Origin: Thermoproteota archaeon
GTDB taxonomy: Archaea > Thermoproteota > Thermoprotei > Gearchaeales > Gearchaeaceae
Assembly: GCA_032249235.1 (NCBI GenBank)
Contig: JAVVGF010000001.1
Span: forward strand, 80,064-144,063
Direction of reading: 5' to 3'
DNA length: 64,000 nt
Below are positions 1-64,000 of this stretch, piece after piece. The notes beneath the pieces were generated by a model. That model did no database searches. It was not told where the DNA came from and saw only the letters and a program-made list of their open reading frames with translations. Every line of letters starts with the position of its first letter. The stretch's first letter is position 1. Position numbers and translations under genes: made by a program.

Positions 1-85
1 GCTGTCCTTTAGGGCGGAGGTCAGATTAAGCAATTTAAACGACTTGAATAAGCTGTTTCTATAATTTTAGTTTAGTTTTAAATTC

Positions 86-1363
86 TTGTTAATTAGATTA
101 AGAAATGTGTTTGAAGAACTCGGTCAGCCTAAAATTAATATTGGAACATTAGGTCATGTAGATCATGGAAAAACTACATTAGTTCATTCTTTAACAGGCG
201 TTTGGACATCAAAATATTCTGAAGAAATAAGAAGAGGTATGACAATAAAATTAGGATATGCAACTGCTGTTATAATGAAGTGTCCTCGTTGCTTACCTCC
301 AGATAGTTACCAAACTTATGCTTTATCTAATAACGGAAAATGTATTCATTGTGGTTCAGATTTGATACCTATAAGGAAGGTTTCATTCGTTGATTGTCCA
401 GGTCATGATATGTTAATTGCTACAATGCTATCTGGTGCTGCTGTAATGGATGCTGCTGTGTTAGTCATCGATGCTACTGTTCCATGCCCTCAACCTCAAA
501 CAAGAGAACATTTAAAAGCTATGGAAATCATAGGTCTTAAAAACATTATAATAGTTCAAAATAAGCTCGATGTCGTAACTAAAGAAAGAGCAATGGAAAA
601 TTATAAAGAAATAAAAGACATGATCGCTTCTACATTTCTTGCAGATATAAATCCGCCTGTTATTCCTGTTTCAGCTCTTCATAAAGCAAATTTAGATTTA
701 TTGATTGAAGGCTTTGAGACATATTTCCACACACCTGTCAAAGATGAAACTTCGAATCCTTTAGTATATGTAGTGAGATCTTTTGATGTAAACAAACCAG
801 GAACAAAATATAATGAGATAAGAGGAGGCGTGATAGGAGGTTCAATAATAAAAGGAAAGTTGAAAGTAGGAGACGAAATCGAAATAAAACCTGGATTCAG
901 AGTTAAAAAAGAAGGTAAAATAGTCTATGTTCCTCTCACAACAAAAGTAGTAAATCTAAAAAGTGATGATTTGAATTTAAAAGAAGCAGTAGCAGGTGGT
1001 TTAATAGGTATTGAAACAGAGCTTGATCCATCGATTGCAAAAGGAGATCAATTAGTAGGTAATGTTGTAGGATTGGTAGGAAAAACACCCCCAGTATGGA
1101 ATTCTTTAAGAATAAATTACACACTTTTTGATGTAGTAGTAGGTATTAAAGAGCCAATAAAAGTCGAGCCTATAAAACCTAAAGAAGAACTTGTTTTGAA
1201 CGTAGGGCCTGCAAGAACAATAGGCATTGTAACTTCTGTTAAAAATGATTCTTTAACGATTAATTTATCTATACCAGTATGTGCTGAATTGAAAACGAAA
1301 GTAGCGATAAGCAGGAAAATAGCTGGTAAATGGAGATTAGTAGGTTATGGTGAAATCATATGA
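86..1363 (+). CDS. eif2g: translation initiation factor 2 subunit gamma (aIF2-gamma)
   Basis: The 425-aa ORF has a G1 motif 'GHVDHGKTTL' near the N-terminus, a zinc knuckle 'CPRC...CIHCG', 'NKLD' (G4) and an EF-Tu-like domain order. The ORF track start is TTG; a GTG at 107 is an alternative. Confidence 0.9.
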   Translation: MLIRLRNVFEELGQPKINIGTLGHVDHGKTTLVHSLTGVWTSKYSEEIRRGMTIKLGYATAVIMKCPRCLPPDSYQTYALSNNGKCIHCGSDLIPIRKVSFVDCPGHDMLIATMLSGAAVMDAAVLVIDATVPCPQPQTREHLKAMEIIGLKNIIIVQNKLDVVTKERAMENYKEIKDMIASTFLADINPPVIPVSALHKANLDLLIEGFETYFHTPVKDETSNPLVYVVRSFDVNKPGTKYNEIRGGVIGGSIIKGKLKVGDEIEIKPGFRVKKEGKIVYVPLTTKVVNLKSDDLNLKEAVAGGLIGIETELDPSIAKGDQLVGNVVGLVGKTPPVWNSLRINYTLFDVVVGIKEPIKVEPIKPKEELVLNVGPARTIGIVTSVKNDSLTINLSIPVCAELKTKVAISRKIAGKWRLVGYGEII

Positions 1364-1737
1364 GATATTTTTTCTTAGATACGAGTTTCATACTATCTTT
1401 AATTGAAAAAGGAAAAGACCTGGTTAATTTGAGTCAAGATTATTTAAATGAATTACTTATCCCTGCTACTTCACTTTCTGTAATAAAAGAGTTAGAAAAT
1501 CTATCTAAGAATAAAAGTTATGAAAGGAAGGTTAATTTAGCTAAGCAAATAATTTCAAAATACAAAATATTCGAAGATGATTCCCAAAACGCCGATGAGA
1601 GCCTATTAGAGCTTTGCAAAAAGTATAATGGAATTCTTGCTACTGCAGATATTGAACTTCTAAACAGAGCACTGGAAAAGGGTATAGCTGTGATGTTTTT
1701 AAAACATGGAAGAAAGCTTGTTTATTTTGAGAGTTAA
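1360..1737 (+). CDS. PIN-domain protein (conserved partner downstream of aIF2-gamma)
   Basis: The 125-aa ORF begins 'FFLDTSFIL', an acidic N-terminal motif typical of PIN nucleases. Its position between aIF2-gamma and rpoE matches the conserved archaeal cluster. Confidence 0.55.
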   Translation: MRYFFLDTSFILSLIEKGKDLVNLSQDYLNELLIPATSLSVIKELENLSKNKSYERKVNLAKQIISKYKIFEDDSQNADESLLELCKKYNGILATADIELLNRALEKGIAVMFLKHGRKLVYFES

Positions 1738-1791
1738 TTATTTAAACAAATACTCTTTAAATATTAACTCACTAAACTGAAGTGAGTTAAG

Positions 1792-2355
1792 TTGTTCAGG
1801 ATAGTTAATGCAAAGGCTACTATAGCCATACCTGCAAATTCGCTTAGACCTAAAATAGATCTAGACAAATTGCTTTTAGATTTAGCTAGAGAAGAATATG
1901 AAGATCGATATATTGAAGGCATAGGATATGTAATTGCAGTTACATCTGCTAAATCTCCTAGATTTGCTACAGTATTTCCGAGATCAGGTAATTTATATAC
2001 TGAAGCAGAAATGGAAATGCTTGTTTGGTATCCATTGCTTAAAGAAGTAATCTATGCAGAAGTTGTAGATGTTAGAGAATTCGGAGTATTTTTACAAATA
2101 GGTCCAATTGAAGGATTGGTGCATATTTCACAAGTATTGGATGACTTCGTTAGCTATGATAAAAGAGGAGCAAGAATATTGGCTAAGAAAACTAAGAGGA
2201 TTTTGAATAAATTTGATGACGTAAGAGCTAGAATAATATCTGTAAGTTCAGGTCAATCTGAATCTTTTAAGCTTGCCTTTACGATGAGACAGCCTTTCTT
2301 AGGTAAACTTGAATGGATAAAAGAAGATTTGGAAAAAATAGCTAAAAAGAAGTGA
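1792..2355 (+). CDS. rpoE: DNA-directed RNA polymerase subunit E' (Rpo7) with S1 domain
   Basis: The 187-aa ORF carries 'EVVDVREFGVFLQIGPIEGLVHISQV', the S1-fold signature of Rpo7/E'. It is followed by spt4, as in the conserved cluster. Confidence 0.8.
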   Translation: MFRIVNAKATIAIPANSLRPKIDLDKLLLDLAREEYEDRYIEGIGYVIAVTSAKSPRFATVFPRSGNLYTEAEMEMLVWYPLLKEVIYAEVVDVREFGVFLQIGPIEGLVHISQVLDDFVSYDKRGARILAKKTKRILNKFDDVRARIISVSSGQSESFKLAFTMRQPFLGKLEWIKEDLEKIAKKK

Positions 2356-2356
2356 C

Positions 2357-2566
2357 ATGGTGAGAAAAGCAAGCTATGGCTACAAAGCATGTATTTCTTG
2401 CAAGATGTTAGTAGATAAGAAAGAAAAAATCTGCCCTAATTGTGGAAGTAAAGATTTCTCTGATGAATGGAGTGGAATGATAATAATATTTAATGTCAAA
2501 GAATCTCAACTTGCTTCAATCTTAAATATCAAGAAAGAAGGTATGTATGCAATCAAAGTCAGATAA
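2357..2566 (+). CDS. spt4: transcription elongation factor Spt4 / RNAP subunit E''
   Basis: The 69-aa ORF has a zinc ribbon 'CISC...CPNCGS', and its size and position immediately after rpoE fit Spt4. Confidence 0.75.
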   Translation: MVRKASYGYKACISCKMLVDKKEKICPNCGSKDFSDEWSGMIIIFNVKESQLASILNIKKEGMYAIKVR

Positions 2567-3122
2567 ATTATTATTTTTAAAGAAAGCTAAGAAAGAAAGA
2601 CTTTTTTATTTAAGATCCAATGCTAAATTTAAGTCCTTAAGAAAAAAATTGAAAAAAACTCTAGGTATGCTAATACCTTTAGAACATCCTTATTCTACAG
2701 ATTATTTGAAGGAATTAATTTCTTTTCTTAATCCTTCCCAAATAATAACAGTAGGTGATAAGATAACTTTCTTAGCTATCGAAAGAGGAATAAAGCCTGA
2801 TCTTGCTATTATTGACAATAAAGTTGAGAGGGAAGATTTTATCTTCGAAGCTAGAAAATATTTTAAAAAGATTATTGAAACAGAAAATCCTCCAGGAATG
2901 ATAACTAATGAAGCCTATGAAAAGATAAAAATTGCAATAAAAGATACTGGGAATTTAATAGAAGTTAAAGGTGAAGAAGATCTACTGACTTTGTTAGCTA
3001 TTAAGGAGAGCAAAATCAATGCACTTGTAATATACGGAGTGCCTAATTTGGGCATTTCGGTCGTTTATTGCACAAAATATAAAAAGGATTATGTCGATAA
3101 GATATTCTTAAGAGGAAGATAA
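2547..3122 (+). CDS. DUF359 family protein (GTP-dependent dephospho-CoA kinase-like)
   Basis: The 'IITVGDKITF' motif and overall size fit DUF359, and the location between spt4 and rps24e is the conserved position. The K-rich first ~40 aa are probably not translated; the true start is likely the ATG near 2667. Confidence 0.6.
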   Translation: MQSKSDKLLFLKKAKKERLFYLRSNAKFKSLRKKLKKTLGMLIPLEHPYSTDYLKELISFLNPSQIITVGDKITFLAIERGIKPDLAIIDNKVEREDFIFEARKYFKKIIETENPPGMITNEAYEKIKIAIKDTGNLIEVKGEEDLLTLLAIKESKINALVIYGVPNLGISVVYCTKYKKDYVDKIFLRGR

Positions 3123-3123
3123 A

Positions 3124-3489
3124 ATGTCAATAAGCAACATGAATATACTATTCCAATTTCAAAACCCCTATTTAAATAGGACAGAATATTTTCTTGAATT
3201 AAATCTTTCAGAAAAGAAGATTTTAATGAGGAATGAATTGAGAGAGATATTATCAAAACAATTCAATAAACCTCCTGAACTGATTATAATTAGAAGAATT
3301 AGATATGAATATGGTGGCTTACGTGCATATGCAGATGTTAGGGTTTATGAGGATAAAGAAAGTTTGAATATTGAACCCAAGCATATAATCTTAAGACATT
3401 TAAGTAAAGAAGAGAGATCAAAGATAATAGAAGAGATGAAGAAAAAGAGATTAGAAGCTAAAAAAGCTAAAGAGGTATCTAAGAAATGA
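3124..3489 (+). CDS. rps24e: 30S ribosomal protein S24e
   Basis: The 121-aa ORF contains '[13 protein letters not shown]...[24 protein letters not shown]', which matches the eS24 fold signature. A K/E-rich tail follows. Confidence 0.8.
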
Positions 3490-3653
3490 GCGTTATACAT
3501 AAACTTTACGATATTGATTATTCTACAGGTAAAGTAAAGAGGAAAAATAAAAAATGTCCTAGATGCAACGTATTCATGGCAAGACATAATAATCCTCCTA
3601 GATGGGCTTGTGGTAAGTGCGGCTATACAGAGTTCATTCCAGTTAAGAAATAA
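3486..3653 (+). CDS. rps27ae: 30S ribosomal protein S27ae (zinc ribbon)
   Basis: It is not in the ORF track because it is under 60 aa. Manual translation gives [50 protein letters not shown]... with a CxxC...CxxC ribbon. It sits in the expected place after rps24e. Confidence 0.75.
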
Positions 3654-4639
3654 TGAATATTTTGGGCATAGAGAGCACTGCGCATACAATTGGTGCTTCA
3701 GTAGTCAATGAAGAAGGAATAATATCCAATGTAAATTCTGTTTACATCCCTCCTAAAGGAAAAGGAATACATCCTAGAGAAGCTGCTATACATCATAGCG
3801 AAGAAGGTCCAAGAGTAATAAAGGAAGCTTTAGAAAAAGCAGGCCTGAAGATAAATGATATCGATGCGATAGCGATTAGCTTAGGTCCAGGTTTAGGCCC
3901 TTGCTTAAGAACAGGAGCAACTTTAGCTCGTTTTTTATCTCTGAAATTTAATAAAGATCTAGTACCGGTAAATCATGCAATTGCCCATATAGAAATAGCT
4001 AGATATTTATGCAAAAAAGAAGATCCTTTAGTTGTTTATATTGCAGGCGGAAATACAATAATTTCTACATTTGTAGAAGGAAGATATAGAATATTCGGAG
4101 AGACTCAAGATATTGCACTAGGTAATGCTATTGATTATTTCGGAAGGATTATAGGTGTAGAATATCCAGAGCTAATAAATGTTGAAAAGCTAGCTATGAA
4201 AGGAGAGAAAATTCTTGAGCTTCCATTACCTGTTAAAGGGCAAGATGTATCATATTCTGGCTTGTTGACTGCTGCTTTGAAATTGATAAAAGAAGGATAC
4301 AAAATTGAAGATGTTTGTTTAAGCTTTATTGAACATGCTTATGCTGCACTTTGTGAATCTGTTGAAAGAGCACTAGCATATACTGGCAAGAAATCTATTG
4401 TTTTAACAGGAGGAACGGCAAGATCCTTGATATTGAAAGAAAAATTAAAACTTGTAGCGAGTGAACATAATGCAGATTTTTCAGTCGTTCCTTCAGAATA
4501 TGCAGGAGATAATGGTGCAATGATTGCTTATACTGGTTATTTAGCATATAAATCAGGTGTTAAAATTAAAGTTGAAGAAAGTTTTGTGAAACCATTTTGG
4601 AGGATAGATGAAGTCGATATACCTTGGCGTTCAAGCTAG
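3653..4639 (+). CDS. kae1: KEOPS subunit Kae1 (tRNA t6A37 threonylcarbamoyltransferase)
   Basis: '[18 protein letters not shown]' is the classic Kae1/TsaD N-terminus. The ORF also has 'HAIAHIE' and a 'GGTARS' ASKHA-fold motif. Confidence 0.9.
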   Translation: MNILGIESTAHTIGASVVNEEGIISNVNSVYIPPKGKGIHPREAAIHHSEEGPRVIKEALEKAGLKINDIDAIAISLGPGLGPCLRTGATLARFLSLKFNKDLVPVNHAIAHIEIARYLCKKEDPLVVYIAGGNTIISTFVEGRYRIFGETQDIALGNAIDYFGRIIGVEYPELINVEKLAMKGEKILELPLPVKGQDVSYSGLLTAALKLIKEGYKIEDVCLSFIEHAYAALCESVERALAYTGKKSIVLTGGTARSLILKEKLKLVASEHNADFSVVPSEYAGDNGAMIAYTGYLAYKSGVKIKVEESFVKPFWRIDEVDIPWRSS

Positions 4640-5280
4640 ATTATTTAATAAAGAAAGGAGCTGAAGCTGAAATTTGGAAAGGTAAATGGTTTAGTATCAA
4701 TTCTGTTTATAAGATTAGAAAAAGCAAGCCTTGGAGGCATCCTTTACTTGATAAATTAATTCTAGAGAAAAGAACGATTAAAGAAGCGAGGATAATGTAT
4801 CATGCTTTTGAAAATAATATAGATGTTCCCTTCATCTATGACGTAAACATATCGAAGAATACAATAGTTATGGAATTTGTCGAGGGAATAACTTTGAAAG
4901 AACTGATGGAAGCGAAGGATTCAAGAATCTTTATTTTATGTGAAAAGTTAGGAAAGCTTGTTGCAAATCTTCATGAGGCATCGATAGTTCATGGTGATTT
5001 AACACCTTCGAATGTCATATTAAGGAATGAAGGTGGTCTTTGCATACTAGATTTTGGCCTTGCAAATTTCAGCAATAGGATAGAAGATATGGGAGTAGAT
5101 TTGCATTTATTTCTTCGGTCTTTAGAAAGTAGCTTCAGTTCTTTAACTCATGAATGTTTTCAAAGTTTCATAAAAGGATATAGTCATTTTAAGCATTATA
5201 ATGAAGTTTTAGAAAAAGTCAAAGAAATTAGAAGAAGAGGTAGGTATGTTTTGGAAAGGAGAATTTCAAGAAAGATTTGA
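4624..5280 (+). CDS. bud32: KEOPS subunit Bud32 (atypical small kinase)
   Basis: The 218-aa ORF has 'IVHGDLTPSNVIL' and 'ILDFGLA' kinase motifs. It overlaps the kae1 stop, so the two are unfused adjacent genes. Confidence 0.8.
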   Translation: MAFKLDYLIKKGAEAEIWKGKWFSINSVYKIRKSKPWRHPLLDKLILEKRTIKEARIMYHAFENNIDVPFIYDVNISKNTIVMEFVEGITLKELMEAKDSRIFILCEKLGKLVANLHEASIVHGDLTPSNVILRNEGGLCILDFGLANFSNRIEDMGVDLHLFLRSLESSFSSLTHECFQSFIKGYSHFKHYNEVLEKVKEIRRRGRYVLERRISRKI

Positions 5281-5820
5281 ATACCATTCTGCAAACTTAC
5301 TCACCGCTTTGCTTCTATGTGAAATTTCATTCTTTTCTTCAACACTCATTTCACCGTATGTTTTGAAATGATTTTGTGGTATGAATATTGGATCGAAACC
5401 CCATCCTAAGCCTTTAATGTTTTCAGAAATTTTTCCTTCTACTTCACCTGTGAATATTTTTTCTATAATTTGATCTTTATAAGCGATTACTGTTTTAAAT
5501 GTAGCCTTTCTATTCTTTTCATCTTTCATTAATTTAATTATTCCTTCATTTCCTATCGTTTTATAAGCATATGAAGTATAAGGACCTGGAAATCCTTTTA
5601 AAGCTTCGATGAATAATCCTGAATCTTCGATTATAAGTGGTTTTTTTAAAATTTGAAAAGCTTGTCTTGCGCAATATAAAGCGATTTCTTCTAGATCATC
5701 TGCTTGAATTTCATAAATATCTAAATCAAATGCTTCTAGTTCAATATCATATTTTTTAAGAATTAAGCTGATTTCTCTTATCTTGTTTTCATTGCCTGAA
5801 ATTAGCGTGATCCTTTTCAT
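5266..5820 (-). CDS. non-canonical purine NTP pyrophosphatase (Ham1/RdgB/ITPase)
   Basis: 'ITLISGNENKIREI' and 'GFDPIF' are Ham1-family motifs, and the 184-aa length fits. Confidence 0.8.
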   Translation of the reverse strand: MKRITLISGNENKIREISLILKKYDIELEAFDLDIYEIQADDLEEIALYCARQAFQILKKPLIIEDSGLFIEALKGFPGPYTSYAYKTIGNEGIIKLMKDEKNRKATFKTVIAYKDQIIEKIFTGEVEGKISENIKGLGWGFDPIFIPQNHFKTYGEMSVEEKNEISHRSKAVSKFAEWYSNLS

Positions 5821-5853
5821 AAGTTTATTAATAAGACCATATCTATTTCAACT

Positions 5854-6294
5854 ATGCGAAGAGGTAGGGAAAAAGGAAAATCTCATTCGACAAGGCCTTC
5901 ATCTAGAGATGAAGCTTTAATCGCTGAATTAGATACTGAAAATATTAAAAATAGAATTATAGAGCTAGCAAAAAAAGGAATTCCTCCTTCAAAAATAGGA
6001 ATTATCTTAAGAGATGAAGAAGGAGTTCCTTTAGTAAAGCATGTTTTCGGTAAAAAGTTGGTTCAACTCTTAAAAGAATGGGGTCTTGCACCACAAATAC
6101 CTGAAGACTTGCAAAATTTGATCAATAGAGCTAATAATGTAATTGAGCATTTAAAAGAACATCCTAAAGATTATAGAGCTAAAAGAGGTCTTGAAGAAAT
6201 AATATCTAAGATCAATAGACTTGCTAAGTATTATAAAAGAGAAGGAATATTACCTCCAAATTGGGAACACGGTCTTAAAATTCCAAAAACATAA
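5854..6294 (+). CDS. rps15: 30S ribosomal protein S15 (uS15/S13e)
   Basis: The N-terminus 'GRSHSTRP', the C-terminal 'HLK...DYRAKRGL' S15 fold and the 146-aa size typical of archaeal uS15 support the call. Confidence 0.85.
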   Translation: MRRGREKGKSHSTRPSSRDEALIAELDTENIKNRIIELAKKGIPPSKIGIILRDEEGVPLVKHVFGKKLVQLLKEWGLAPQIPEDLQNLINRANNVIEHLKEHPKDYRAKRGLEEIISKINRLAKYYKREGILPPNWEHGLKIPKT

Positions 6295-7631
6295 TGCTAA
6301 ATGAGATAAATTCAAAATTTGAAAACATATCGAGTTTTTTCGAAGAAGATTTTCTTCCATTTTTAATAGTAGCGCATTATGATGCAGATGGCTTGATATC
6401 TTCTTCTATTTTAGCTAAATTATTATTCAACGAAAAAATTCCCTTTGTTTTAAGGATATCTGAAAATCTAAAACCGAATGAATTGCTCGAATCTGCTTTT
6501 TCTAAAATAATAATTCTAGACTTTCAGTTAAAAGAAGATTTAGCAAAGATAGGTGAGGAAAAAAGGATTTTAGTAATAGATCATCATCCAATTAAAGGAG
6601 ATAAAGAAAAAGTGAACTTGATCCATCCTTCAATTTTTGGATATGAGAATGAATTCGATGCATGTAGCTCTACTCTTTCTTATTTATTAGCAAAGCATTT
6701 CGATGATTCATTCATTGATTTAGCTCCTTTTGTAATTTGTGGAATGCTTGAAGATAGACATGATAGAGAAGAGAAAAGAAGCTTTAGAGGTTTGAATAAA
6801 ATAGTTTTAGATGAAGCTGAAGAGGCTGGATTGATAAATAAAAAAGAAGGATTGATTAGTTATTGTGAATTCAATGAACCTTTATACAAAGTAGTTTCTT
6901 TAATGTTCGATCCATTTATGCCAAATATCTTTTCATCCAAAGAAAGGACAATAGATTTTCTTAAAGCTTGTGGAATTAGCGAATCTTTAATTAATAAGAA
7001 TTTCGAAGAATTGAATGAAAAAGATCATGCAGAGATATCTCAAAAAATCGCAATTAAGCTCTTAAATGAAGGATTTAAAGCTGCCAAAGTTGAGCGAATT
7101 TTTGGTATGAATTATGAATTGCTCGTATATAGCAAATCGAAAAATTTACGATTAATAGGTAAATCAATAGATTATTTAGCGAGATCTTTGAATTATGAAG
7201 GTTTCATCGAAGCTCTATTTAATGATAAGCTATATAGATTCAACTTCAACCAGTATTTTGATGAATGTGTTTCTTTTATTTCTAAGATATTTTTACCTTT
7301 ATTTCAAGAAAAAAGAATTAAAGAATACAAAAAATTCGTTCTTCTCAAATTTGAAGGAAAAATCGATAGATTTGTTGGATTGTTCGCAAATTTGATATCT
7401 GCTTCAAATATAACAAAACGTGTAGTTGCTGTTTCTTCTGAATTCAGCAAAGATGAATATAAAATATCTTTCAGGGCTGAAGAAGGATCTAAATATGATT
7501 TGGGCTCGATTGTTTCGAACATTGCGAAAAATTATCAAGGATCTGGAGGTGGCCATAGTTCTGCGGCAGGCGCAATAATTCCTAAAGATTATCTTGAAGA
7601 TTTTTTAGAAGAGTTCGATAATGCCTTATAA
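6294..7631 (+). CDS. DHH-DHHA1 phosphoesterase (RecJ-like/GAN-type nuclease)
   Basis: 'HYDADGLISS', 'VIDHHP' (the DHH motif) and a C-terminal 'GGGHSSAAGA' (DHHA1) are present. Adjacency to rps15 is a conserved archaeal arrangement. Confidence 0.75.
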   Translation: MLNEINSKFENISSFFEEDFLPFLIVAHYDADGLISSSILAKLLFNEKIPFVLRISENLKPNELLESAFSKIIILDFQLKEDLAKIGEEKRILVIDHHPIKGDKEKVNLIHPSIFGYENEFDACSSTLSYLLAKHFDDSFIDLAPFVICGMLEDRHDREEKRSFRGLNKIVLDEAEEAGLINKKEGLISYCEFNEPLYKVVSLMFDPFMPNIFSSKERTIDFLKACGISESLINKNFEELNEKDHAEISQKIAIKLLNEGFKAAKVERIFGMNYELLVYSKSKNLRLIGKSIDYLARSLNYEGFIEALFNDKLYRFNFNQYFDECVSFISKIFLPLFQEKRIKEYKKFVLLKFEGKIDRFVGLFANLISASNITKRVVAVSSEFSKDEYKISFRAEEGSKYDLGSIVSNIAKNYQGSGGGHSSAAGAIIPKDYLEDFLEEFDNAL

Positions 7632-7854
7632 GACAAGAATATTGCTAAAGATATCCTTCGACTCAATAAATACAGCAAGCAATGTATTATCTTCTTTAAG
7701 TCCAGATAATTTGAATATTCCTCAAGATCTTTACTTAAATTTCTTTCAGGAAGGAAACGAATTAATAATAGAAGCTAGAAGTGAAAACATAAAAAGATTG
7801 AGATCTACATTAGAAGAAATTTTAGTTTTGATTTCTTCTTTAGAAAAACTTTAA
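7621..7854 (+). CDS. pcc1: putative KEOPS subunit Pcc1
   Basis: The 77-aa ORF has the Pcc1-like pattern: beta strand, helix, 'GNELIIEARSENIKRLRSTL', then a helix. The call rests on this weak similarity and on proximity to kae1 and bud32. Confidence 0.4.
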   Translation: MPYKTRILLKISFDSINTASNVLSSLSPDNLNIPQDLYLNFFQEGNELIIEARSENIKRLRSTLEEILVLISSLEKL

Positions 7855-7880
7855 ATTGAATTCAATAATTAAGAAAGATT

Positions 7881-8465
7881 ATGAGTACTAAAGCTGTCAA
7901 GAAGGCACCGCCAAAAATCTTCAATGTCCATGTAGATGGTGTTTTCAAAGATAAAATCGCAGGTCAAATTTTGGGAAGAGAGCCAAGCCATATTTTGAAA
8001 AGAACTGTAGAAACCACTCTTGCTGAACTTTTCGAAGATTACACGAATTTATATTACCAATATGTTAAGTTAAAATTCCAGATCATCAAAGTAGATGGTA
8101 CAGAAGCTTATGCAAAGTTCAAAGGTTATGAGCTTACTAGAGACTATGTGAGGAGTTTAATAAGAGTAGGTACTTCAGCAGTATATGCTATTTATGATGT
8201 TGATACAACAGATAACATAAAATGCAGAATACAAACCCTTGCAATTACTGCTAAACGTGTTTCTCATTCAAAAGAAAGTTTGATAAGAAAATGCATTTGG
8301 AAAGTTTGTGAAGAAAAGCTATCTAATTTAAGCTTAGATGATCTAGTTCAATATGTTTGCTTAGGTAAGCTTTCTGCAGATATTTTGATAGAAGCAAAGA
8401 AAATTTATCCACTTAAAAAAGTTGAAGTTATTAAAATTAAAGTATTAACGCCCTATCTTATTTAG
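7881..8465 (+). CDS. rps3ae: 30S ribosomal protein S3Ae (eS1)
   Basis: A 194-aa K-rich basic protein with 'YDVDTTDN', 'RIQTLAITAKRVS' and a C-terminal 'IYPLKKVEVIKIKV' resembles eS1. This is a fold-level recollection, not a checked alignment. Confidence 0.5.
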   Translation: MSTKAVKKAPPKIFNVHVDGVFKDKIAGQILGREPSHILKRTVETTLAELFEDYTNLYYQYVKLKFQIIKVDGTEAYAKFKGYELTRDYVRSLIRVGTSAVYAIYDVDTTDNIKCRIQTLAITAKRVSHSKESLIRKCIWKVCEEKLSNLSLDDLVQYVCLGKLSADILIEAKKIYPLKKVEVIKIKVLTPYLI

Positions 8466-9660
8466 CAGCTACAATTTTTATTACATCTCTATGCTTCAAT
8501 ACATACTCTGCACCAATTCTTTGTTTGTTTTTAACATCTATTGCATAGATGAAATTTTTACCCAAATCTGTATGAATCATATAAGCTAGTTCTCTTGCAG
8601 TGGTATCGCTAGGAACTAAGAAAACGTCAGGCAAAACATTTCCTTGATGATCAGTTAGTCTGTTTTGATCTTCGACAGGGAATACCGCAATGTAATTTAG
8701 GAGCTTGAAATAACATACTTCTAAAGCTTCCTGAACACCTGTTGAACCAAATTTCTTCAATACGTTTTCTCTAATATAATTTAAAACTGCAAGCCTTTTT
8801 TCATCGATATTCTTAAGTATCTTAAAATCAGAATTTCCAGGCATATAATCGATAATTCCTAAATCGGCAGCTTTTCTTAAAGCTAATTCCGCTTCTGCAG
8901 ATACTGGAATTACTATTCTATCTTTCATTTCATTCTTAATCCTTTCGTAATTTATCCAAGACGAAGGTAAATCAATTTTATTAGCCGCAATCAAAATAGG
9001 TTTAGCTTCTTTAATTAACAAGCTTACAAATAATTTCAAATCATCTTCTTTCCATTCTTTAGGATTTTTGTTCATTTTTTGAACTGTTCTCATAATGTGT
9101 TTCCTTTTAATTGAAAAGCCGCTTAGTTTTCTTTCTAAGAAATCAACAATCTTAGAAGATTCTTCATAGATAAGCTTCCTCATCTCTTTCTCAAAATCTT
9201 CCTTTAAATGCGAAAATACCCACATAGTTATCTCTTCCTCAATAAACTTGATATCTTCTAAAGGATCATGTGTTCCAGGCTTAACTATTCTTCCTTCAAA
9301 GTCAGTAGAACCAGATGTATCGACGACATGTATTAATGCATCGCTCCTTCTTAATTCATCTAAAAATTTATTACCTAAACCTTTTCCTTTCCATGCTTCA
9401 GGAACAAGACCTGCAACATCAATAATTTCTATGGGTACGTATCTTGTACCATTAATACAAATTGAATTCCTTGGATTATCTTGAACTCCGAGTTCTTTGC
9501 AAACGCATTTGACTCGCACGTAACCTATTCCTTTGTTTGGTTCTATGGTTGTAAAAGGAAAAGGAGCAATTTTTACATTCAGTTTAGTAATAGCGCTAAA
9601 AAAAGTACTTTTACCTACGTTTGGTTTACCTATTATACCGATTAATGGCATCCAATGCAA
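8458..9660 (-). CDS. ychF: Obg-like ATPase (YchF/OLA1 family GTPase with TGS domain)
   Basis: 'IGIIGKPNVGKSTFFSAIT' is the P-loop and 'FPFTTIEPNKG' is the G2 region. The 400-aa size is typical of archaeal YchF. Confidence 0.75.
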   Translation of the reverse strand: MHWMPLIGIIGKPNVGKSTFFSAITKLNVKIAPFPFTTIEPNKGIGYVRVKCVCKELGVQDNPRNSICINGTRYVPIEIIDVAGLVPEAWKGKGLGNKFLDELRRSDALIHVVDTSGSTDFEGRIVKPGTHDPLEDIKFIEEEITMWVFSHLKEDFEKEMRKLIYEESSKIVDFLERKLSGFSIKRKHIMRTVQKMNKNPKEWKEDDLKLFVSLLIKEAKPILIAANKIDLPSSWINYERIKNEMKDRIVIPVSAEAELALRKAADLGIIDYMPGNSDFKILKNIDEKRLAVLNYIRENVLKKFGSTGVQEALEVCYFKLLNYIAVFPVEDQNRLTDHQGNVLPDVFLVPSDTTARELAYMIHTDLGKNFIYAIDVKNKQRIGAEYVLKHRDVIKIVAAK

Positions 9661-9743
9661 TTATTTCAATTTTCACTTAAAATGATATTTGAGGATTATG
9701 CATGAATGAGAGCTACTTCAACCATCATAGTTTAAATTTTTAA

Positions 9744-10700
9744 ATGTTCTCTTCTTTTATCCTTATGTTCAATGTACTAATCTGCGATCCTATTTCAATA
9801 AATTGTGTTGAAAAATTGAAAGAAGAAAAATTCAACGTCATCTTCAAGCCTAATATTACAAGGGAATTGTTAATTGAAGAAGTTAAAGATAAAGATGCCT
9901 TAGTTGTTAGAGGAAGAACAAAGGTTGATGCTACCATCATGGATAATGCAACAAAATTGAAAGTTATAGTTAGAGCTGGTGTAGGTTTAGATAATATAGA
10001 TCTTCAATATGCTCAAATGAAGGGCATTGAAGTTTTCAACACACCAGAGGCAGTCACTAACGCTGTTGCCGAATTAACAATTTGCTTTATTATATCATTA
10101 TTACGAAATGTTCATAAAGGAAATTCTTCTCTTAAAAAAGGAGAATGGATTAAAAATCTTCTCATAGGCAGCGAGTTAAAGAGTAAAACTGTAGGGATTC
10201 TAGGTTTTGGTAGAATAGGTATGGAAGTAGCTAAGAAATTAAAAGCTTTTGATTGTAGAATTTTATGTTACAGTAGGACAGATAAAAGTGAAATTGCAAA
10301 GAAGATAGGCGTCGATTTCACTAATGATTTAGACTATTTATTAAGGGAGTCTGATATACTAACCGTTCACTTAACTCTTAATAATGAAACTTATAAGTTC
10401 TTGAATAGAGAGAGATTGGCCAAGATGAAAAAAGGAGCATACTTGATCAACACTTCAAGAGGCGCAATTATTGATGAAGAAGCCTTATTAGAAGTATTAG
10501 AGAATGGGCATTTAGCAGGCGCAGCCTTAGATGTATTCGAATATGAACCTCCTCAAACAGAAATTGAAAAAAGATTATTGAGATTAGAAAATGTTTTAGT
10601 TACCCCACATATAGGTGCTCAAACTAAAGAAGCGATGGAAAAAGAAGGTGAAGAGGTTGCTCGAATATTAATAGATTACTTTAAGAAGATTAAAATATGA
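9744..10700 (+). CDS. D-isomer-specific 2-hydroxyacid dehydrogenase (PGDH/GyaR-like)
   Basis: 'GILGFGRIGMEVAKKL' is the NAD Rossmann motif. 'RGAIIDEEAL' and 'LDVFEYEP' are catalytic-domain motifs. The real start is probably the internal 'MFNVLICDP'. Confidence 0.8.
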   Translation: MFSSFILMFNVLICDPISINCVEKLKEEKFNVIFKPNITRELLIEEVKDKDALVVRGRTKVDATIMDNATKLKVIVRAGVGLDNIDLQYAQMKGIEVFNTPEAVTNAVAELTICFIISLLRNVHKGNSSLKKGEWIKNLLIGSELKSKTVGILGFGRIGMEVAKKLKAFDCRILCYSRTDKSEIAKKIGVDFTNDLDYLLRESDILTVHLTLNNETYKFLNRERLAKMKKGAYLINTSRGAIIDEEALLEVLENGHLAGAALDVFEYEPPQTEIEKRLLRLENVLVTPHIGAQTKEAMEKEGEEVARILIDYFKKIKI

Positions 10701-10721
10701 GAAAATTGAGATGATTAGTTA

Positions 10722-11168
10722 ATGGGTCTAGCAAAATACAGCAAACTGATAAAGAAGGTCTATGAAAATGAATTTAAGTTGAGATTAGCTGAATGGAGGA
10801 AACAACCTACTGTAGTTAAACTCGAGCATCCTACTATAATTTGGAAAGCAAGGATGTTGGGATATAAAGCAAAGCAAGGGATTATAGTAGTAAGGGTGCG
10901 TGTAAGGAAAGGAAAATTTTCAAGACAAAGACCTAAAACTGGAAGGAGACCTAAAAGGATGGGGACGACGAGATTAACTATAAAGAAAAGTCTAAGATTG
11001 ATTGCAGAAGAAAAAGCTCAAAGAAAGTTTCCTAATATGGAAGTATTGAACTCTTATTATGTAGCTGAAGATGGAATGTATAAATGGTATGAAGTTATTT
11101 TAGTCGATCCATATAGCACGAGTATAAAAAAGGATAAGAGTTTGAATTGGATATATAGAGGAGAATAA
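10722..11168 (+). CDS. rpl15e: 50S ribosomal protein L15e, N-terminal ~3/4 only (split gene)
   Basis: 'GYKAKQGIIVVRVRVRKGKFSRQRPK' and 'VLNSYYVAEDGMYKWYEVILVDP' are eL15 signatures. The ORF stops at 'NWIYRGE*', about 40 residues short of a normal eL15. Confidence 0.8.
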   Translation: MGLAKYSKLIKKVYENEFKLRLAEWRKQPTVVKLEHPTIIWKARMLGYKAKQGIIVVRVRVRKGKFSRQRPKTGRRPKRMGTTRLTIKKSLRLIAEEKAQRKFPNMEVLNSYYVAEDGMYKWYEVILVDPYSTSIKKDKSLNWIYRGE

Positions 11169-11593
11169 TGGCGCAAGTACCTGAAATAGATGCAGAAAAG
11201 CTTGAGTTTGAGGAATTAAGGAAGAAGCTTGTAGCATATGTAAAAACTAAAGAAGGTAAGAAAAGGAAAGCTAGAGGTTTTAGCAGAGATGAATTAAAAG
11301 CTGTTAATCTAACTCCTAAGCAGGCATTGAAGCTTGGAATACCAGTAGATATAAGAAGAAAAACTTCTTATGAAGAAAACATTAGCATTTTGAAAAGCAT
11401 TGATTTAAAAAGGCTTGAGCAGCTTGCTAAGAAATATTTGAAGAAGAAAAAGAAGAAAGTAAAAGGTAAGCATAGAAAGAGAGTATTTAGAGGCTTGACT
11501 TCTGCTGGTAAGAAAATGCGAGGTCTTAGAAAAGATAAACTAATCAATACACACAAGTATAAGTGGAAGAAAAAGAGAAAATGGGAAAAGTAG
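11168..11593 (+). CDS. ribosomal protein L13e module fused to the C-terminal tail of L15e
   Basis: The ORF starts in a TAATG overlap with the preceding ORF. Residues ~30-75, 'RGFSRDELKAVNLTPKQALKLGIPVDIRRKT', match the eL13 core. The last ~35 aa, 'GKHRKRVFRGLTSAGKKMRGL', are the eL15 C-terminal signature. Confidence 0.65.
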   Translation: MAQVPEIDAEKLEFEELRKKLVAYVKTKEGKKRKARGFSRDELKAVNLTPKQALKLGIPVDIRRKTSYEENISILKSIDLKRLEQLAKKYLKKKKKKVKGKHRKRVFRGLTSAGKKMRGLRKDKLINTHKYKWKKKRKWEK

Positions 11594-11790
11594 CTAAGGG
11601 AATTAAATGTAGCGTTATAGGTTGTAATAAGGAAGCTGAGAAATCTCTTTCTTCACAAAGAGCTTCATTAGCTACTTCTTTGAAGTTTGCTTTGAATTCA
11701 AGGCAAGTATACTTATGTAAAGAGCATTATAAAATCTGGAAGAAAGAAACGAAAGAAATTAGGGAAATTGAAAGAGCTGGATGGGAATAG
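11581..11790 (+). CDS. small zinc-binding protein, unknown function
   Basis: The 69-aa ORF from the ATG at 11581 has 'CSVIGC...LCKEHY', a possible C4-C...C2-H ligand set. It lies between the ribosomal genes and trm11. Confidence 0.3.
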   Translation: MGKVAKGIKCSVIGCNKEAEKSLSSQRASLATSLKFALNSRQVYLCKEHYKIWKKETKEIREIERAGWE

Positions 11791-12811
11791 CTTAGAAGAA
11801 CTTTGTATTGTTTTAATCGGAGACTATCCAAGCTTAGCTGAAAAGGAAGTACTTTATTCTTTAGATTCAGCTGGTTTTTATTATGAATATATTGAAACTA
11901 GAGGATTATTGCTCATTTTGAAAACATATGAATTCGTGGTACCTTATCTTGTTTGGAGATGTGCGAAAATAAGACATGTATCGAAATTAATATTTAAAGG
12001 AAAAATTGAAGAAATCAAAAATCTTGAAAAAATTAATCTAAATATCAAAGGTAGCTTGGCAGTAAGGATACATTCTTACGATAGAGAATATAAGCAAATA
12101 GTGAGAGATTTGGAAAGAAAAATAGGTTCTTATTTCTATTATAAAGGCTATAAAATAGATTTAACTAATCCTTCTAACTTAATCACTGGCTATATTAAGG
12201 ATGGATTAATTTATTTAGGAATACATTTAGCAAGCACTAATCGAAAGCTTTTATTTTCAAGAAGACCAAGCAAGAAGCCCGCCTTTCATCCTTCATCTAT
12301 GATGCCTGAAAATGCTAGGTTAATGGTAAATTTAGCTAAAGCTCCTTTGAATGAATTATTTGTTGATCCTTTTTGTGGAGTAGGAGGCATCTTGATAGAA
12401 GCAGCTTTCATTTCTCAACATTGTATAGGAATAGATATAGATAAGAAAATGTTAAAGGGTTGTAAGATTAACGTTAACTATTACGGATTGTATAATGTTG
12501 ACTTAATTCAAGCTGATGCTCTTAAAATACCTTTAAGAAGAATTAATAGCATTGCATGTGATACACCATATGGAATTGCTTCTTCTTTGAAGAAGCGTGA
12601 ACATGAAAAGCTTGTATATGATTTCTTAAGAAACTTGAAAGAATATGGTAAGTTAAGAATATGCATTGCAACAACTCTAGAAAATCTAGAACCTGAAGGA
12701 TTTAAAATAATTTTGAAATATCCTCAAAAAGTTAGAGAATCATTAATAAGATGGCTTTACGTTTTAGAGCTATATGATAGAGATCGTTTTCTTGGGTACA
12801 TCGGGGAGTAA
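11768..12811 (+). CDS. trm11: tRNA (guanine10-N2)-methyltransferase Trm11/TrmG10 (THUMP + class I MTase)
   Basis: 'DPFCGVGGILIEA' is the SAM motif I of Trm11, 'DTPYG' is motif IV, and a THUMP-like domain sits at the N-terminus. Confidence 0.75.
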   Translation: MKELDGNSLEELCIVLIGDYPSLAEKEVLYSLDSAGFYYEYIETRGLLLILKTYEFVVPYLVWRCAKIRHVSKLIFKGKIEEIKNLEKINLNIKGSLAVRIHSYDREYKQIVRDLERKIGSYFYYKGYKIDLTNPSNLITGYIKDGLIYLGIHLASTNRKLLFSRRPSKKPAFHPSSMMPENARLMVNLAKAPLNELFVDPFCGVGGILIEAAFISQHCIGIDIDKKMLKGCKINVNYYGLYNVDLIQADALKIPLRRINSIACDTPYGIASSLKKREHEKLVYDFLRNLKEYGKLRICIATTLENLEPEGFKIILKYPQKVRESLIRWLYVLELYDRDRFLGYIGE

Positions 12812-13676
12812 ACCAACAAAACATAGAGGGCTACCTTCAATTGCTTTGATATTCGATGGTGATATTTACTTATTAGATTGTGGTGAAGGCACGCAAAGAC
12901 AAATTTTAAATTCAGGTCTTAATTCTAACAAAATAAAATGCGTTTTTATTTCCCATTTGCATGGTGATCATTGGTTTGGTCTTCCAGGTTTAATTTGGAG
13001 TACTGGTTTAGACATGAGAAAGGAAGATTTAGTAGTATATGCTCCAAAAAGGTTTTCAGAAATTTTTTCAACTTTAGATGAATTTTTGCATCCTTATAGA
13101 CTTTATAAAGTAATCATAAAAGAAATTGAAGAAGGATTGATATATGAAGATAAGAAGATTGAAGTTTATGCAATGAAAGCAAAACATAGCGTTGAAAGTT
13201 ATTCTTTCAAAATAAAGGAAAAGGACAGACCTCCTAAAGTATTAAAAGATAAGCTAAAAGAGCTAAACATTCCTGAAGGGCCTCATTTAAGAAAACTGAA
13301 AGCAGGATATCCAGTAAAGTTGCCGGATGGAAGAATGATATATCCTGAGCAAGTTTTAGGAGAACCGAAAAAAGGAAAGATCATTGTTTATAGTGGTGAT
13401 ACTGCACCAAATGAATCATTGATTGAATTTGCTAAAGATGCTGATGTATTAATTCATGAAGCCACTTTCAGCGATGAAGAAGAAGCGATGGCTAGAGAAT
13501 CGAAGCACTCAACAAGTAGAGATGCTGCGAGAATTGCTAAGAAAGCAAATGTAAAATTATTGATCTTAACACATGTAAGCGCTAGATATAAAAGTCCTGA
13601 TTTATTATTAGCTCAGGCTAAAGAAGAATTTGAAAATGTAATTATTGCTCAAGATTTCTCTCGCTTTCAGATTTAG
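12774..13676 (+). CDS. rnz: ribonuclease Z (tRNA 3' endonuclease, metallo-beta-lactamase)
   Basis: 'IVFLGTSGSKP', 'LLDCGEGTQ' and 'HLHGDHWFGLPGL' (HxHxDH) are the RNase Z motifs, and the 300-aa length fits. Confidence 0.85.
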   Translation: MIEIVFLGTSGSKPTKHRGLPSIALIFDGDIYLLDCGEGTQRQILNSGLNSNKIKCVFISHLHGDHWFGLPGLIWSTGLDMRKEDLVVYAPKRFSEIFSTLDEFLHPYRLYKVIIKEIEEGLIYEDKKIEVYAMKAKHSVESYSFKIKEKDRPPKVLKDKLKELNIPEGPHLRKLKAGYPVKLPDGRMIYPEQVLGEPKKGKIIVYSGDTAPNESLIEFAKDADVLIHEATFSDEEEAMARESKHSTSRDAARIAKKANVKLLILTHVSARYKSPDLLLAQAKEEFENVIIAQDFSRFQI

Positions 13677-14082
13677 CAGTTTTATATGCTTTTGGTAACG
13701 GTGCAATCATATCGATGATTTTCATTGGATCATCTGAAATGATTTTTATTTCTATCGCACCAAGTGGAGCTTCACCTGCAATTGTTACGAAAGAAATTCT
13801 ATTCATGTATGCAGCTTGCTTATTTAATTTAAAGCTTAAGGAATTATTTTCTATGCTTCTCTCAAGAATACTTCTTGCAGTTAGTTCTATCCTTTGTTTC
13901 TTTATCAAATTTGCAATTTTATTCAAAGACTTGAGAGAATAAGACTTCGCAACATAATATTTTGAACCTAATTCTTCTATCAATTCTATTTTTTCGAAAT
14001 CGAAAACATTTTCTAACGCAATCCTAACTTTTCCTTCATCTTCTGTAGGCTTTATTTCTACTTTAGCTATTATTTCAAGCAT
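13642..14082 (-). CDS. UPF0201-like small protein (putative RNA-binding), partner of UPF0200 kinase
   Basis: The 146-aa ORF is immediately downstream of, and overlapping, the P-loop kinase gene on the same strand. The call is by context and size, which is weak. Confidence 0.35.
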   Translation of the reverse strand: MLEIIAKVEIKPTEDEGKVRIALENVFDFEKIELIEELGSKYYVAKSYSLKSLNKIANLIKKQRIELTARSILERSIENNSLSFKLNKQAAYMNRISFVTIAGEAPLGAIEIKIISDDPMKIIDMIAPLPKAYKTAKSESERNLEQ

Positions 14083-14587
14083 TTAATATCTTCTTCAAAA
14101 TATCTAAAAATTGCTTTCTTAAATCTTCTTCTGTTCCTTCATTAACGATCATGTAATCAGCTATAGCTATAACATTTCCTATACCTAAAGAAAGTTCTCT
14201 TTCGTCTCTCTTTTTAAATTCTTCAAAATTATCAGGATCATCATTCCTTTTCCTATTTAATGCTCTTTTGAATCTAGTTAAAGGGCTTGCATGTATTGCA
14301 ATGAGATAAACTTCTCCAATGGTTTTGAAATATTCTACTTCTTCAATATTCCTTATTCCTTCAACTATGACATCTTTATTTAGCTTTTTTATCTCTTCTC
14401 CACAAATTCTTGCTATTGCATCTCTTCCATGTTTTTCTCTTATTTCAAATATTAGCCTTGCTGTATCATGACCTAACTCCCTAACCTTATCTCCCATGCT
14501 AATGACATGTATTCCTAGCTCTTTTGCAAAGCTTGAAGCTAATGTTTTACCTGCCAAAGGCATTCCAGTAATGCAAATTATTTTCAT
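14075..14587 (-). CDS. P-loop kinase, UPF0200/dephospho-CoA-kinase-like (adenylate-kinase fold)
   Basis: 'KIICITGMPLAGKT' is a Walker A motif and the 170-aa length fits. The protein has an NMP-kinase-like organisation. Confidence 0.55.
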   Translation of the reverse strand: MKIICITGMPLAGKTLASSFAKELGIHVISMGDKVRELGHDTARLIFEIREKHGRDAIARICGEEIKKLNKDVIVEGIRNIEEVEYFKTIGEVYLIAIHASPLTRFKRALNRKRNDDPDNFEEFKKRDERELSLGIGNVIAIADYMIVNEGTEEDLRKQFLDILKKILNA

Positions 14588-14630
14588 CTTATTCGGTTAA
14601 ATTTTAATTATACATATTTAAAAATAGATA

Positions 14631-15176
14631 ATGCGCTGTTTCATAGCTATTGATATATCAAATCCTAATACACTTGAGAATTTAGCTAGGATGGCTAATT
14701 TATTCAATCTAGCTGGTGTTAAACCTGTTGAGAAAGAGAATTTGCATATAACGCTTAAATTCTTGGGAGAAATATCAGAAAAGATTGTTCAAGAATTGAT
14801 ATCCAAGCTTGATGAAGTCAAATATAAGCAATTCGAAGTTAGAGTAGCAGGCATAGGAGCTTTTCCGAATATGAGAAGACCAAGAGTTATTTGGGCTGGA
14901 ATAAAGGAAGGACATCAGGAACTAATACAGCTTGAATCTTTAATTGAACATGCATTACAAGATTTAAAACTAAGAATAGAAGATGAAAGGTTTCATCCGC
15001 ATGTAACCTTAGCGAGAATAAAAGATAATCGAAGCATAATGCAAGTTTTAGAAATAATTAATTCTAATTTAGATCAAGAATTCGGGAAATTCGAAGTTAA
15101 AGATTTCGCATTGAAACAAAGTACTTTAACTTCAAGAGGTCCTATTTATAGCGATATTAAAAGGTTCAATCTATGA
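14631..15176 (+). CDS. ligT: RNA 2',3'-cyclic phosphodiesterase (LigT/ThpR, 2H family)
   Basis: Two H-x-T/S-x motifs, 'HITLKF' and 'HVTLAR', are present in a 181-aa protein. Confidence 0.8.
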   Translation: MRCFIAIDISNPNTLENLARMANLFNLAGVKPVEKENLHITLKFLGEISEKIVQELISKLDEVKYKQFEVRVAGIGAFPNMRRPRVIWAGIKEGHQELIQLESLIEHALQDLKLRIEDERFHPHVTLARIKDNRSIMQVLEIINSNLDQEFGKFEVKDFALKQSTLTSRGPIYSDIKRFNL

Positions 15177-16528
15177 GTATTGAAGAAATAATAGAGAAAG
15201 CAAAGGAAAAAACTAGCATAAGTCATGAAGAAAGAGAAAGATTGAATGAAGTAGTAAAAGAAGTAATTGAAAAGCTTGAAGAAAAAAAGAAAGAATTGAA
15301 CTTAGATCTAATAATAGAAGTCCACGGTTCTTTTGCACATGATACATGGCTTAGCGGAGATAAAGATGTAGATATATTCGTTTTGAAGAGGAGCGAGGAA
15401 GTTATTGAAGAGGCGATGAAACTTGCAAAATCGACTTTTAAAGATTATGTTGAAAAATATGCTGAACATCCTTATGTTACAGTGTTTTATAAAGGATATA
15501 ACTTCGATATCGTTCCTGCTTACTTATTAGAAAAAGGAGAAAAAATAAAAACTGCTACAGATAGAAGCAGATTGCATACTTTATATTTGAAAGAGGTCTT
15601 GAATGATGAACTTAGAAAGGAAATTAGATTGCTTAAATTATTCCTTAAGACGCTCGATCTTTATGGTGCAGAAATAAAAACAGGAGGAATGTCAGGTTAT
15701 CTTTGTGAATTATTAATTGTTCATTATCGTAGTTTTCTTAATTTAATAAGATCTGCTATAAATTGGAAGCCATACAAAACTATCATAGGAGAATGGAAAG
15801 GGCCGCCTGAGCCTTTAGTCGTTGTTGATCCTGTGGATTCTACAAGAAATGTTGCATCTTCTTTCAAAAGAGTTGAGGATTTCAAATATGCATGTATTTT
15901 ATTCTTAGAAAATCCTTCTTTAAGATTCTTCGAAGGTAGGAAATATAGCTCTCAAATTGAATTAGCTTTAGATATTTTTGAAAAAAGAGGAACCGAAGTT
16001 TTAGTTATTGAAATTGAATATCCAAAAATTCCTCCAGATCAATTTTGGGGTGAAATTAAAAGAGCAGAGCGAAGTTTAAACAATTTCTTACAAGTATATG
16101 ATTTTGAGATTTTAGATTCTTTAACTTATTCTGATGAAGAAAAAGTTGCTGCAATAATTTTGGAATTGCGATCTAAAGAATTGAAAGAATTGAGAACTTT
16201 AGTAGGACCTCCGCTTAGCGAGTTGAAGAATGTGAAATCTTTCATAAAAAAACATTCACTTGAACCGATCTTTTTAAGAAATGGAAGACTTCATGTTTTG
16301 ACAAAAAGAAAGATAAGCTCTTTCAATGAAGCTTTCAACAAATGGATAGTTACTCAATCATTACCTAAGGACTTAATTTATCCTTTGAAAAATGCTAAAA
16401 TATATTCAGCTCAAGAAGCTAATGATAAGGGAATAAAAAGGAGAATATTCGATTTGGCATTCAAGGATTTTTGGTGGGTAAGAGAAGATCTGATAAAGCA
16501 TTACAATATAGTTTTTGATGAGATTTGA
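15173..16528 (+). CDS. cca: CCA-adding tRNA nucleotidyltransferase (archaeal class I)
   Basis: 'HGSFAHDTWLSGDKDVDIFV' is the pol-beta NTase motif with its DxD. The 451-aa length fits, and the ligT-cca pairing is typical. Confidence 0.85.
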   Translation: MSIEEIIEKAKEKTSISHEERERLNEVVKEVIEKLEEKKKELNLDLIIEVHGSFAHDTWLSGDKDVDIFVLKRSEEVIEEAMKLAKSTFKDYVEKYAEHPYVTVFYKGYNFDIVPAYLLEKGEKIKTATDRSRLHTLYLKEVLNDELRKEIRLLKLFLKTLDLYGAEIKTGGMSGYLCELLIVHYRSFLNLIRSAINWKPYKTIIGEWKGPPEPLVVVDPVDSTRNVASSFKRVEDFKYACILFLENPSLRFFEGRKYSSQIELALDIFEKRGTEVLVIEIEYPKIPPDQFWGEIKRAERSLNNFLQVYDFEILDSLTYSDEEKVAAIILELRSKELKELRTLVGPPLSELKNVKSFIKKHSLEPIFLRNGRLHVLTKRKISSFNEAFNKWIVTQSLPKDLIYPLKNAKIYSAQEANDKGIKRRIFDLAFKDFWWVREDLIKHYNIVFDEI

Positions 16529-17228
16529 AGAACTCATTTGCTATCCAAAATTCTCTAAAGAAGAATTCGAGAAAAGATATGCCGAGCTGAAATCTTTAGG
16601 AATTGAAGAATTAGTTGAAGGAGGGAGAACAATCATTTCAGGCTATAAAATTTTGGGTAAAGGAACTACAAGCTTAGTCATTAAAGCAATTTATAAAGGA
16701 AAAAATGTAGCCTTGAAAATAAGGAGAACTGATTCGAATAGAGAATCGATGTATGAAGAAGCAAAAATTCTTGAAATGCTAAAGAATAAAAATATTGCTC
16801 CTGAACTATTTGCCTATTCAAAAAACTTCATAGTTATGGAATACCTTGAAGGTAGGAATATCGACGAATTCATTATGAATGCAAATAGTATAGAATTAAT
16901 TAAGGCAATTAAAAAACTAATTGAGCATTGCATAATACTAGATAAGCTAGGAATAGATCATGGAGACTTGAGCATTGCATCTGATCATGTAATAGTTTAT
17001 GATGATGAAGTAAGAATTATCGATTTCGAATCTGCAAGCTTGAATAGAAAGCCGCAAAATTTAACAAGCATAATTTCTTACTTATTTTTATCAAAGAAAC
17101 CTTTTTCAAATAAACTACTTGAAGCCTTTAACTTAAGTAGAATTGAAGTATTAGAGTTTGCAAGAGAATATAAAAAAGGAAATATTGAACCTATAATGTT
17201 TCTAATCAGAAAACTAGAAAACTATTAG
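16515..17228 (+). CDS. small atypical Ser/Thr protein kinase (RIO/Bud32-like fold)
   Basis: 'ALKIRR' is the VAIK-like lysine, 'DHGDLSIASDHVIV' is the catalytic loop and 'IIDFESA' is the DFG-equivalent motif. Confidence 0.5.
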   Translation: MMRFEELICYPKFSKEEFEKRYAELKSLGIEELVEGGRTIISGYKILGKGTTSLVIKAIYKGKNVALKIRRTDSNRESMYEEAKILEMLKNKNIAPELFAYSKNFIVMEYLEGRNIDEFIMNANSIELIKAIKKLIEHCIILDKLGIDHGDLSIASDHVIVYDDEVRIIDFESASLNRKPQNLTSIISYLFLSKKPFSNKLLEAFNLSRIEVLEFAREYKKGNIEPIMFLIRKLENY

Positions 17229-17246
17229 GATAATTTATTAAGAAAT

Positions 17247-18026
17247 TTAGCGAAATTTTTGCATGTTTCTTTTCTCTATTCTTCTTCCAAAATAAATAGT
17301 TCCTTCATACAAAGCATATATTGGAATCAACAAAGGTATTACGCTAAGAAAAGTTGGATCTGGGCTTATTAAACCTGCAATGAATGCTATTATCAAGTAT
17401 AGCAGAATTCTATTCTTAGATAAAGTTCTTGTGCTCAGGATTCCGACTTCAATTAAAGGTAAAACAAAGGTTGGTAAAGCGAATAACAATCCTCCCAAAA
17501 TCACCATTAAAACTACGATATTTATGAAATCATTTAGATTGATGAATAACGCAATATTTAAAGGATAATATAGAAAGATTAGAGCTCTGAAAGTAAGAGG
17601 TAATACAATTATGATAGTATAGATCATGCCAGCAATATATAACAAAGAGAATGGCATGAGGTATTTTTTAATTACAGCCTTTTCTCTTCTGTATAAAGCA
17701 GGAGAAATGAAAGCATATATTTCTCTAAACGCAACAGGTATTGTTATTGCTAGAGATAAATACAAAGCCATTTGTAATATAGCGAAAAGAGGAGCAGTAA
17801 CAGATGTTACAATAAGCATCGATTCAGGAGGTAGATACGCTTCTTCCATTTTTCTAATTATCCAAAAAATCAAGGTATCATAGAACAAAATGCTCGAGCC
17901 CTTTATTCCAAAAGGATTAGGACTAGGAATTGCTAAGAATGCAATTAATGAAGCTATGAATATTACAATTATCCTTTTTATTCTTTTAGCAAGTTCATCG
18001 ATATACTTCCAGATTTCTGGTTCCAT
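17247..18026 (-). CDS. tatC: twin-arginine translocase subunit TatC
   Basis: The 259-aa protein has six predicted TM helices, and TatA is encoded divergently nearby. Confidence 0.75.
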   Translation of the reverse strand: MEPEIWKYIDELAKRIKRIIVIFIASLIAFLAIPSPNPFGIKGSSILFYDTLIFWIIRKMEEAYLPPESMLIVTSVTAPLFAILQMALYLSLAITIPVAFREIYAFISPALYRREKAVIKKYLMPFSLLYIAGMIYTIIIVLPLTFRALIFLYYPLNIALFINLNDFINIVVLMVILGGLLFALPTFVLPLIEVGILSTRTLSKNRILLYLIIAFIAGLISPDPTFLSVIPLLIPIYALYEGTIYFGRRIEKRNMQKFR

Positions 18027-18064
18027 TACGAATATACATATATTACCTTATTCATTATTATGTT

Positions 18065-18394
18065 ATGGATTTGATATATAATGCTTGGGGGCCAACTGAA
18101 TGGATATTGTTAATTTTCATACTATTAATACTATTTGGTTCAAGGAAAATTCCTGAAGTTGCTAGAAGCTTAGGAGAAGCTGTTAGAGAATTCAGAAAGG
18201 CGATGAGCGAAACAGAACAAGCTACTAAGCAGATGGTTCAACAGGAATATAAAGAAAGAGTTGTAAGCGAAAGAAGTGATGATCCTTTAATTGATTTAGC
18301 TAAAAGAAAAGGTATAAATGTTGAAGGTAAAAGCAGAGTTCAAATTGTCGAAGAATTAGCTAAGAAAATAAGAGAAGAGGAATCTACTTCTTAG
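18065..18394 (+). CDS. tatA: twin-arginine translocase subunit TatA/E
   Basis: 'WGPTEWILLIFILLILFGSRKIPEVARSLGEAVREFRKA' is the TatA TM helix plus amphipathic-helix signature. Confidence 0.8.
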   Translation: MDLIYNAWGPTEWILLIFILLILFGSRKIPEVARSLGEAVREFRKAMSETEQATKQMVQQEYKERVVSERSDDPLIDLAKRKGINVEGKSRVQIVEELAKKIREEESTS

Positions 18395-18803
18395 TTTTGT
18401 TCAAAATCTCAACGATTAATTTTTCAAGTGCTGTAACACGCTCTTTAATTTCATTTATACTCTTCTCATTATTTGCATTCTTTGAATTCAGTTCTTTAAT
18501 GAGTTCGTAAGTAACTAAAATTTCGTTATTCATTTTCTTTAAATTATTGATCAGCTCGTCTGTATATTCTTTGACATTTCTTCTTAGCGAATCTTCAATG
18601 TTCCAAAATATGAAATAAGAAGTCGCAACAATTGAAATGATGATTGCAAGGAATACATGAACTCCTCCAAGCTTTTGCGATATATCTGAAAGTGAATATT
18701 GAGGTAGCGAAAGGATATAAGATAGTATTATAATCGTTATGAAGAAAGCAAATATAGCTACTAAGCCTGTCAATATTGACCTAATTATCGTTGAAGTGCT
18801 CAT
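18384..18803 (-). CDS. membrane protein with C-terminal coiled coil, unknown function
   Basis: The 139-aa ORF has two TM helices followed by a K/E/N-rich heptad-like tail. Confidence 0.4.
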   Translation of the reverse strand: MSTSTIIRSILTGLVAIFAFFITIIILSYILSLPQYSLSDISQKLGGVHVFLAIIISIVATSYFIFWNIEDSLRRNVKEYTDELINNLKKMNNEILVTYELIKELNSKNANNEKSINEIKERVTALEKLIVEILNKTKK

Positions 18804-18870
18804 GTAATTGCAATATCATATACGAATATAAATTTCACAGTAATATAATGAAAATTCATTAATAACACAT

Positions 18871-20220
18871 ATGTCTTGTCCAGTTTATTCAAGATACGCC
18901 ACAAAAGAAATGCTATCGATATTCAGCGAGGAAGCAAAAATTGAAAGATGGTTAAAAGTTGAAGCTACTTTAGCTAGAGCTCAAGCTGAACTAGGAATGA
19001 TACCCAAAGAAGCTGCAGAGGAAATAGCTAAGAAAGCTAATTTGAAATTTGTTAAAATCGAGAGAATTAAAGAAATTGAAAAAGAAATTGACCATGATCT
19101 ATTAGCTGTAGTTAATGCATTAGCTGAAGTATGTGAAAAGGATTATGGAAGATTTGTACATAAAGGCGCAACGAGCTATGACATCGAAGATACTGCATGG
19201 GCATTAGCATTCAAAGATGCCTTAAATTTAATAAAGAAGAGATTAGAAGAATTATTGTCAATTTTGCTAAGAAGAGCAAGGGAAAATATAGATTTGGTAT
19301 GCATAGGGAGAACTCATGGACAACATGCTTTGCCTACAACTTACGGAATGAAGTTTGCTCTATGGAGCTATGATATTTATAGGATTCTTCAAAGACTTGA
19401 TTTCTTTTTAGAATTGGATATACTTGGAAAAATGAGTGGTGCTGTAGGAACAATGGCTGCTTTTGATGAAAAAGGAATTGAATTACAATCTAAAGTTATG
19501 GAATTATTAGGAATGAAACCTGCTTTAATATCTAATCAAGTAGTTCAAAGAGATGCTTTTGCTGATATCATATATCTTGTTGCCTTGACTTCTTCTTGTT
19601 TAGAAAAGATAGCAAAAGAAATAAGGAATTTGCAAAGAACTGAAATAGCAGAAGTAATGGAACCTTTTCATACTAAACAAGCTGGTTCTTCAACAATGCC
19701 GCACAAAAGGAATCCGCATAGATCAGAAAGAATTTGTAGCTTAGCTAGATATCAAAGAGCACTAGTTCAAGTAGCTTTAGAAAATATAAGCTTAGAACAT
19801 GAAAGAGACTTGACGAATAGTGCAAATGAAAGAATAATGCTTAGTCATTCATTCATGTTATTAGATTTTATGTTAAAAGAAATGATCGAGATAATTTCTG
19901 GTCTTGAAATAAATTATACAAACGTTAAAAAGAATTTGGAACTCTTGAATGGAATTTATATGGCTGAGCGTGTAATGCTAAAGCTTGTTGAAAAAGGACT
20001 TTCAAGAAATGTAGCATATAACTTAGTTAAAGATTTAGCTATAAAGTCTTATCAAGAAAATTTGAATTTTGCAGAGGAACTTGCAAACAATGAAATTATA
20101 AGAAATTATTTAACGCAACAAGAAATAAAAGATCTTTTAAATCCTTATACATACATAGGTCAAGCAAAAAAGATTGTAGAAAATGTAATTTCAGAAATTG
20201 AGAAAAAATTGAAAAATTAG
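18871..20220 (+). CDS. purB: adenylosuccinate lyase
   Basis: The fumarate-lyase signature 'GSSTMPHKRNP' is present. The 449-aa length fits, and the N-terminal 'YSRYATKEM' is typical of PurB. Confidence 0.9.
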   Translation: MSCPVYSRYATKEMLSIFSEEAKIERWLKVEATLARAQAELGMIPKEAAEEIAKKANLKFVKIERIKEIEKEIDHDLLAVVNALAEVCEKDYGRFVHKGATSYDIEDTAWALAFKDALNLIKKRLEELLSILLRRARENIDLVCIGRTHGQHALPTTYGMKFALWSYDIYRILQRLDFFLELDILGKMSGAVGTMAAFDEKGIELQSKVMELLGMKPALISNQVVQRDAFADIIYLVALTSSCLEKIAKEIRNLQRTEIAEVMEPFHTKQAGSSTMPHKRNPHRSERICSLARYQRALVQVALENISLEHERDLTNSANERIMLSHSFMLLDFMLKEMIEIISGLEINYTNVKKNLELLNGIYMAERVMLKLVEKGLSRNVAYNLVKDLAIKSYQENLNFAEELANNEIIRNYLTQQEIKDLLNPYTYIGQAKKIVENVISEIEKKLKN

Positions 20221-20225
20221 CAAAT

Positions 20226-20765
20226 CTAAGTTTTCCAAACTATACTACATCCAAACGGTCTAGTTATTGGTTCTTGGATATCTTTACCTTCTAATAATGA
20301 ATCTAAAGCTTTTCTAAGATCGTTGCTCTTAACTAAACTAGGATTTCTATTGTCATCAATCCTTCCTTGATATCTAAGTTGCCTTTTTTCATCAAAGACA
20401 AATACATGCGGAGTGCATATAGCTCCTAACTGTTTAGCTAATTCCTGAGATTCGTCTTTCAAATAAGGGAAATTATAGCCTTTTGCAATAGCTCTCTTTT
20501 TCATTTCTTCAATATTTTCATCATATCCTGCATTTGAATTTATCGCAATTACTTGAACGCCCTTGTTTCCATAATCCTTTTGGATTTGAATGATTCTATC
20601 TTCATAATCTCTATAAACTGGACATTTGTTTGAAGCAAATATAAGAACCAAGATTTTCTTATCCTTGAAATCTACTTCGCTTATTTCTTTTCCATAAATA
20701 TCTTTTAGTTTAAAGCTAGGCATCGAATCTCCTATTTTCATTTTGAAAGATGGAGAAACGCTCAT
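20226..20765 (-). CDS. thioredoxin-fold protein (redoxin/AhpC-TSA-like)
   Basis: 'ILVLIFASNKCPVY' and 'LGAICTPHVFVFDEKRQLRYQGRIDD' follow the redoxin layout. Confidence 0.55.
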   Translation of the reverse strand: MSVSPSFKMKIGDSMPSFKLKDIYGKEISEVDFKDKKILVLIFASNKCPVYRDYEDRIIQIQKDYGNKGVQVIAINSNAGYDENIEEMKKRAIAKGYNFPYLKDESQELAKQLGAICTPHVFVFDEKRQLRYQGRIDDNRNPSLVKSNDLRKALDSLLEGKDIQEPITRPFGCSIVWKT

Positions 20766-20785
20766 AGTAATATTTTTAATTTGCT

Positions 20786-21142
20786 GTGTTTATTTGTTTT
20801 ATGGCTTTATCTACTGTGCCTTTGGATAAAGTAAAGAAGGACATCGTAAGTATTTTGAAAAGCTTAGGAATAGATGCAGAAGAAGTTGCTTCTTGCATTG
20901 CAAACATAAAGAAAAGAAAGGGGTATACTACATATATCTATTCACATGAATATGCTTCTTTAGAATCAAGATTAAGGGCGTTTATCGAAGATGTTGAATA
21001 TAAACAATTAAAAAGCAAAGTATATGTTTGGTCTGAATATGAAGGTCAATACAGATATGTTCAAGTTGGATACTTTTTACCGAAAACAGATGAAGGTTTA
21101 ACGCAGCTTGTTGTTCTTACTGTAGGCGTAGCGCAAGCATAA
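20786..21142 (+). CDS. hypothetical protein
   Basis: The 118-aa ORF lies between two minus-strand genes and has no recognisable motif. Confidence 0.3.
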   Translation: MFICFMALSTVPLDKVKKDIVSILKSLGIDAEEVASCIANIKKRKGYTTYIYSHEYASLESRLRAFIEDVEYKQLKSKVYVWSEYEGQYRYVQVGYFLPKTDEGLTQLVVLTVGVAQA

Positions 21143-22265
21143 ATGTCAAAGTTAAGATAGAAGAAATGACCAAAGCAGCAAGAGATAGCAAATAAGGATA
21201 GAAAATACCAAAGTTTAATAAAATTCCTGAAAAGCTTGCTCCAATAGCAACACCTGCTAAAGTAAAAATCTGTAATATCCCGCTTGCAGTACCTCTTCCC
21301 TCTTGACCTACAGATGAAACTATATAACTAGATGTCAAGAAAGCAAATCCTAAGGCTATACCCCAGATCGGAGATGCAACAATTAAATATAAGTTTATGT
21401 TCGTAATCATTACTAAATTAGCGATTAAGCCTATAATTGAGGCTATTAAAAGAGAAATTAATGGATTCTTTCTTTCGCATATATAGCTGGATAAGAAGTA
21501 TGCAGGTATACCAACTAGTCCTGAAATAGTTAGAAATATTCCAACATATGCTCCTGCAGTTTCTTTTTTAAGGTTGAGTAATTGTTGAAGTGTCAAGCCT
21601 AGGCTTCCTGTTATAACACCGTTGAATAAATAAACAGAAAACATTGTAAGGAATGCGGGAATTAACAATTTAGAATTTAGCTTAACCTGCCTAACGGAAT
21701 CAGGCAATCTAAATCCTGCAACTTCTTTTATTCTTTGGGCATAAATTAGATAAAACGTTATTAGATGAATTAATATCAGAATAACAAAGACATATCTAAA
21801 ACCTAAGTATAGCGTAGTAAAAGAGGATAAGAGTGCTCCTATTACGACGCTTATTGAAATTAAGCTATAGAACAATGAAAGAGGATAACCTCTTTTCCTG
21901 AATTGATCACCTATAATAGCTATTGCAGAGGGGAATATGATCGAATCGAAGAATGCATGTACAGATCTAGCTATAATCAATAGTGAATAATTGAAAGCTA
22001 AAAAATATATCAAGAAGGCTATGATATCGCCTGGTATGGCTATCATTAAGGCTTTTCTTCTTCCAATTCTATCGACTAAGTATCCCAAAGGAAAACTTAC
22101 AAAAATGGCTACAATGGAATATAGTCCTGCAATGAAGCCTGCAATAGCAGAACTTGCACCTAATTGAGATGCATACGTAGAAATAATGGGAGAGATCATA
22201 GAAGTATCTATAATGCTAGCAAATCCTAGAAAAGCGATGATTGGTAATATTCTCTGTGTCTGCAT
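21117..22265 (-). CDS. MFS transporter
   Basis: The 382-aa protein has 12 predicted TM helices and a 'GYLVDRIGRRKALM' loop 2-3 motif. Confidence 0.8.
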   Translation of the reverse strand: MQTQRILPIIAFLGFASIIDTSMISPIISTYASQLGASSAIAGFIAGLYSIVAIFVSFPLGYLVDRIGRRKALMIAIPGDIIAFLIYFLAFNYSLLIIARSVHAFFDSIIFPSAIAIIGDQFRKRGYPLSLFYSLISISVVIGALLSSFTTLYLGFRYVFVILILIHLITFYLIYAQRIKEVAGFRLPDSVRQVKLNSKLLIPAFLTMFSVYLFNGVITGSLGLTLQQLLNLKKETAGAYVGIFLTISGLVGIPAYFLSSYICERKNPLISLLIASIIGLIANLVMITNINLYLIVASPIWGIALGFAFLTSSYIVSSVGQEGRGTASGILQIFTLAGVAIGASFSGILLNFGIFYPYLLSLAALVISSILTLTFMLALRLQ

Positions 22266-22328
22266 TATCTACATCTTCTTTGTTTTAAAATTAATAAATG
22301 ACTATATTCAGGAATATACAACTTAATA

Positions 22329-24041
22329 CTAATAGCCAGGTATATCTAATTTTAATAAGCTTTTTTCATAGTAATCCTTTATTTCTTTTGTAAACTCCTT
22401 ATAATCTATGATATTTAGTATAGCAGGTAGTCTTATAGCTTCACCATATACAAGAGCCTCTTTTCTTTTTAAATTTGAAATGACAGGAATGAACAAATTT
22501 TGAAATTTTAATCCGCGTGTGCATGCTTCAATATCTTTTTCACTGGTTAATGTGAAAATGAAATAATTCCAAAGCATTGCTAAAACATCTTCATGAATTT
22601 GCGAAGGTCTTTGATCAATTATGCAAAGAACAATACCTCTTTTCCTTAGTTCTCTTGCAATGTTTCCAAATGCGGTTTTGTAATAAAGTTCGCCAGATAA
22701 AAACTTATGAGCTTCTTCAAGGAAAATAATCAATTTATACTTGAGCTGTTTGCCTTCCATTATATCGCTTATAGCTCTCTGCCATATCTTTTTAGATAAA
22801 AGATGTGCGATCAACGTATAAACTCTTGCATCATCTCCATATCTTCCAAAGCTTATTATAATGCTTCTTTCGCCTTTAAATAGCTCCTCTACGATTTCTT
22901 TCACACAATCTTTCTTATTTGGATTTAAGAATTCATATCTTCTTAATTGATTTAATCTAACTTTTCCTGATCTAAATGACTGTACAGCTCCAGCTCCTAG
23001 CTTTTGTATCTCTTCTTCAATTTTACCTTCTAAATATGCTTTCCTCTTTTCAAAATCTTCTCTATTTTCAAAAAATCCCAACAAATACAATATCCAAGTA
23101 TGATCCTTTTTGTAAATTTCATCTCTCAGAACGCTATCCTTTTCGAATATTTGATTGATTATTCTTCTGTAGCTACCTAAATAATCTATGAATGCATCTG
23201 ACAAATTCAAATTTTCTTTTAAAATTTCTATATCTTCCATTGTGAGCTCTTTAGGGTCAATCGTAAATTCTTCTAAACCAAACTCTCTAGCTAAAATCGA
23301 ATCAGGTGTATATACTTTAAAATCGTTCTTAAAAAGCAATCCAACACCATCTGCATAGTCGTTACCATGCATATCTTTTACTTTTAGCCCATACTCGCTA
23401 TGCATATCGAATATTAAAAGCTTCGTTTTCTTATCTTGATCATGAAATCTATTCGTTAAAATAATCAATGAAGCTAAGATATTGCCTAAATGAGTCTTAC
23501 CTGTCCCAGATTTTCCAAATATACCGAAGGATCCTCTAGTTATTAATTCAACGTTAATGGGTATTTTAACCTTTAAGTCTAATTCTTTTATTGCATGCTT
23601 TGTATATCCTATGCCCCAACTTGTCTTATTATCCATTTTTCCATAGAAATTCTCTATATCTTCCTCTTTCGGTAAATAAATTCTACTTTCATGTACAGGA
23701 ATTGTATCTACTTCTTCAACACTACTTTGGTTTGTTTGAGCTAAAGGTATTATTAAAAATGAAGTTGAAAACTTACCTAAATTACTATAGGTCTTTATAG
23801 TCGTTTCAGCAATTTTTTTGCTTTCTCCTTCTTTAGCTAGTTGTTTAGCTAATTCACTAGCTTTATCTGAACCTGATGAATGGAAGATCTCGGCTACTAA
23901 ACCCAAATATTTTCTCTTTGCACCTTCAACTACTATCAATGAGTTTGTTGCAATATCTTCTGTTAAGTTATAATCCTTTAATTGAGCAGTTAACCCACGT
24001 GTAGAGCTTGCATCAACTATATAAGCGAATTCTTTATCCAT
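22329..24041 (-). CDS. herA: HerA-like hexameric DNA helicase/ATPase
   Basis: An N-terminal HAS-barrel-like region ('YIVDASS...LIVVEGAKRKYLGLVAEI'), a Walker A 'GIFGKSGTGKTHLG', and 'IIFLEEAHKF' plus 'CIIDQRPSQI', the FtsK/HerA-type Walker B and sensor region, are present in 570 aa. Confidence 0.7.
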   Translation of the reverse strand: MDKEFAYIVDASSTRGLTAQLKDYNLTEDIATNSLIVVEGAKRKYLGLVAEIFHSSGSDKASELAKQLAKEGESKKIAETTIKTYSNLGKFSTSFLIIPLAQTNQSSVEEVDTIPVHESRIYLPKEEDIENFYGKMDNKTSWGIGYTKHAIKELDLKVKIPINVELITRGSFGIFGKSGTGKTHLGNILASLIILTNRFHDQDKKTKLLIFDMHSEYGLKVKDMHGNDYADGVGLLFKNDFKVYTPDSILAREFGLEEFTIDPKELTMEDIEILKENLNLSDAFIDYLGSYRRIINQIFEKDSVLRDEIYKKDHTWILYLLGFFENREDFEKRKAYLEGKIEEEIQKLGAGAVQSFRSGKVRLNQLRRYEFLNPNKKDCVKEIVEELFKGERSIIISFGRYGDDARVYTLIAHLLSKKIWQRAISDIMEGKQLKYKLIIFLEEAHKFLSGELYYKTAFGNIARELRKRGIVLCIIDQRPSQIHEDVLAMLWNYFIFTLTSEKDIEACTRGLKFQNLFIPVISNLKRKEALVYGEAIRLPAILNIIDYKEFTKEIKDYYEKSLLKLDIPGY

Positions 24042-24696
24042 GTTTATTTATTTTCAATGCTTTTTCAAATGCTCTATTCACAGAATCTATGAGATCTCCA
24101 AGATAGTTTTCTTCCAAATTATTATGTAGCGTTCTTAAAAGTATGTACATTTCCTCTTCATTAAAATATTTCATAAGATTTCTAAAATAAACTTCGAGAA
24201 AATAATTGAATAAGTTCCTTTCGTCGCTTGGCAAAGTGTTATATATAATCGGTATATAACGAATTCCTTCTTCATTTATCAAATGCATATCCCTTATCAA
24301 TTCCTTATCAGGAATAAAAACGAGATCATGGATAAGTGGGATTTTATTAGGTCTTCCTTGTTTTATTCCATTACTATCTACATATGCTACTATAATAGCT
24401 CCGCATGTTATAGCGAATTTATCAAGAATGTCTTTATAATCCATACCTAATTCTTCTCTCTTTCTTCTTAATGGTTTTAGTCTATCAGTAAGAGGGATTA
24501 AAGGCTCGATTGCTTGAGACGTAACAATTCCGATATGAATTTCATCTCCTGCTAGAGCTGCTACAAATGAAGAATAATCTGGAATGTGATAGAAATCATA
24601 AAGTTGGAATTCAAAATACTTATGTTGTGCTTTTAATATTTCTCCTATTGCTTCCTTTGATTCTTTACTCTTGAATATTTCAACCCAATTTTTCAT
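24034..24696 (-). CDS. hypothetical protein inserted between nurA and herA
   Basis: The 220-aa ORF shows no motif I can assign. It overlaps both neighbours by 4-8 nt, consistent with co-translation. Confidence 0.5.
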   Translation of the reverse strand: MKNWVEIFKSKESKEAIGEILKAQHKYFEFQLYDFYHIPDYSSFVAALAGDEIHIGIVTSQAIEPLIPLTDRLKPLRRKREELGMDYKDILDKFAITCGAIIVAYVDSNGIKQGRPNKIPLIHDLVFIPDKELIRDMHLINEEGIRYIPIIYNTLPSDERNLFNYFLEVYFRNLMKYFNEEEMYILLRTLHNNLEENYLGDLIDSVNRAFEKALKINKHG

Positions 24697-25811
24697 ATTA
24701 TTCTTAACAGTTTTCTTTCAAGCTTTTTGCTCATCTTAACAGGATATATACCAGGAAGTTCCTTATCTAGCATGCTTAAAATGAATCTTTTTTCTCTTTC
24801 AGATAAATAAGCTTGTTCATGTGCTCTTTCCATGCAATATGGATAACCGCCGCCTATTATGCTTTGTAAAAACACGATTTTGCTTATTTCATCTACCATG
24901 TTTTCAAGTTCTTCAGGAATTTCTACACGAAGTACGTTTCCTTCAGATACTTTAATGTAAAACGTATAGATTGTTTTATTAATCAGAGTGCATGGTAAGT
25001 TTTCAATCTTCAAAAGAGGGCTTCTTTGACCCACTTTAAGGATCTTATCGAAAAGTTGTTTATCGCTGATCTTTATTTCCTCTAGCTTGGTATCTTTATT
25101 AAGGAAATTTATAAAAGGTCTAGCCATACTATAAAAGACTGCAATAGGATAAGTTCCTTTTTTAATCATCAAGTTTATGTTTTCAAATAATTTCTCCATT
25201 ATTTTTTCAATAACATTTTCTTTCATGCTAGCAAGAAAACTGGAAGATAAACTTTCATCTAAGAAAACGTAGGAGCCTTTTATATCTATCCTTTTGCTAA
25301 TTTCTTCAATTATATTTGCATATTCCTCCAATCTTAAATATTGTAGAATCCAAGAAGAAATCCTGCTTTCCTCGATTATTTCCTCAACTTTTTTCTTTGT
25401 ATAAAACTTTGGAATGCTCTCTTCTAGGTATTGATTTTTTTCATAATCGTAGAAGAAATAGCCAATATTTATTAAGATGAAATAAGGCGTGATATGATGA
25501 GAAGTCATTTCGCTAGTATCTAATGCAAGTACTTTTTTATTCCTTATTCTATCGAAAGCCCATCTATTTTCGCTCAGATTTTGATTTATGTTAGTTATAT
25601 CAATGCAATTCTTGAATTTGATCCCCTCAACTGGATAAGCAAACTCCTTTCTTTTATCCTTGATAAGCCAACTCTCTAATGCTTCATCCTTAAATTCAAA
25701 ATAAGCTTTTTTAAGTCTATCAAGAACATTTTTCTCAAGTTCCATATCTTCAATTAAATCTGAGCTTACTTTCTTAATCACTTTTATAATTAAAGCTTGA
25801 TTCAGCATCAA
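24693..25811 (-). CDS. nurA: NurA-like 5'-3' nuclease
   Basis: The 372-aa protein has 'VLALDTSE' and 'VFLDESLSS', which resemble NurA motifs I and III (DGS / DGSL) with substitutions. It is in an operon with herA. Confidence 0.5.
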   Translation of the reverse strand: MMLNQALIIKVIKKVSSDLIEDMELEKNVLDRLKKAYFEFKDEALESWLIKDKRKEFAYPVEGIKFKNCIDITNINQNLSENRWAFDRIRNKKVLALDTSEMTSHHITPYFILINIGYFFYDYEKNQYLEESIPKFYTKKKVEEIIEESRISSWILQYLRLEEYANIIEEISKRIDIKGSYVFLDESLSSSFLASMKENVIEKIMEKLFENINLMIKKGTYPIAVFYSMARPFINFLNKDTKLEEIKISDKQLFDKILKVGQRSPLLKIENLPCTLINKTIYTFYIKVSEGNVLRVEIPEELENMVDEISKIVFLQSIIGGGYPYCMERAHEQAYLSEREKRFILSMLDKELPGIYPVKMSKKLERKLLRII

Positions 25812-25838
25812 TCTAAAATGAACAAATCAATATTTATG

Positions 25839-26368
25839 TTAGCTTTTTTTCAAAACTTTAATTAGCTCATTATATAGCTCATTAAAAATTCTGTTCCAGT
25901 TTTCTCTTGTTAAAAAGATCAATTTCTTTTCTCCTATAACCATGTTCGCGTAGTTCAAATATTTTCTATGCAATGTTGCAAGCAAATGTTTTTCAGACCT
26001 TAATATTTTTTCAATAGTTATTTTAAAATTAATGCTCATGAATTCCATTGCACCAATTTCATCACAAACAATTAAATCGCTTTCATTTAATGCTCTCTCT
26101 AAAGCTTTTACACCTATTTCTTCTAAATCTTTTAGGTTTATTATATAAGCGCCAAACTTAGGTCCTTGGAATATTTGTTCTTTTGATGCCAAAATTCCCT
26201 TTTCATTATATTTCAAATCTAGAATGCTAAAGCCTATTCTTGTATTATTTTTTCTTATTTCCTGCGTTACGAATCCATCATATTTTATTCCTTCAGTCTT
26301 TAGTTTCTCTATCAAGTTAAGTATTAATGTAGTTTTACCTGATCCAGGCTCGCCTGTTATTAACCATT

Positions 26369-26378
<10 letters not shown>
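25839..26378 (-). CDS. nucleoside-triphosphatase THEP1 family
   Basis: The 179-aa protein has 'WLITGEPGSGKTTLI' (P-loop), 'DGFVTQEIR' and 'LIVCDEIGAME'. Confidence 0.7.
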
Positions 26379-27511
<1,133 letters not shown>

Positions 27512-27518
27512 CTAATTG

Positions 27519-28325
27519 CTAATTCTCATTTAATATAATATCTTTTATTTTTTTAGCCAACTCTTCGTTATTCGTAACAAGAACAGCAACTCTCTTATTT
27601 TCTAGAATACTTACTTTATTTAAATCATCATTTAAGATTTCAACATATCCTCCTGCATTTTTAACCATGAACATTCCTCCTACTATATCAAGTAATCTTA
27701 CTCTAGGTGTAGGAACAATGAATGCATCTAACTTTCCTGATGCAACGTATGCTAAATCTAATGCTATTGCTCCGAAAAACCTAATATATCTAATAGCTTC
27801 GAGTATTTTATTCAAAGTCTTACCATATATAATGGTTTCTTTCGTCAGCTTAACATCAATGCTCGCAATTACTTCATTTAGATCAACTGTCTTAGAAGTC
27901 TTAACCTCTTTACCGTTTAGATAAGTTTTATTACCGTCTGAAATGAACATATCTCCACGAATTAAGTCAATAGTTCCCGATATTATAATATCTTGAAATC
28001 TTTCTCCTTTTGCTAATACTAATGTAGTTGCACAAAATGGTAAGTCTCTAAAGGTATTGGTGCTTCCATCTACAGGATCAACGATTGCAATTCCTTCCCC
28101 ATAACCTTCAATTATTCCTTTTTCTTCTGACAAAATTTTACCTACTTTATCTTTTAATTCGTTGATAATGACCTCTTCAACATATTCATCAAAATAAAGC
28201 GTTATGTCACCTCCATATCCTTTTTTAATCTTTTCTTTGAACTTTTGAGACTGTTTTACTTCATGGAACGCATTATATGCTTTATTCAATATATTTTCAG
28301 CCAGCTCAATGTAATTCATATGCAA
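27519..28325 (-). CDS. suhB: inositol monophosphatase / fructose-1,6-bisphosphatase family protein
   Basis: 'IVDPVDGSTNTF' and 'LDLAYVASGKLDAF...KNAGG' are IMPase-family motifs. Confidence 0.75.
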   Translation of the reverse strand: MHMNYIELAENILNKAYNAFHEVKQSQKFKEKIKKGYGGDITLYFDEYVEEVIINELKDKVGKILSEEKGIIEGYGEGIAIVDPVDGSTNTFRDLPFCATTLVLAKGERFQDIIISGTIDLIRGDMFISDGNKTYLNGKEVKTSKTVDLNEVIASIDVKLTKETIIYGKTLNKILEAIRYIRFFGAIALDLAYVASGKLDAFIVPTPRVRLLDIVGGMFMVKNAGGYVEILNDDLNKVSILENKRVAVLVTNNEELAKKIKDIILNEN

Positions 28326-28357
28326 GACTTATAAGAATTCTTAACTCTATATAAATT

Positions 28358-28840
28358 GTGCTTCCTGAAGCAATAGAAAAACTTTTTGAAGAAGCTCTAG
28401 TTGCTGAGTTCGCAACTATAGATCATCATGGTATAATTCATGTTCATCCAATGTTACCTTTGTATAAAAAAGGTCAAGGATATTTGGTTTTCACTTCAAG
28501 CATTTTATTCAGTAAGAAAGTAGAGTACATAAGAGAAAATCCAAAAGTCTCTGTTTTCTTCAATAATGAAGCAGGTGTTAGAACTAAAGAATATTTTCCA
28601 GTCTTAGTCAAAGGTTTAGCAAGCTATGATGATTCAGATATCCATGAAAAATGGATGAAATATTTAGATTTATGGAAAAGAAAAGAACCATACATTGGTA
28701 AGTTATTAAAACAGAGATTTGCATTGCCTCTTTTCTGGGAAAGAGTGATCATAGAAGTAAAACCTATCAAGATTTATGCATGGAGGAATGGAGCTATAAA
28801 TGAAGAACCAATAGTAATCGATGCTGAAAATGAGATTTGA
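28358..28840 (+). CDS. pyridoxamine-5'-phosphate-oxidase-like FMN-binding split-barrel protein
   Basis: 'FATIDHHGIIHVHPM' and 'IRENPKVSVFF' follow the PNPOx-like pattern. Confidence 0.6.
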   Translation: MLPEAIEKLFEEALVAEFATIDHHGIIHVHPMLPLYKKGQGYLVFTSSILFSKKVEYIRENPKVSVFFNNEAGVRTKEYFPVLVKGLASYDDSDIHEKWMKYLDLWKRKEPYIGKLLKQRFALPLFWERVIIEVKPIKIYAWRNGAINEEPIVIDAENEI

Positions 28841-30164
28841 AGATCTAATTAAATATATAAAAGAAAATTTCAAGGAGAAGCCATCAATCCATTTCATAGA
28901 TGAAGATGGATTTCCTATAGCATATGCTGTAGATGTAGAGATATCGCATGAGATAATAATCAAAACTCCAAAATATTTGAATATTAAGGATAAAGAAGTA
29001 AATCTCGTCTTCAATCATATAACCGAGATTCCTAGCGGCGGTTATACTGATAGGAGATATATTGTAATAAGGGGTAAAGTTCAAGATATCGAAGGGAATT
29101 TAGTATTAAAACCAACTAAATATTACAATTGGGATGAAAAACAATTACCATTCGTTAGCTATTGCGAAAAGAACGTAAACAGAGCCAAAGAGTATCTAGA
29201 GAATTTATCTAAGTTGAAAGGAAAGCCTGTAAAACCAAAAATCGGAGGCTTTTGGTTGATATTCAAAACGATAAGGTTACCTTTCTTAATTGCAAGTATA
29301 ATTCCTGCTCTAATAGGAATAATGATCGCTATCAACGAAGGTTTCATAGATATAATTTCTGCATTTTTGATCGTAGCAGGCGTAGCTATAATACATGCGG
29401 CATTGAATGTTGCGAACGATTATCATGACCACATAACAGGAGCTGATGTGATCAATTTAACACCTACTCCTTTTTCAGGAGGCTCTAGAGTAATTCAACA
29501 TGGTCTTATTGAACCTTCAACTTCCTTCAAGATCTTTTCATCTCTTTACATCGCTGGAATAGCAATAGGATTATACTTCACTCTATTAAGGGGCATTTGG
29601 GTTCTAATAATATTAAGCATAGGAGTTTTCATAAGCTATTTCTATAGTGCAAAGCCTTTGAGATTCGCAGAAAAAGGATTGGGAGAAATAATGGTAGGAA
29701 TAGGTTTCGGTCCAATAATAACACTAGGTTCATATGTAGCGATGACAGGTAAGCTATCTCTCATTCCTTTATTAGTTTCGATACCTATAGGTACACTTAT
29801 AGCTTTAATATTATATGTCAACGAAATACCTGATAGAGAATGGGATATTAAAGCAGGAAAATTAACTTTAGTTGCAAGAATGAAAAAAGAAAAAATAGCC
29901 AAAGGCTATTTGATCGGGATAATAATTACTTATCTTTCTTATGTATTATGTCTATTTTTAAGAGCATTACCAATTTATTCTCTTCTTGTTTTAGCATTGT
30001 TACCTTTGGCAATCAAAGTCTATAAAGGAATAAAATCTGGATATCATGATCCATATTCGATGATTCCAGTATGCGCGACACATATAAGCTTTTATATCTA
30101 TTTTGCTCTCCTAGTATTGCTTTCTTTAATTTTAAATCTTATGTCGGTTAATTTACCACTTTAA
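28821..30164 (+). CDS. UbiA-family (MenA-like) prenyltransferase with N-terminal split-barrel (PNPOx-like) domain
   Basis: The N-terminal ~150 aa are soluble ('SIHFIDEDGFPIAYAVDV...NLVFNH'). They are followed by 8-9 TM helices carrying 'NDYHDHITGAD', the first Asp-rich UbiA motif. Confidence 0.6.
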   Translation: MLKMRFEDLIKYIKENFKEKPSIHFIDEDGFPIAYAVDVEISHEIIIKTPKYLNIKDKEVNLVFNHITEIPSGGYTDRRYIVIRGKVQDIEGNLVLKPTKYYNWDEKQLPFVSYCEKNVNRAKEYLENLSKLKGKPVKPKIGGFWLIFKTIRLPFLIASIIPALIGIMIAINEGFIDIISAFLIVAGVAIIHAALNVANDYHDHITGADVINLTPTPFSGGSRVIQHGLIEPSTSFKIFSSLYIAGIAIGLYFTLLRGIWVLIILSIGVFISYFYSAKPLRFAEKGLGEIMVGIGFGPIITLGSYVAMTGKLSLIPLLVSIPIGTLIALILYVNEIPDREWDIKAGKLTLVARMKKEKIAKGYLIGIIITYLSYVLCLFLRALPIYSLLVLALLPLAIKVYKGIKSGYHDPYSMIPVCATHISFYIYFALLVLLSLILNLMSVNLPL

Positions 30165-30165
30165 G

Positions 30166-30239
30166 TGGGGTCGCCAGGATTTGAACCTGGGACCACGCGG
30201 TCCCAAGCCGCGCATTCTACCAAGCTAAACTACGACCCC
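30166..30239 (-). tRNA. tRNA-Pro (anticodon UGG)
   Basis: The reverse complement folds as GGGGUCG / D-arm / CGCGG-CUUGGGA-CCGCG / T-arm GUUCAAAUC / CGACCCC + A. The 7-bp acceptor stem and anticodon UGG are clear. Confidence 0.85.
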
Positions 30240-30293
30240 TTAATTTTTTTAAATAAAGACCAATTTTAATTTTTCTTCATCAATAAAAGATTT

Positions 30294-31328
30294 GTGATCA
30301 CTAAGATAATCAAAGTCAATCCTTTAAACTTCACAAAAGATGAAATTAAGGAGGCAATAGAATTAATAAGAAACGGTGAACTTGTAGCTTTTCCTACCGA
30401 GACAGTCTATGGATTAGGAGCTGATGCGACTAATTCAAATGCAGTCAAAAAAATATTTTTTACAAAGAGAAGACCTTTAGATAATCCTGTAATTGTTCAC
30501 ATCTCTGATTTGAATAATCTAATAAACGTAGCCTTAGAAGTGCCTGAAGAAATCTTTGATTTAGCAAGAAAATTCTGGCCAGGACCTTTAACTTTTGTTC
30601 TTAAAAGAAATCCCTCAATAGCTCCTGAAGTTTCAGCAGGCTTAGATACAGTTGCTGTTCGTTGTCCTGCACATCCAGTAGCTCTTGAATTGATCAAATC
30701 TTCAGAAAAGCCAATTGCTGCGCCTAGTGCAAATAAAGCAGGCAAACCTAGTCCTACTAGAGCTGAGCATGTGCTTGATGATTTCAAAGATGAAATTCCT
30801 CTAATAATAGATGCTGGAAGCACAATTTATGGTGTTGAATCAACAGTTATTGATGTTACAAAAAAACCTCCTGTTCTTTTAAGACCTGGCGCAATGCCAA
30901 TTGAAGAAATAATGAAATATATCGGCGAGATTCATATACCTGAATTTGTAAGAGGACTAGGTAAATTTGAAGGTCCTGCATTATCTCCTGGCTTGAAATA
31001 TAGACATTATTCGCCTGAGAAACCTTTAATTTTGGTCGAAGGAGAAGACAAACTCAATGCTCTAAAGAAACTGTTAGAAGAATACAAGAATGCAGGTTTA
31101 ATACTTACGAAAGAAACTGCAAATTTCTTTAAAGATCAAAAAGAGCTAATAATTATAGGTAGCAAAGATAATCTTTTTGAAATCGCATTCAATCTATTTT
31201 CTTCCCTAAGAGAAATGGATAAAAGGAATATCGATGTAATAATCATCGAAGGGGTTGAAGAAAAAGGAATTGGTTTAGCTATCATGAATCGCTTAAGAAA
31301 AGCTGCGAGCAAAATAATAATAAGCTAG
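30294..31328 (+). CDS. sua5: L-threonylcarbamoyladenylate synthase Sua5/TsaC (YrdC + Sua5 domains)
   Basis: 'AFPTETVYGLGADA' is the YrdC motif, and the 344-aa length includes a C-terminal Sua5 domain. Confidence 0.85.
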   Translation: MITKIIKVNPLNFTKDEIKEAIELIRNGELVAFPTETVYGLGADATNSNAVKKIFFTKRRPLDNPVIVHISDLNNLINVALEVPEEIFDLARKFWPGPLTFVLKRNPSIAPEVSAGLDTVAVRCPAHPVALELIKSSEKPIAAPSANKAGKPSPTRAEHVLDDFKDEIPLIIDAGSTIYGVESTVIDVTKKPPVLLRPGAMPIEEIMKYIGEIHIPEFVRGLGKFEGPALSPGLKYRHYSPEKPLILVEGEDKLNALKKLLEEYKNAGLILTKETANFFKDQKELIIIGSKDNLFEIAFNLFSSLREMDKRNIDVIIIEGVEEKGIGLAIMNRLRKAASKIIIS

Positions 31329-32281
31329 TGAAAGTTTCTAACATCATGAAATACATAACTTTAGAAAGTCTTGATGTAAAAGTTTCAGCTATAGGTTTAG
31401 GATGTTGGCAATTCGGAGATCCTAATTGGGGCTGGAGTAGTGAACTGAATGAAGAAAAAGCAATTAAGATTATTCAAGAAGCCTTCAATTTAGGAGTCAA
31501 TTTCTTTGACACTGCAGAGATTTATGGCGAAGGTATTTCAGAACAAGTGTTAGGAAAAGCGTTGAAGGGAATAAGGGATGAAGTTGTCATAGCTACAAAA
31601 GTTGCTCCTTTTCATTTAAGATACAAAGACGTAATCAAAGCTTGTGAAGGAAGTCTTAAAAGGTTGAATACGGATAGGATAGACTTATATCAGATCCATT
31701 GGCCTCACAATTATATTCCTTTAAGAGAAACTGCAAAAGCATTGGATGAATTATATCTTCAAAACAAGATTAGAGCTGTAGGCGTAAGCAATTTTCCCGT
31801 CCCTATGATAAGAGAATTGAAAAGATACTTGAAGCATGCTCCGCTAGTATCGAATCAAGTTCAATACAATCTCATTGAAAGATTAGCAGAAAAGGAAATC
31901 ATAAGATATTGCAAAAGAATGAAAATGATCATAATAGCTTACAGTCCTTTAGCGCAAGGATTGTTAACAGGAAAATATAACTTAACAAACATTCCTACAG
32001 ATAATATAAGAAAAGGTAAAGCGTGGTTCAAAAAAGAAAATTTTGAAAAGATAATGAATGTATTAAAGGAACTTGAAATCATAGCTAAGAAGTATGAGAA
32101 AAAGCTCAGTCAAATTGCTCTAAATTGGATCATTTCGCATTCAAATACGATAGCCATACCTGGAGCTAAAAGCATTGAGCAGCTTAGAGAAAATATTGAA
32201 GCTGGAAATTTTCAGCTTAAAAGAGAAGATTTCAGATACATCTCAAAGCTTACAGAAAATTTAGAATTAGACTATTTTTAA
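31328..32281 (+). CDS. aldo/keto reductase
   Basis: 'GLGCWQFG', 'FDTAEIYG' and 'IDLYQIHWP' are AKR motifs. Confidence 0.8.
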   Translation: MKVSNIMKYITLESLDVKVSAIGLGCWQFGDPNWGWSSELNEEKAIKIIQEAFNLGVNFFDTAEIYGEGISEQVLGKALKGIRDEVVIATKVAPFHLRYKDVIKACEGSLKRLNTDRIDLYQIHWPHNYIPLRETAKALDELYLQNKIRAVGVSNFPVPMIRELKRYLKHAPLVSNQVQYNLIERLAEKEIIRYCKRMKMIIIAYSPLAQGLLTGKYNLTNIPTDNIRKGKAWFKKENFEKIMNVLKELEIIAKKYEKKLSQIALNWIISHSNTIAIPGAKSIEQLRENIEAGNFQLKREDFRYISKLTENLELDYF

Positions 32282-32308
32282 ACTTTTTAGTCTCTTTATT
32301 TATTTTTA

Positions 32309-34186
32309 TTGTTTATGAAACTCAAATTCATTAGTGGTTGTTCAGCTGGAAAGCCAAATTTGTTATTGCTAGTTAAAGATAATGGAAAATCTGCTGTTTT
32401 CGATTGTGGTTTTCAAAACGAAATGCCAGATTTCAGCAAAATAGAAGGCGAAGTCGAAGAAATATTCATAACACATGCGCATGCAGATCATATAGGCGGT
32501 CTAACAATTCTCAAAAGGATGTTTCCTAATGCAAGAATATTCATGAGCGAACCTACTATTGAGATAGGTAAAATTACAATTAGTAGCTTAGAAATTAAGA
32601 GCAAATACAAGATACCTATGAATGAAATCGAAGAAGTTATGAGCGATGTTGAAACGATAAGAGATGGAATTATTTTAAAATTCGACGATTATAAGGTATT
32701 ACCGATATATGCAGGACATTTGTTAGGTGCATTGTCTTATTTGATAAAATTTGATTCTCATACTTTACTCTACACAGGAGATATAAGCATTTCAGAACTT
32801 CCTCTTGCGGGGAAATTTGAATTAGCACAAAGCAACATCGACTTGATAATTTCTGAGAGTAACTTTAGTTTAGGCTTAGATACTTTTAGGTCTTCATTGG
32901 AGAAAATTTCGCAAATAATTGCTTCTGCAATAAAAGTTAAAGGAAGAGTTGTTATGCCTTTGCCTGCAGCAGGAAGAGCACAAGAGATAGCTGTTTATTT
33001 ATCTTACAAGATGCTAGCAGGAGAAATTCCGCATACTACAATATATGTTGATGGAAGCGTCAAAGATGTGATGCGAGTTTATGATAAATATTCATCCAAT
33101 TTAAGAGGATATTTAAGTGAATATTATACAAAAGTGCGTTCTGCAGGTTTGATAAAACTTGTCTCGGATGATATGAGAAAAGAATTAGTTAGAAATGAAA
33201 GGCCTTTCATCGTGCTAACTACATCTGCGAATCTAAAATATGGACCGAGCGTTTATTATGCAGAGGAAGTTTTTCTTGATGAAAATTCATTAATCTTATT
33301 CACAGGTCGTGTTGATGAAAAAACACTTGCAAAGAAAATTCTATATTCAAAAAAAGGTGAGCTAGTTGAGTTTCGTGGAGTAGCTTTAAGCAGGAAATGC
33401 AATGTTCAAATGAATGAATTAAATGAACACGGAAATGCAACTGATCTAATTGAAATGGTAAATAAAATTTCTTCAAAATCAATCCTGCTTACACATGGCA
33501 ATGATGTTGTGAAACAATACTTAATGCAGTATTTTCTAAAAGAGAATTCAAGATTTTCGGTATTTGATCCTTTAGAAGGAGATTTTATTAACTTAAATTT
33601 GTTATTTTCCATAGTTAAATCACAGAAAAAATTTGATGACGAAGAGTTTTTTGAAGCCTTATTGGAGAGAATTATAGAATCGATAAGAATCGAATATGAT
33701 AAAGGTAAAATCCTTACGCGCGATTTTATAGAAGAATTGCTGAGCAAGAACGATATATTATATGAAATACGTAATATAGAAAAAGCAAAACAACTATTTT
33801 TCATCGCATTTAGATATGGGGTTAAATATTCATACAAAAATCACAAAATAGATTTCAAATTCGTAAGCGATCTCATGGAAATCATCTCAGAAATCATCTC
33901 AGAAATTCTCGGTAAAAGTGCTTCGAATAAACTCTTCAACCAATTGAATGAGACCTCACCAAAATTCTTTAAGAATCTCGTTTTAAAAGGAGGGACGATG
34001 AAAGCTAACTTGGGCGTAGAAATAATTTCCTTAGAAAATCTGAAAGAGATATTGAATGATTTCGAAACCAATTTCTCTAGATTTGGAATTAAGGCCCCTT
34101 CTATTAGCGAAATTAAAAAGCTCTGTGAGCAAGAATTGATCATCGATAATTCACTTAGGAATAATTATTTGAGAGTATTCGGTTAA
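32309..34186 (+). CDS. beta-CASP metallo-beta-lactamase ribonuclease (aCPSF/RNase J-like) with ~200-aa C-terminal extension
   Basis: 'ITHAHADHIGGL' is the HxHxDH motif at residue ~55, so no N-terminal KH domain is present. 'LTHGN' is motif C. The C-terminal extension contains a tandem 12-nt duplication. Confidence 0.7.
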   Translation: MFMKLKFISGCSAGKPNLLLLVKDNGKSAVFDCGFQNEMPDFSKIEGEVEEIFITHAHADHIGGLTILKRMFPNARIFMSEPTIEIGKITISSLEIKSKYKIPMNEIEEVMSDVETIRDGIILKFDDYKVLPIYAGHLLGALSYLIKFDSHTLLYTGDISISELPLAGKFELAQSNIDLIISESNFSLGLDTFRSSLEKISQIIASAIKVKGRVVMPLPAAGRAQEIAVYLSYKMLAGEIPHTTIYVDGSVKDVMRVYDKYSSNLRGYLSEYYTKVRSAGLIKLVSDDMRKELVRNERPFIVLTTSANLKYGPSVYYAEEVFLDENSLILFTGRVDEKTLAKKILYSKKGELVEFRGVALSRKCNVQMNELNEHGNATDLIEMVNKISSKSILLTHGNDVVKQYLMQYFLKENSRFSVFDPLEGDFINLNLLFSIVKSQKKFDDEEFFEALLERIIESIRIEYDKGKILTRDFIEELLSKNDILYEIRNIEKAKQLFFIAFRYGVKYSYKNHKIDFKFVSDLMEIISEIISEILGKSASNKLFNQLNETSPKFFKNLVLKGGTMKANLGVEIISLENLKEILNDFETNFSRFGIKAPSISEIKKLCEQELIIDNSLRNNYLRVFG

Positions 34187-34225
34187 AATTAGATTAATAA
34201 GATTTTCCTTATTTTAAATAAATTA

Positions 34226-34327
34226 GCGGGAGTCATCTAGCCTGGCTATGATGCCGGACTCATAATGCAAAGCCGGGGCAGGCATGCGTGGAATCCGGTG
34301 TCCCGGGTTCAAATCCCGGCTCCCGCA
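34226..34327 (+). tRNA. tRNA-Met or tRNA-Ile2 (anticodon CAU) with ~28-nt intron after position 37
   Basis: The acceptor GCGGGAG pairs with CUCCCGC and the T-arm is CCGGG-UUCAAAU-CCCGG. The anticodon arm CCGGA-CUCAUA[intron]A-UCCGG gives anticodon CAU. G1-C72 and the absence of a GGG/CCC anticodon stem argue against an initiator tRNA. Confidence 0.8.
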
Positions 34328-34370
34328 TACGTTTATTATTCTAATAGTCTATTCTAATCATAAATGAAGA

Positions 34371-35397
34371 TTGCAATAATAGGCGCAGGACTGCAGGAGC
34401 TAATTGTGCATATTGGGCTGCAAAAGAAGGTCATGAGGTAATCTTATTCGAAAGAAACAAAACATTAGCTCATAAACCTTGTGGGGAAGCTGTTTTTAAA
34501 GAAGCTTTCGATTACGTTCCTATAAAACCTGAAGGATCTAAATGGTATTTAAATTATGTACACAAGGCTGAAATTTACTTTGATAATAAACTGATCATTG
34601 AAGTCGATACAAAACCTTTTGAAGGTTTTATAGTAAATAAAAGGATGTTCCTTGAAGAACTTGTAAATGAAGCGAAGAATGAGGGTGCTAAATTAAAATT
34701 AGGTGAAGAATTCAATGAAAAAGAAAATTATGATTTAATAATCGATGCTGGAGGATTTGCTTCTACATATGCAAGAAGGAAAGGCTTACCTTATCATGGC
34801 TATAAGCTAGCGCCTGCAATTTGTGGTTATGGAAGGTCGAATAAAATCAAGGAAGATACATTATACTTCGAAGTTTATAGTTTCGGCTATGCATGGATAT
34901 TCCCTTACGGTAAAAATTATTGCAATTTCGGAATTGGAGGGCATACTATTTTTAAAGAGGAGTTGCTCGTTAATCTAAAGAGATTTCTAAAATCGAGATG
35001 AATTCTAAGCTTGAAGGAGCAGGCTTTCCTTCATATGGTCTTTAGAAAAATTAAGTATAGGTAACATAAGAGTTGCTGAGACTCTGCAGGTATGGTAATG
35101 CCTATAAGCGGTGAAGGGATAAGATTTGCATTGTATGCTGGAAAGATATGCTACAAAGATGATTATGAAAAATTATTTTCAGAGAAATATGGTAAAAATC
35201 TGAAGGAAGGTAAGAAGATACTTGATTTATGGCTAAGCTTAAATCAAGATGAGCAAAAAGAATTATTGAAGAGCTTAGATCCTAAAATTTTACCAAGAAT
35301 TTTTCTTGAAGGATATAGACCTAATTTGATGGAGGCTTTGAAATTGGTTGTAAAGCCAAACATATTGAAGAAATCGATTAAGCATTTTATTAAATAG
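34371..35397 (+). pseudogene. geranylgeranyl reductase family FAD-oxidoreductase, frameshifted and interrupted
   Basis: The first frame reads 'MKIAIIGAG', then a stop after 25 codons. A second frame continues '...AAKEGHEVILFERNK...DLIIDAGGFAS...' to a stop at 35001. A third piece (35092-35397) has 'PISGEGIRFALYAG'. The Rossmann GxGxxG motif itself is broken. Confidence 0.6.
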
Positions 35398-35412
35398 AAG
35401 CATAATAACTTC

Positions 35413-36384
35413 ATGGTTGGTTGGGTTGACATATTGACTGCAAAGCAGGCTCATTTTTTTAAACATTTTATAGATAGATATAAACTCCTTGCTACTACAA
35501 GGCAATATAGCGAAAGTCTTGCAGCTATAAATTTTCTGAATATAAAATGTGATGTAATAGGTAAGCATGGCGCAAATGTATTAGAAAAGCTAATTAACAG
35601 CATTGAGAGAAGCTATGCATTATTGAAATGGTTTTTAGATAAAAAACCAAATTTTTTAATTTCGCATGGAAGCGTTGAAGCAACAAGGATAGCATTTCAA
35701 GCAGGAATTCCAATATTTGATTTCAATGATACACCTGAATCTATATTTGTTGCTAGACTTACAGCTCCTTTGACTACTTTAATGATCGTACCAAAAGATT
35801 GTGGTGAAGGCTTTAGAAAGTATGGTGCTCAAAATGTGATAGAATATGATGGATTAACACAAGTAACTTGGTTAAAGAGATATAAATATGACATTGAGAT
35901 TGTTAAAAAATTGAATTTGGACGAGAATAAAATCACTGTCATAGTAAGAGAACCCGCTTATTTAGCTTCACATATAGAATCTGATTCATTACATTTCAAG
36001 AGAATTGTGAGCATGCTTAAGGAATTTTCCGATGAGATAAATCTCATTGAAATTGAAAGATACAAAGGAAAGTTCATAGACGTTCCTTCGTTGTTGAATA
36101 AAGCAGATATAGTAATTGCAACAGGCACAATGGTAGGTGAAGCAATAGTGAGCGGTGTTCCTTTGGTTATTGATTATTTTCCAGTATTACAAAGTATGTA
36201 TAAGCGCTTTTATAAAGAAGAATTCTTTTTGCATAGCACAAACTTAGAAACAATTATTTCGCATGTAAAGAATTTCATAAGGGATCCTAAAAAAAGAAGA
36301 GAACCTATGTATTACAAAATGGAAGATCCGTTAGATATATTCGATGAAATAATTCGAGAAAAATTCCCTAATTTGCTTGAATGA
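35413..36384 (+). CDS. DUF354 family protein
   Basis: The N-terminus 'WVDILTAKQAHFFKHFI' matches the DUF354 start ('IWIDI...P.HVHFFK'), and the 323-aa length fits. Confidence 0.55.
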   Translation: MVGWVDILTAKQAHFFKHFIDRYKLLATTRQYSESLAAINFLNIKCDVIGKHGANVLEKLINSIERSYALLKWFLDKKPNFLISHGSVEATRIAFQAGIPIFDFNDTPESIFVARLTAPLTTLMIVPKDCGEGFRKYGAQNVIEYDGLTQVTWLKRYKYDIEIVKKLNLDENKITVIVREPAYLASHIESDSLHFKRIVSMLKEFSDEINLIEIERYKGKFIDVPSLLNKADIVIATGTMVGEAIVSGVPLVIDYFPVLQSMYKRFYKEEFFLHSTNLETIISHVKNFIRDPKKRREPMYYKMEDPLDIFDEIIREKFPNLLE

Positions 36385-37349
36385 AAATAAAGATAATTGG
36401 AGGAGAAACTTTAGGTACGAGAAGTTTATCTAGCTTTATTGAATGTAGCGATATAAGGATACTTATTGATCCAGGTGTTGCATTAGGTCCTAGATTCAAC
36501 CTTTTACCCCATCCTATTGAATATGAGAATTTAATGAAAACGAGGAAGGAAATAGAAAGTTATGCCATGGAAAGCGATGCTGTTTTTATATCTCATTATC
36601 ACTATGATCATTTCACTCCTTTTTGGAGAGAAATAGATAATTTATGGACCTTTGCAGACTTAAGGAGTGCAGAGAAAATATACAAGAATAAGCAGGTATT
36701 CATCAAAGATCCTTTTAATAACATAAATGAAAGTCAAAAGTCAAGAGCAAGAGAATTTTTACCTAATTTGAGAAATGTTGCTAAAGAAGTTAGAATAGCT
36801 GATTTTAAAGAATACAAAATAGGTAATACAAAGTTAGTATTTTCAAATCCTCTTCCTCATGGTGAAGACAATACTCCATTGGGTAAAGTTTTAATGTTAT
36901 GCATTGAAGATAAAGGTGAGAAGTTTTTATTTGCTAGTGATGTTGAAGGTCCTATAAGCGAGAAAGTATTCGAAGAAATAGTCAGAATGAAACCTAATTA
37001 TATGCTCATTAGCGGCCCTCCTTTATATCTTTTAGGTACTAAGCTTTCTCATAATAATTTCCAAAAGGCAATCGATAATTTATCCAGACTTTTAAAACAT
37101 GTAGATATAATAATTTTAGACCATCATTTTCTGAGAAGCCATGAATCATTGAATTACATAAAGAAACTTAAAGAAACAGCAGATAATTATGGTTCGATGT
37201 TGATGACTATTGCTGAATTTAATAATATGGAGATAAAAATGCTCGAAGCATATAGAAAAGAACTTTATAGAGATAAGCCACCTAGTGAAGAATTCATTGA
37301 ATGGACTAGAAAAAAGAATGGGATACCTCCTATTTCATATAAAAAATAA
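36381..37349 (+). CDS. metallo-beta-lactamase-fold protein (UPF0282-like)
   Basis: 'ISHYHYDHF' is the MBL motif 2, and the 322-aa protein has an archaeal UPF0282-like layout. Confidence 0.6.
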   Translation: MKIKIIGGETLGTRSLSSFIECSDIRILIDPGVALGPRFNLLPHPIEYENLMKTRKEIESYAMESDAVFISHYHYDHFTPFWREIDNLWTFADLRSAEKIYKNKQVFIKDPFNNINESQKSRAREFLPNLRNVAKEVRIADFKEYKIGNTKLVFSNPLPHGEDNTPLGKVLMLCIEDKGEKFLFASDVEGPISEKVFEEIVRMKPNYMLISGPPLYLLGTKLSHNNFQKAIDNLSRLLKHVDIIILDHHFLRSHESLNYIKKLKETADNYGSMLMTIAEFNNMEIKMLEAYRKELYRDKPPSEEFIEWTRKKNGIPPISYKK

Positions 37350-37674
37350 AATTTATGTTAAGATTATTACTAAATTATGATTTAATAATTAAAGCTTTTT
37401 AAAAGTTTAGTAATGAATATACTTAAGTACGCTGGATATGCCTGTGAAAATGAATTGTTAGCTTTGCTATAACTCGATAGGATAAAAGTTATTAAGCCTA
37501 GCAAACCGATAATTCACGTTTTAAAAGAGAGAATGTCAAATCTTTTAATCTAACTGATCAAAAAGCTTAAGGAGTTTGGGTTAATAATCTCTATAACTAA
37601 ATGCGATATTCAAAGTTTCGGAAAACTTTATTAAGAATAAGGCTTAAATTAAGGGAATCCTTAGCTATTAAAGC

Positions 37675-38010
37675 ATGAGCGGTAAAATAAAGATTCAAAA
37701 TCTACCAGCGGAGCTAAGGAGAAAAGGCTTAGAGGAAAAGCTGGCAGCGATCTATAAAAAGAATGATATAGTGTTTATGGCTATTTTCGGTTCCTTTGTT
37801 GGAGGATAGCAAAATAGAAAAAGCGATATTGATATAGCCATCGAATTTGATCGAGATAGCCAAAAGAGTCTTATTGATTTAGTCAGAATAGAAAATGAAC
37901 TAAGAAAGATATTTAAAAGAAAGGTCGATCTCATAATTTTCAGTAGTTTAAGCCCATATATAATAGAAGATGTAAAAAAAGAAATGAAACTCATTTATGA
38001 GAAGAGATGA
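37675..38010 (+). pseudogene. minimal nucleotidyltransferase (MNT antitoxin-type) with in-frame TAG stop
   Basis: The frame reads 'FGSFVGG*QNRKSDIDIAIEF'. The GS...DxD NTase core is interrupted by a TAG at 37807-37809, and TAG is used as a stop elsewhere, for example at the kae1 end. Confidence 0.55.
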
Positions 38011-38158
38011 AGCTTACTTAAAACATATTCTAGATGCGATTTCTAACATAGAGAGATTTACAGAAGGTTTGACTAAAGAAGAATTTTTTAGAAACGTAGA
38101 GAAGCAATATGCTGTCTTAAGGGAGCTTGAGATAATTGGTGAGCATCTAAGAATTTAA
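37997..38158 (+). pseudogene. HEPN (DUF86/HepT-like) toxin gene, truncated after ~50 codons
   Basis: 'EAYLKHILDAISNIERFTEGLTKEEFFRNVEKQYAVLRELEIIGE' is the DUF86 N-terminal half. The ORF overlaps the MNT end in the typical toxin-antitoxin arrangement. The R-x4-6-H catalytic region is missing. Confidence 0.5.
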
Positions 38159-38216
38159 ACAAAGAGCTAAAAGCGCGAATAACTTGAATTCTTTTTTACT
38201 GAAAATCGTAATTCGA

Positions 38217-38289
38217 TGGGCCCAATGGGATTCGAACCCATGCCATTGGCTCCGAAGGCCAACGCTCTATCCAGCTAAGCTATGGGCCC
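38217..38289 (-). tRNA. tRNA-Arg (anticodon UCG)
   Basis: The reverse complement folds as GGGCCCA / D-arm GCUUAGCUGGAUAGAGC / UUGGC-CUUCGGA-GCCAA / T-arm AUGGG-UUCGAAU-CCCAU / UGGGCCC + A. Confidence 0.85.
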
Positions 38290-38367
38290 ACTAATATAAA
38301 TTTTCAATAGAACTCGGCTTAAATTTAACAATTTATTAATCAGAATAGCTATTAAGACTTATTAGTA

Positions 38368-38688
38368 ATGAACTTAAGAAAAGACATTCTCTTTCATAAT
38401 ACTGTAGATGTTTGGATCAATTTTTGTGAAGCTTATAATATAGATTGGGATAATGTAGAAGCTTATTTATCATTCATAAATTTCTTATCTTCTAAAGGAG
38501 TCAAAATGAACCCCATGAATCTTTGTATAAAAGAAACAGGAGGTTTATATCAAAGAGGCAAGAAAAAAGCCGATTTCTTGGATAAACTCAGTAAATTGAA
38601 AATATCTAGACCTGTATATACTATAAAGCTTGATCAGAATTTAGAAAGTATACTCAATGAATATTTCAAATCTTTAGTTAAGAAATGA
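38368..38688 (+). CDS. hypothetical protein upstream of srp54
   Basis: The 106-aa ORF has no recognisable motif. Confidence 0.3.
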   Translation: MNLRKDILFHNTVDVWINFCEAYNIDWDNVEAYLSFINFLSSKGVKMNPMNLCIKETGGLYQRGKKKADFLDKLSKLKISRPVYTIKLDQNLESILNEYFKSLVKK

Positions 38689-39995
38689 GTTTCTTAAAAG
38701 ACTTTTCCAAATCCCTTTTAGATGCGATAAATAAGCTTAGAGGAAGTACAGGTGATGAAGCTGCATTAAAAGAATTCATTAGAGATATACAACGAATTCT
38801 CTTAAAAGCTGATGTAAATGTTAACATTGTACTTGAAATAAGTAAAAAACTTCAAGAAAAAATCAAAGAAGAACCTCCTCAAGGCTTTACGAGGAAAGAT
38901 CTAATTTTAAAAGAACTTTATGATAGCTTGATTGAAATTTTAGGAGGAAGAACAAAGCATAGATTGCAACTAAATCCTGATTCTTTAAATGTAATAATGC
39001 TAGTTGGAATTCAAGGTAGTGGTAAAACTACTACAGCTGCAAAATTAGCTTATTATTTAAAAAACAGGAACTACAAAGTAGGTTTGGTATGTGCAGATAC
39101 CTATAGATTGGGTGCTTATCATCAATTGAAGCAATTAGCTGAGAAGATAAATGTCCCTTTTTATGGCGAACCTGATGCTAAAGATTCTATAGAATTAGCA
39201 TTAAAAGGCATCGAAGCACTTTCAGATAAATGCAATGTAATAATCGTAGATACTGCAGGAAGACATAAGAACGAACAAGCTTTGATAGAAGAAATGAAGC
39301 TAATGGCGAGCAAAATCAATCCTACGCATGTCATTCTAGTAATAGATGCGACAATAGGTCAAGCTGCATATAATCAAGCTAAAGCTTTTAATGAAGCAAC
39401 GAAAATAGGAAGTATAATATTAACGAAGCTAGATGGTTCTGCAAAAGGAGGAGGCGCAATAAGCGCTGCCAAAGCTACGAATTCAAGAGTTATCTTCGTA
39501 GGATTAGGAGAAAAAATTGAAGAATTTGAAGAATTCGATCCTGTTTCTTTCACTAATCAACTTCTTGGATTAGGAGATATTGATCTTTTATCTAGAAAGA
39601 TAGAAGAAGCAAGGATTGAGCAAAAAATTAAAGCCGAAAAATTCATGCGTGGCGAATTCAATTTAAAAGAATTAGTTGAACAAATAAAGGAATTCAGAAA
39701 GCTAGGGCCTTTAAGTAAGTTGTTAAGTCTTCTTCCAGGTTTTTCTATCGAACTTCCTGAAGACGCTTTAAAAGAAGCTGAAAAGAACTTGGATAAATGG
39801 GAAGCAATAATTAATTCAATGACTAAGGAAGAAATTGCAAATCCTAAAATCATAGATAAAAGCAGAGCGCGAAGAATTGCAAGAGGCTCTGGTACTGATG
39901 TCAAGGATGTAGAAAAACTTTTAATGGCATATAATATGATGAAAAGAAATGTTAAACGTTTAAAAAGACTGGGCTTTAATGTCCCAATTAAATAA
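38685..39995 (+). CDS. srp54: signal recognition particle protein SRP54
   Basis: 'GIQGSGKTTTAAKLA' (G1), 'DTAGR' (G3) and 'TKLDG' (G4) are present, with a C-terminal M domain in 436 aa. Confidence 0.9.
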   Translation: MSFLKDFSKSLLDAINKLRGSTGDEAALKEFIRDIQRILLKADVNVNIVLEISKKLQEKIKEEPPQGFTRKDLILKELYDSLIEILGGRTKHRLQLNPDSLNVIMLVGIQGSGKTTTAAKLAYYLKNRNYKVGLVCADTYRLGAYHQLKQLAEKINVPFYGEPDAKDSIELALKGIEALSDKCNVIIVDTAGRHKNEQALIEEMKLMASKINPTHVILVIDATIGQAAYNQAKAFNEATKIGSIILTKLDGSAKGGGAISAAKATNSRVIFVGLGEKIEEFEEFDPVSFTNQLLGLGDIDLLSRKIEEARIEQKIKAEKFMRGEFNLKELVEQIKEFRKLGPLSKLLSLLPGFSIELPEDALKEAEKNLDKWEAIINSMTKEEIANPKIIDKSRARRIARGSGTDVKDVEKLLMAYNMMKRNVKRLKRLGFNVPIK

Positions 39996-41238
39996 CCTAA
40001 TTTTAAATAAAGCATCAGAAATAATAGAAAGATACAATATTTGTCCAATTTGTCTGGGAAGATTGTTCTATAATAATGAAAAAAAATCCATCTTAAAATT
40101 TTCAAAGATATTGTATATAAACTTAAATAAAGATTTTAAATATATTTTTTCAAAAAATAAAAAGTGTTATCTATGTAACAATTTTTTCTTTAATTTATTT
40201 AAAGTAATAAATTGGATTGTTGATAGAGTAGAATTTTATGAATTTTATAGCCTTAATTTTGGTACTAGAATACCAGAATATTTAGTTATTAGAGAAGATT
40301 ATATTCGTTCAAAGTATGAAATAAATGGTGGACTATCATTAAAAAGTTTTATTAATACACATATTTCAAAAATTTTATCGAGAATTTTAAATAGAAAAAT
40401 TGATTCAAAGAATCCTGATTTAAAAGTAATTTATGATTTGGAAAAAAGTTCTCTAGAGATCATCCCTTCAAATGTATACATATATGGAAGATACTTAAAG
40501 CTAAAAAGAGGTATTAGGCAAACAAGACAATATTGCAAGTTTTGTAAAGGAAGCGGATGTAGCGAGTGTAGCTATACAGGCTTTACGAACGATCCTTCGA
40601 TTGAAGGTTTTTTATTAAAAGAATTCAGAGATCGATTTTTGGGAGAAGTTAGCATATTTCATGCAGCTGGAAGAGAAGATTTGGATGTCATCACCGTTAA
40701 CACAGGAAGACCTTTCGTAATTGAAGTGCGTAGACCTTTGAAAAGAAAAATAAATCTAAAGGAATTAGAAGAATTTTTAAATAAAGTAAATGAAGGTTAT
40801 GTTTTGATTAAAAACTTATGTTATGTTGATAGGAAAATTATGGAAAAAATTAATGTATTTTCAAAATACGATGAGAAAACCTACAGATTAGTAGTGAAGT
40901 TCAATGGAGAAATTGATGAAGATGCGCTTAGGAAAATAGAAGAAGAGCTAAGAAATCGAGTTATAATTCAAAGAACACCTTTACGAGTTCTCTATAGGAG
41001 AGTAGACAAATACAGATATAAGATGGTCTATGATGTGAAAGCGAATAAAATTGGAGAAAATCTAGTTGAATTCATAATTAGGTGCCAAGGAGGTCTTTAT
41101 GTTAAGGAACTCGCTCATGGAGATCAAGGAAGAACACAACCTAGCATTTTTTCAATCACAGGAATTCCTTTAGAAATAATATCTTTGGATGTTATTTCTG
41201 TTGCACCTGAACTTGAGAAGAGACTAGAGATTGGTTAG
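39979..41238 (+). CDS. pus10: tRNA pseudouridine(54/55) synthase Pus10
   Basis: An N-terminal zinc ribbon 'CPICLGR', a central 'CKFCKGSGCSEC' and a C-terminal 'HGDQGRTQPS' catalytic region are present in 419 aa. srp54-pus10 adjacency is common in archaea. Confidence 0.75.
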   Translation: MSQLNNLILNKASEIIERYNICPICLGRLFYNNEKKSILKFSKILYINLNKDFKYIFSKNKKCYLCNNFFFNLFKVINWIVDRVEFYEFYSLNFGTRIPEYLVIREDYIRSKYEINGGLSLKSFINTHISKILSRILNRKIDSKNPDLKVIYDLEKSSLEIIPSNVYIYGRYLKLKRGIRQTRQYCKFCKGSGCSECSYTGFTNDPSIEGFLLKEFRDRFLGEVSIFHAAGREDLDVITVNTGRPFVIEVRRPLKRKINLKELEEFLNKVNEGYVLIKNLCYVDRKIMEKINVFSKYDEKTYRLVVKFNGEIDEDALRKIEEELRNRVIIQRTPLRVLYRRVDKYRYKMVYDVKANKIGENLVEFIIRCQGGLYVKELAHGDQGRTQPSIFSITGIPLEIISLDVISVAPELEKRLEIG

Positions 41239-41524
41239 AAGTTGCTTTATATTTCATTATATGTTCTTTCGTTGTGATTATTTGCTTAGTTTTACTTCCT
41301 AGTTTAACTTCTATTATGTATGCTTTTCCTCTTTTACCTATTATTTTACCCACCATTCCTTGATATCTTTTATGAGGTGCTGTGCTCATGTTGATTGGAT
41401 TTATATTAATATGTACAAGCTCTCCTATTTCGTATTCTATCATATATTGTGATAAGCCTTTTCTCATTCTCCTTTTCGAAAATAGCTTTCTCATTCTTTT
41501 TCTATATCCTTTCGTTGCTGGCAT
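41192..41524 (-). CDS. rpl21e: 50S ribosomal protein L21e
   Basis: 'MPATKGYRKRMRKLFSKR...HKRYQGMVGKIIGKRGKAYIIEV' is the eL21 signature. Confidence 0.85.
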   Translation of the reverse strand: MPATKGYRKRMRKLFSKRRMRKGLSQYMIEYEIGELVHININPINMSTAPHKRYQGMVGKIIGKRGKAYIIEVKLGSKTKQIITTKEHIMKYKATSNQSLVSSQVQVQQK

Positions 41525-41577
41525 GGTTATTAAATAGATAGATATACTTTTATGCTTATTAGTTTAATTAACTTAGA

Positions 41578-41895
41578 ATGAAGATCATCTTTTACAAGGA
41601 TATTACAATGCATGAAGCTTTAGAGATATTGGAAAAAAGGCTAGCTGAAGAAAATGTCAAAGAAAATCAAAAGAAAATGTATGATTATCTTAAAAAATTC
41701 TCGAGTTTAAGTGCAGATAAAGCGAGAGCTTTGGTTGAAAAACTTGTTACTGAATTTAATGTTCCTAGATCTGATGCTGTTCAGATGGTCAACATGATGC
41801 CAAGTAATGTTGAAGAATTGAGGAATATAATTCAAAGTGATAGATATTACACTACTGAGGAACTTCAAAAAATTTTGAAAGTTCTTAAAGAATAG
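41578..41895 (+). CDS. rpoF: RNA polymerase subunit Rpo4/F
   Basis: The 105-aa helical ORF sits in the conserved rpl21e-rpoF-DUF655 order and has 'MPSNVEELRNI', an HRDC-like motif. Confidence 0.65.
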   Translation: MKIIFYKDITMHEALEILEKRLAEENVKENQKKMYDYLKKFSSLSADKARALVEKLVTEFNVPRSDAVQMVNMMPSNVEELRNIIQSDRYYTTEELQKILKVLKE

Positions 41896-42522
41896 TTGAT
41901 GTCTGGTTTTATTAAGAAAAGATTTTATTATGAAGAATTCGCAATAATATTAAGCTATAATATACCACAAAAATTTATAAAAGAGAAGAGGCAACAGCTC
42001 TATTTTCCTCGATTAAAGGAAGTTTATTCACAGGCTATAGGCAAAGATTATTATACTTTATTAGAGATTGTTTCAGATCCGACAATTGTGCTTCAAAAAG
42101 GAGAAATGGTATATATTGGCAAAGGAAGTCCTAAAGTTAAAAGAGTCAGTGCTAGATTGATTTATGATGAACTATCTGATGATGCAAAACTATTCCTCGA
42201 TGAGGCTTTGAGGAGATTAGTGAAAGAGAATGAGAAAAAATTCGTAGATTTTTTCAACAATGCTGGGCCTTTGTCTCCTAGAGCACATGCTCTTGAGATG
42301 CTTCCCAGAATAGGTAAAAAGACAGTTGAGAAAATACTCATCGAAAGAAATATAAAATTTTTCGAAAGTTATGAAGACATTAAAAAAAGAGTTGGCATAT
42401 CAAATCTTGAAGATATAATTTTTGAAAGATTAAAGATTGAAGTAACATCGAAAGAAAAACTCAATTTCTATCTATTTGCTAAAGGTGTACAAAACACAAT
42501 TGAAGAGAGAACCTCTATATAA
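41896..42522 (+). CDS. DUF655 protein (conserved partner of rpoF, HhH-containing)
   Basis: The call rests on position and 208-aa size, plus a C-terminal 'LPRIGKKTVEKIL' helix-hairpin-helix. Confidence 0.6.
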   Translation: MMSGFIKKRFYYEEFAIILSYNIPQKFIKEKRQQLYFPRLKEVYSQAIGKDYYTLLEIVSDPTIVLQKGEMVYIGKGSPKVKRVSARLIYDELSDDAKLFLDEALRRLVKENEKKFVDFFNNAGPLSPRAHALEMLPRIGKKTVEKILIERNIKFFESYEDIKKRVGISNLEDIIFERLKIEVTSKEKLNFYLFAKGVQNTIEERTSI

Positions 42523-42603
42523 TCCTTATGCAATGTTTCATAATTTTTGTTCTCATTAAAAAGAAAAGATTTATAAAGGATTAAGAGAAGTAGCTATGTA
42601 AAA

Positions 42604-43032
42604 ATGGATAAAATAAAATTTGCACTAGCGTGTCTGGCAGTACTAGCATTGTTCATATCTTTCAGTGGGCAAGCTTTACCAATATATGGCTTATCTACAA
42701 TCTTAGGTACGATAATCATCATATCTACAACATTGATAACTACAACAATCGTCTCTACGACAATAATAAGCTCAGTATTGATGGGTAGCAATGCTACAGT
42801 TTTGTTAAGTCCTTATTTCGCAGCATATAATACAGGAATATACATGGCTCAAATTTTAATAGCCTTAGGCACAATAGCATCTCTTATTTATATGGAGCTC
42901 ACAAATCCGCATGCTGTAGGTAAAATTGGAAATAAGGCATTGGAGCTTAGAAGAGTGTTGCTTCCATTTGCAGCAATTACAGTGTTAATATTCTTTATAA
43001 CGTTCATAGTAAAAGTAATTCTAGCCTTATAA
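42604..43032 (+). CDS. small membrane protein, unknown function
   Basis: The 142-aa ORF has a signal-like N-terminus and a Thr/Ile-rich TM segment. Confidence 0.4.
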   Translation: MDKIKFALACLAVLALFISFSGQALPIYGLSTILGTIIIISTTLITTTIVSTTIISSVLMGSNATVLLSPYFAAYNTGIYMAQILIALGTIASLIYMELTNPHAVGKIGNKALELRRVLLPFAAITVLIFFITFIVKVILAL

Positions 43033-43044
43033 TAAATAAAATTT

Positions 43045-43434
43045 TTATTTAATTCTAGAAATAAACTTATATCCCAGTACTTCCCATACTTCTACTTCCA
43101 TCCCTGCAGCGAGTTTATCTGCTAATTCTTGTGGTTTACTTACTTCATAAAATTCGTATGTTTTCAAATCCATCAATTGAACTGTATCTTTACCAACGTT
43201 TATTACCTGTGCAAATTTTTTATCTATTATTGGGATATTAACTTGAGCATCTGAAGGGACAGTTAATACTTTCTTAGTATTATCTATTATGCTAACCCCA
43301 ACGATTCTTACTTTGGTAGAACCATGTTTTCCTGTTTTAGATTTTTCAACTTCTACAACTCTACAAGGTACATCTTCAATAACTATATATGAACCTTCTT
43401 TAATTGAACCTGCCTCAGCTATTTTTACGCTCAT
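43045..43434 (-). CDS. eif5a: translation initiation factor 5A
   Basis: 'SKTGKHGSTK' is the hypusine loop, and the 129-aa length fits. Confidence 0.9.
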   Translation of the reverse strand: MSVKIAEAGSIKEGSYIVIEDVPCRVVEVEKSKTGKHGSTKVRIVGVSIIDNTKKVLTVPSDAQVNIPIIDKKFAQVINVGKDTVQLMDLKTYEFYEVSKPQELADKLAAGMEVEVWEVLGYKFISRIK

Positions 43435-43492
43435 ATGCTATAGATTGAATTGAAATTTATATAAATTATTTTATTTCAAATAAAAAACATAT

Positions 43493-44302
43493 TTGGGCAT
43501 GCAAATAGGACTAATATCGAAAAAGGATAACAATTCAATTTTGACTGTAAATAAATTAATAGAATTACTTAGAGGTCATACGATTTATTTTGACGAAGAA
43601 TTGGCTTCTTTGCTTAATAAAAAGGAAATCATCGATTATGCTAATCATTTGGATTTAATAATATGGGTTGGAGGCGATGGAACTTTACTAAAGTACGTCA
43701 ACAAAATAAAAAAATTCGGAGCAAGCCTATTAGGTATAAAAACGGGCGGCGTAGGTTTCTTATGCGAAATAAGTCCTGAGGAAATCGATCAATCTTTTAA
43801 ACTATTATTTGAAGGAAAATATTATTTAGAGAATAGAAAATTACTAGAAATATCTCATGATAAAGAGGTATATTTTGCGTTGAATGAAGTTTTTGTATCA
43901 AATTCTGAAATAGGAAAAACTTCAAAATTTTTGGTATTGAAAGACAGTGTAGAAATATTCAAAGGCAAATGTGATGGTATTATCGTCGCTACAAGCCTTG
44001 GCTCAACAGCTTATATAGCTAGTCGTGGAGGCCCTATAGTAGATCCATCTTTAGATGTTTTGATTTTAGATCCTGTAAATCCTTTAAAATGGGGCTCAAG
44101 ATTTATGATATTACCATTTGATTCATCGCTTGAAATAATATCTGAAAAAGACTATAATTTGATTATAGACGGGAATATTATTAAAGCAAGTAAAAAACAT
44201 GAATCAGTTAAAGTTAAGGGTTCGAATGAGCATTTTAAATTTGTTCGTTTCAGAAAAAGCTTCTATGAAAAAGTGAGAAAAAGAGTAATACTCGATGTCT
44301 GA
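43493..44302 (+). CDS. nadK: NAD kinase
   Basis: 'IIWVGGDGTLL' is the GGDG motif and 'NEVFV' is the NE/D motif, in a 269-aa protein. Confidence 0.85.
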   Translation: MGMQIGLISKKDNNSILTVNKLIELLRGHTIYFDEELASLLNKKEIIDYANHLDLIIWVGGDGTLLKYVNKIKKFGASLLGIKTGGVGFLCEISPEEIDQSFKLLFEGKYYLENRKLLEISHDKEVYFALNEVFVSNSEIGKTSKFLVLKDSVEIFKGKCDGIIVATSLGSTAYIASRGGPIVDPSLDVLILDPVNPLKWGSRFMILPFDSSLEIISEKDYNLIIDGNIIKASKKHESVKVKGSNEHFKFVRFRKSFYEKVRKRVILDV

Positions 44303-44783
44303 AACAATCTATATTGCAGATTCAAGCTTCTTTATCGAAGATCATAATATAAAAATAGAAGAAATCCATACTACAGAGAGTGTAATTCAAGAGTTGAAAA
44401 GTCTAAAAGCCAAGTTGAAGTTTGAAGCCTTTTCTCCCTTTGTAATTTTCCATAAACCATCTGAAGAGTCGATAAATAAGATAAAAGAAATTGCTAAAAA
44501 TCATGGCGAAATTTCTTTGTCTCAAGTTGATGTTGAGATTTTGGCAATAGCTCTTGATCTTTCAAAATCTAAAAACGTAGTAATATTAAGTGATGATTAT
44601 TCAATACAAAATATTTGCAAATATTTAGGTATTGAATGTAAAGGAATATCAAAGAAAATCATTAAGAAAAAGATAAAATGGGAGTTATATTGCAAGATTT
44701 GCGGAAACAAATTACCATCTTCAGCAATTACATGTATCTATTGCGGAAGTAAAGATGTCGCTAGAAGACCTTCATCAGATTAA
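44295..44783 (+). CDS. nob1: Nob1-like endonuclease (PIN + zinc ribbon)
   Basis: 'IYIADSSFFIE' is the acidic PIN start, and the C-terminal 'CKICGNK...CIYCGS' is a zinc ribbon. Confidence 0.7.
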   Translation: MSETIYIADSSFFIEDHNIKIEEIHTTESVIQELKSLKAKLKFEAFSPFVIFHKPSEESINKIKEIAKNHGEISLSQVDVEILAIALDLSKSKNVVILSDDYSIQNICKYLGIECKGISKKIIKKKIKWELYCKICGNKLPSSAITCIYCGSKDVARRPSSD

Positions 44784-45900
44784 AGCGCCGCAATGGCTAA
44801 TTCAAATATTTAGAAAATCTTTTAATGATGAATATATTGAAGTATTGAAAAGTCTGCTAAAACCTACTTGGAAATATTATTTAAGAGTTAATTCTTTAAG
44901 AAGTGAAACCGATGAAATTATTAAATTGCTCAAAGATGATGGTATAGTTGCTATTAAAGATGATTTAGTCGAAGATGCAGTTTATATTGAGGGATATGAA
45001 GAGCTTAATCCTCTTCTCCTCGAATCTTTAGTAATAGCTAAAATAGATGCTGCAGAGAGCACTTCTGAAGGAGCAGATCTATACAGACCAGGCACTATTT
45101 CGATTAAAAATGCTGAAAAAGGCTCCAAGGTAAGCATCGTAACTCCTGATCTAGCAGTAGCAGCTGAAGGGATATTGATGATGGATGAGAAAGAATTCAA
45201 GAATTCCAAGAAAGGATTGGTTGTGAAAAATACTAAACCGAAGTTCAAGAGGTCTTCTGTACATAACTTAAAAGCATTCCAACAAGGACTTATATATCCT
45301 CAATCCTATCCTTCAATTTTAACAATACATGAATTAGAACCGAAAGAAAATGAAACCATCGTTGATATGTGTGCTTCCCCTGGAGGAAAGTTATCACATA
45401 TTATTCAGATGACTAAAGGTAAAGCTAAAATAATCGCATGCGATAAATCTCATTCTAAAATTAACAAAATCAAAGATACGCTAGCACGCTTAGGTTTTCC
45501 TGAACCATTCTTATTGAAATGTGATTCAAGATACCTAGATTTAATTTTAGGTAAAGAGATAGCAGATAAAATCACACTCGATCCTTCTTGTTCAGACTTA
45601 GGTTTAAGACCTAGAATTACTTTTAATATACCTAAGAAAAATCCTAAAGACTATTCAGAGTTTCAAAAACAGTTGCTTAGGGCTGCATATAATTTACTGA
45701 AAAAAGGGGGTATTCTTTGTTATAGCGTTTGTACAGTAAGCTATGAAGAAACTTATGAAATTTACAACTATGCTATAGAGGAATTAAAAATGGAAGCTTT
45801 ACCTTTAAAATTTACTGATGAAAAAGAGTCAATTCATCTTTTCAATCCATATAAAGAAGATACTCCTGGATATGCGATTTTTAAACTTAAGAAAATTTAG
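44755..45900 (+). CDS. RNA cytosine-C5 methyltransferase, NOL1/NOP2/Sun family with N-terminal PUA-like domain
   Basis: 'DMCASPGGK' is SAM motif I, 'DPSCSDLG' is motif IV with the catalytic Cys, and 'CYSVCT' is motif VI with its Cys. Confidence 0.8.
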   Translation: MSLEDLHQIKAPQWLIQIFRKSFNDEYIEVLKSLLKPTWKYYLRVNSLRSETDEIIKLLKDDGIVAIKDDLVEDAVYIEGYEELNPLLLESLVIAKIDAAESTSEGADLYRPGTISIKNAEKGSKVSIVTPDLAVAAEGILMMDEKEFKNSKKGLVVKNTKPKFKRSSVHNLKAFQQGLIYPQSYPSILTIHELEPKENETIVDMCASPGGKLSHIIQMTKGKAKIIACDKSHSKINKIKDTLARLGFPEPFLLKCDSRYLDLILGKEIADKITLDPSCSDLGLRPRITFNIPKKNPKDYSEFQKQLLRAAYNLLKKGGILCYSVCTVSYEETYEIYNYAIEELKMEALPLKFTDEKESIHLFNPYKEDTPGYAIFKLKKI

Positions 45901-45935
45901 ATAAGTTTATACATTTTGTCAAAGAAGTCTTCTCA

Positions 45936-47648
45936 ATGAGTGAAAGAATTCGAGGTAATGCTTGGAAAATAAAATGGAATTCATGGAGCAAAGAAGCTTT
46001 TGAAAAAGCAAAGAGAGAAAATAAGCTAGTGCTTTTAAGCTTAGCTGGAGTTTGGTGTCATTGGTGTCATGTCATGGATGAAACAACCTATTCTGATGAA
46101 GAAATAATAAGTCTGATAAACGAAAACTTCATACCAATAAGAGTTGATGTTGATGAAAGACCTGACATTAGCGAGAGATATAATTTTGGCGGCTTTCCTA
46201 CCTTTGCATTTTTAACGCATGAAGGGGATGTAATAACAGGAGGAACATACGTTCCTCCTGCTCAGTTCAAGGAGATAGTTAAAGAAATGATAGAATTGAA
46301 CAAAAAAGGAGATATTAAAGATTTAATTGCTTCTTCAGTTTCAAAGAAAAGTGAAATAAGAAAGGCTAATCCGAATGAAAAGATCATATGGGATGTTGTT
46401 GATATACTTATATCTTATTTTGATGAAAGTTATGGTGGTTTTGGAATAGAACCTAAATTTCCTATTTCTGATGCTATACTATTCTTAGAAAACATGTATA
46501 GCATTACTAAGAAAAATGGCTTCAATGTAATGGTTAAGAAGACTCTTGAAGGTATGTTGAATGGAATTTATGATGAAATTGAAGGCGGCTTCTTTAGATA
46601 TAGTGTTACAAGAGATTGGAAAAATCCTCATTATGAAAAAATGCTGGAAACAAATGCTAATTTGCTACTCTGTTATGCATATTACTATTATCTAAGCGGT
46701 GAAAGAAAATATAAAGATGTTGTTGAGAAAACTGCAAATTATTTAATAAAAAACTTGAGAGATAAAGATACAGGATTGTTTTATAGCAGTCAAGATGCTG
46801 ATGAAGTTTATTATTCATTAAATTTAGAAGAAAGAAAGAAAAGAAATCCTCCTTACATCGATAAAAACATATATTCATGTAAAAATTCTCTTTGTGCAAT
46901 TTCTTTCTTGAAATCTGGAATATTATTAAACAATGAAGATTATATTAATATAGCATTAGAGGTATCAAAAAAATTATACAATGAATATTTAACCAAAGAA
47001 GGAATTTTACATTCAAAAAATTTAAATATTTCTTATTTAGATGATAATGTTTTATTTCTAGATTTATTGCTCAATCTTTATAGTTATTATTTAGATGAAG
47101 AATATCTAGAAAGGGCTAAAAATATTGCTGACATAATAGTAAAGGAATATATCGATTCAAATGGTTTGCTCAAAGATAGAAAACCAAGCGAAGATTCTTT
47201 AGGTTTGCTAAAAGAACCCTATCATCCTCTTAATGAGAATTCTCTTGCTGCTAAAGATCTCTACATACTTGGAGAGCTTATAAGCGATGAGAATTTAAAA
47301 AAGATTTCACAAGAAATAACTTCAATTTTATCTGCAAATTACGCAAGCTATAGCTTATTCGCTTCTTCTTTTGCAAATTCTTTATTATTTTTATTAAATC
47401 CTATTGAAATTAGACTTGTTTTCAGCAATAAGGATGTTGCTAAAAATATAATCAAAGAGAACAAGTTAATTCTCGATCCTCTTGTTTATATAAAGTATAT
47501 AGATTTTAACTCTGAAGATTCAAAGCGAGAATATAACAAAGAAGGAATCTATGTGTGTAAAGGAACGTTATGTTATCCTCCTGTTTATACTTCTGATGAA
47601 CTAAACAAGCTAATGGAGAAGATCTTAAAAGAAAGTTTGAAGTTTTAA
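45936..47648 (+). CDS. thioredoxin-domain protein YyaL/DUF255 with six-hairpin (N-acylglucosamine-2-epimerase-like) domain
   Basis: 'AGVWCHWCHVMDETTYSDEEI' is the DUF255 signature CxxC region, in a 570-aa protein. Confidence 0.75.
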   Translation: MSERIRGNAWKIKWNSWSKEAFEKAKRENKLVLLSLAGVWCHWCHVMDETTYSDEEIISLINENFIPIRVDVDERPDISERYNFGGFPTFAFLTHEGDVITGGTYVPPAQFKEIVKEMIELNKKGDIKDLIASSVSKKSEIRKANPNEKIIWDVVDILISYFDESYGGFGIEPKFPISDAILFLENMYSITKKNGFNVMVKKTLEGMLNGIYDEIEGGFFRYSVTRDWKNPHYEKMLETNANLLLCYAYYYYLSGERKYKDVVEKTANYLIKNLRDKDTGLFYSSQDADEVYYSLNLEERKKRNPPYIDKNIYSCKNSLCAISFLKSGILLNNEDYINIALEVSKKLYNEYLTKEGILHSKNLNISYLDDNVLFLDLLLNLYSYYLDEEYLERAKNIADIIVKEYIDSNGLLKDRKPSEDSLGLLKEPYHPLNENSLAAKDLYILGELISDENLKKISQEITSILSANYASYSLFASSFANSLLFLLNPIEIRLVFSNKDVAKNIIKENKLILDPLVYIKYIDFNSEDSKREYNKEGIYVCKGTLCYPPVYTSDELNKLMEKILKESLKF

Positions 47649-47669
47649 TACTTAAAAATAATATTTATT

Positions 47670-48638
47670 GTGCAAGAATATAAGTGGTGGAAAAACAATT
47701 TTCCTATAATCGAGATTAAGAAAGCCAAATCTATTTTACATGAGTTTAAAACTGTTGAACTCGTAGATTATGGACTTGCTATTAATCCTTACATCGGATG
47801 TCAACATAGATGCTTGTATTGTTATGCAACATACGAATGGGCTCCAGATTTTTATGATAAGATATATGTGAAGGAGAATGCGGATAAAATCCTCAAAGTT
47901 GAGCTACCTTTACATGGAATTAGCACTCCCGTAATGATAGGTACTTCTACTGATTCATATCAGCCAGTTGAATTGAAATTCAAAATTACAAGAAGAATTA
48001 TTGAAATATTGCAAAAACATCAAGTTACATACTACATATTTACAAAATCAACTGCTGTATTAAGAGATTTAGATTTGCATGCAAAATATAAAGATAAATG
48101 CTTCATAATTTGGTCTCTTACAACGATTGATGAGAAAATTAAAAGAAAAATTGAACCCTTCGCAGCGTCTGCAAGTAAAATATTTGAAGCTATGAGAATA
48201 ATGAGAAAAAATGGAATTACATGCGGAATAAACATCGATCCTATAATGCCTTGTATAAATGATGATAAAGCAATGCTTTCAGAATTGTTATTGAAAGCTA
48301 AAGAAGCTGATTGCTCATTTGTTTCATCTGGAATATTAAGATTGAGAGAAGATATATGGCAAAGGATGAAAATTTTCTTTGAATCTGAAGGAAGAAAGAA
48401 CATAATTAATGTATATGAAAAGATTTATTTTGAAGAACCTAAGAAAATAGGCTATTATTATTTCGCAAAAGAAGAATATTGTGAAGAGATTACAGATTTC
48501 ATAATTGAACAATGCAAAAGACTTGATTTGCATTACGGTTTTCCTTTCTTATCTAATAGTAAAATTAAATTAAACTTCCAGAAATCATTACTTGAATATA
48601 TCCATGGGCAAGCTTGTACGTGCACATCTATTCATTGA
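47670..48638 (+). CDS. radical SAM protein (SplB/COG1533-like)
   Basis: '[16 protein letters not shown]' is the CxxxCxxC cluster in the NPY-GC context typical of the spore-photoproduct-lyase-like family. Confidence 0.65.
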
Positions 48639-48885
48639 AGGATTAGTTCAAGGAGTTTTCTTCAGGGCACATACTAAAAGTGTAGCTGACAAATATGGAG
48701 TAAAAGGATTTGTTAGAAATTTACCAGATGGTAGAGTTGAAGCTTTATTGGAAGGTGAGGAAGAAAGCGTTAATAAAGTAATAGAATTTTGTAAACGAGG
48801 CCCTCCAGGAGCAATTGTTACAAATGTAGAAATAATATGGGAAGAATATAAAGGAGAATATAATGATTTTAAAATTTTAAGATGA
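48603..48885 (+). CDS. acyP: acylphosphatase
   Basis: '[10 protein letters not shown]' and '[13 protein letters not shown]' are the acylphosphatase signatures 1 and 2. The start is placed at the ATG at 48603. Confidence 0.8.
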
Positions 48886-48926
48886 TTTAATAAAAGCTTA
48901 TATACGTTAATTTTTACTTCTCTACT

Positions 48927-49382
48927 ATGACAGATGAAGCTACTGGAATATTCATAGAAGAAGATTTCGATTATGCTCATTTCATACCTAATCATCCTAA
49001 ATGCTATCCCTTACATGGGCATACTGCGAAAGTTGAAATAAGATTATTTGGTAAAAAGGAAGCATTCGATATGATATTAGACTTCGGTGAATTGAAGAAC
49101 ATTTGTAAAAAGGTCATTTCAAACTTCGATCACAAATTAATTGCATCGAAAAAGTATGTTAAGGCAATACAAAATGGTTTGGTTGAAATAGAATACAGCA
49201 AGTTTAAGTTGATCATTCCTTTAGAAAATATTTATATACTAGAAAATGAAGTAACAAGCGAAAATTTATCTGAGGAACTAAGCAAAGCGTTGCTTGAAAA
49301 TCTTCCTTCTAATGTAGAGATCATTGAGGTTAGAATATATGAAGGAAATAGAAAAGGAGCTTTTACAATTAGGAGAAGATAA
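48927..49382 (+). CDS. queD: 6-carboxytetrahydropterin synthase QueD / PTPS family
   Basis: 'CYPLHGHTAKVEI' carries the Zn-binding HGH motif, and the 151-aa length fits. Confidence 0.75.
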   Translation: MTDEATGIFIEEDFDYAHFIPNHPKCYPLHGHTAKVEIRLFGKKEAFDMILDFGELKNICKKVISNFDHKLIASKKYVKAIQNGLVEIEYSKFKLIIPLENIYILENEVTSENLSEELSKALLENLPSNVEIIEVRIYEGNRKGAFTIRRR

Positions 49383-50031
49383 ATCTTGTGTTTTGCTTTT
49401 TTCTGGAGGAATAGATTCAACTATATTGTTATTTTTATTGAAAAAATTAAATTATAAAATAAATGTTTTAACAATAAATTATAATGGAAGAAATCCTAAA
49501 GAATTGGAAGCATGTGAAAAAATTATTGATTTAGCTAAACCTGACAATTATATTATTATAGATTTAAATTTTTTAAAAGAAAGCATAACCTTATGGGAAG
49601 AATTGAAGAACAGTACTATGAAAGAAATAATTTCAAATTTACCTAGTTATTACATACCTGCTCGCAATATTATTTTCTTTTCAATAGCAGCTTATTATGC
49701 AGAATCTTTTGGTGTAAGTTTCATATTTACAGGTCATGTTAAAGACGATTCAGGTATATTGCCTGATGTGAATGAAAGGTTCGTTGATCTTTTCAATGAG
49801 ATTTTGAAGAATGGAACTTATTTAGGTAGAAATAAAAGGCTCGAAATAAAAATGCCTTTTTTGAATCTAAATAAGCTAGATCTTGCGGAGCTAGCATTAA
49901 AATATGAAGTTCCTTTGCAATATACTTGGAGTTGTCATGAATTAGCTGAATTGCAATGCGGAAATTGTAGAGGATGCATACAACGCAAGCATTTCCTTGA
50001 AATGTATGATGAAATTAAACGTAAGAGATAA
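49324..50031 (+). CDS. queC: 7-cyano-7-deazaguanine synthase QueC
   Basis: 'LLFSGGIDST' is the PP-loop and 'CHELAELQCGNCRGC' the C-terminal zinc site. The start is probably the ATG at 49339. Confidence 0.85.
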   Translation: MRLEYMKEIEKELLQLGEDKSCVLLFSGGIDSTILLFLLKKLNYKINVLTINYNGRNPKELEACEKIIDLAKPDNYIIIDLNFLKESITLWEELKNSTMKEIISNLPSYYIPARNIIFFSIAAYYAESFGVSFIFTGHVKDDSGILPDVNERFVDLFNEILKNGTYLGRNKRLEIKMPFLNLNKLDLAELALKYEVPLQYTWSCHELAELQCGNCRGCIQRKHFLEMYDEIKRKR

Positions 50032-50060
50032 ATGCAAGTTCTTCACTCATTAAATAGGCT

Positions 50061-50777
50061 ATGAACTTAGATCTATCCAAAGTAAAAGATATACATGAGG
50101 AAGTCCGCGACAGCATAGTACTTGCAGGCATATCTAATCTAAAAGTCTTACTGAAGTTGAGAGATATGAAATTACCAGTAACCCTTACAATACTTATCCC
50201 AACTTCTAAAAGAGGTGTTCACATGAGCAGATTAATAAAAGCAGTAAAGGATGTAGCGATGGATGATGATTATATTGAAAATATACTTTTGAAAATGTGT
50301 GATAAAATTAATAATCTCCATAATTCAGAATGTAAAATCATAGCTAAATTTGATTATCCTATTAAAGATTCCGATCAGTTCATGAAAGTCAAGATTGAGA
50401 TTCAAAGAAATGCACCTATAAAATATTTGTTCAAAAGGCTTGGAATAACTGCATGTCCATGTAGCAAAGAATTAACAGGAATTGGTCATATGCAAAGAGC
50501 ATGGTTAATAATAGAAATAGAAAGCGAATCTATTTTAGATTTCGACGAAGTAGCTAGCAAAATGGCAGAATGCTTCTCGGTAACTCCTGCTGAATATTTG
50601 AAAAGACCTGACGAAGCAAAGCTCATATTAGAATCTCAAGAAAATGCAAGATTTGTCGAAGATGTTGTTAGAGAAGCATTGAAAAGGTTTAAGAATGCTA
50701 ATAAAATAATAGCTAAAGCTTTAGAATCAATACATTCACATGATGCTTATGCTCTTTGGTACAAAGGATTGACTTAA
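50061..50777 (+). CDS. folE2: GTP cyclohydrolase FolE2/MptA family (GCYH-IB)
   Basis: 'KRGVHMSRL' matches the 'G(T/V)HMSR' FolE2 signature, and the gene follows queD and queC. Confidence 0.6.
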   Translation: MNLDLSKVKDIHEEVRDSIVLAGISNLKVLLKLRDMKLPVTLTILIPTSKRGVHMSRLIKAVKDVAMDDDYIENILLKMCDKINNLHNSECKIIAKFDYPIKDSDQFMKVKIEIQRNAPIKYLFKRLGITACPCSKELTGIGHMQRAWLIIEIESESILDFDEVASKMAECFSVTPAEYLKRPDEAKLILESQENARFVEDVVREALKRFKNANKIIAKALESIHSHDAYALWYKGLT

Positions 50778-50780
50778 AAT

Positions 50781-50790
50781 TTTTTATAAA
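50781..50790 (+). promoter_or_regulatory. TATA-box-like element upstream of tRNA-Phe
   Basis: 'tttttataaa' is centred about 25 nt upstream of the tRNA 5' end, the expected archaeal TATA spacing. Confidence 0.35.
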
Positions 50791-50810
50791 AACAAGATAA
50801 ATATAAAATA

Positions 50811-50895
50811 GCTCCGGTAGCTCAGCTGGGAGAGCGCCCGGCTGAAGAAGCTTTCGGAAACCGGGAGGTCGCTGGTTCAAATCCGGCCCGGAGCA
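50811..50895 (+). tRNA. tRNA-Phe (anticodon GAA) with ~12-nt intron at 37/38
   Basis: The fold is GCUCCGG / UA / GCUC-AGCUGGGA-GAGC / G / CCCGG-CUGAAG[AAGCUUUCGGAA]A-CCGGG / AGGUC / GCUGG-UUCAAAU-CCGGC / CCGGAGC-A. Confidence 0.8.
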
Positions 50896-50941
50896 TATTT
50901 TTATTAAAACCTATATATTTCTTGATAATATGATAATATAG

Positions 50942-51074
50942 CCCCCGGTAGCGTAGCCTGGTAACGCATCCGGCTGTAGGGGTTCCCCGTATAGGCAAGG
51001 AGGTCTATGACCGCCGATGAGCCTATATCAAGGCAGAAACCGGAAGATCGCTGGTTCAAATCCGGCCCGGGGGA
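50942..51074 (+). tRNA. tRNA-Tyr (anticodon GUA) with ~60-nt intron at 37/38; C1-G72 pair
   Basis: The acceptor CCCCCGG pairs with CCGGGGG and the D-arm is GCGU-AGCCUGGUA-ACGC. The anticodon arm is UCCGG-CUGUAG[~60 nt]G-CCGGA and the T-arm is GCUGG-UUCAAAU-CCGGC. C1:G72 is the archaeal and eukaryotic tRNA-Tyr identity pair. Confidence 0.75.
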
Positions 51075-51113
51075 TTCAAAAATTTAAGTTCCTTTTAGAT
51101 AATTTTTCATTAG

Positions 51114-51188
51114 GCGACCGTAGTCTAGCCAGGACTAGGACATCGGCTTTCCGAGCCGAGGACCCGGGTTCAAATCCCGGCGGTCGCA
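51114..51188 (+). tRNA. tRNA-Gly (anticodon UCC)
   Basis: The fold is GCGACCG / D-arm / UCGGC-UUUCCGA-GCCGA / T-arm CCGGG-UUCAAAU-CCCGG / CGGUCGC + A. Confidence 0.85.
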
Positions 51189-51209
51189 TAGAAAAGTTTA
51201 TAACTATTC

Positions 51210-51590
51210 ATGAAAAGATTCAATATAGTGAAGGACGACATTGGCTCTTTATATAAAAAAATAAAAGAAAAAATAGGAACACTTGTAGAAGTGAGAACGA
51301 TTGATGACAGGATAATAATAGGTAAATTGGCTTCATTTAATCCTGAAGATGGAAGTATTTTACTTGAAAAAGCAATTGAGAAGAATAGAAGAATTCCAAG
51401 TATTTATATCAGCGGTGTAGCAGTTGCTCAAATTAACTTTTTCGAAAAAGAAAATAAAGAAGAAGAAATAGATGATAAAGTTGCTGCTTTATTAAAGGTT
51501 GATCCTAGTTTGACATATGAAGAGATAGCTAAGATTTTAGATATACCTATTCAAGTTGCCCAAAGGATAGTTAAAAGATTGATGAAATGA
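51210..51590 (+). CDS. Sm-like archaeal protein with C-terminal extension (SmAP3-like), C-terminus HTH-like
   Basis: 'IGTLVEVRTIDDRIIIGKLASFNPEDGSILLEKA' is the Sm1 motif and 'RIPSIYISGVAVAQI' the Sm2 motif. A further ~55 aa ends in 'LTYEEIAKILDIPIQVAQRIVKRL'. Confidence 0.5.
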   Translation: MKRFNIVKDDIGSLYKKIKEKIGTLVEVRTIDDRIIIGKLASFNPEDGSILLEKAIEKNRRIPSIYISGVAVAQINFFEKENKEEEIDDKVAALLKVDPSLTYEEIAKILDIPIQVAQRIVKRLMK

Positions 51591-51637
51591 TGAAAAAGCC
51601 CCTATGACCTAGGAATGATTAGGATCTTGAGTGCTGA

Positions 51638-51796
51638 TCAATCATCTGGAAAATAATATACCAATTCTATTCTGAAGTTGTTTCCTTCTTTTTTCATTAC
51701 ATAATTTGTATAGCATGCATTACAAAATACAATGAATTTCTCTGAATTAATTTCAAATTCAAGATCTTTGCCACATCTGCATTTCATTTTAGCCAT
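51638..51796 (-). CDS. small zinc-ribbon protein (52 aa), not in ORF track
   Basis: Manual reverse-strand translation gives MAKMKCRCGKDLEFEINSEKFIVFCNACYTNYVMKKEGNNFRIELVYYFPDD, with CxC...CxxC. It lies in an otherwise empty 233-nt gap. Confidence 0.3.
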   Translation of the reverse strand: MAKMKCRCGKDLEFEINSEKFIVFCNACYTNYVMKKEGNNFRIELVYYFPDD

Positions 51797-51822
51797 TTAA
51801 ATTCAATAATGATAATTTATCA

Positions 51823-52851
51823 ATGAAAGTAATAAGGCTTTACAGCCATGGAAGTGTAGAAAATCTAAAGTTAGAAGAAGAAGAGATACCTAAAATCAAA
51901 CCAAATCATGTCTTAATAAAGATAATTGCTTGTTCTTTGAATAGGTTAGACATTTGGACAAGGATTGGTTATCCTGGAGTTAAAGTACCTTTCCCTATAA
52001 TATTAGGAAGCGATATAGCTGGCGTTATAGAAGATGTAGGTGAAGGGGTTGAAAGATTTAAAAAGGATGACAAAGTAGTTTTGTATCCTGCAATTACATG
52101 CAATAACTGTGAATATTGCATTGCAGGTGAACATTCTTTGTGCGATAATTTAAAAATCTTAGGACATCTAACAGATGGAGGATATCGTGAATATATGCTT
52201 GCACCTATAGATATTGTTTATAAATTCAATCCAGATAGAAGCTTTGAAGAGGCAGCTTCTTTACCTGTTACAGGTACAACTGCATGGAGAATTGTTTTTA
52301 ACAAAGCCAATCCAAAGCCAGGCAACATAGCTTTCGTTTGGGGTGCAAGTAGCGGTACAGGGATCATGCTCATTGAATTGTTAAAGTTAATAGGTTGTAA
52401 AGTAATATCGACTGCAGGAAATGAAGAAAAGATTGAGAAAGCATATAAACTTGGCTGCGATCTTGTGATAAATTATAAGACTGAAGATGTACTGAGCAAG
52501 GTTAGTGAATTCACGAATTATAAAGGTGTTGATTTGGTCGTTGATAGCGTTGGATCATCTACTTTTGAAACTAGCTTGAAAATATGCAAAAAAGGCGGAA
52601 AAGTTATATTTTTTGGAGCTACGAGTGGAGATCAGGTTAGTTTCAGTATCAGACCTCCTTATAGAAAACAAATTTCGATTATAGGTTCTTATCTAGGAAG
52701 CAAGAGTGATTTTAATGAGATCCTTAAGCTTTTCAATGAGAATAAAATCAAACCGATCATAGATTCTGTTTTTAAATTAGAGGAAGCTCCGCTAGCTCAT
52801 TCAAGAATGGAAAAAGGCTTGCACTTCGGTAAGATATTGCTAAAGCCTTGA
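51823..52851 (+). CDS. zinc-type alcohol dehydrogenase / MDR-family oxidoreductase
   Basis: 'GSDIAGVIEDVGEGV' and the structural-Zn loop 'CNNCEYCIAGEHSLC' are present, with Rossmann glycines in 'VWGASSGTG'. Confidence 0.8.
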   Translation: MKVIRLYSHGSVENLKLEEEEIPKIKPNHVLIKIIACSLNRLDIWTRIGYPGVKVPFPIILGSDIAGVIEDVGEGVERFKKDDKVVLYPAITCNNCEYCIAGEHSLCDNLKILGHLTDGGYREYMLAPIDIVYKFNPDRSFEEAASLPVTGTTAWRIVFNKANPKPGNIAFVWGASSGTGIMLIELLKLIGCKVISTAGNEEKIEKAYKLGCDLVINYKTEDVLSKVSEFTNYKGVDLVVDSVGSSTFETSLKICKKGGKVIFFGATSGDQVSFSIRPPYRKQISIIGSYLGSKSDFNEILKLFNENKIKPIIDSVFKLEEAPLAHSRMEKGLHFGKILLKP

Positions 52852-53333
52852 AAATACTAGTTACATGCAAGCCTTACAAAGAAAAGAAAGCAGTTGAAGA
52901 AATATTGAGCTTACTATTTCAGTTCGATCCTTCTTCAAAGCTAGATGATATTCAAATAAAGCCTGGTTTGTTTTCTGTTGAAACACAAGCGAAAAAAGAA
53001 GATATAGTAAAAGTTTTGCTAAAATACAGAAGATCTTATATTTATAAAGTTCTTCCAATTGATTTAATAACGAATAACTTAGATGAAATTTCAAAAATAT
53101 TTGATTTAATTGAAGAAAATAAGAGCTTAGCCATTAGATGTAGAAGCAGGTTTGGGATTAGTGCAGGCGAGATAGAAAGAAAGCTAGGTGAAATTGCTAA
53201 AAATAAAGGACTTAAAATAAACTTGGAAAATCCAGATTATGTAATCATCATAGAACCAGTTAAAAGTAATTTTTATATTTCATTTTTAACCTTTTTTCAA
53301 TACAAAATTTTGACAGGTAAGAAATCGTTATAA
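52848..53333 (+). CDS. stand-alone THUMP-domain-like protein
   Basis: The 161-aa ORF starts 'KILVTCKPYKEKKAVEEI' and is called by size and layout only, which is weak. Confidence 0.4.
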   Translation: MKILVTCKPYKEKKAVEEILSLLFQFDPSSKLDDIQIKPGLFSVETQAKKEDIVKVLLKYRRSYIYKVLPIDLITNNLDEISKIFDLIEENKSLAIRCRSRFGISAGEIERKLGEIAKNKGLKINLENPDYVIIIEPVKSNFYISFLTFFQYKILTGKKSL

Positions 53334-53368
53334 ATCATTTAGAATAAATATTTCATAGATAATCGAAA

Positions 53369-54553
53369 ATGAATTTCGAAGAATATTTCAGAGGCTCAAC
53401 TTTATTCATAGATGAAAGTAAGTTATTCCCTGAATATGTTCCTCCTTATTTACCTTTTAGAGAAGAACAAATAAAAAAATTAGCAATATTTTTTAGAGGG
53501 ATTCTAGAATTAGATAATTTTTCTTTTTATAGAGCGATTTGTCATGGACCAGCTGGTACCGGTAAAACTGCTGTGGCTAAGTTTTTCGGAAAGTTAATCA
53601 GCGATGAAGCTAAAAAAAGAGGTCTTCAGCTTTATTTTATTCATATTAATTGCCATTTAGAAAGAACCTACTTCATGGTCGTTAGCAAAATAGCAGAACA
53701 TTTGATTCCCGGAATACCTAAAAGAGGTTTTTCTCCTAAGCAATATTTAACTTGGATTTTGGATTATTTAGAAGAAGAAAACGCAAAGCTTTTATTGTGT
53801 CTAGATGAGGCTGATTACATAATTAGGAATGATCCTGAGCTTCTCTATGATTTGACTCGAATACCTGAATTAGGCATTAATAAAATTAGGATGAATTTGC
53901 TTTTGATATTAAGAAATATTTCAAACTTATATTCACTAGATGAAAGTATTCTAAGTACTTTACAGAGAAACATCAATCCATTCAATCCGTATAGTTATTT
54001 TGAAATCAAAGAAATAATTAAAGAAAGAGCTCAAGAAGCTTTCGTTGCTAATGCAGTAGATAATAGTGTAATAGAAACGATTGCGATGAAATCTGGAATA
54101 GATAAAGGTGGTAGAGGCGATGCAAGATTTGCTTTAGAATTATTGTGGAGAGCTGGTAAAATAGCCGAAATTGAAAATTCTAATAAAGTAAAGATTGAAC
54201 ATTTAAGAAAGGCAATGAGCGAAATATATCCTGGTCTATCCATAGAAGTGTTTGAAACCTTGCTTGATGAAGAAAAGTTGATTTTGTTATCGATTTGTAG
54301 GGCTTTAAGAGAAGAAAATAATTCTCATGTTAGCATAAAAAGAGTAAGAGAACATTATGAATTAATATGTGAAAAACTAAAGCGAACTCCTAGGAAATAT
54401 ACACAGTTCTGGAGTTATATACAAAGCTTGAAGAACAAGAATTTGATAAACGTATCAGTAGTAAATGAAAAAAGAGGTAGGAGAAGTTATATTTCAATAG
54501 ATGTTCCTTTAGATACACTAGAAAATAAACTACTAGAATATGTCAAAACATAG
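53369..54553 (+). CDS. orc1: Orc1/Cdc6 replication initiator
   Basis: 'YVPPYLPFREEQIKKL' is the Orc1 N-terminal motif, 'CHGPAGTGKTAVAK' is Walker A and 'LLCLDEADY' is Walker B. A C-terminal winged helix completes the 394-aa protein. Confidence 0.9.
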   Translation: MNFEEYFRGSTLFIDESKLFPEYVPPYLPFREEQIKKLAIFFRGILELDNFSFYRAICHGPAGTGKTAVAKFFGKLISDEAKKRGLQLYFIHINCHLERTYFMVVSKIAEHLIPGIPKRGFSPKQYLTWILDYLEEENAKLLLCLDEADYIIRNDPELLYDLTRIPELGINKIRMNLLLILRNISNLYSLDESILSTLQRNINPFNPYSYFEIKEIIKERAQEAFVANAVDNSVIETIAMKSGIDKGGRGDARFALELLWRAGKIAEIENSNKVKIEHLRKAMSEIYPGLSIEVFETLLDEEKLILLSICRALREENNSHVSIKRVREHYELICEKLKRTPRKYTQFWSYIQSLKNKNLINVSVVNEKRGRRSYISIDVPLDTLENKLLEYVKT

Positions 54554-54815
54554 CATTTCTGAAGAACTATTAGGAAGTAAATGGAAAATAAGATTGATAA
54601 AAGAACTCATAAATGAAGGAGAAATCAATATAAGTGCTTTAGTAAAACGTTCACGTTCTTTTTTTAAAAATGCCACAGCATATTTAGATTTCTTGAAAGA
54701 ACTAGGTATTGTTAAAGAGAAAAGATTCGGGAAAGTTAGGATAGTAATAGTAAATCAAAATTCAGAAACTTATGTTTTGCTAAAAAGATTACTTGACATA
54801 TTAGATAAAAGCTAG
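54540..54815 (+). CDS. small winged-helix DNA-binding protein
   Basis: The 91-aa ORF has an HTH-like 'INISALVKRSRSFFKNATAYLDFLKELGIV', and its start overlaps the orc1 stop. Confidence 0.4.
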   Translation: MSKHSISEELLGSKWKIRLIKELINEGEINISALVKRSRSFFKNATAYLDFLKELGIVKEKRFGKVRIVIVNQNSETYVLLKRLLDILDKS

Positions 54816-54854
54816 AAAGTTTATTTCAATTTAAAAAGAATTAATTAAGGAGGA

Positions 54855-55823
54855 ATGAGTGAAGAATTACTTTGGATAGAAAAATATCGTCCTAAAAGAT
54901 TAGATGACATAGTAAACCAGGAAGACGTAGTAAGAAGTTTGAAAAAATTGATAGAAGAAAAAAACATGCCCCATTTATTGTTTACAGGTCCGCCTGGCGT
55001 AGGTAAGACTGCTACAGCTTTAGCATTTGTTCGAGATTTATATGGTGAGGAATGGAGAAATAATGTACTTGAGCTCAATGCAAGCGACGAAAGAGGAATA
55101 GATACCATAAGAGAGAAGATTAGGGAAAGATTTGCAAAAACGTTGCCTTTGGGCGATATTCCTTTCAAAATAGTTATTTTAGATGAAAGCGATGCCATGA
55201 CCAGCGAGGCTCAAACAGCATTGAGAAGGATAATGGAAATATATGCAAAGAATATTCGTTTCATTTTAACATGCAATTATGGCAATAGAATTATAGAACC
55301 TATTCAATCTAGAACTGTTGTATTGAGATTTTCTCCTCTTGAAAAAGAACATGTAATAAAAAGGCTTCTATTTATTGCTCAAAATGAGAAAGTAAAAGTA
55401 AGTAACGAAGCATTAGAAGTGATTTATGATTTAAGCGGAGGAGATTTAAGAAGAGCAATCAATTTACTTCAGAGCTCTTCGCTTTTTGGCGAGGTAACAC
55501 CTGAAATAGTATATAAAGTAGCAGGTGCAGTTAAACCTAGAGAAGTAAGAGCAATATTCGATAATCTTCTGAAAGGAGATTTCGAAAGTGCTAGGAATGC
55601 TATTCTTAAAATGTTATTCAACGACGGAATCTCAGGCTCCGAGATAATATATCATTTATATCGTGAAACATATAGATTAAACGTACCTGATGAATGCAAA
55701 CTACAATTGATCGAAATTCTTGGAGATTATGAATATCGAATTCTCGAAGGTTCCAGCGAAGAAATACAATTAAATTCAATGCTTGCACGAATGCAATTAA
55801 TATTGAGAAATTATACTAGATGA
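54855..55823 (+). CDS. rfcS: replication factor C small subunit
   Basis: 'WIEKYRPKRLDDIV', 'FTGPPGVGKTATA', 'ILDESDAMT' and the 'SRC'-equivalent 'QSRTVVLRF' are present. The gene has no intein. Confidence 0.9.
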   Translation: MSEELLWIEKYRPKRLDDIVNQEDVVRSLKKLIEEKNMPHLLFTGPPGVGKTATALAFVRDLYGEEWRNNVLELNASDERGIDTIREKIRERFAKTLPLGDIPFKIVILDESDAMTSEAQTALRRIMEIYAKNIRFILTCNYGNRIIEPIQSRTVVLRFSPLEKEHVIKRLLFIAQNEKVKVSNEALEVIYDLSGGDLRRAINLLQSSSLFGEVTPEIVYKVAGAVKPREVRAIFDNLLKGDFESARNAILKMLFNDGISGSEIIYHLYRETYRLNVPDECKLQLIEILGDYEYRILEGSSEEIQLNSMLARMQLILRNYTR

Positions 55824-57079
55824 GCATTAGGAGGGAAGAAATCTGGACTATTAAGCATAAACCAAAAAGAATTGAGGATATCGTAGGTAATGAAGAAGCA
55901 AAAAAAGCATTTCTAGATTGGTTAAATATATGGCTCAAGGGTAAAGTTCCAGTAAAGAAAGCTATATTGTTGTACGGTCCTCCTGGTATAGGTAAGACAT
56001 TATTGGCAGAAACAGCAGCCTTGCAATTCAATTTAGAATTGATTGAAATAAATGCTGGCGACATTTATAGCGTAGAATTCGTCAAGAAAACTGCTTTGGC
56101 AACGAGCAAAGAGACAAGCTTTGTTAATAAAACTAAATTAATATTAGTCGATGAGCTAGATAGCATTGAAGGACCTAAAGCGAATTATGTTTTATCTGTG
56201 CTCGTTGATTTGATTAAAGAATCGAGATATCCTGTTGTTCTAATTGCAAACGACGGATGGAAGCCAAACTTATTCCAAATTAGAAATTTGTGCTTGATGA
56301 TTGAGATGAAAAGACTTTCTACAAGATTGATTGTGAATTATTTAGCAAACATATGCAAGAAAGAAAACTTGAAGTATGAAGAAGAAGCATTGAAAATCAT
56401 TGCAGAAAGATCTGAAGGAGACATGAGAAGTGCAATATTAGATTTGCAGTTTTGTTCTATTTTTGGAAGAATAGGTGTAAGAGAAGTCAATTTGTTATCT
56501 CCTAAAGATAGACAAAGCGATGTTTTTAATTCTATAAGGAAATTAATTTATGCAACTAATTTATTCTCTGCAAAAAGCGTATTAGATGAATTTCCTTATG
56601 ATCAAGATACGCTATTACTATGGATCGAGGAGAATTTGTTTAGATTTTATACAAATCCTAAAGATTTAGCTTTGGCTTATGATAAGTTGTCAAAGGCAGA
56701 TATATACAGAGCTAGGGCTAATAAAGAGCGATATTGGCGCTTCTTGCTATACTTTTCAGATTTGATTACAGCAGGAGTTGCATTATCGAAATCACAAAAG
56801 CCTACCTATGCAAAAATGCAATTTCCTCAGACGCTTAAAGTATTATCTAGCCAAAAAAGAATTAGGGAGCTAAGAGATGCGCTTTTAGAAAAAATTTCTA
56901 AGAAAAATCATCTTTCGAAATCTAAAGCCTTGAATGAGATCTTTTGGTATTTACCTGTAATGTTTAAAAATGAAAAGTTTGCAAACGATTTCATCAAAAA
57001 ATATGAGGTAAACGATGAACTAGCTGATTATTTGAAAAATCTATCTTCAAATATTGACTTGAAATTAAAAACTAAATAG
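55820..57079 (+). CDS. rfcL: replication factor C large subunit
   Basis: 'WTIKHKPKRIEDIV', 'LYGPPGIGKTLLA' and 'LVDELDSI' are present. The stop overlaps rfcS by 4 nt. Confidence 0.85.
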   Translation: MSIRREEIWTIKHKPKRIEDIVGNEEAKKAFLDWLNIWLKGKVPVKKAILLYGPPGIGKTLLAETAALQFNLELIEINAGDIYSVEFVKKTALATSKETSFVNKTKLILVDELDSIEGPKANYVLSVLVDLIKESRYPVVLIANDGWKPNLFQIRNLCLMIEMKRLSTRLIVNYLANICKKENLKYEEEALKIIAERSEGDMRSAILDLQFCSIFGRIGVREVNLLSPKDRQSDVFNSIRKLIYATNLFSAKSVLDEFPYDQDTLLLWIEENLFRFYTNPKDLALAYDKLSKADIYRARANKERYWRFLLYFSDLITAGVALSKSQKPTYAKMQFPQTLKVLSSQKRIRELRDALLEKISKKNHLSKSKALNEIFWYLPVMFKNEKFANDFIKKYEVNDELADYLKNLSSNIDLKLKTK

Positions 57080-58084
57080 CTTCCATAATTCTTCTTCCTC
57101 ATCTTCTTTCATAACATCGATTATTCCATCTTTACTTACTATTTCGCAACCGGATTCCTTCAATTCTCCTATGATTGAATATGCTATCTTATTTCTTTTC
57201 ATAAATTCTTCGAAATCATCTTTTTTATTCTTTTTTATTACGCAAATCATGCAACCTGAACTTAAAGATTTCAATGGATTCAGATTCAATTCTTTTAATA
57301 TTTTCTTAGTTAAATCTAGGATTAACATCTTTTCTTCATAAACTTTAAATCCTACCTCTAAAAATTCAGCTAATTCTTTCAAAGCTACAATCATTCCTCC
57401 TTCTGTTGGATCATGTGCATAAACAGCTAACCTATTCTCAAAAATTTTTAAGCCTACATCATATATAGAAAGTTCTTCGATTAGTTTCTTTGCTTCCTCT
57501 ATTTCTTCCTTCTTGATTTTGCTGGAAAGTTTATCTTCGTAATCGTAAGCTAATATTGCAGTGGCTTCAAGAGCTAATGGCTTAATTTGAACAATCAAAT
57601 ATTCCTCTGGCTTTTCTTTTATCCTTTTTAATTCTTTTAATCTTTCTTCATAATCTTCTAACATCTCTCCAACTATCGTCGTTACTACCAAGGGATTATT
57701 GACGATAGGACTGAATTCTACATGTCCTCCTACAATAGAGATGTTCATTTTTCTAGCTATGTTGCTTGCCTGTTCTTGTATTTCCTCAGCATCTTCTATT
57801 GAAGAGTTTTGTGGCAAAATTATGCATAGCGTTGCGAACTTTGGTTTAGCACCAATAGCTACAATATCATTACTTGCAATCATCATAGCAAGTTTTCCAA
57901 TATTCTTCTTTGCTCCTGTTATAGGATCACTATGGATCGCTATAACTTCTTTTGTTTTCAAAATCGCAGAATCTGCACCTACCTTAGGTCCTAGTAAAAC
58001 TTCTTTGCCTAGTATTCCTACTTTATTCAAAATTTTTTCTCTTATTTCCTTTATTCTCAATTTTCCTAGTCTTTTATTTTCCAT
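57065..58084 (-). CDS. AIR-synthase-related (PurM/HypE-like) protein
   Basis: 'IHSDPITGAKKNIGKLAMMIASNDIVAIGAKP' follows the PurM-superfamily N-domain pattern. There is no C-terminal PRIC motif, so it is not a bona fide HypE. Confidence 0.6.
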   Translation of the reverse strand: MENKRLGKLRIKEIREKILNKVGILGKEVLLGPKVGADSAILKTKEVIAIHSDPITGAKKNIGKLAMMIASNDIVAIGAKPKFATLCIILPQNSSIEDAEEIQEQASNIARKMNISIVGGHVEFSPIVNNPLVVTTIVGEMLEDYEERLKELKRIKEKPEEYLIVQIKPLALEATAILAYDYEDKLSSKIKKEEIEEAKKLIEELSIYDVGLKIFENRLAVYAHDPTEGGMIVALKELAEFLEVGFKVYEEKMLILDLTKKILKELNLNPLKSLSSGCMICVIKKNKKDDFEEFMKRNKIAYSIIGELKESGCEIVSKDGIIDVMKEDEEEELWKLFSF

Positions 58085-58121
58085 GATATGATTTTTTATC
58101 TAAAAAGGAAGTTATAATTAG

Positions 58122-58661
58122 ATGGAGGAGTTATTGATTGAGAATTATTTCAGTTATGAAACATCAAAAGTTAAAGTTAAGGTTCTGAAGGATCATGCTC
58201 AGGTAACTTTCTTAGGTAATGTATATGGACCTTTTATCAAAGATAAGGAAATAGAATTACCTAGAGCCTTAGCTAGGATTTTAGCAAGTGAAGGGATAAC
58301 AGAATATCCCCATCCTCAAATTACTTTCGATGATATAAGGAAAAGGCATCATCAGGAAAGACAAGCTAAGAATGAATTGAAAAAATTAGAAGAAGATTTT
58401 TATTTACAGGCTAAAGATCTAATATTTCTTGCTGAGAAAAAAATAATAAATGAGAATCCTAAAGAAATAAAACAGCTTATAAATGAAATATGTCTTGTGA
58501 GATTAGAGAAAATGATGAGGGGGATCTTATATGTTGAAGATTTCAATAAGATATCACAGCTTCTAACTTATGAAGAGCGATATCTCTTTTCATCATTAAG
58601 AGAAATAATTAGAACATGGTTAGATGACGTATTGAATAATGCTATCTTGAGAAAAGTATAA
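58122..58661 (+). CDS. GINS complex subunit (Gins23/Gins51 family), immediately upstream of mcm
   Basis: The 179-aa helical protein is called from its position directly abutting mcm, as in the gins-mcm operon described for Sulfolobales. The sequence evidence itself is weak. Confidence 0.5.
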   Translation: MEELLIENYFSYETSKVKVKVLKDHAQVTFLGNVYGPFIKDKEIELPRALARILASEGITEYPHPQITFDDIRKRHHQERQAKNELKKLEEDFYLQAKDLIFLAEKKIINENPKEIKQLINEICLVRLEKMMRGILYVEDFNKISQLLTYEERYLFSSLREIIRTWLDDVLNNAILRKV

Positions 58662-60700
58662 TGGGACAGGAAATAAAGGATTACAAGCAACTTTATAAAA
58701 AATTTTTTAAAGAATATACTGAAGAGGATAAGCCTGTTTATTTATCGAAGATAGGAGAAATGATTTTCTTGAACAATAGATCACTAACAATTTCTCATAA
58801 ACATTTATTTTTCTTCGATAAAGAATTAGGCGACTTACTTCTTAGGAATCCTGAAGAACAATTATATTTTGCTGAAGAGGCTTTGAAAGAGATTATAATT
58901 GAAAAAGATGAGGAGTTTCTAGAAAAAGCTAAAAAGATTTTCGTAAGGGTTAAGGACATTTATCTTGATGAATACAGGCTAAAAATAAGGAACATTCGTG
59001 CAAATTACATAGGTTCTTTAATAGAAATTAGAGGAGTAGTAACGAAGAGCAGTGCAATCAGGCATAAACTCATAAGCGGAAAGTTCTTGTGCGATAGTTG
59101 TGGTAGTATATTTAGTGCAGATTTGGCTTCAATTAAGAAGATAGATGCAATTCGTTGCATTAATTGTGGTTCAAAAGTATCAAAGATATTAGAAAAGAAC
59201 TTCATAGATGTTCAAAGAATAATAGTTCAAGAACCTTTAGAAGAAGTTCCTGCAGGCCAAATACCTAGAACAATAGAAGTATATCTTGAAGGGGATATTG
59301 TAGATTTAGCATATCCTGGAAATCATGTTACCATCACAGGTATATTAAAAGAAAAAAGAGTTTCTTCACAAGATGAGCTTACTTTCTCATCTTATATTCA
59401 CGCAGTAAACTTGGAAGTCAAGGAAAAAGGTTTTGAAGAAGAAGAAGTGACACAGGAAGATTTAGAAGCGATAGAAAAATTAAAATCAAATTACAGAAAC
59501 ATAGGTGATGCAATAGTTGATTCTATTGCTCCTTCAATACATGGCTTAAGGCATATAAAGAAAGCTTTAGCCCTTCAGCTATTTGGTGGTGTGCCAAAAT
59601 TAATGCCAGATGGTGTTAGGATAAGAGGAGATATCCATATTTGTCTAGTAGGTGATCCAGGTACTGCGAAAACACAACTTCTTCGCTATATGGTTCAATT
59701 AGCACCAAAAGGCATCTATACTACAGGCAAAGGAGTTTCGGCAGCAGGTTTAACAGCTGCTGTAGTAAGAGATAAATCTTCTGGAGAATTCTATTTAGAA
59801 GCTGGTGCATTAGTTTTAGCTGATCAAGGATTGGCTGCAATAGATGAAGTCGATAAAATGAGGAATGAAGATAGAGTAGCTATGCATGAAGCGATGGAAC
59901 AGCAAACAGTGAGCATTGCAAAAGCGGGAATTGTAGCAACACTTAATGCTCGTTGTGCTATACTTGCAGCAGCGAATCCTTCACTAGGTAGATTTGAGAG
60001 GAATAAAACAATAGCAGAAAACATAGATTTACCCATTACTCTTCTTTCAAGATTCGATTTAATATTTCCCATCATAGATATTCCAAGCAAAGAAAGCGAT
60101 GCTAAACTTGCATTACATATCTTAGCTATTCATTCAAATAGCGAAGAACCATTCAAGAATATTATCCCGCCTGAACTTCTCAGAAAATATGTAATATATG
60201 CGAGGAAGACGATTCATCCTAAATTATCTCAAGATGCTCAAAAAGAAATTTATGATTTTTATTTGAAAATGAGAGAAATCTCAACAGAAGGACCTGTTGC
60301 AATAACACCTAGACAGCTGGAAGCATTAATAAGATTAACAGAAGCCCATGCTAGAATGAATTTGAGGAATGAGGCTACAAATGAAGATGCTAGAGAAGCC
60401 ATAAATCTTATGAAATACATGATGGATACCACAATGATAGATTATGCAACTAGAAAAGTTGATGTAGATATTTTAATGTCAGGATTACCTAAATCACAAA
60501 GAGATAAATTTGTAAAAATTAGGGATATATTGACTGAATTAAATTACGAAAGAGAAGCAGTTGATCTACAAGAAGTGTTGCAAAGAGCTGAAAAGGAAGG
60601 GATACCTAGCGAGGAAGCTAGGAAAATAATTGAAAAGATGAAAAACGAAGGTGATATTTTTGAGCCTAAAAAAGGTTTCATTAAGAAAACTCCTTCTTGA
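58661..60700 (+). CDS. mcm: MCM replicative helicase
   Basis: A zinc finger 'CDSCGS...CINCGS', Walker A 'LVGDPGTAKTQLL', Walker B 'IDEVDKM' and the arginine finger 'SRFDLIF' are present, with a C-terminal winged helix in 679 aa. Confidence 0.95.
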   Translation: MGQEIKDYKQLYKKFFKEYTEEDKPVYLSKIGEMIFLNNRSLTISHKHLFFFDKELGDLLLRNPEEQLYFAEEALKEIIIEKDEEFLEKAKKIFVRVKDIYLDEYRLKIRNIRANYIGSLIEIRGVVTKSSAIRHKLISGKFLCDSCGSIFSADLASIKKIDAIRCINCGSKVSKILEKNFIDVQRIIVQEPLEEVPAGQIPRTIEVYLEGDIVDLAYPGNHVTITGILKEKRVSSQDELTFSSYIHAVNLEVKEKGFEEEEVTQEDLEAIEKLKSNYRNIGDAIVDSIAPSIHGLRHIKKALALQLFGGVPKLMPDGVRIRGDIHICLVGDPGTAKTQLLRYMVQLAPKGIYTTGKGVSAAGLTAAVVRDKSSGEFYLEAGALVLADQGLAAIDEVDKMRNEDRVAMHEAMEQQTVSIAKAGIVATLNARCAILAAANPSLGRFERNKTIAENIDLPITLLSRFDLIFPIIDIPSKESDAKLALHILAIHSNSEEPFKNIIPPELLRKYVIYARKTIHPKLSQDAQKEIYDFYLKMREISTEGPVAITPRQLEALIRLTEAHARMNLRNEATNEDAREAINLMKYMMDTTMIDYATRKVDVDILMSGLPKSQRDKFVKIRDILTELNYEREAVDLQEVLQRAEKEGIPSEEARKIIEKMKNEGDIFEPKKGFIKKTPS

Positions 60701-62829
60701 AATTGGATATTTCAGAATTAGAAAAATTTGGAATTCCTTCAGAACATATAAATAAGTTAAAAGAAAACGGCTATGTTAGTTTATATCCTCCTCAAATTTT
60801 AGCAATAGAAAAAGGAGTTTTAGATTTTAGGAATGTATTGTTAGCAACTCCTACAGCTTCAGGAAAGACATTCGTTGCGATATTAGCGAGCATTAAGCAT
60901 TTAATAAATGGAGGAAAAGTTTTATATTTATGTCCTTTAAGGGCCCTTGCTTCAGAGAAATATGAAGAATTCAAAAATTTACTTGAATTCAAGACTGCAT
61001 TATCGATAGGAGACTATGACAGTGAAGATCCATGGTTGAAGAATTACGATGTAATCATAAGCACATATGAAAAGGCAGATAGTTTATTGCGACACAAAGC
61101 TCCATGGATAAGCGATGTATCACTAGTAGTTATAGACGAAATACATATGCTTGATAGCGATCGAGGGCCTACACTTGAATTTCTAATAGCTAGATTAAAG
61201 AAGCAAGTTAAAGATGCACAGTTCATTGCATTAAGCGCAACTGCGGTAAATGCTAAAGAGTTGGCTGAATGGTTATCTGCAGAAGCAATTATAAGTAGTT
61301 GGAGACCGGTTCCTTTGAAAGAAGGAGTTTATAGAAATGGTGTAATATATTATAAAGATAATTCTACTAAGAAAATACCTATTCGAAGTGGTATTGCTTT
61401 CATTGACTTAGCGCTTGATATCTTAGATGAGGGAGGACAGGCTTTGATATTCAATTCAACAAGAGCAAATGCTATGAAGAATTCTGAGAGATTAAAAGAT
61501 TTTGTTAAAAAATATCTGACCAAAGATGAATTGAAAGAGCTCAAAGCTCTTGCGGAAAAAATTGAAGAGAATGATTGGCTATCTTCAACACTTAAAGATC
61601 AAATAATCAACGGGGTTGCATTCCATCATGCAGGATTATCTTATAATGCGAGAAGAATTGTTGAAGAAGGTTTTAGAAGTTCTCTTATAAAGGTAGTCTC
61701 ATCTACCACAACATTAGGAGCAGGCATAAACGTTCCAGCTCGTAGGGTTATAATAAATGAAATATCAAGATATTCTGCAGGTCTTGGTTATTCAGAGATA
61801 ATGACTGTTAATGAATATAAACAGCTTGCAGGAAGGGCAGGAAGGCCTAGATATGATATTTATGGCGAAGCGATCATTGTAGCAAAGGGGAAATATGATG
61901 TTGATATATTACTTGAAAATTACATCAAAGGTGAAGGAGAGCCTATTTCTTCGCAAATAAAAGATGAAAAGAGTCTGCGTTCCCATATTTTATCGTTGAT
62001 AGCAAATGAAATAGTTACAAATGAAGAAGAATTGAAGAATATTTTGCGTGAAACTTTTGCTTCAAAGCAAGTTGGCATTCTATTTCTAGAAAGAATTGCA
62101 AATAAAGTAATCAATTATTTACAGCGTGCATCTTTCATAGTTGTTAAAAATCATTACGTTGCTACTCCTTTGGGGAAAAGAGTTTCTGAATTATACATAG
62201 ATCCTTTAACTGCTGAGCAAATAGTTAAAGGATTGAAGAATTTATCTTTTGAATATGTTAATGATGATTTCTATTATCTTTTATTGATATCTTCAACAGA
62301 AGACATGCAAAGATTATCAGTTTTTAAAAGCGAAATAGATATCTTGAGAGATGAATTGGAAATAATTAACAGGAAATATCCTTTCAAATTCGATATATAT
62401 GAAGATGAATCACTTTCAATAATTAAAACAGCGAAGATGTTAAAGAGTTGGATAGACGAAGAAAGAGAAGATGAGATTGCAGATAAATATAGTATTGGTT
62501 TAGGTGATTTGTACAATCTTATTCAAATTGCTAGTTGGATTTGTCATGCTGCAAAGGAAATCTCAAAATTGCTCGGTCATCAAGAAGCTTATAATAAATT
62601 GAGCAAGCTAGAAGAGAGAATTGAAAATGGTGTAAGAGAAGAACTTTTAGAATTAGTTAGAATACCTAAGATTGGAAGAATAAGAGCTAGAATTTTATAC
62701 AATGCAGGCTTCAGAGATATAGAAAAGCTAAGCAAAGCTAAAGAAGAAGAAATAATTTCTTTGCCGATGATAGGGATCGAGACATACAAGAGCATAAAAG
62801 AATTCCTTACAAAAATGAAAACCTTTTAA
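60697..62829 (+). CDS. hel308: Hel308/Hjm Ski2-like DNA helicase
   Basis: 'ATPTASGKTF' is motif I, 'DEIHML' motif II, 'SAT' motif III and 'HHAGL' motif IV. The 710-aa protein has a C-terminal HhH region, and its start overlaps the mcm stop. Confidence 0.9.
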   Translation: MKLDISELEKFGIPSEHINKLKENGYVSLYPPQILAIEKGVLDFRNVLLATPTASGKTFVAILASIKHLINGGKVLYLCPLRALASEKYEEFKNLLEFKTALSIGDYDSEDPWLKNYDVIISTYEKADSLLRHKAPWISDVSLVVIDEIHMLDSDRGPTLEFLIARLKKQVKDAQFIALSATAVNAKELAEWLSAEAIISSWRPVPLKEGVYRNGVIYYKDNSTKKIPIRSGIAFIDLALDILDEGGQALIFNSTRANAMKNSERLKDFVKKYLTKDELKELKALAEKIEENDWLSSTLKDQIINGVAFHHAGLSYNARRIVEEGFRSSLIKVVSSTTTLGAGINVPARRVIINEISRYSAGLGYSEIMTVNEYKQLAGRAGRPRYDIYGEAIIVAKGKYDVDILLENYIKGEGEPISSQIKDEKSLRSHILSLIANEIVTNEEELKNILRETFASKQVGILFLERIANKVINYLQRASFIVVKNHYVATPLGKRVSELYIDPLTAEQIVKGLKNLSFEYVNDDFYYLLLISSTEDMQRLSVFKSEIDILRDELEIINRKYPFKFDIYEDESLSIIKTAKMLKSWIDEEREDEIADKYSIGLGDLYNLIQIASWICHAAKEISKLLGHQEAYNKLSKLEERIENGVREELLELVRIPKIGRIRARILYNAGFRDIEKLSKAKEEEIISLPMIGIETYKSIKEFLTKMKTF

Positions 62830-62851
62830 ATCTTCTCATAATTCTTCATTG

Positions 62852-64000
62852 ATGTTGAGGATAATCCATACTGCAGATCTTCATTTGGGCATAAGCTTTT
62901 CAAACATTTCAAATTCTCCTTCATTTGAGAATATTAGATTTCAAGATTTCTTCAAAAATTTTGAATACATAAAGGATTATGCCATAAAAAACAAAGCAGA
63001 CTTATTCATAATTGCAGGAGATATTTTCCATAATCCAAGACCTTCAATAGAAGCTTTCAATGCTTTCTCGAAGATAATCGGAGATTTGATTAAAAATGGA
63101 ATTCAAGTAGTTGTAACGCTAGGAAATCATGACAGTAGCAAAACTAGAGAGGCTTTGAGCTATTTAAAAAGTTATGTTAATGTTGGCCTAGAGCGTTTTA
63201 TTCTCTTCGATGTTGCAAGCAAGAAGATTATAGCTCTGCATAATGGTGAGAAAGTTAAAATAATTGGATTGCCGTATCCTCATTTCCAATCTGCTTATTC
63301 ATATCAAGAATTCGTTAGCTTCTTTGAAAATAAACTCCAAGAATTGAAAAGCAACGATACCGCAGACTATATGATAGTAGTAGGTCATATATTTGTAGAA
63401 GGAGGCAAGATTGGTTCTGAACAAAGGATTGCTTCATTAAGAGATCATCCTATACCTAAGAGATTATTTAAGGATGTTGATGTTGCATGTTTAGGTCATC
63501 TTCATACACCTCAAGAATTAGATAGTAATATTCTATATTCAGGTTCGATTGAAAGAATAGATTTCGGAGAAGAAAATGAAGAAAAAAGTTTCTTAGACAT
63601 AATTTTAGGAAGCAAATTGGAATTTAAGCGAATTCCTTTGAAGCTAAGACCTATGAAGACTTTCTATCTTAATTTTGAAAATGCATCTATTAATGAAATA
63701 AGCGATAAAATTAAAGCACTCAAATTAGAAGAGGATTCAATAGTAAGATTAAGAATAGAAGTATCTAAGACCACAAATATTTCAGCCTCTTATATTGATA
63801 AAATTATAAGAGAGAATTTCAAGCTTGCAGGTTATAAAATTGAAATAACAAGAAAGAAAGTTGAAGAAACGAGGCTTGCAGCAAAAGCATCAAGTTTCAA
63901 TGAATATCTTGAAAATTATTTGAGAATTAAATACAAGAAATCGGATGAATGGATAAGAAATGTAATCGAAGAAGCTAATAGAATTATTGAAGAAGTAAGG
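62852..64000 (+). CDS. mre11: Mre11 DNA double-strand-break repair nuclease (3' end beyond window)
   Basis: It is not in the ORF track because it runs off the window end. Manual translation gives MLRIIHTADLHLG...IIAGDIFHNPRPS...TLGNHD...GHIF, the phosphoesterase motifs I-IV. Confidence 0.85.
   Translation, partial: MLRIIHTADLHLGISFSNISNSPSFENIRFQDFFKNFEYIKDYAIKNKADLFIIAGDIFHNPRPSIEAFNAFSKIIGDLIKNGIQVVVTLGNHDSSKTREALSYLKSYVNVGLERFILFDVASKKIIALHNGEKVKIIGLPYPHFQSAYSYQEFVSFFENKLQELKSNDTADYMIVVGHIFVEGGKIGSEQRIASLRDHPIPKRLFKDVDVACLGHLHTPQELDSNILYSGSIERIDFGEENEEKSFLDIILGSKLEFKRIPLKLRPMKTFYLNFENASINEISDKIKALKLEEDSIVRLRIEVSKTTNISASYIDKIIRENFKLAGYKIEITRKKVEETRLAAKASSFNEYLENYLRIKYKKSDEWIRNVIEEANRIIEEVR

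Follow-up and report, generated by a model that had tools for sequence, protein, structure and literature searches.

A cluster of replication genes that includes orc1/cdc6 raises the question of whether an origin of replication lies beside it and, if not, what the cluster represents. This question arises at one end of the window, i.e., the whole 64,000-nt stretch of DNA analyzed here, from an uncultured Thermoproteota lineage, where a first-pass annotation had recognized eight replication and repair genes (orc1, a winged-helix gene, rfcS, rfcL, a GINS gene, mcm, hel308 and mre11) and had suggested, by analogy with Sulfolobales, that an origin may be close. A cluster of replication genes with repair genes at its end is real, but already familiar. 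We favor, with a probability of about 0.8, a single explanation in which the locus would be this lineage's counterpart of the Sulfolobus cdc6-2 "replication island", with a TACK-wide mcm-hel308 arrangement, a lineage-specific joining of mre11-rad50, and no role as an origin marker.

Gene Content of the Locus

The genes called at the locus were as follows:

52848..53333, plus strand: small THUMP-domain gene (Pfam THUMP, 5e-6), a conserved upstream neighbor of orc1
53369..54553, plus strand: orc1/cdc6 (NCBIfam ORC1-type equivalog NF001623, 336.6 bits; cut-off 311)
54540..54815, plus strand: 91-aa winged-helix (wHTH) gene, overlapping orc1 by 14 nt
54855..55823, plus strand: rfcS, clamp-loader small subunit (NF001679, 454.9 bits; cut-off 303)
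55820..57079, plus strand: rfcL, clamp-loader large subunit (NF003229, 380.3 bits; cut-off 280)
57065..58084, minus strand: AIR-synthase-family (AIRS) gene, HypE/ThiL-like (Pfam AIRS, AIRS_C)
58122..58661, plus strand: gins23 (Pfam Sld5, 24.5 bits; cut-off 22.3)
58661..60700, plus strand: mcm, replicative helicase (MCM_N, MCM_OB, MCM at 1.6e-97, MCM_lid), overlapping gins23 by 1 nt
60703..62829, plus strand: hel308/hjm, likely start TTG at 60703, 2 nt past the mcm stop
62852..64000 (window end), plus strand: mre11, SbcD-like Mre11 nuclease, 386 aa in full

Matches to profiles, domains and structures established all eight identities first proposed. Those eight genes do share one strand, but the run is interrupted by the minus-strand AIRS-family gene, which divides it into two same-strand blocks and which scored under the cut-off of every NCBIfam equivalog.

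The product of orc1 belongs to the Orc1/Cdc6 superfamily, with Cdc6_lid (3.6e-19) and Cdc6_C (2.4e-16) domains, a TIGR02928 score of 255 bits (cut-off 181) and GPAGTGKT at residue 60; its best PDB match was P. aerophilum Cdc6 (1FNN, 167 bits). By itself, the 91-aa protein encoded after it gave only sub-threshold wHTH matches (HTH_45, 18.9 bits against a cut-off of 25.5). PF01022 HTH_5 was matched by three of seven orthologues, distant ones (best 9e-10), and a profile of the orthologues matched CzrA/ArsR structures with E of about 1e-3. The protein is a putative ArsR-type winged helix. The two rfc genes are adjacent, overlap by 4 nt and both score above curated cut-offs, as expected of an RFC clamp loader.

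Gins23 scored 80 bits with the NCBIfam Gins23 model (under its cut-off of 120) and matched a GINS subunit in the PDB (9MOJ_C, 1.4e-6), while MCM scored 836 bits with NF040949, under the cut-off of 940. Hel308 had full-length PDB matches to the A. fulgidus, P. furiosus and S. solfataricus Hel308/Hjm proteins (2P6R, 507 bits; 2ZJ2, 499; 2VA8, 487) and displayed the five-domain architecture of this helicase (DEAD, Helicase_C, HTH_61, Helicase_dom4_arc and HHH_5), together with DEIH at residue 145, motif IVa (FHHAGL) at 307 and QLAGRAGR; its NCBIfam equivalog scores were under their cut-offs (730 against 887). The longest hel308 ORF starts at 60697 and has the 4-nt overlap with mcm originally described, but the second TTG, at 60703, is where the N-termini of relatives line up, favoring a 2-nt spacer. 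The predicted junction is tight with either start codon.

In Mre11 the phosphoesterase motifs were complete (DLHLG, GDIFH, GNHD, GHIFVEG and GHLH). The protein scored 117 bits with the TIGR00619 sbcD subfamily model (cut-off 77.65) and far under the cut-offs of the archaeal Mre11 equivalogs. The spacer between hel308 and mre11 is 22 nt, rather than the 23 nt given previously. As had been presumed, rad50 lies beyond the window: in locus L001, and in contigs with an identical MCM, it is found 3' of mre11 with a 4-nt overlap, and encodes an 809-aa protein with Walker A (GSTGAGKT), a CPLC hook at residue 404 and Walker B (FLIIDE). The phosphoesterase motifs and the adjoining Rad50 with its CxxC hook place the nuclease in the Mre11/SbcD family.

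A Counterpart of the Sulfolobus cdc6-2 Island

In S. solfataricus, where a replication island of this kind was first described, the cdc6-2 locus comprises RFC-s, RFC-l, Cdc6-2, Gins23 and MCM (Berthon 2008, PMC2643942), and in P. aerophilum cdc6 is near RFC (Berthon 2008, PMC2643942). All five counterparts (rfcS, rfcL, orc1, gins23 and mcm) lie within 7.3 kb of the window (53369-60700), and gins23 is directly 5' of mcm, as in Sulfolobus (PMC2643942). The two loci thus have in common five genes within a few kb and, as discussed below, an Orc1 on the non-Orc1-1 (Orc1-2) side and no origin at the locus, the latter judged here by sequence. Unlike the Sulfolobus island, as known from its published description, the one in the window has its genes almost in line on a single strand. 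It also includes extras, i.e., the orc1-coupled, putatively ArsR-type wHTH gene, the preceding THUMP gene and the opposite-strand AIRS insertion, with hel308, mre11 and rad50 appended downstream.

The full gene order was conserved in five other loci (L007, L008, L009, L087 and L089). Rearranged versions of the island were found in L011, L017, L018 and the Methanomethylicia locus L094, and in Thermofilaceae (L093) and Aigarchaeota (L095) orc1 and rfcL/rfcS converge. The AIRS-family gene was kept at the equivalent position in L007, L008, L087 and L089, and was absent in L009. Directly 5' of orc1, the THUMP gene was present in L008, L009, L087 and L089, and L011 gave a less strong match, while orthologues of the 91-aa wHTH gene came right after orc1 in nine loci (L007, L008, L009, L011, L017, L018, L087, L089 and L094). 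With its 14-nt overlap, the conserved orc1-wHTH pair is probably translationally coupled. The locus belongs to a synteny block conserved in TACK archaea, which carries an Orc1-2-cluster gene, both subunits of the RFC clamp loader, Gins23 and MCM.

Affiliation of the Orc1 Protein

In 200 of 200 neighbor-joining bootstraps, the window clade and Pae Cdc6 were placed apart from Sso Orc1-1, Ape ORC1 and Sso Orc1-3. At the arginine pair of the recognition helix, the three initiators have RR, whereas the window Orc1 shares TQ with Ape ORC2, and Pae Cdc6 reads SQ; the surrounding motif in the winged helix (wH) of the window protein, PRKYTQFWSY, is similar to PRGYTQYHIY of Ape ORC2. The wing reads NEK-RGRRS in the window protein, against SRGRYG, so that its arginines are shifted. 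In ApeOrc1-1, the wH arginines that contact the ORB are R345, R346, R367 and R369 (Liu 2022, PMC9738581). This set of four is incomplete in the window Orc1, the first pair being T-Q, not R-R. By these features the window Orc1 groups with the Orc1-2 cluster, in a tree from which Sulfolobus Orc1-2 was absent as a direct reference and in which the placement of Ape ORC2, a long branch, was split (it joined the initiators in 99 of 200 bootstraps). Thermoproteales retained Orc1-2 alone (Raymann 2014, PMC3914693). In such lineages without Orc1-1 the Orc1-2-cluster protein is presumably the initiator.

Search for an Origin beside orc1

If the island marked a nearby origin, ORB or mini-ORB repeats and an AT-rich unwinding element would be expected within a few kb of orc1. 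This reading has general grounds, in that many archaeal origins adjoin an orc1/cdc6 gene (PMC2643942, PMC4010727), and the window Orc1, should it be the sole one as in Thermoproteales (PMC3914693), must initiate somewhere. The sequence around orc1 makes it highly improbable. A scan of the window for TCCANNGGAAA gave no match, and the ORB core with up to three mismatches gave 8 matches, none intergenic, against 14.1 expected, the consensus being lineage-specific. No repeat architecture or repeat cluster was detected either. The GC skew, another check that the first-pass annotation had proposed, followed the coding strand when run on the window and had no inflection except at strand switches.

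There is also little space for an origin. Non-coding sequence makes up 5% of the window, and gaps of at least 100 nt occur only at 3.5, 30.2, 34.2, 37.4, 38.0 and 50.8 kb, the last of these full of tRNAs. The two intervals that had been singled out as longer gaps proved to be occupied: three tRNA genes, one of them interrupted by a 59-nt intron, lie in 50777-51210, and 51590-51823 holds a minus-strand ORF for a 52-aa Cys-rich protein that is conserved in L009. Because both hold genes, no unfilled non-coding gap of more than 100 nt is left within about 15 kb. The spacer of 35 nt upstream of orc1 was confirmed, and by gene and ORF calls the same THUMP-orc1 spacer is similarly short (about 25 to 65 nt) in six relatives (L008, L009, L087, L089, L094 and L095). 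With this spacer upstream of orc1 and the overlap downstream, the gene is not flanked by an intergenic AT-rich element of several hundred bp with inverted ORB or mini-ORB repeats. The AT-richest 120-nt windows were mostly coding, and the genes downstream, in L001, are packed equally tightly. By its sequence the island would adjoin no replication origin, and we would expect none in the 15 kb or so upstream, nor in some 7 kb downstream, although a divergent origin may be concealed in coding sequence.

The absence from the window Orc1 of the RR pair that contacts the ORB in initiator Orc1 proteins, and its place on the Orc1-2 side, point the same way. In Sulfolobales, oriC1, oriC2 and oriC3 lie at cdc6-1, cdc6-3 and whiP, respectively, and the paralogue in the rfc-gins-mcm island is cdc6-2/orc1-2, which adjoins no origin (PMC2643942, PMC3914693, PMC4010727, PMC6061795). 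Orc1-2 is near no origin in any known Sulfolobales species (Sun 2018, PMC6061795), and Orc1-1 is the sole paralogue found at an origin in S. solfataricus and H. volcanii (Raymann 2014, PMC3914693). The likeness to Sulfolobales noted at the outset holds for the island, but the origin analogy was therefore drawn to the wrong paralogue. The main value of this analysis is a correction: a grouping of orc1, rfc, gins and mcm is no evidence for a nearby origin, because the island is built around the Orc1-2 paralogue.

A different arrangement is seen in the Pyrococcus replication island, in which cdc6, DP1, DP2, RFC-s and RFC-l lie next to oriC. It resembles the window in clustering an Orc1/Cdc6 gene with clamp-loader genes. 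However, the Pyrococcus island borders a mapped origin, where ORB repeats lie 5' of an Orc1-1-type cdc6, whereas the window has no non-coding space, no ORB motifs and an Orc1 from another cluster. If the window Orc1 were the only one in the genome, no initiator gene would be linked to the organism's origin or origins.

A Possible Link to the DNA-Damage Response

In Sulfolobales, Orc1-2 is a DNA-damage regulator, not an origin-linked initiator. The window Orc1, known by sequence, resembles Saccharolobus islandicus Orc1-2, a global regulator of the DNA-damage response (Sun 2018, Liu 2022), in its AAA+, lid and wH domains, in lacking the initiator RR pair and in occupying an equivalent genomic island. 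Might the locus then be a damage-response module, in which an Orc1-2-type protein, possibly with the ArsR-type wHTH protein, co-regulates the neighboring rfc, gins, mcm, hel308, mre11, rad50 and xpb-bax1 genes? The global regulatory role of Sulfolobus Orc1-2 (PMC6061795, PMC9738581), the affiliation of the window protein, the conserved and probably coupled orc1-wHTH pair and the concentration of repair genes downstream are all consistent with this. However, Orc1-2 in Sulfolobus acts on ups, ced, tfb3 and similar genes rather than on its own neighbors; the clustering of repair genes is recent and lineage-specific; and ANTTTC is too short an element to be informative in a genome of 31% GC. We therefore consider the module unlikely. 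A stricter form, in which the Orc1-2-cluster protein and its coupled wHTH protein would be a two-component regulator heading, and controlling, an array of rfc, gins23-mcm-hel308-mre11-rad50 and xpb-bax1, seems more doubtful again. If true, it would represent a hard-wired link from an archaeal DNA-damage regulator to expression of the replicative helicase.

Adjacency of mcm and hel308, and Predicted Transcription Units

Under the island reading, Hel308 encoded directly 3' of MCM would be an old, TACK-wide arrangement. In both A. pernix and P. aerophilum, MCM has Hel308a/Hjm as its neighbor (Berthon 2008 supplement 3, PMC2643942), the same direct juxtaposition as in the window. What was in 2008 a "loose connection" in two Crenarchaeota was found here in all 15 sampled TACK loci, which include Bathyarchaeia, Methanomethylicia-like and Thermoprotei MAGs, with gaps between mcm and hel308 of -4 to +101 nt, and in none of 54 other archaeal loci (euryarchaeal and DPANN). 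The gins23-mcm-hel308 order thus appears to be a conserved arrangement across TACK, wider than the two species noted in 2008. This breadth supports the view that the replicative helicase and Hel308 are functional partners, and the adjacency would couple expression of the former with that of a fork-repair helicase. A second result, modest like the first, is that Orc1 has a conserved partner in a small, putatively ArsR-type wHTH gene, in two class-level lineages or more. Specialists would be surprised by neither, but both offer cheap leads for work on archaeal Orc1-2 or Hel308.

Two transcription units seem most likely, their predicted boundaries being inferred from spacing and conservation only. 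The first would be orc1-wHTH-rfcS-rfcL, perhaps starting at the THUMP gene. The second would be gins23-mcm-hel308, probably reading on into mre11-rad50, and would start in a 37-nt divergent promoter region common to the opposite-strand AIRS gene. Co-transcription of gins23-mcm-hel308 is plausible because the mcm-hel308 coupling is very tight and is conserved across the TACK loci. That of mre11 with hel308 is less secure, because a TTTTAAAT box, overlapping the hel308 stop, precedes the mre11 ATG by about 25 nt, and because the adjacency is lineage-specific. Another TATA-like box, TTTAAAAA, lies 25 nt upstream of rfcS, whose ATG is preceded by GGAGG 8 nt upstream; both boxes could be internal promoters.

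The box over the hel308 stop also fits a reading in which the units are independent and without functional coupling, with mre11-rad50, and possibly hel308, on their own promoters, and adjacency a neutral by-product of rearrangement in a compact genome. Coding density is 95%, so that short spacers are the rule throughout the window, and the hel308-mre11 adjacency is young. Nevertheless, retention of mcm-hel308 in every TACK locus, across several classes, argues for selection. In addition, hel308 runs 8 nt into mre11 in L087, and after 58703 no T-run of six or more was found on the plus strand between 58.7 and 64.0 kb. On balance, we regard full independence as somewhat unlikely.

Lineage-Specific Joining of mre11-rad50

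The island reading treats the 3' end of the locus as a recent addition. An mre11-rad50 pair after hel308 was found only in the window lineage, at genus or family level (L001-L005 and L087-L090). In SCGC AAA471-B05, a separate contig carries the orthologous mre11-rad50 genes, close to nurA/herA and to the same AMP-binding and XPB genes. A lineage-specific rearrangement probably brought mre11-rad50 to the 3' end of hel308, together with the AMP-binding/XPB/Bax1 block that adjoins it.

Sulfolobus and other thermophiles have an mre11-rad50-herA-nurA operon. The window pair resembles it in the 4-nt mre11/rad50 overlap, the nuclease and Walker motifs and the central CxxC hook, and the organism, like those thermophiles, encodes HerA and NurA. 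However, a contiguous, co-oriented four-gene operon was not found: mre11-rad50 is on the plus strand, whereas herA, a 220-aa ORF and nurA are on the minus strand at a distance of 37 kb (22329-25811). The Mre11-Rad50 pair would be the ordinary double-strand-break complex of the organism. In sequence, the nuclease is nearer to bacterial/Thermotoga SbcD than to characterized archaeal Mre11, with T. maritima SbcD/Mre11 as its best PDB match (96 bits) and P. furiosus Mre11 at 38 bits.

Gene content of the replication island

Every gene named in the first-pass annotation was confirmed by an ORF map and profile searches. The window has a GC content of ~31% and a coding density of 95%, and the same-strand run is interrupted by a minus-strand gene of the AIR-synthase family (airs).

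Genes of the island
53369-54553, + strand: orc1; matches the ORC1-type equivalog of NCBIfam at 336.6 bits (cut-off, 311)
54540-54815, + strand: wHTH, a 91-aa winged-helix protein; 14-nt overlap with orc1
54855-55823, + strand: rfcS; score exceeds the curated equivalog cut-off
55820-57079, + strand: rfcL; again scores over the curated equivalog threshold; overlaps rfcS by 4 nt
57065-58084, minus strand: airs
58122-58661, + strand: gins23; Pfam Sld5, barely over threshold
58661-60700, + strand: mcm; four of four MCM domains
ending at 62829, + strand: hel308; Afu Hel308, Pfu Hjm and Sso Hel308 all match end to end; FHHAGL present as motif IVa
from 62852, + strand: Mre11/SbcD nuclease; TIGR00619 over cut-off

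A rad50 gene had been presumed to lie beyond the window, and contigs from other samples that encode an identical MCM (L001-L006) bear this out. There, mre11 is followed, with a 4-nt overlap, by an 809-aa rad50-like gene whose product carries both Walker motifs, A and B, and between them a central CPLC hook. Beyond it, these contigs encode an aldehyde dehydrogenase, then an AMP-binding enzyme (minus strand), and finally XPB with Bax1. In one of them, the metagenome contig L002, rad50 is divided between a 429-aa and a 354-aa ORF (6694-9007), reflecting either a frameshift or an assembly error.

Conservation of gene order

To assess synteny, 86 loci around MCM homologues were searched with the window proteins (tblastn), and further contexts were looked up. 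By MCM, the nearest species-representative genomes (only 58-69% identity) are two MAGs, one labeled Thermoproteota and one 'Thermoprotei', and the single-cell genome SCGC AAA471-B05. The full order thump (a small THUMP-domain gene)-orc1-wHTH-rfcS-rfcL-(airs)-gins23-mcm-hel308 is kept in five loci (L007, L008, L009, L087 and L089). A rearranged island, with orc1-wHTH, rfcL/rfcS on the opposite strand and gins23-mcm-hel308, occurs in L094 (Methanomethylicia) and, similarly, in L011, L017 and L018, and rfcL/rfcS are convergent with orc1 in Thermofilaceae (L093) and Aigarchaeota (L095). At all 15 TACK loci with enough flank, hel308 lies directly 3' of mcm on the same strand, with spacers of -4 to +101 nt, whereas this arrangement was found at none of 54 euryarchaeal or DPANN loci; the loci behind these counts are phylogenetically non-independent, but the pattern is still unambiguous. 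The island arrangement is thus more than chance.

The cdc6-2 locus of S. solfataricus has been described as a "DNA replication island" comprising RFC-s, RFC-l, Cdc6-2, Gins23 and MCM, and in P. aerophilum cdc6 lies near RFC (Berthon et al. 2008, PMC2643942). The same work notes Hel308a/Hjm next to MCM in A. pernix and P. aerophilum. The literature therefore already contains the island as well as the mcm-hel308 link, and the present locus is a new, unusually collinear case of the known archaeal replication island. The only element for which we found no prior description, in a literature search that was not exhaustive, is the pairing of orc1 with wHTH. Orthologues of wHTH lie directly 3' of orc1 at nine loci from at least two class-level lineages; distant orthologues match the ArsR-family HTH_5 domain (9e-10), and the wHTH profile matches CzrA/ArsR structures.

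Two side observations concern the loci compared. In six Methanoperedens loci (L023, L033, L038, L044, L076 and L084), the strand opposite mcm encodes, 1-4 kb upstream of it, a Ski2-like helicase that shares 24-27% identity with the window Hel308; this may be an independent linkage between a helicase and mcm. In L009, rfcS (6540-8144) encodes 534 aa, whereas the window rfcS encodes 322 aa; the surplus of ~210 aa, in the N-terminal half, is probably an intein.

Predicted transcription units

Junctions between neighboring genes
thump to orc1: 35 nt; TTATAAAT box ~35-40 nt upstream of the orc1 ATG
orc1 to wHTH: 14-nt overlap
wHTH to rfcS: 39 nt; GGAGG, as is typical of genes inside an operon, plus a TTTAAAAA box
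rfcS to rfcL: 4-nt overlap
airs/gins23, a divergent pair: 37 nt, rich in A/T
gins23 to mcm: 1-nt overlap
hel308 to mre11: 22 nt; TTTTAAAT overlapping the hel308 stop

The 4-nt overlap of mcm and hel308, from which co-transcription had been proposed, holds if hel308 starts at the first in-frame TTG (60697). However, the N-termini of Hel308 from five relatives align with the second TTG (60703), favoring a 2-nt spacer. In L087, hel308 and mre11 overlap by 8 nt, and there is no T-run of six or more on the + strand between 58.7 kb and the end of the window. Together with the junction spacings, these features favor two predicted units, orc1-wHTH-rfcS-rfcL and gins23-mcm-hel308(-mre11-rad50). Co-transcription of mcm and hel308 is therefore plausible from the sequence, and an internal promoter for mre11 is possible. 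A scan for sigma-70 promoters and intrinsic terminators, using models not relevant to archaea, returned fewer matches than the shuffled expectation.

The mre11-rad50 end of the cluster

The nuclease scores over the sbcD subfamily cut-off in profile searches; its best PDB match is Thermotoga SbcD/Mre11 (96 bits, versus 38 for P. furiosus Mre11), and its nearest homologues outside its own lineage are bacterial SbcD proteins. A recent insertion of bacterial SbcCD was considered, but that explanation is weakened by the presence of mre11-rad50 orthologues throughout the lineage (46-61% identity) and by the proximity to nurA and herA in SCGC AAA471-B05. In that genome, to which L008 belongs, hel308 is followed by a minus-strand gene, and mre11-rad50 lie on another contig (L092), where nurA and herA are a few kb away and the adjoining AMP-binding/XPB genes are the same as in the window lineage. 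The wider affinity of the nuclease to bacterial SbcD remains.

The minus strand of the window carries a compact three-gene unit (22329-25811) made up of herA (570 aa), a 220-aa ORF and nurA (372 aa), with 52%, 35% and 45% identity, respectively, to the nurA-x-herA genes of SCGC AAA471-B05. With mre11-rad50 37 kb away, the four genes that usually share one operon are separated here. On these grounds, what had been called a replication and repair "super-cluster" is a lineage-specific juxtaposition: an old replication island beside a pre-existing mre11-rad50...XPB block, and not an ancient unit.

Assignment of the Orc1 paralogue

PDB scores gave an ambiguous picture of the window Orc1: Pae Cdc6 scored 167 bits, Sso Orc1-1 and Ape ORC1 124 each, Ape ORC2 82 and Sso Orc1-3 77. 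Archaeal Orc1 proteins form two ancient clusters, Orc1-1 and Orc1-2, and loss of Orc1-1 has been inferred in Thermoproteales (Raymann 2014, PMC3914693); Pae Cdc6 is therefore of the Orc1-2 type. Raw bit scores (Sso Orc1-1, 124, versus Ape ORC2, 82) had pointed to Orc1-1, a reading that we dropped because the best match comes from an Orc1-2-only lineage and because of the tree and winged-helix (wH) motif analyses.

The alignment behind the neighbor-joining tree combined the window protein with 19 homologues and five PDB references, Sulfolobus Orc1-2 being absent. The tree separated Sso Orc1-1, Ape ORC1 and Sso Orc1-3 from all others in 200 of 200 bootstrap replicates, and grouped the window protein with Pae Cdc6 and with Thermofilaceae, Aigarchaeota, Methanomethylicia and Asgard sequences; Ape ORC2 was a long branch of no settled position. 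Non-initiator Orc1-2 lacks the four ORB-contacting arginines found at the corresponding wH positions of initiators (Liu et al. 2022, PMC9738581). The first arginine pair is RR in three initiators, TQ in the window protein and Ape ORC2, and SQ in Pae Cdc6. Tree, wH residues, the published clusters and synteny together resolve the window orc1, at the level of sequence comparison, as a member of the Orc1-2 cluster, in a tree that lacks Sulfolobus Orc1-2 and where Ape ORC2 is a long branch.

In Sulfolobus, Orc1-2 is a non-initiator that acts as a global regulator of the DNA-damage response, and its gene is near no origin (Sun 2018, PMC6061795). The Sulfolobus damage-response element, ANTTTC, specifies five bases, too few to be informative at 31% GC. 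Presumably, Orc1-2 initiates replication in lineages that have only this paralogue. The window protein could be either an initiator or a regulator, depending on whether the genome also encodes Orc1-1.

No sequence evidence for an adjacent origin

The first-pass annotation had suggested, by analogy with Sulfolobales, that an origin may be close to the island. This inference gained no support from tests of ORB (origin recognition) repeats, other repeats, skew and space, and its analogy was with the wrong Sulfolobus paralogue; in S. solfataricus and H. volcanii an origin coincides with Orc1-1 only (Raymann 2014, PMC3914693). The most decisive point is the absence of room. A spacer of just 35 nt separates thump from orc1, and it is likewise short in L008, L009, L087, L089, L094 and L095. 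Both longer gaps proposed as candidates are occupied, that at 50777-51210 by three tRNA genes:

50811-50895: called as tRNA-Leu(AAG), but folds as tRNA-Phe(GAA) minus a 12-nt intron after the anticodon loop
50942-51074: tRNA-Tyr(GTA), 59-nt intron; found by ARAGORN with intron detection, missed by default ARAGORN and Rfam
51114-51188: tRNA-Gly(TCC)

The gap at 51590-51823, between a 126-aa gene and an alcohol dehydrogenase gene, is filled by a 52-aa Cys-rich (CxC...CxxC) ORF (51638-51796, minus strand), with 47% identity in L009 at an equivalent site just upstream of thump. To reach an unfilled non-coding stretch of >100 nt, one has to go as far as 37.35 kb, next to what looks like a decayed toxin-antitoxin pair; this stretch (37350-37675, 325 nt) is the longest truly non-coding one in the window, and has no repeats. 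Genes in L001 are equally tightly packed over 7 kb past mre11.

Pattern scans of the whole window for ORB or mini-ORB repeats were at or under chance: the ORB core TCCANNGGAAA had no match in 64 kb, and matches of the TTTCCAGTGGAAAC type with up to three mismatches numbered 8 versus 14.1 expected, none of them intergenic near orc1, although the ORB consensus varies between lineages. Searches for direct and inverted repeats, ~5 kb each side of orc1 and across the window, gave nothing origin-like, only tRNA paralogy, RFC Walker-A paralogy and low-complexity AT matches. GC skew in the window was positive at + strand genes and negative in two minus-strand blocks, with no inflection at the locus. 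These scans had no positive control: a 358-nt gap that precedes orc1 in the Thermofilaceae locus L093 (7644-8000) failed as one, being GC-rich, RNA-like and devoid of ORB-like repeats. That gap resembles a structured RNA gene more than an AT-rich origin. A ~900-nt wHTH-rfcS stretch in L009, also considered as an origin, proved to be coding, part of the 534-aa rfcS.

Other features of the window

The 126-aa protein (51210-51590) combines an HTH_24 winged helix at its C-terminal end with an N-terminal part that is Sm-like by eye; with ~70% identity in L008 and L009, it is far better conserved than its neighbors. Immediately upstream of the tRNA genes is a tight 7-deazaguanine (archaeosine precursor) cluster of queD-like PTPS, queC and a folE2-type GTP cyclohydrolase (48927-50777). 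The decayed pair at 37676-38160 is, by eye, of the nucleotidyltransferase (MNT)/HEPN (DUF86) type; its first ORF is interrupted by an in-frame stop and its second by frameshifts. At 34226-34327, Rfam found a tRNA missed by default ARAGORN, which intron detection identified as tRNA-Met(CAT) with a 28-nt intron. A FAD/NAD-binding-like frame starting MKIAIIGAG... (34364-35400) is apparently broken into several short ORFs, which may reflect either an error in sequencing or frameshifts in a pseudogene.
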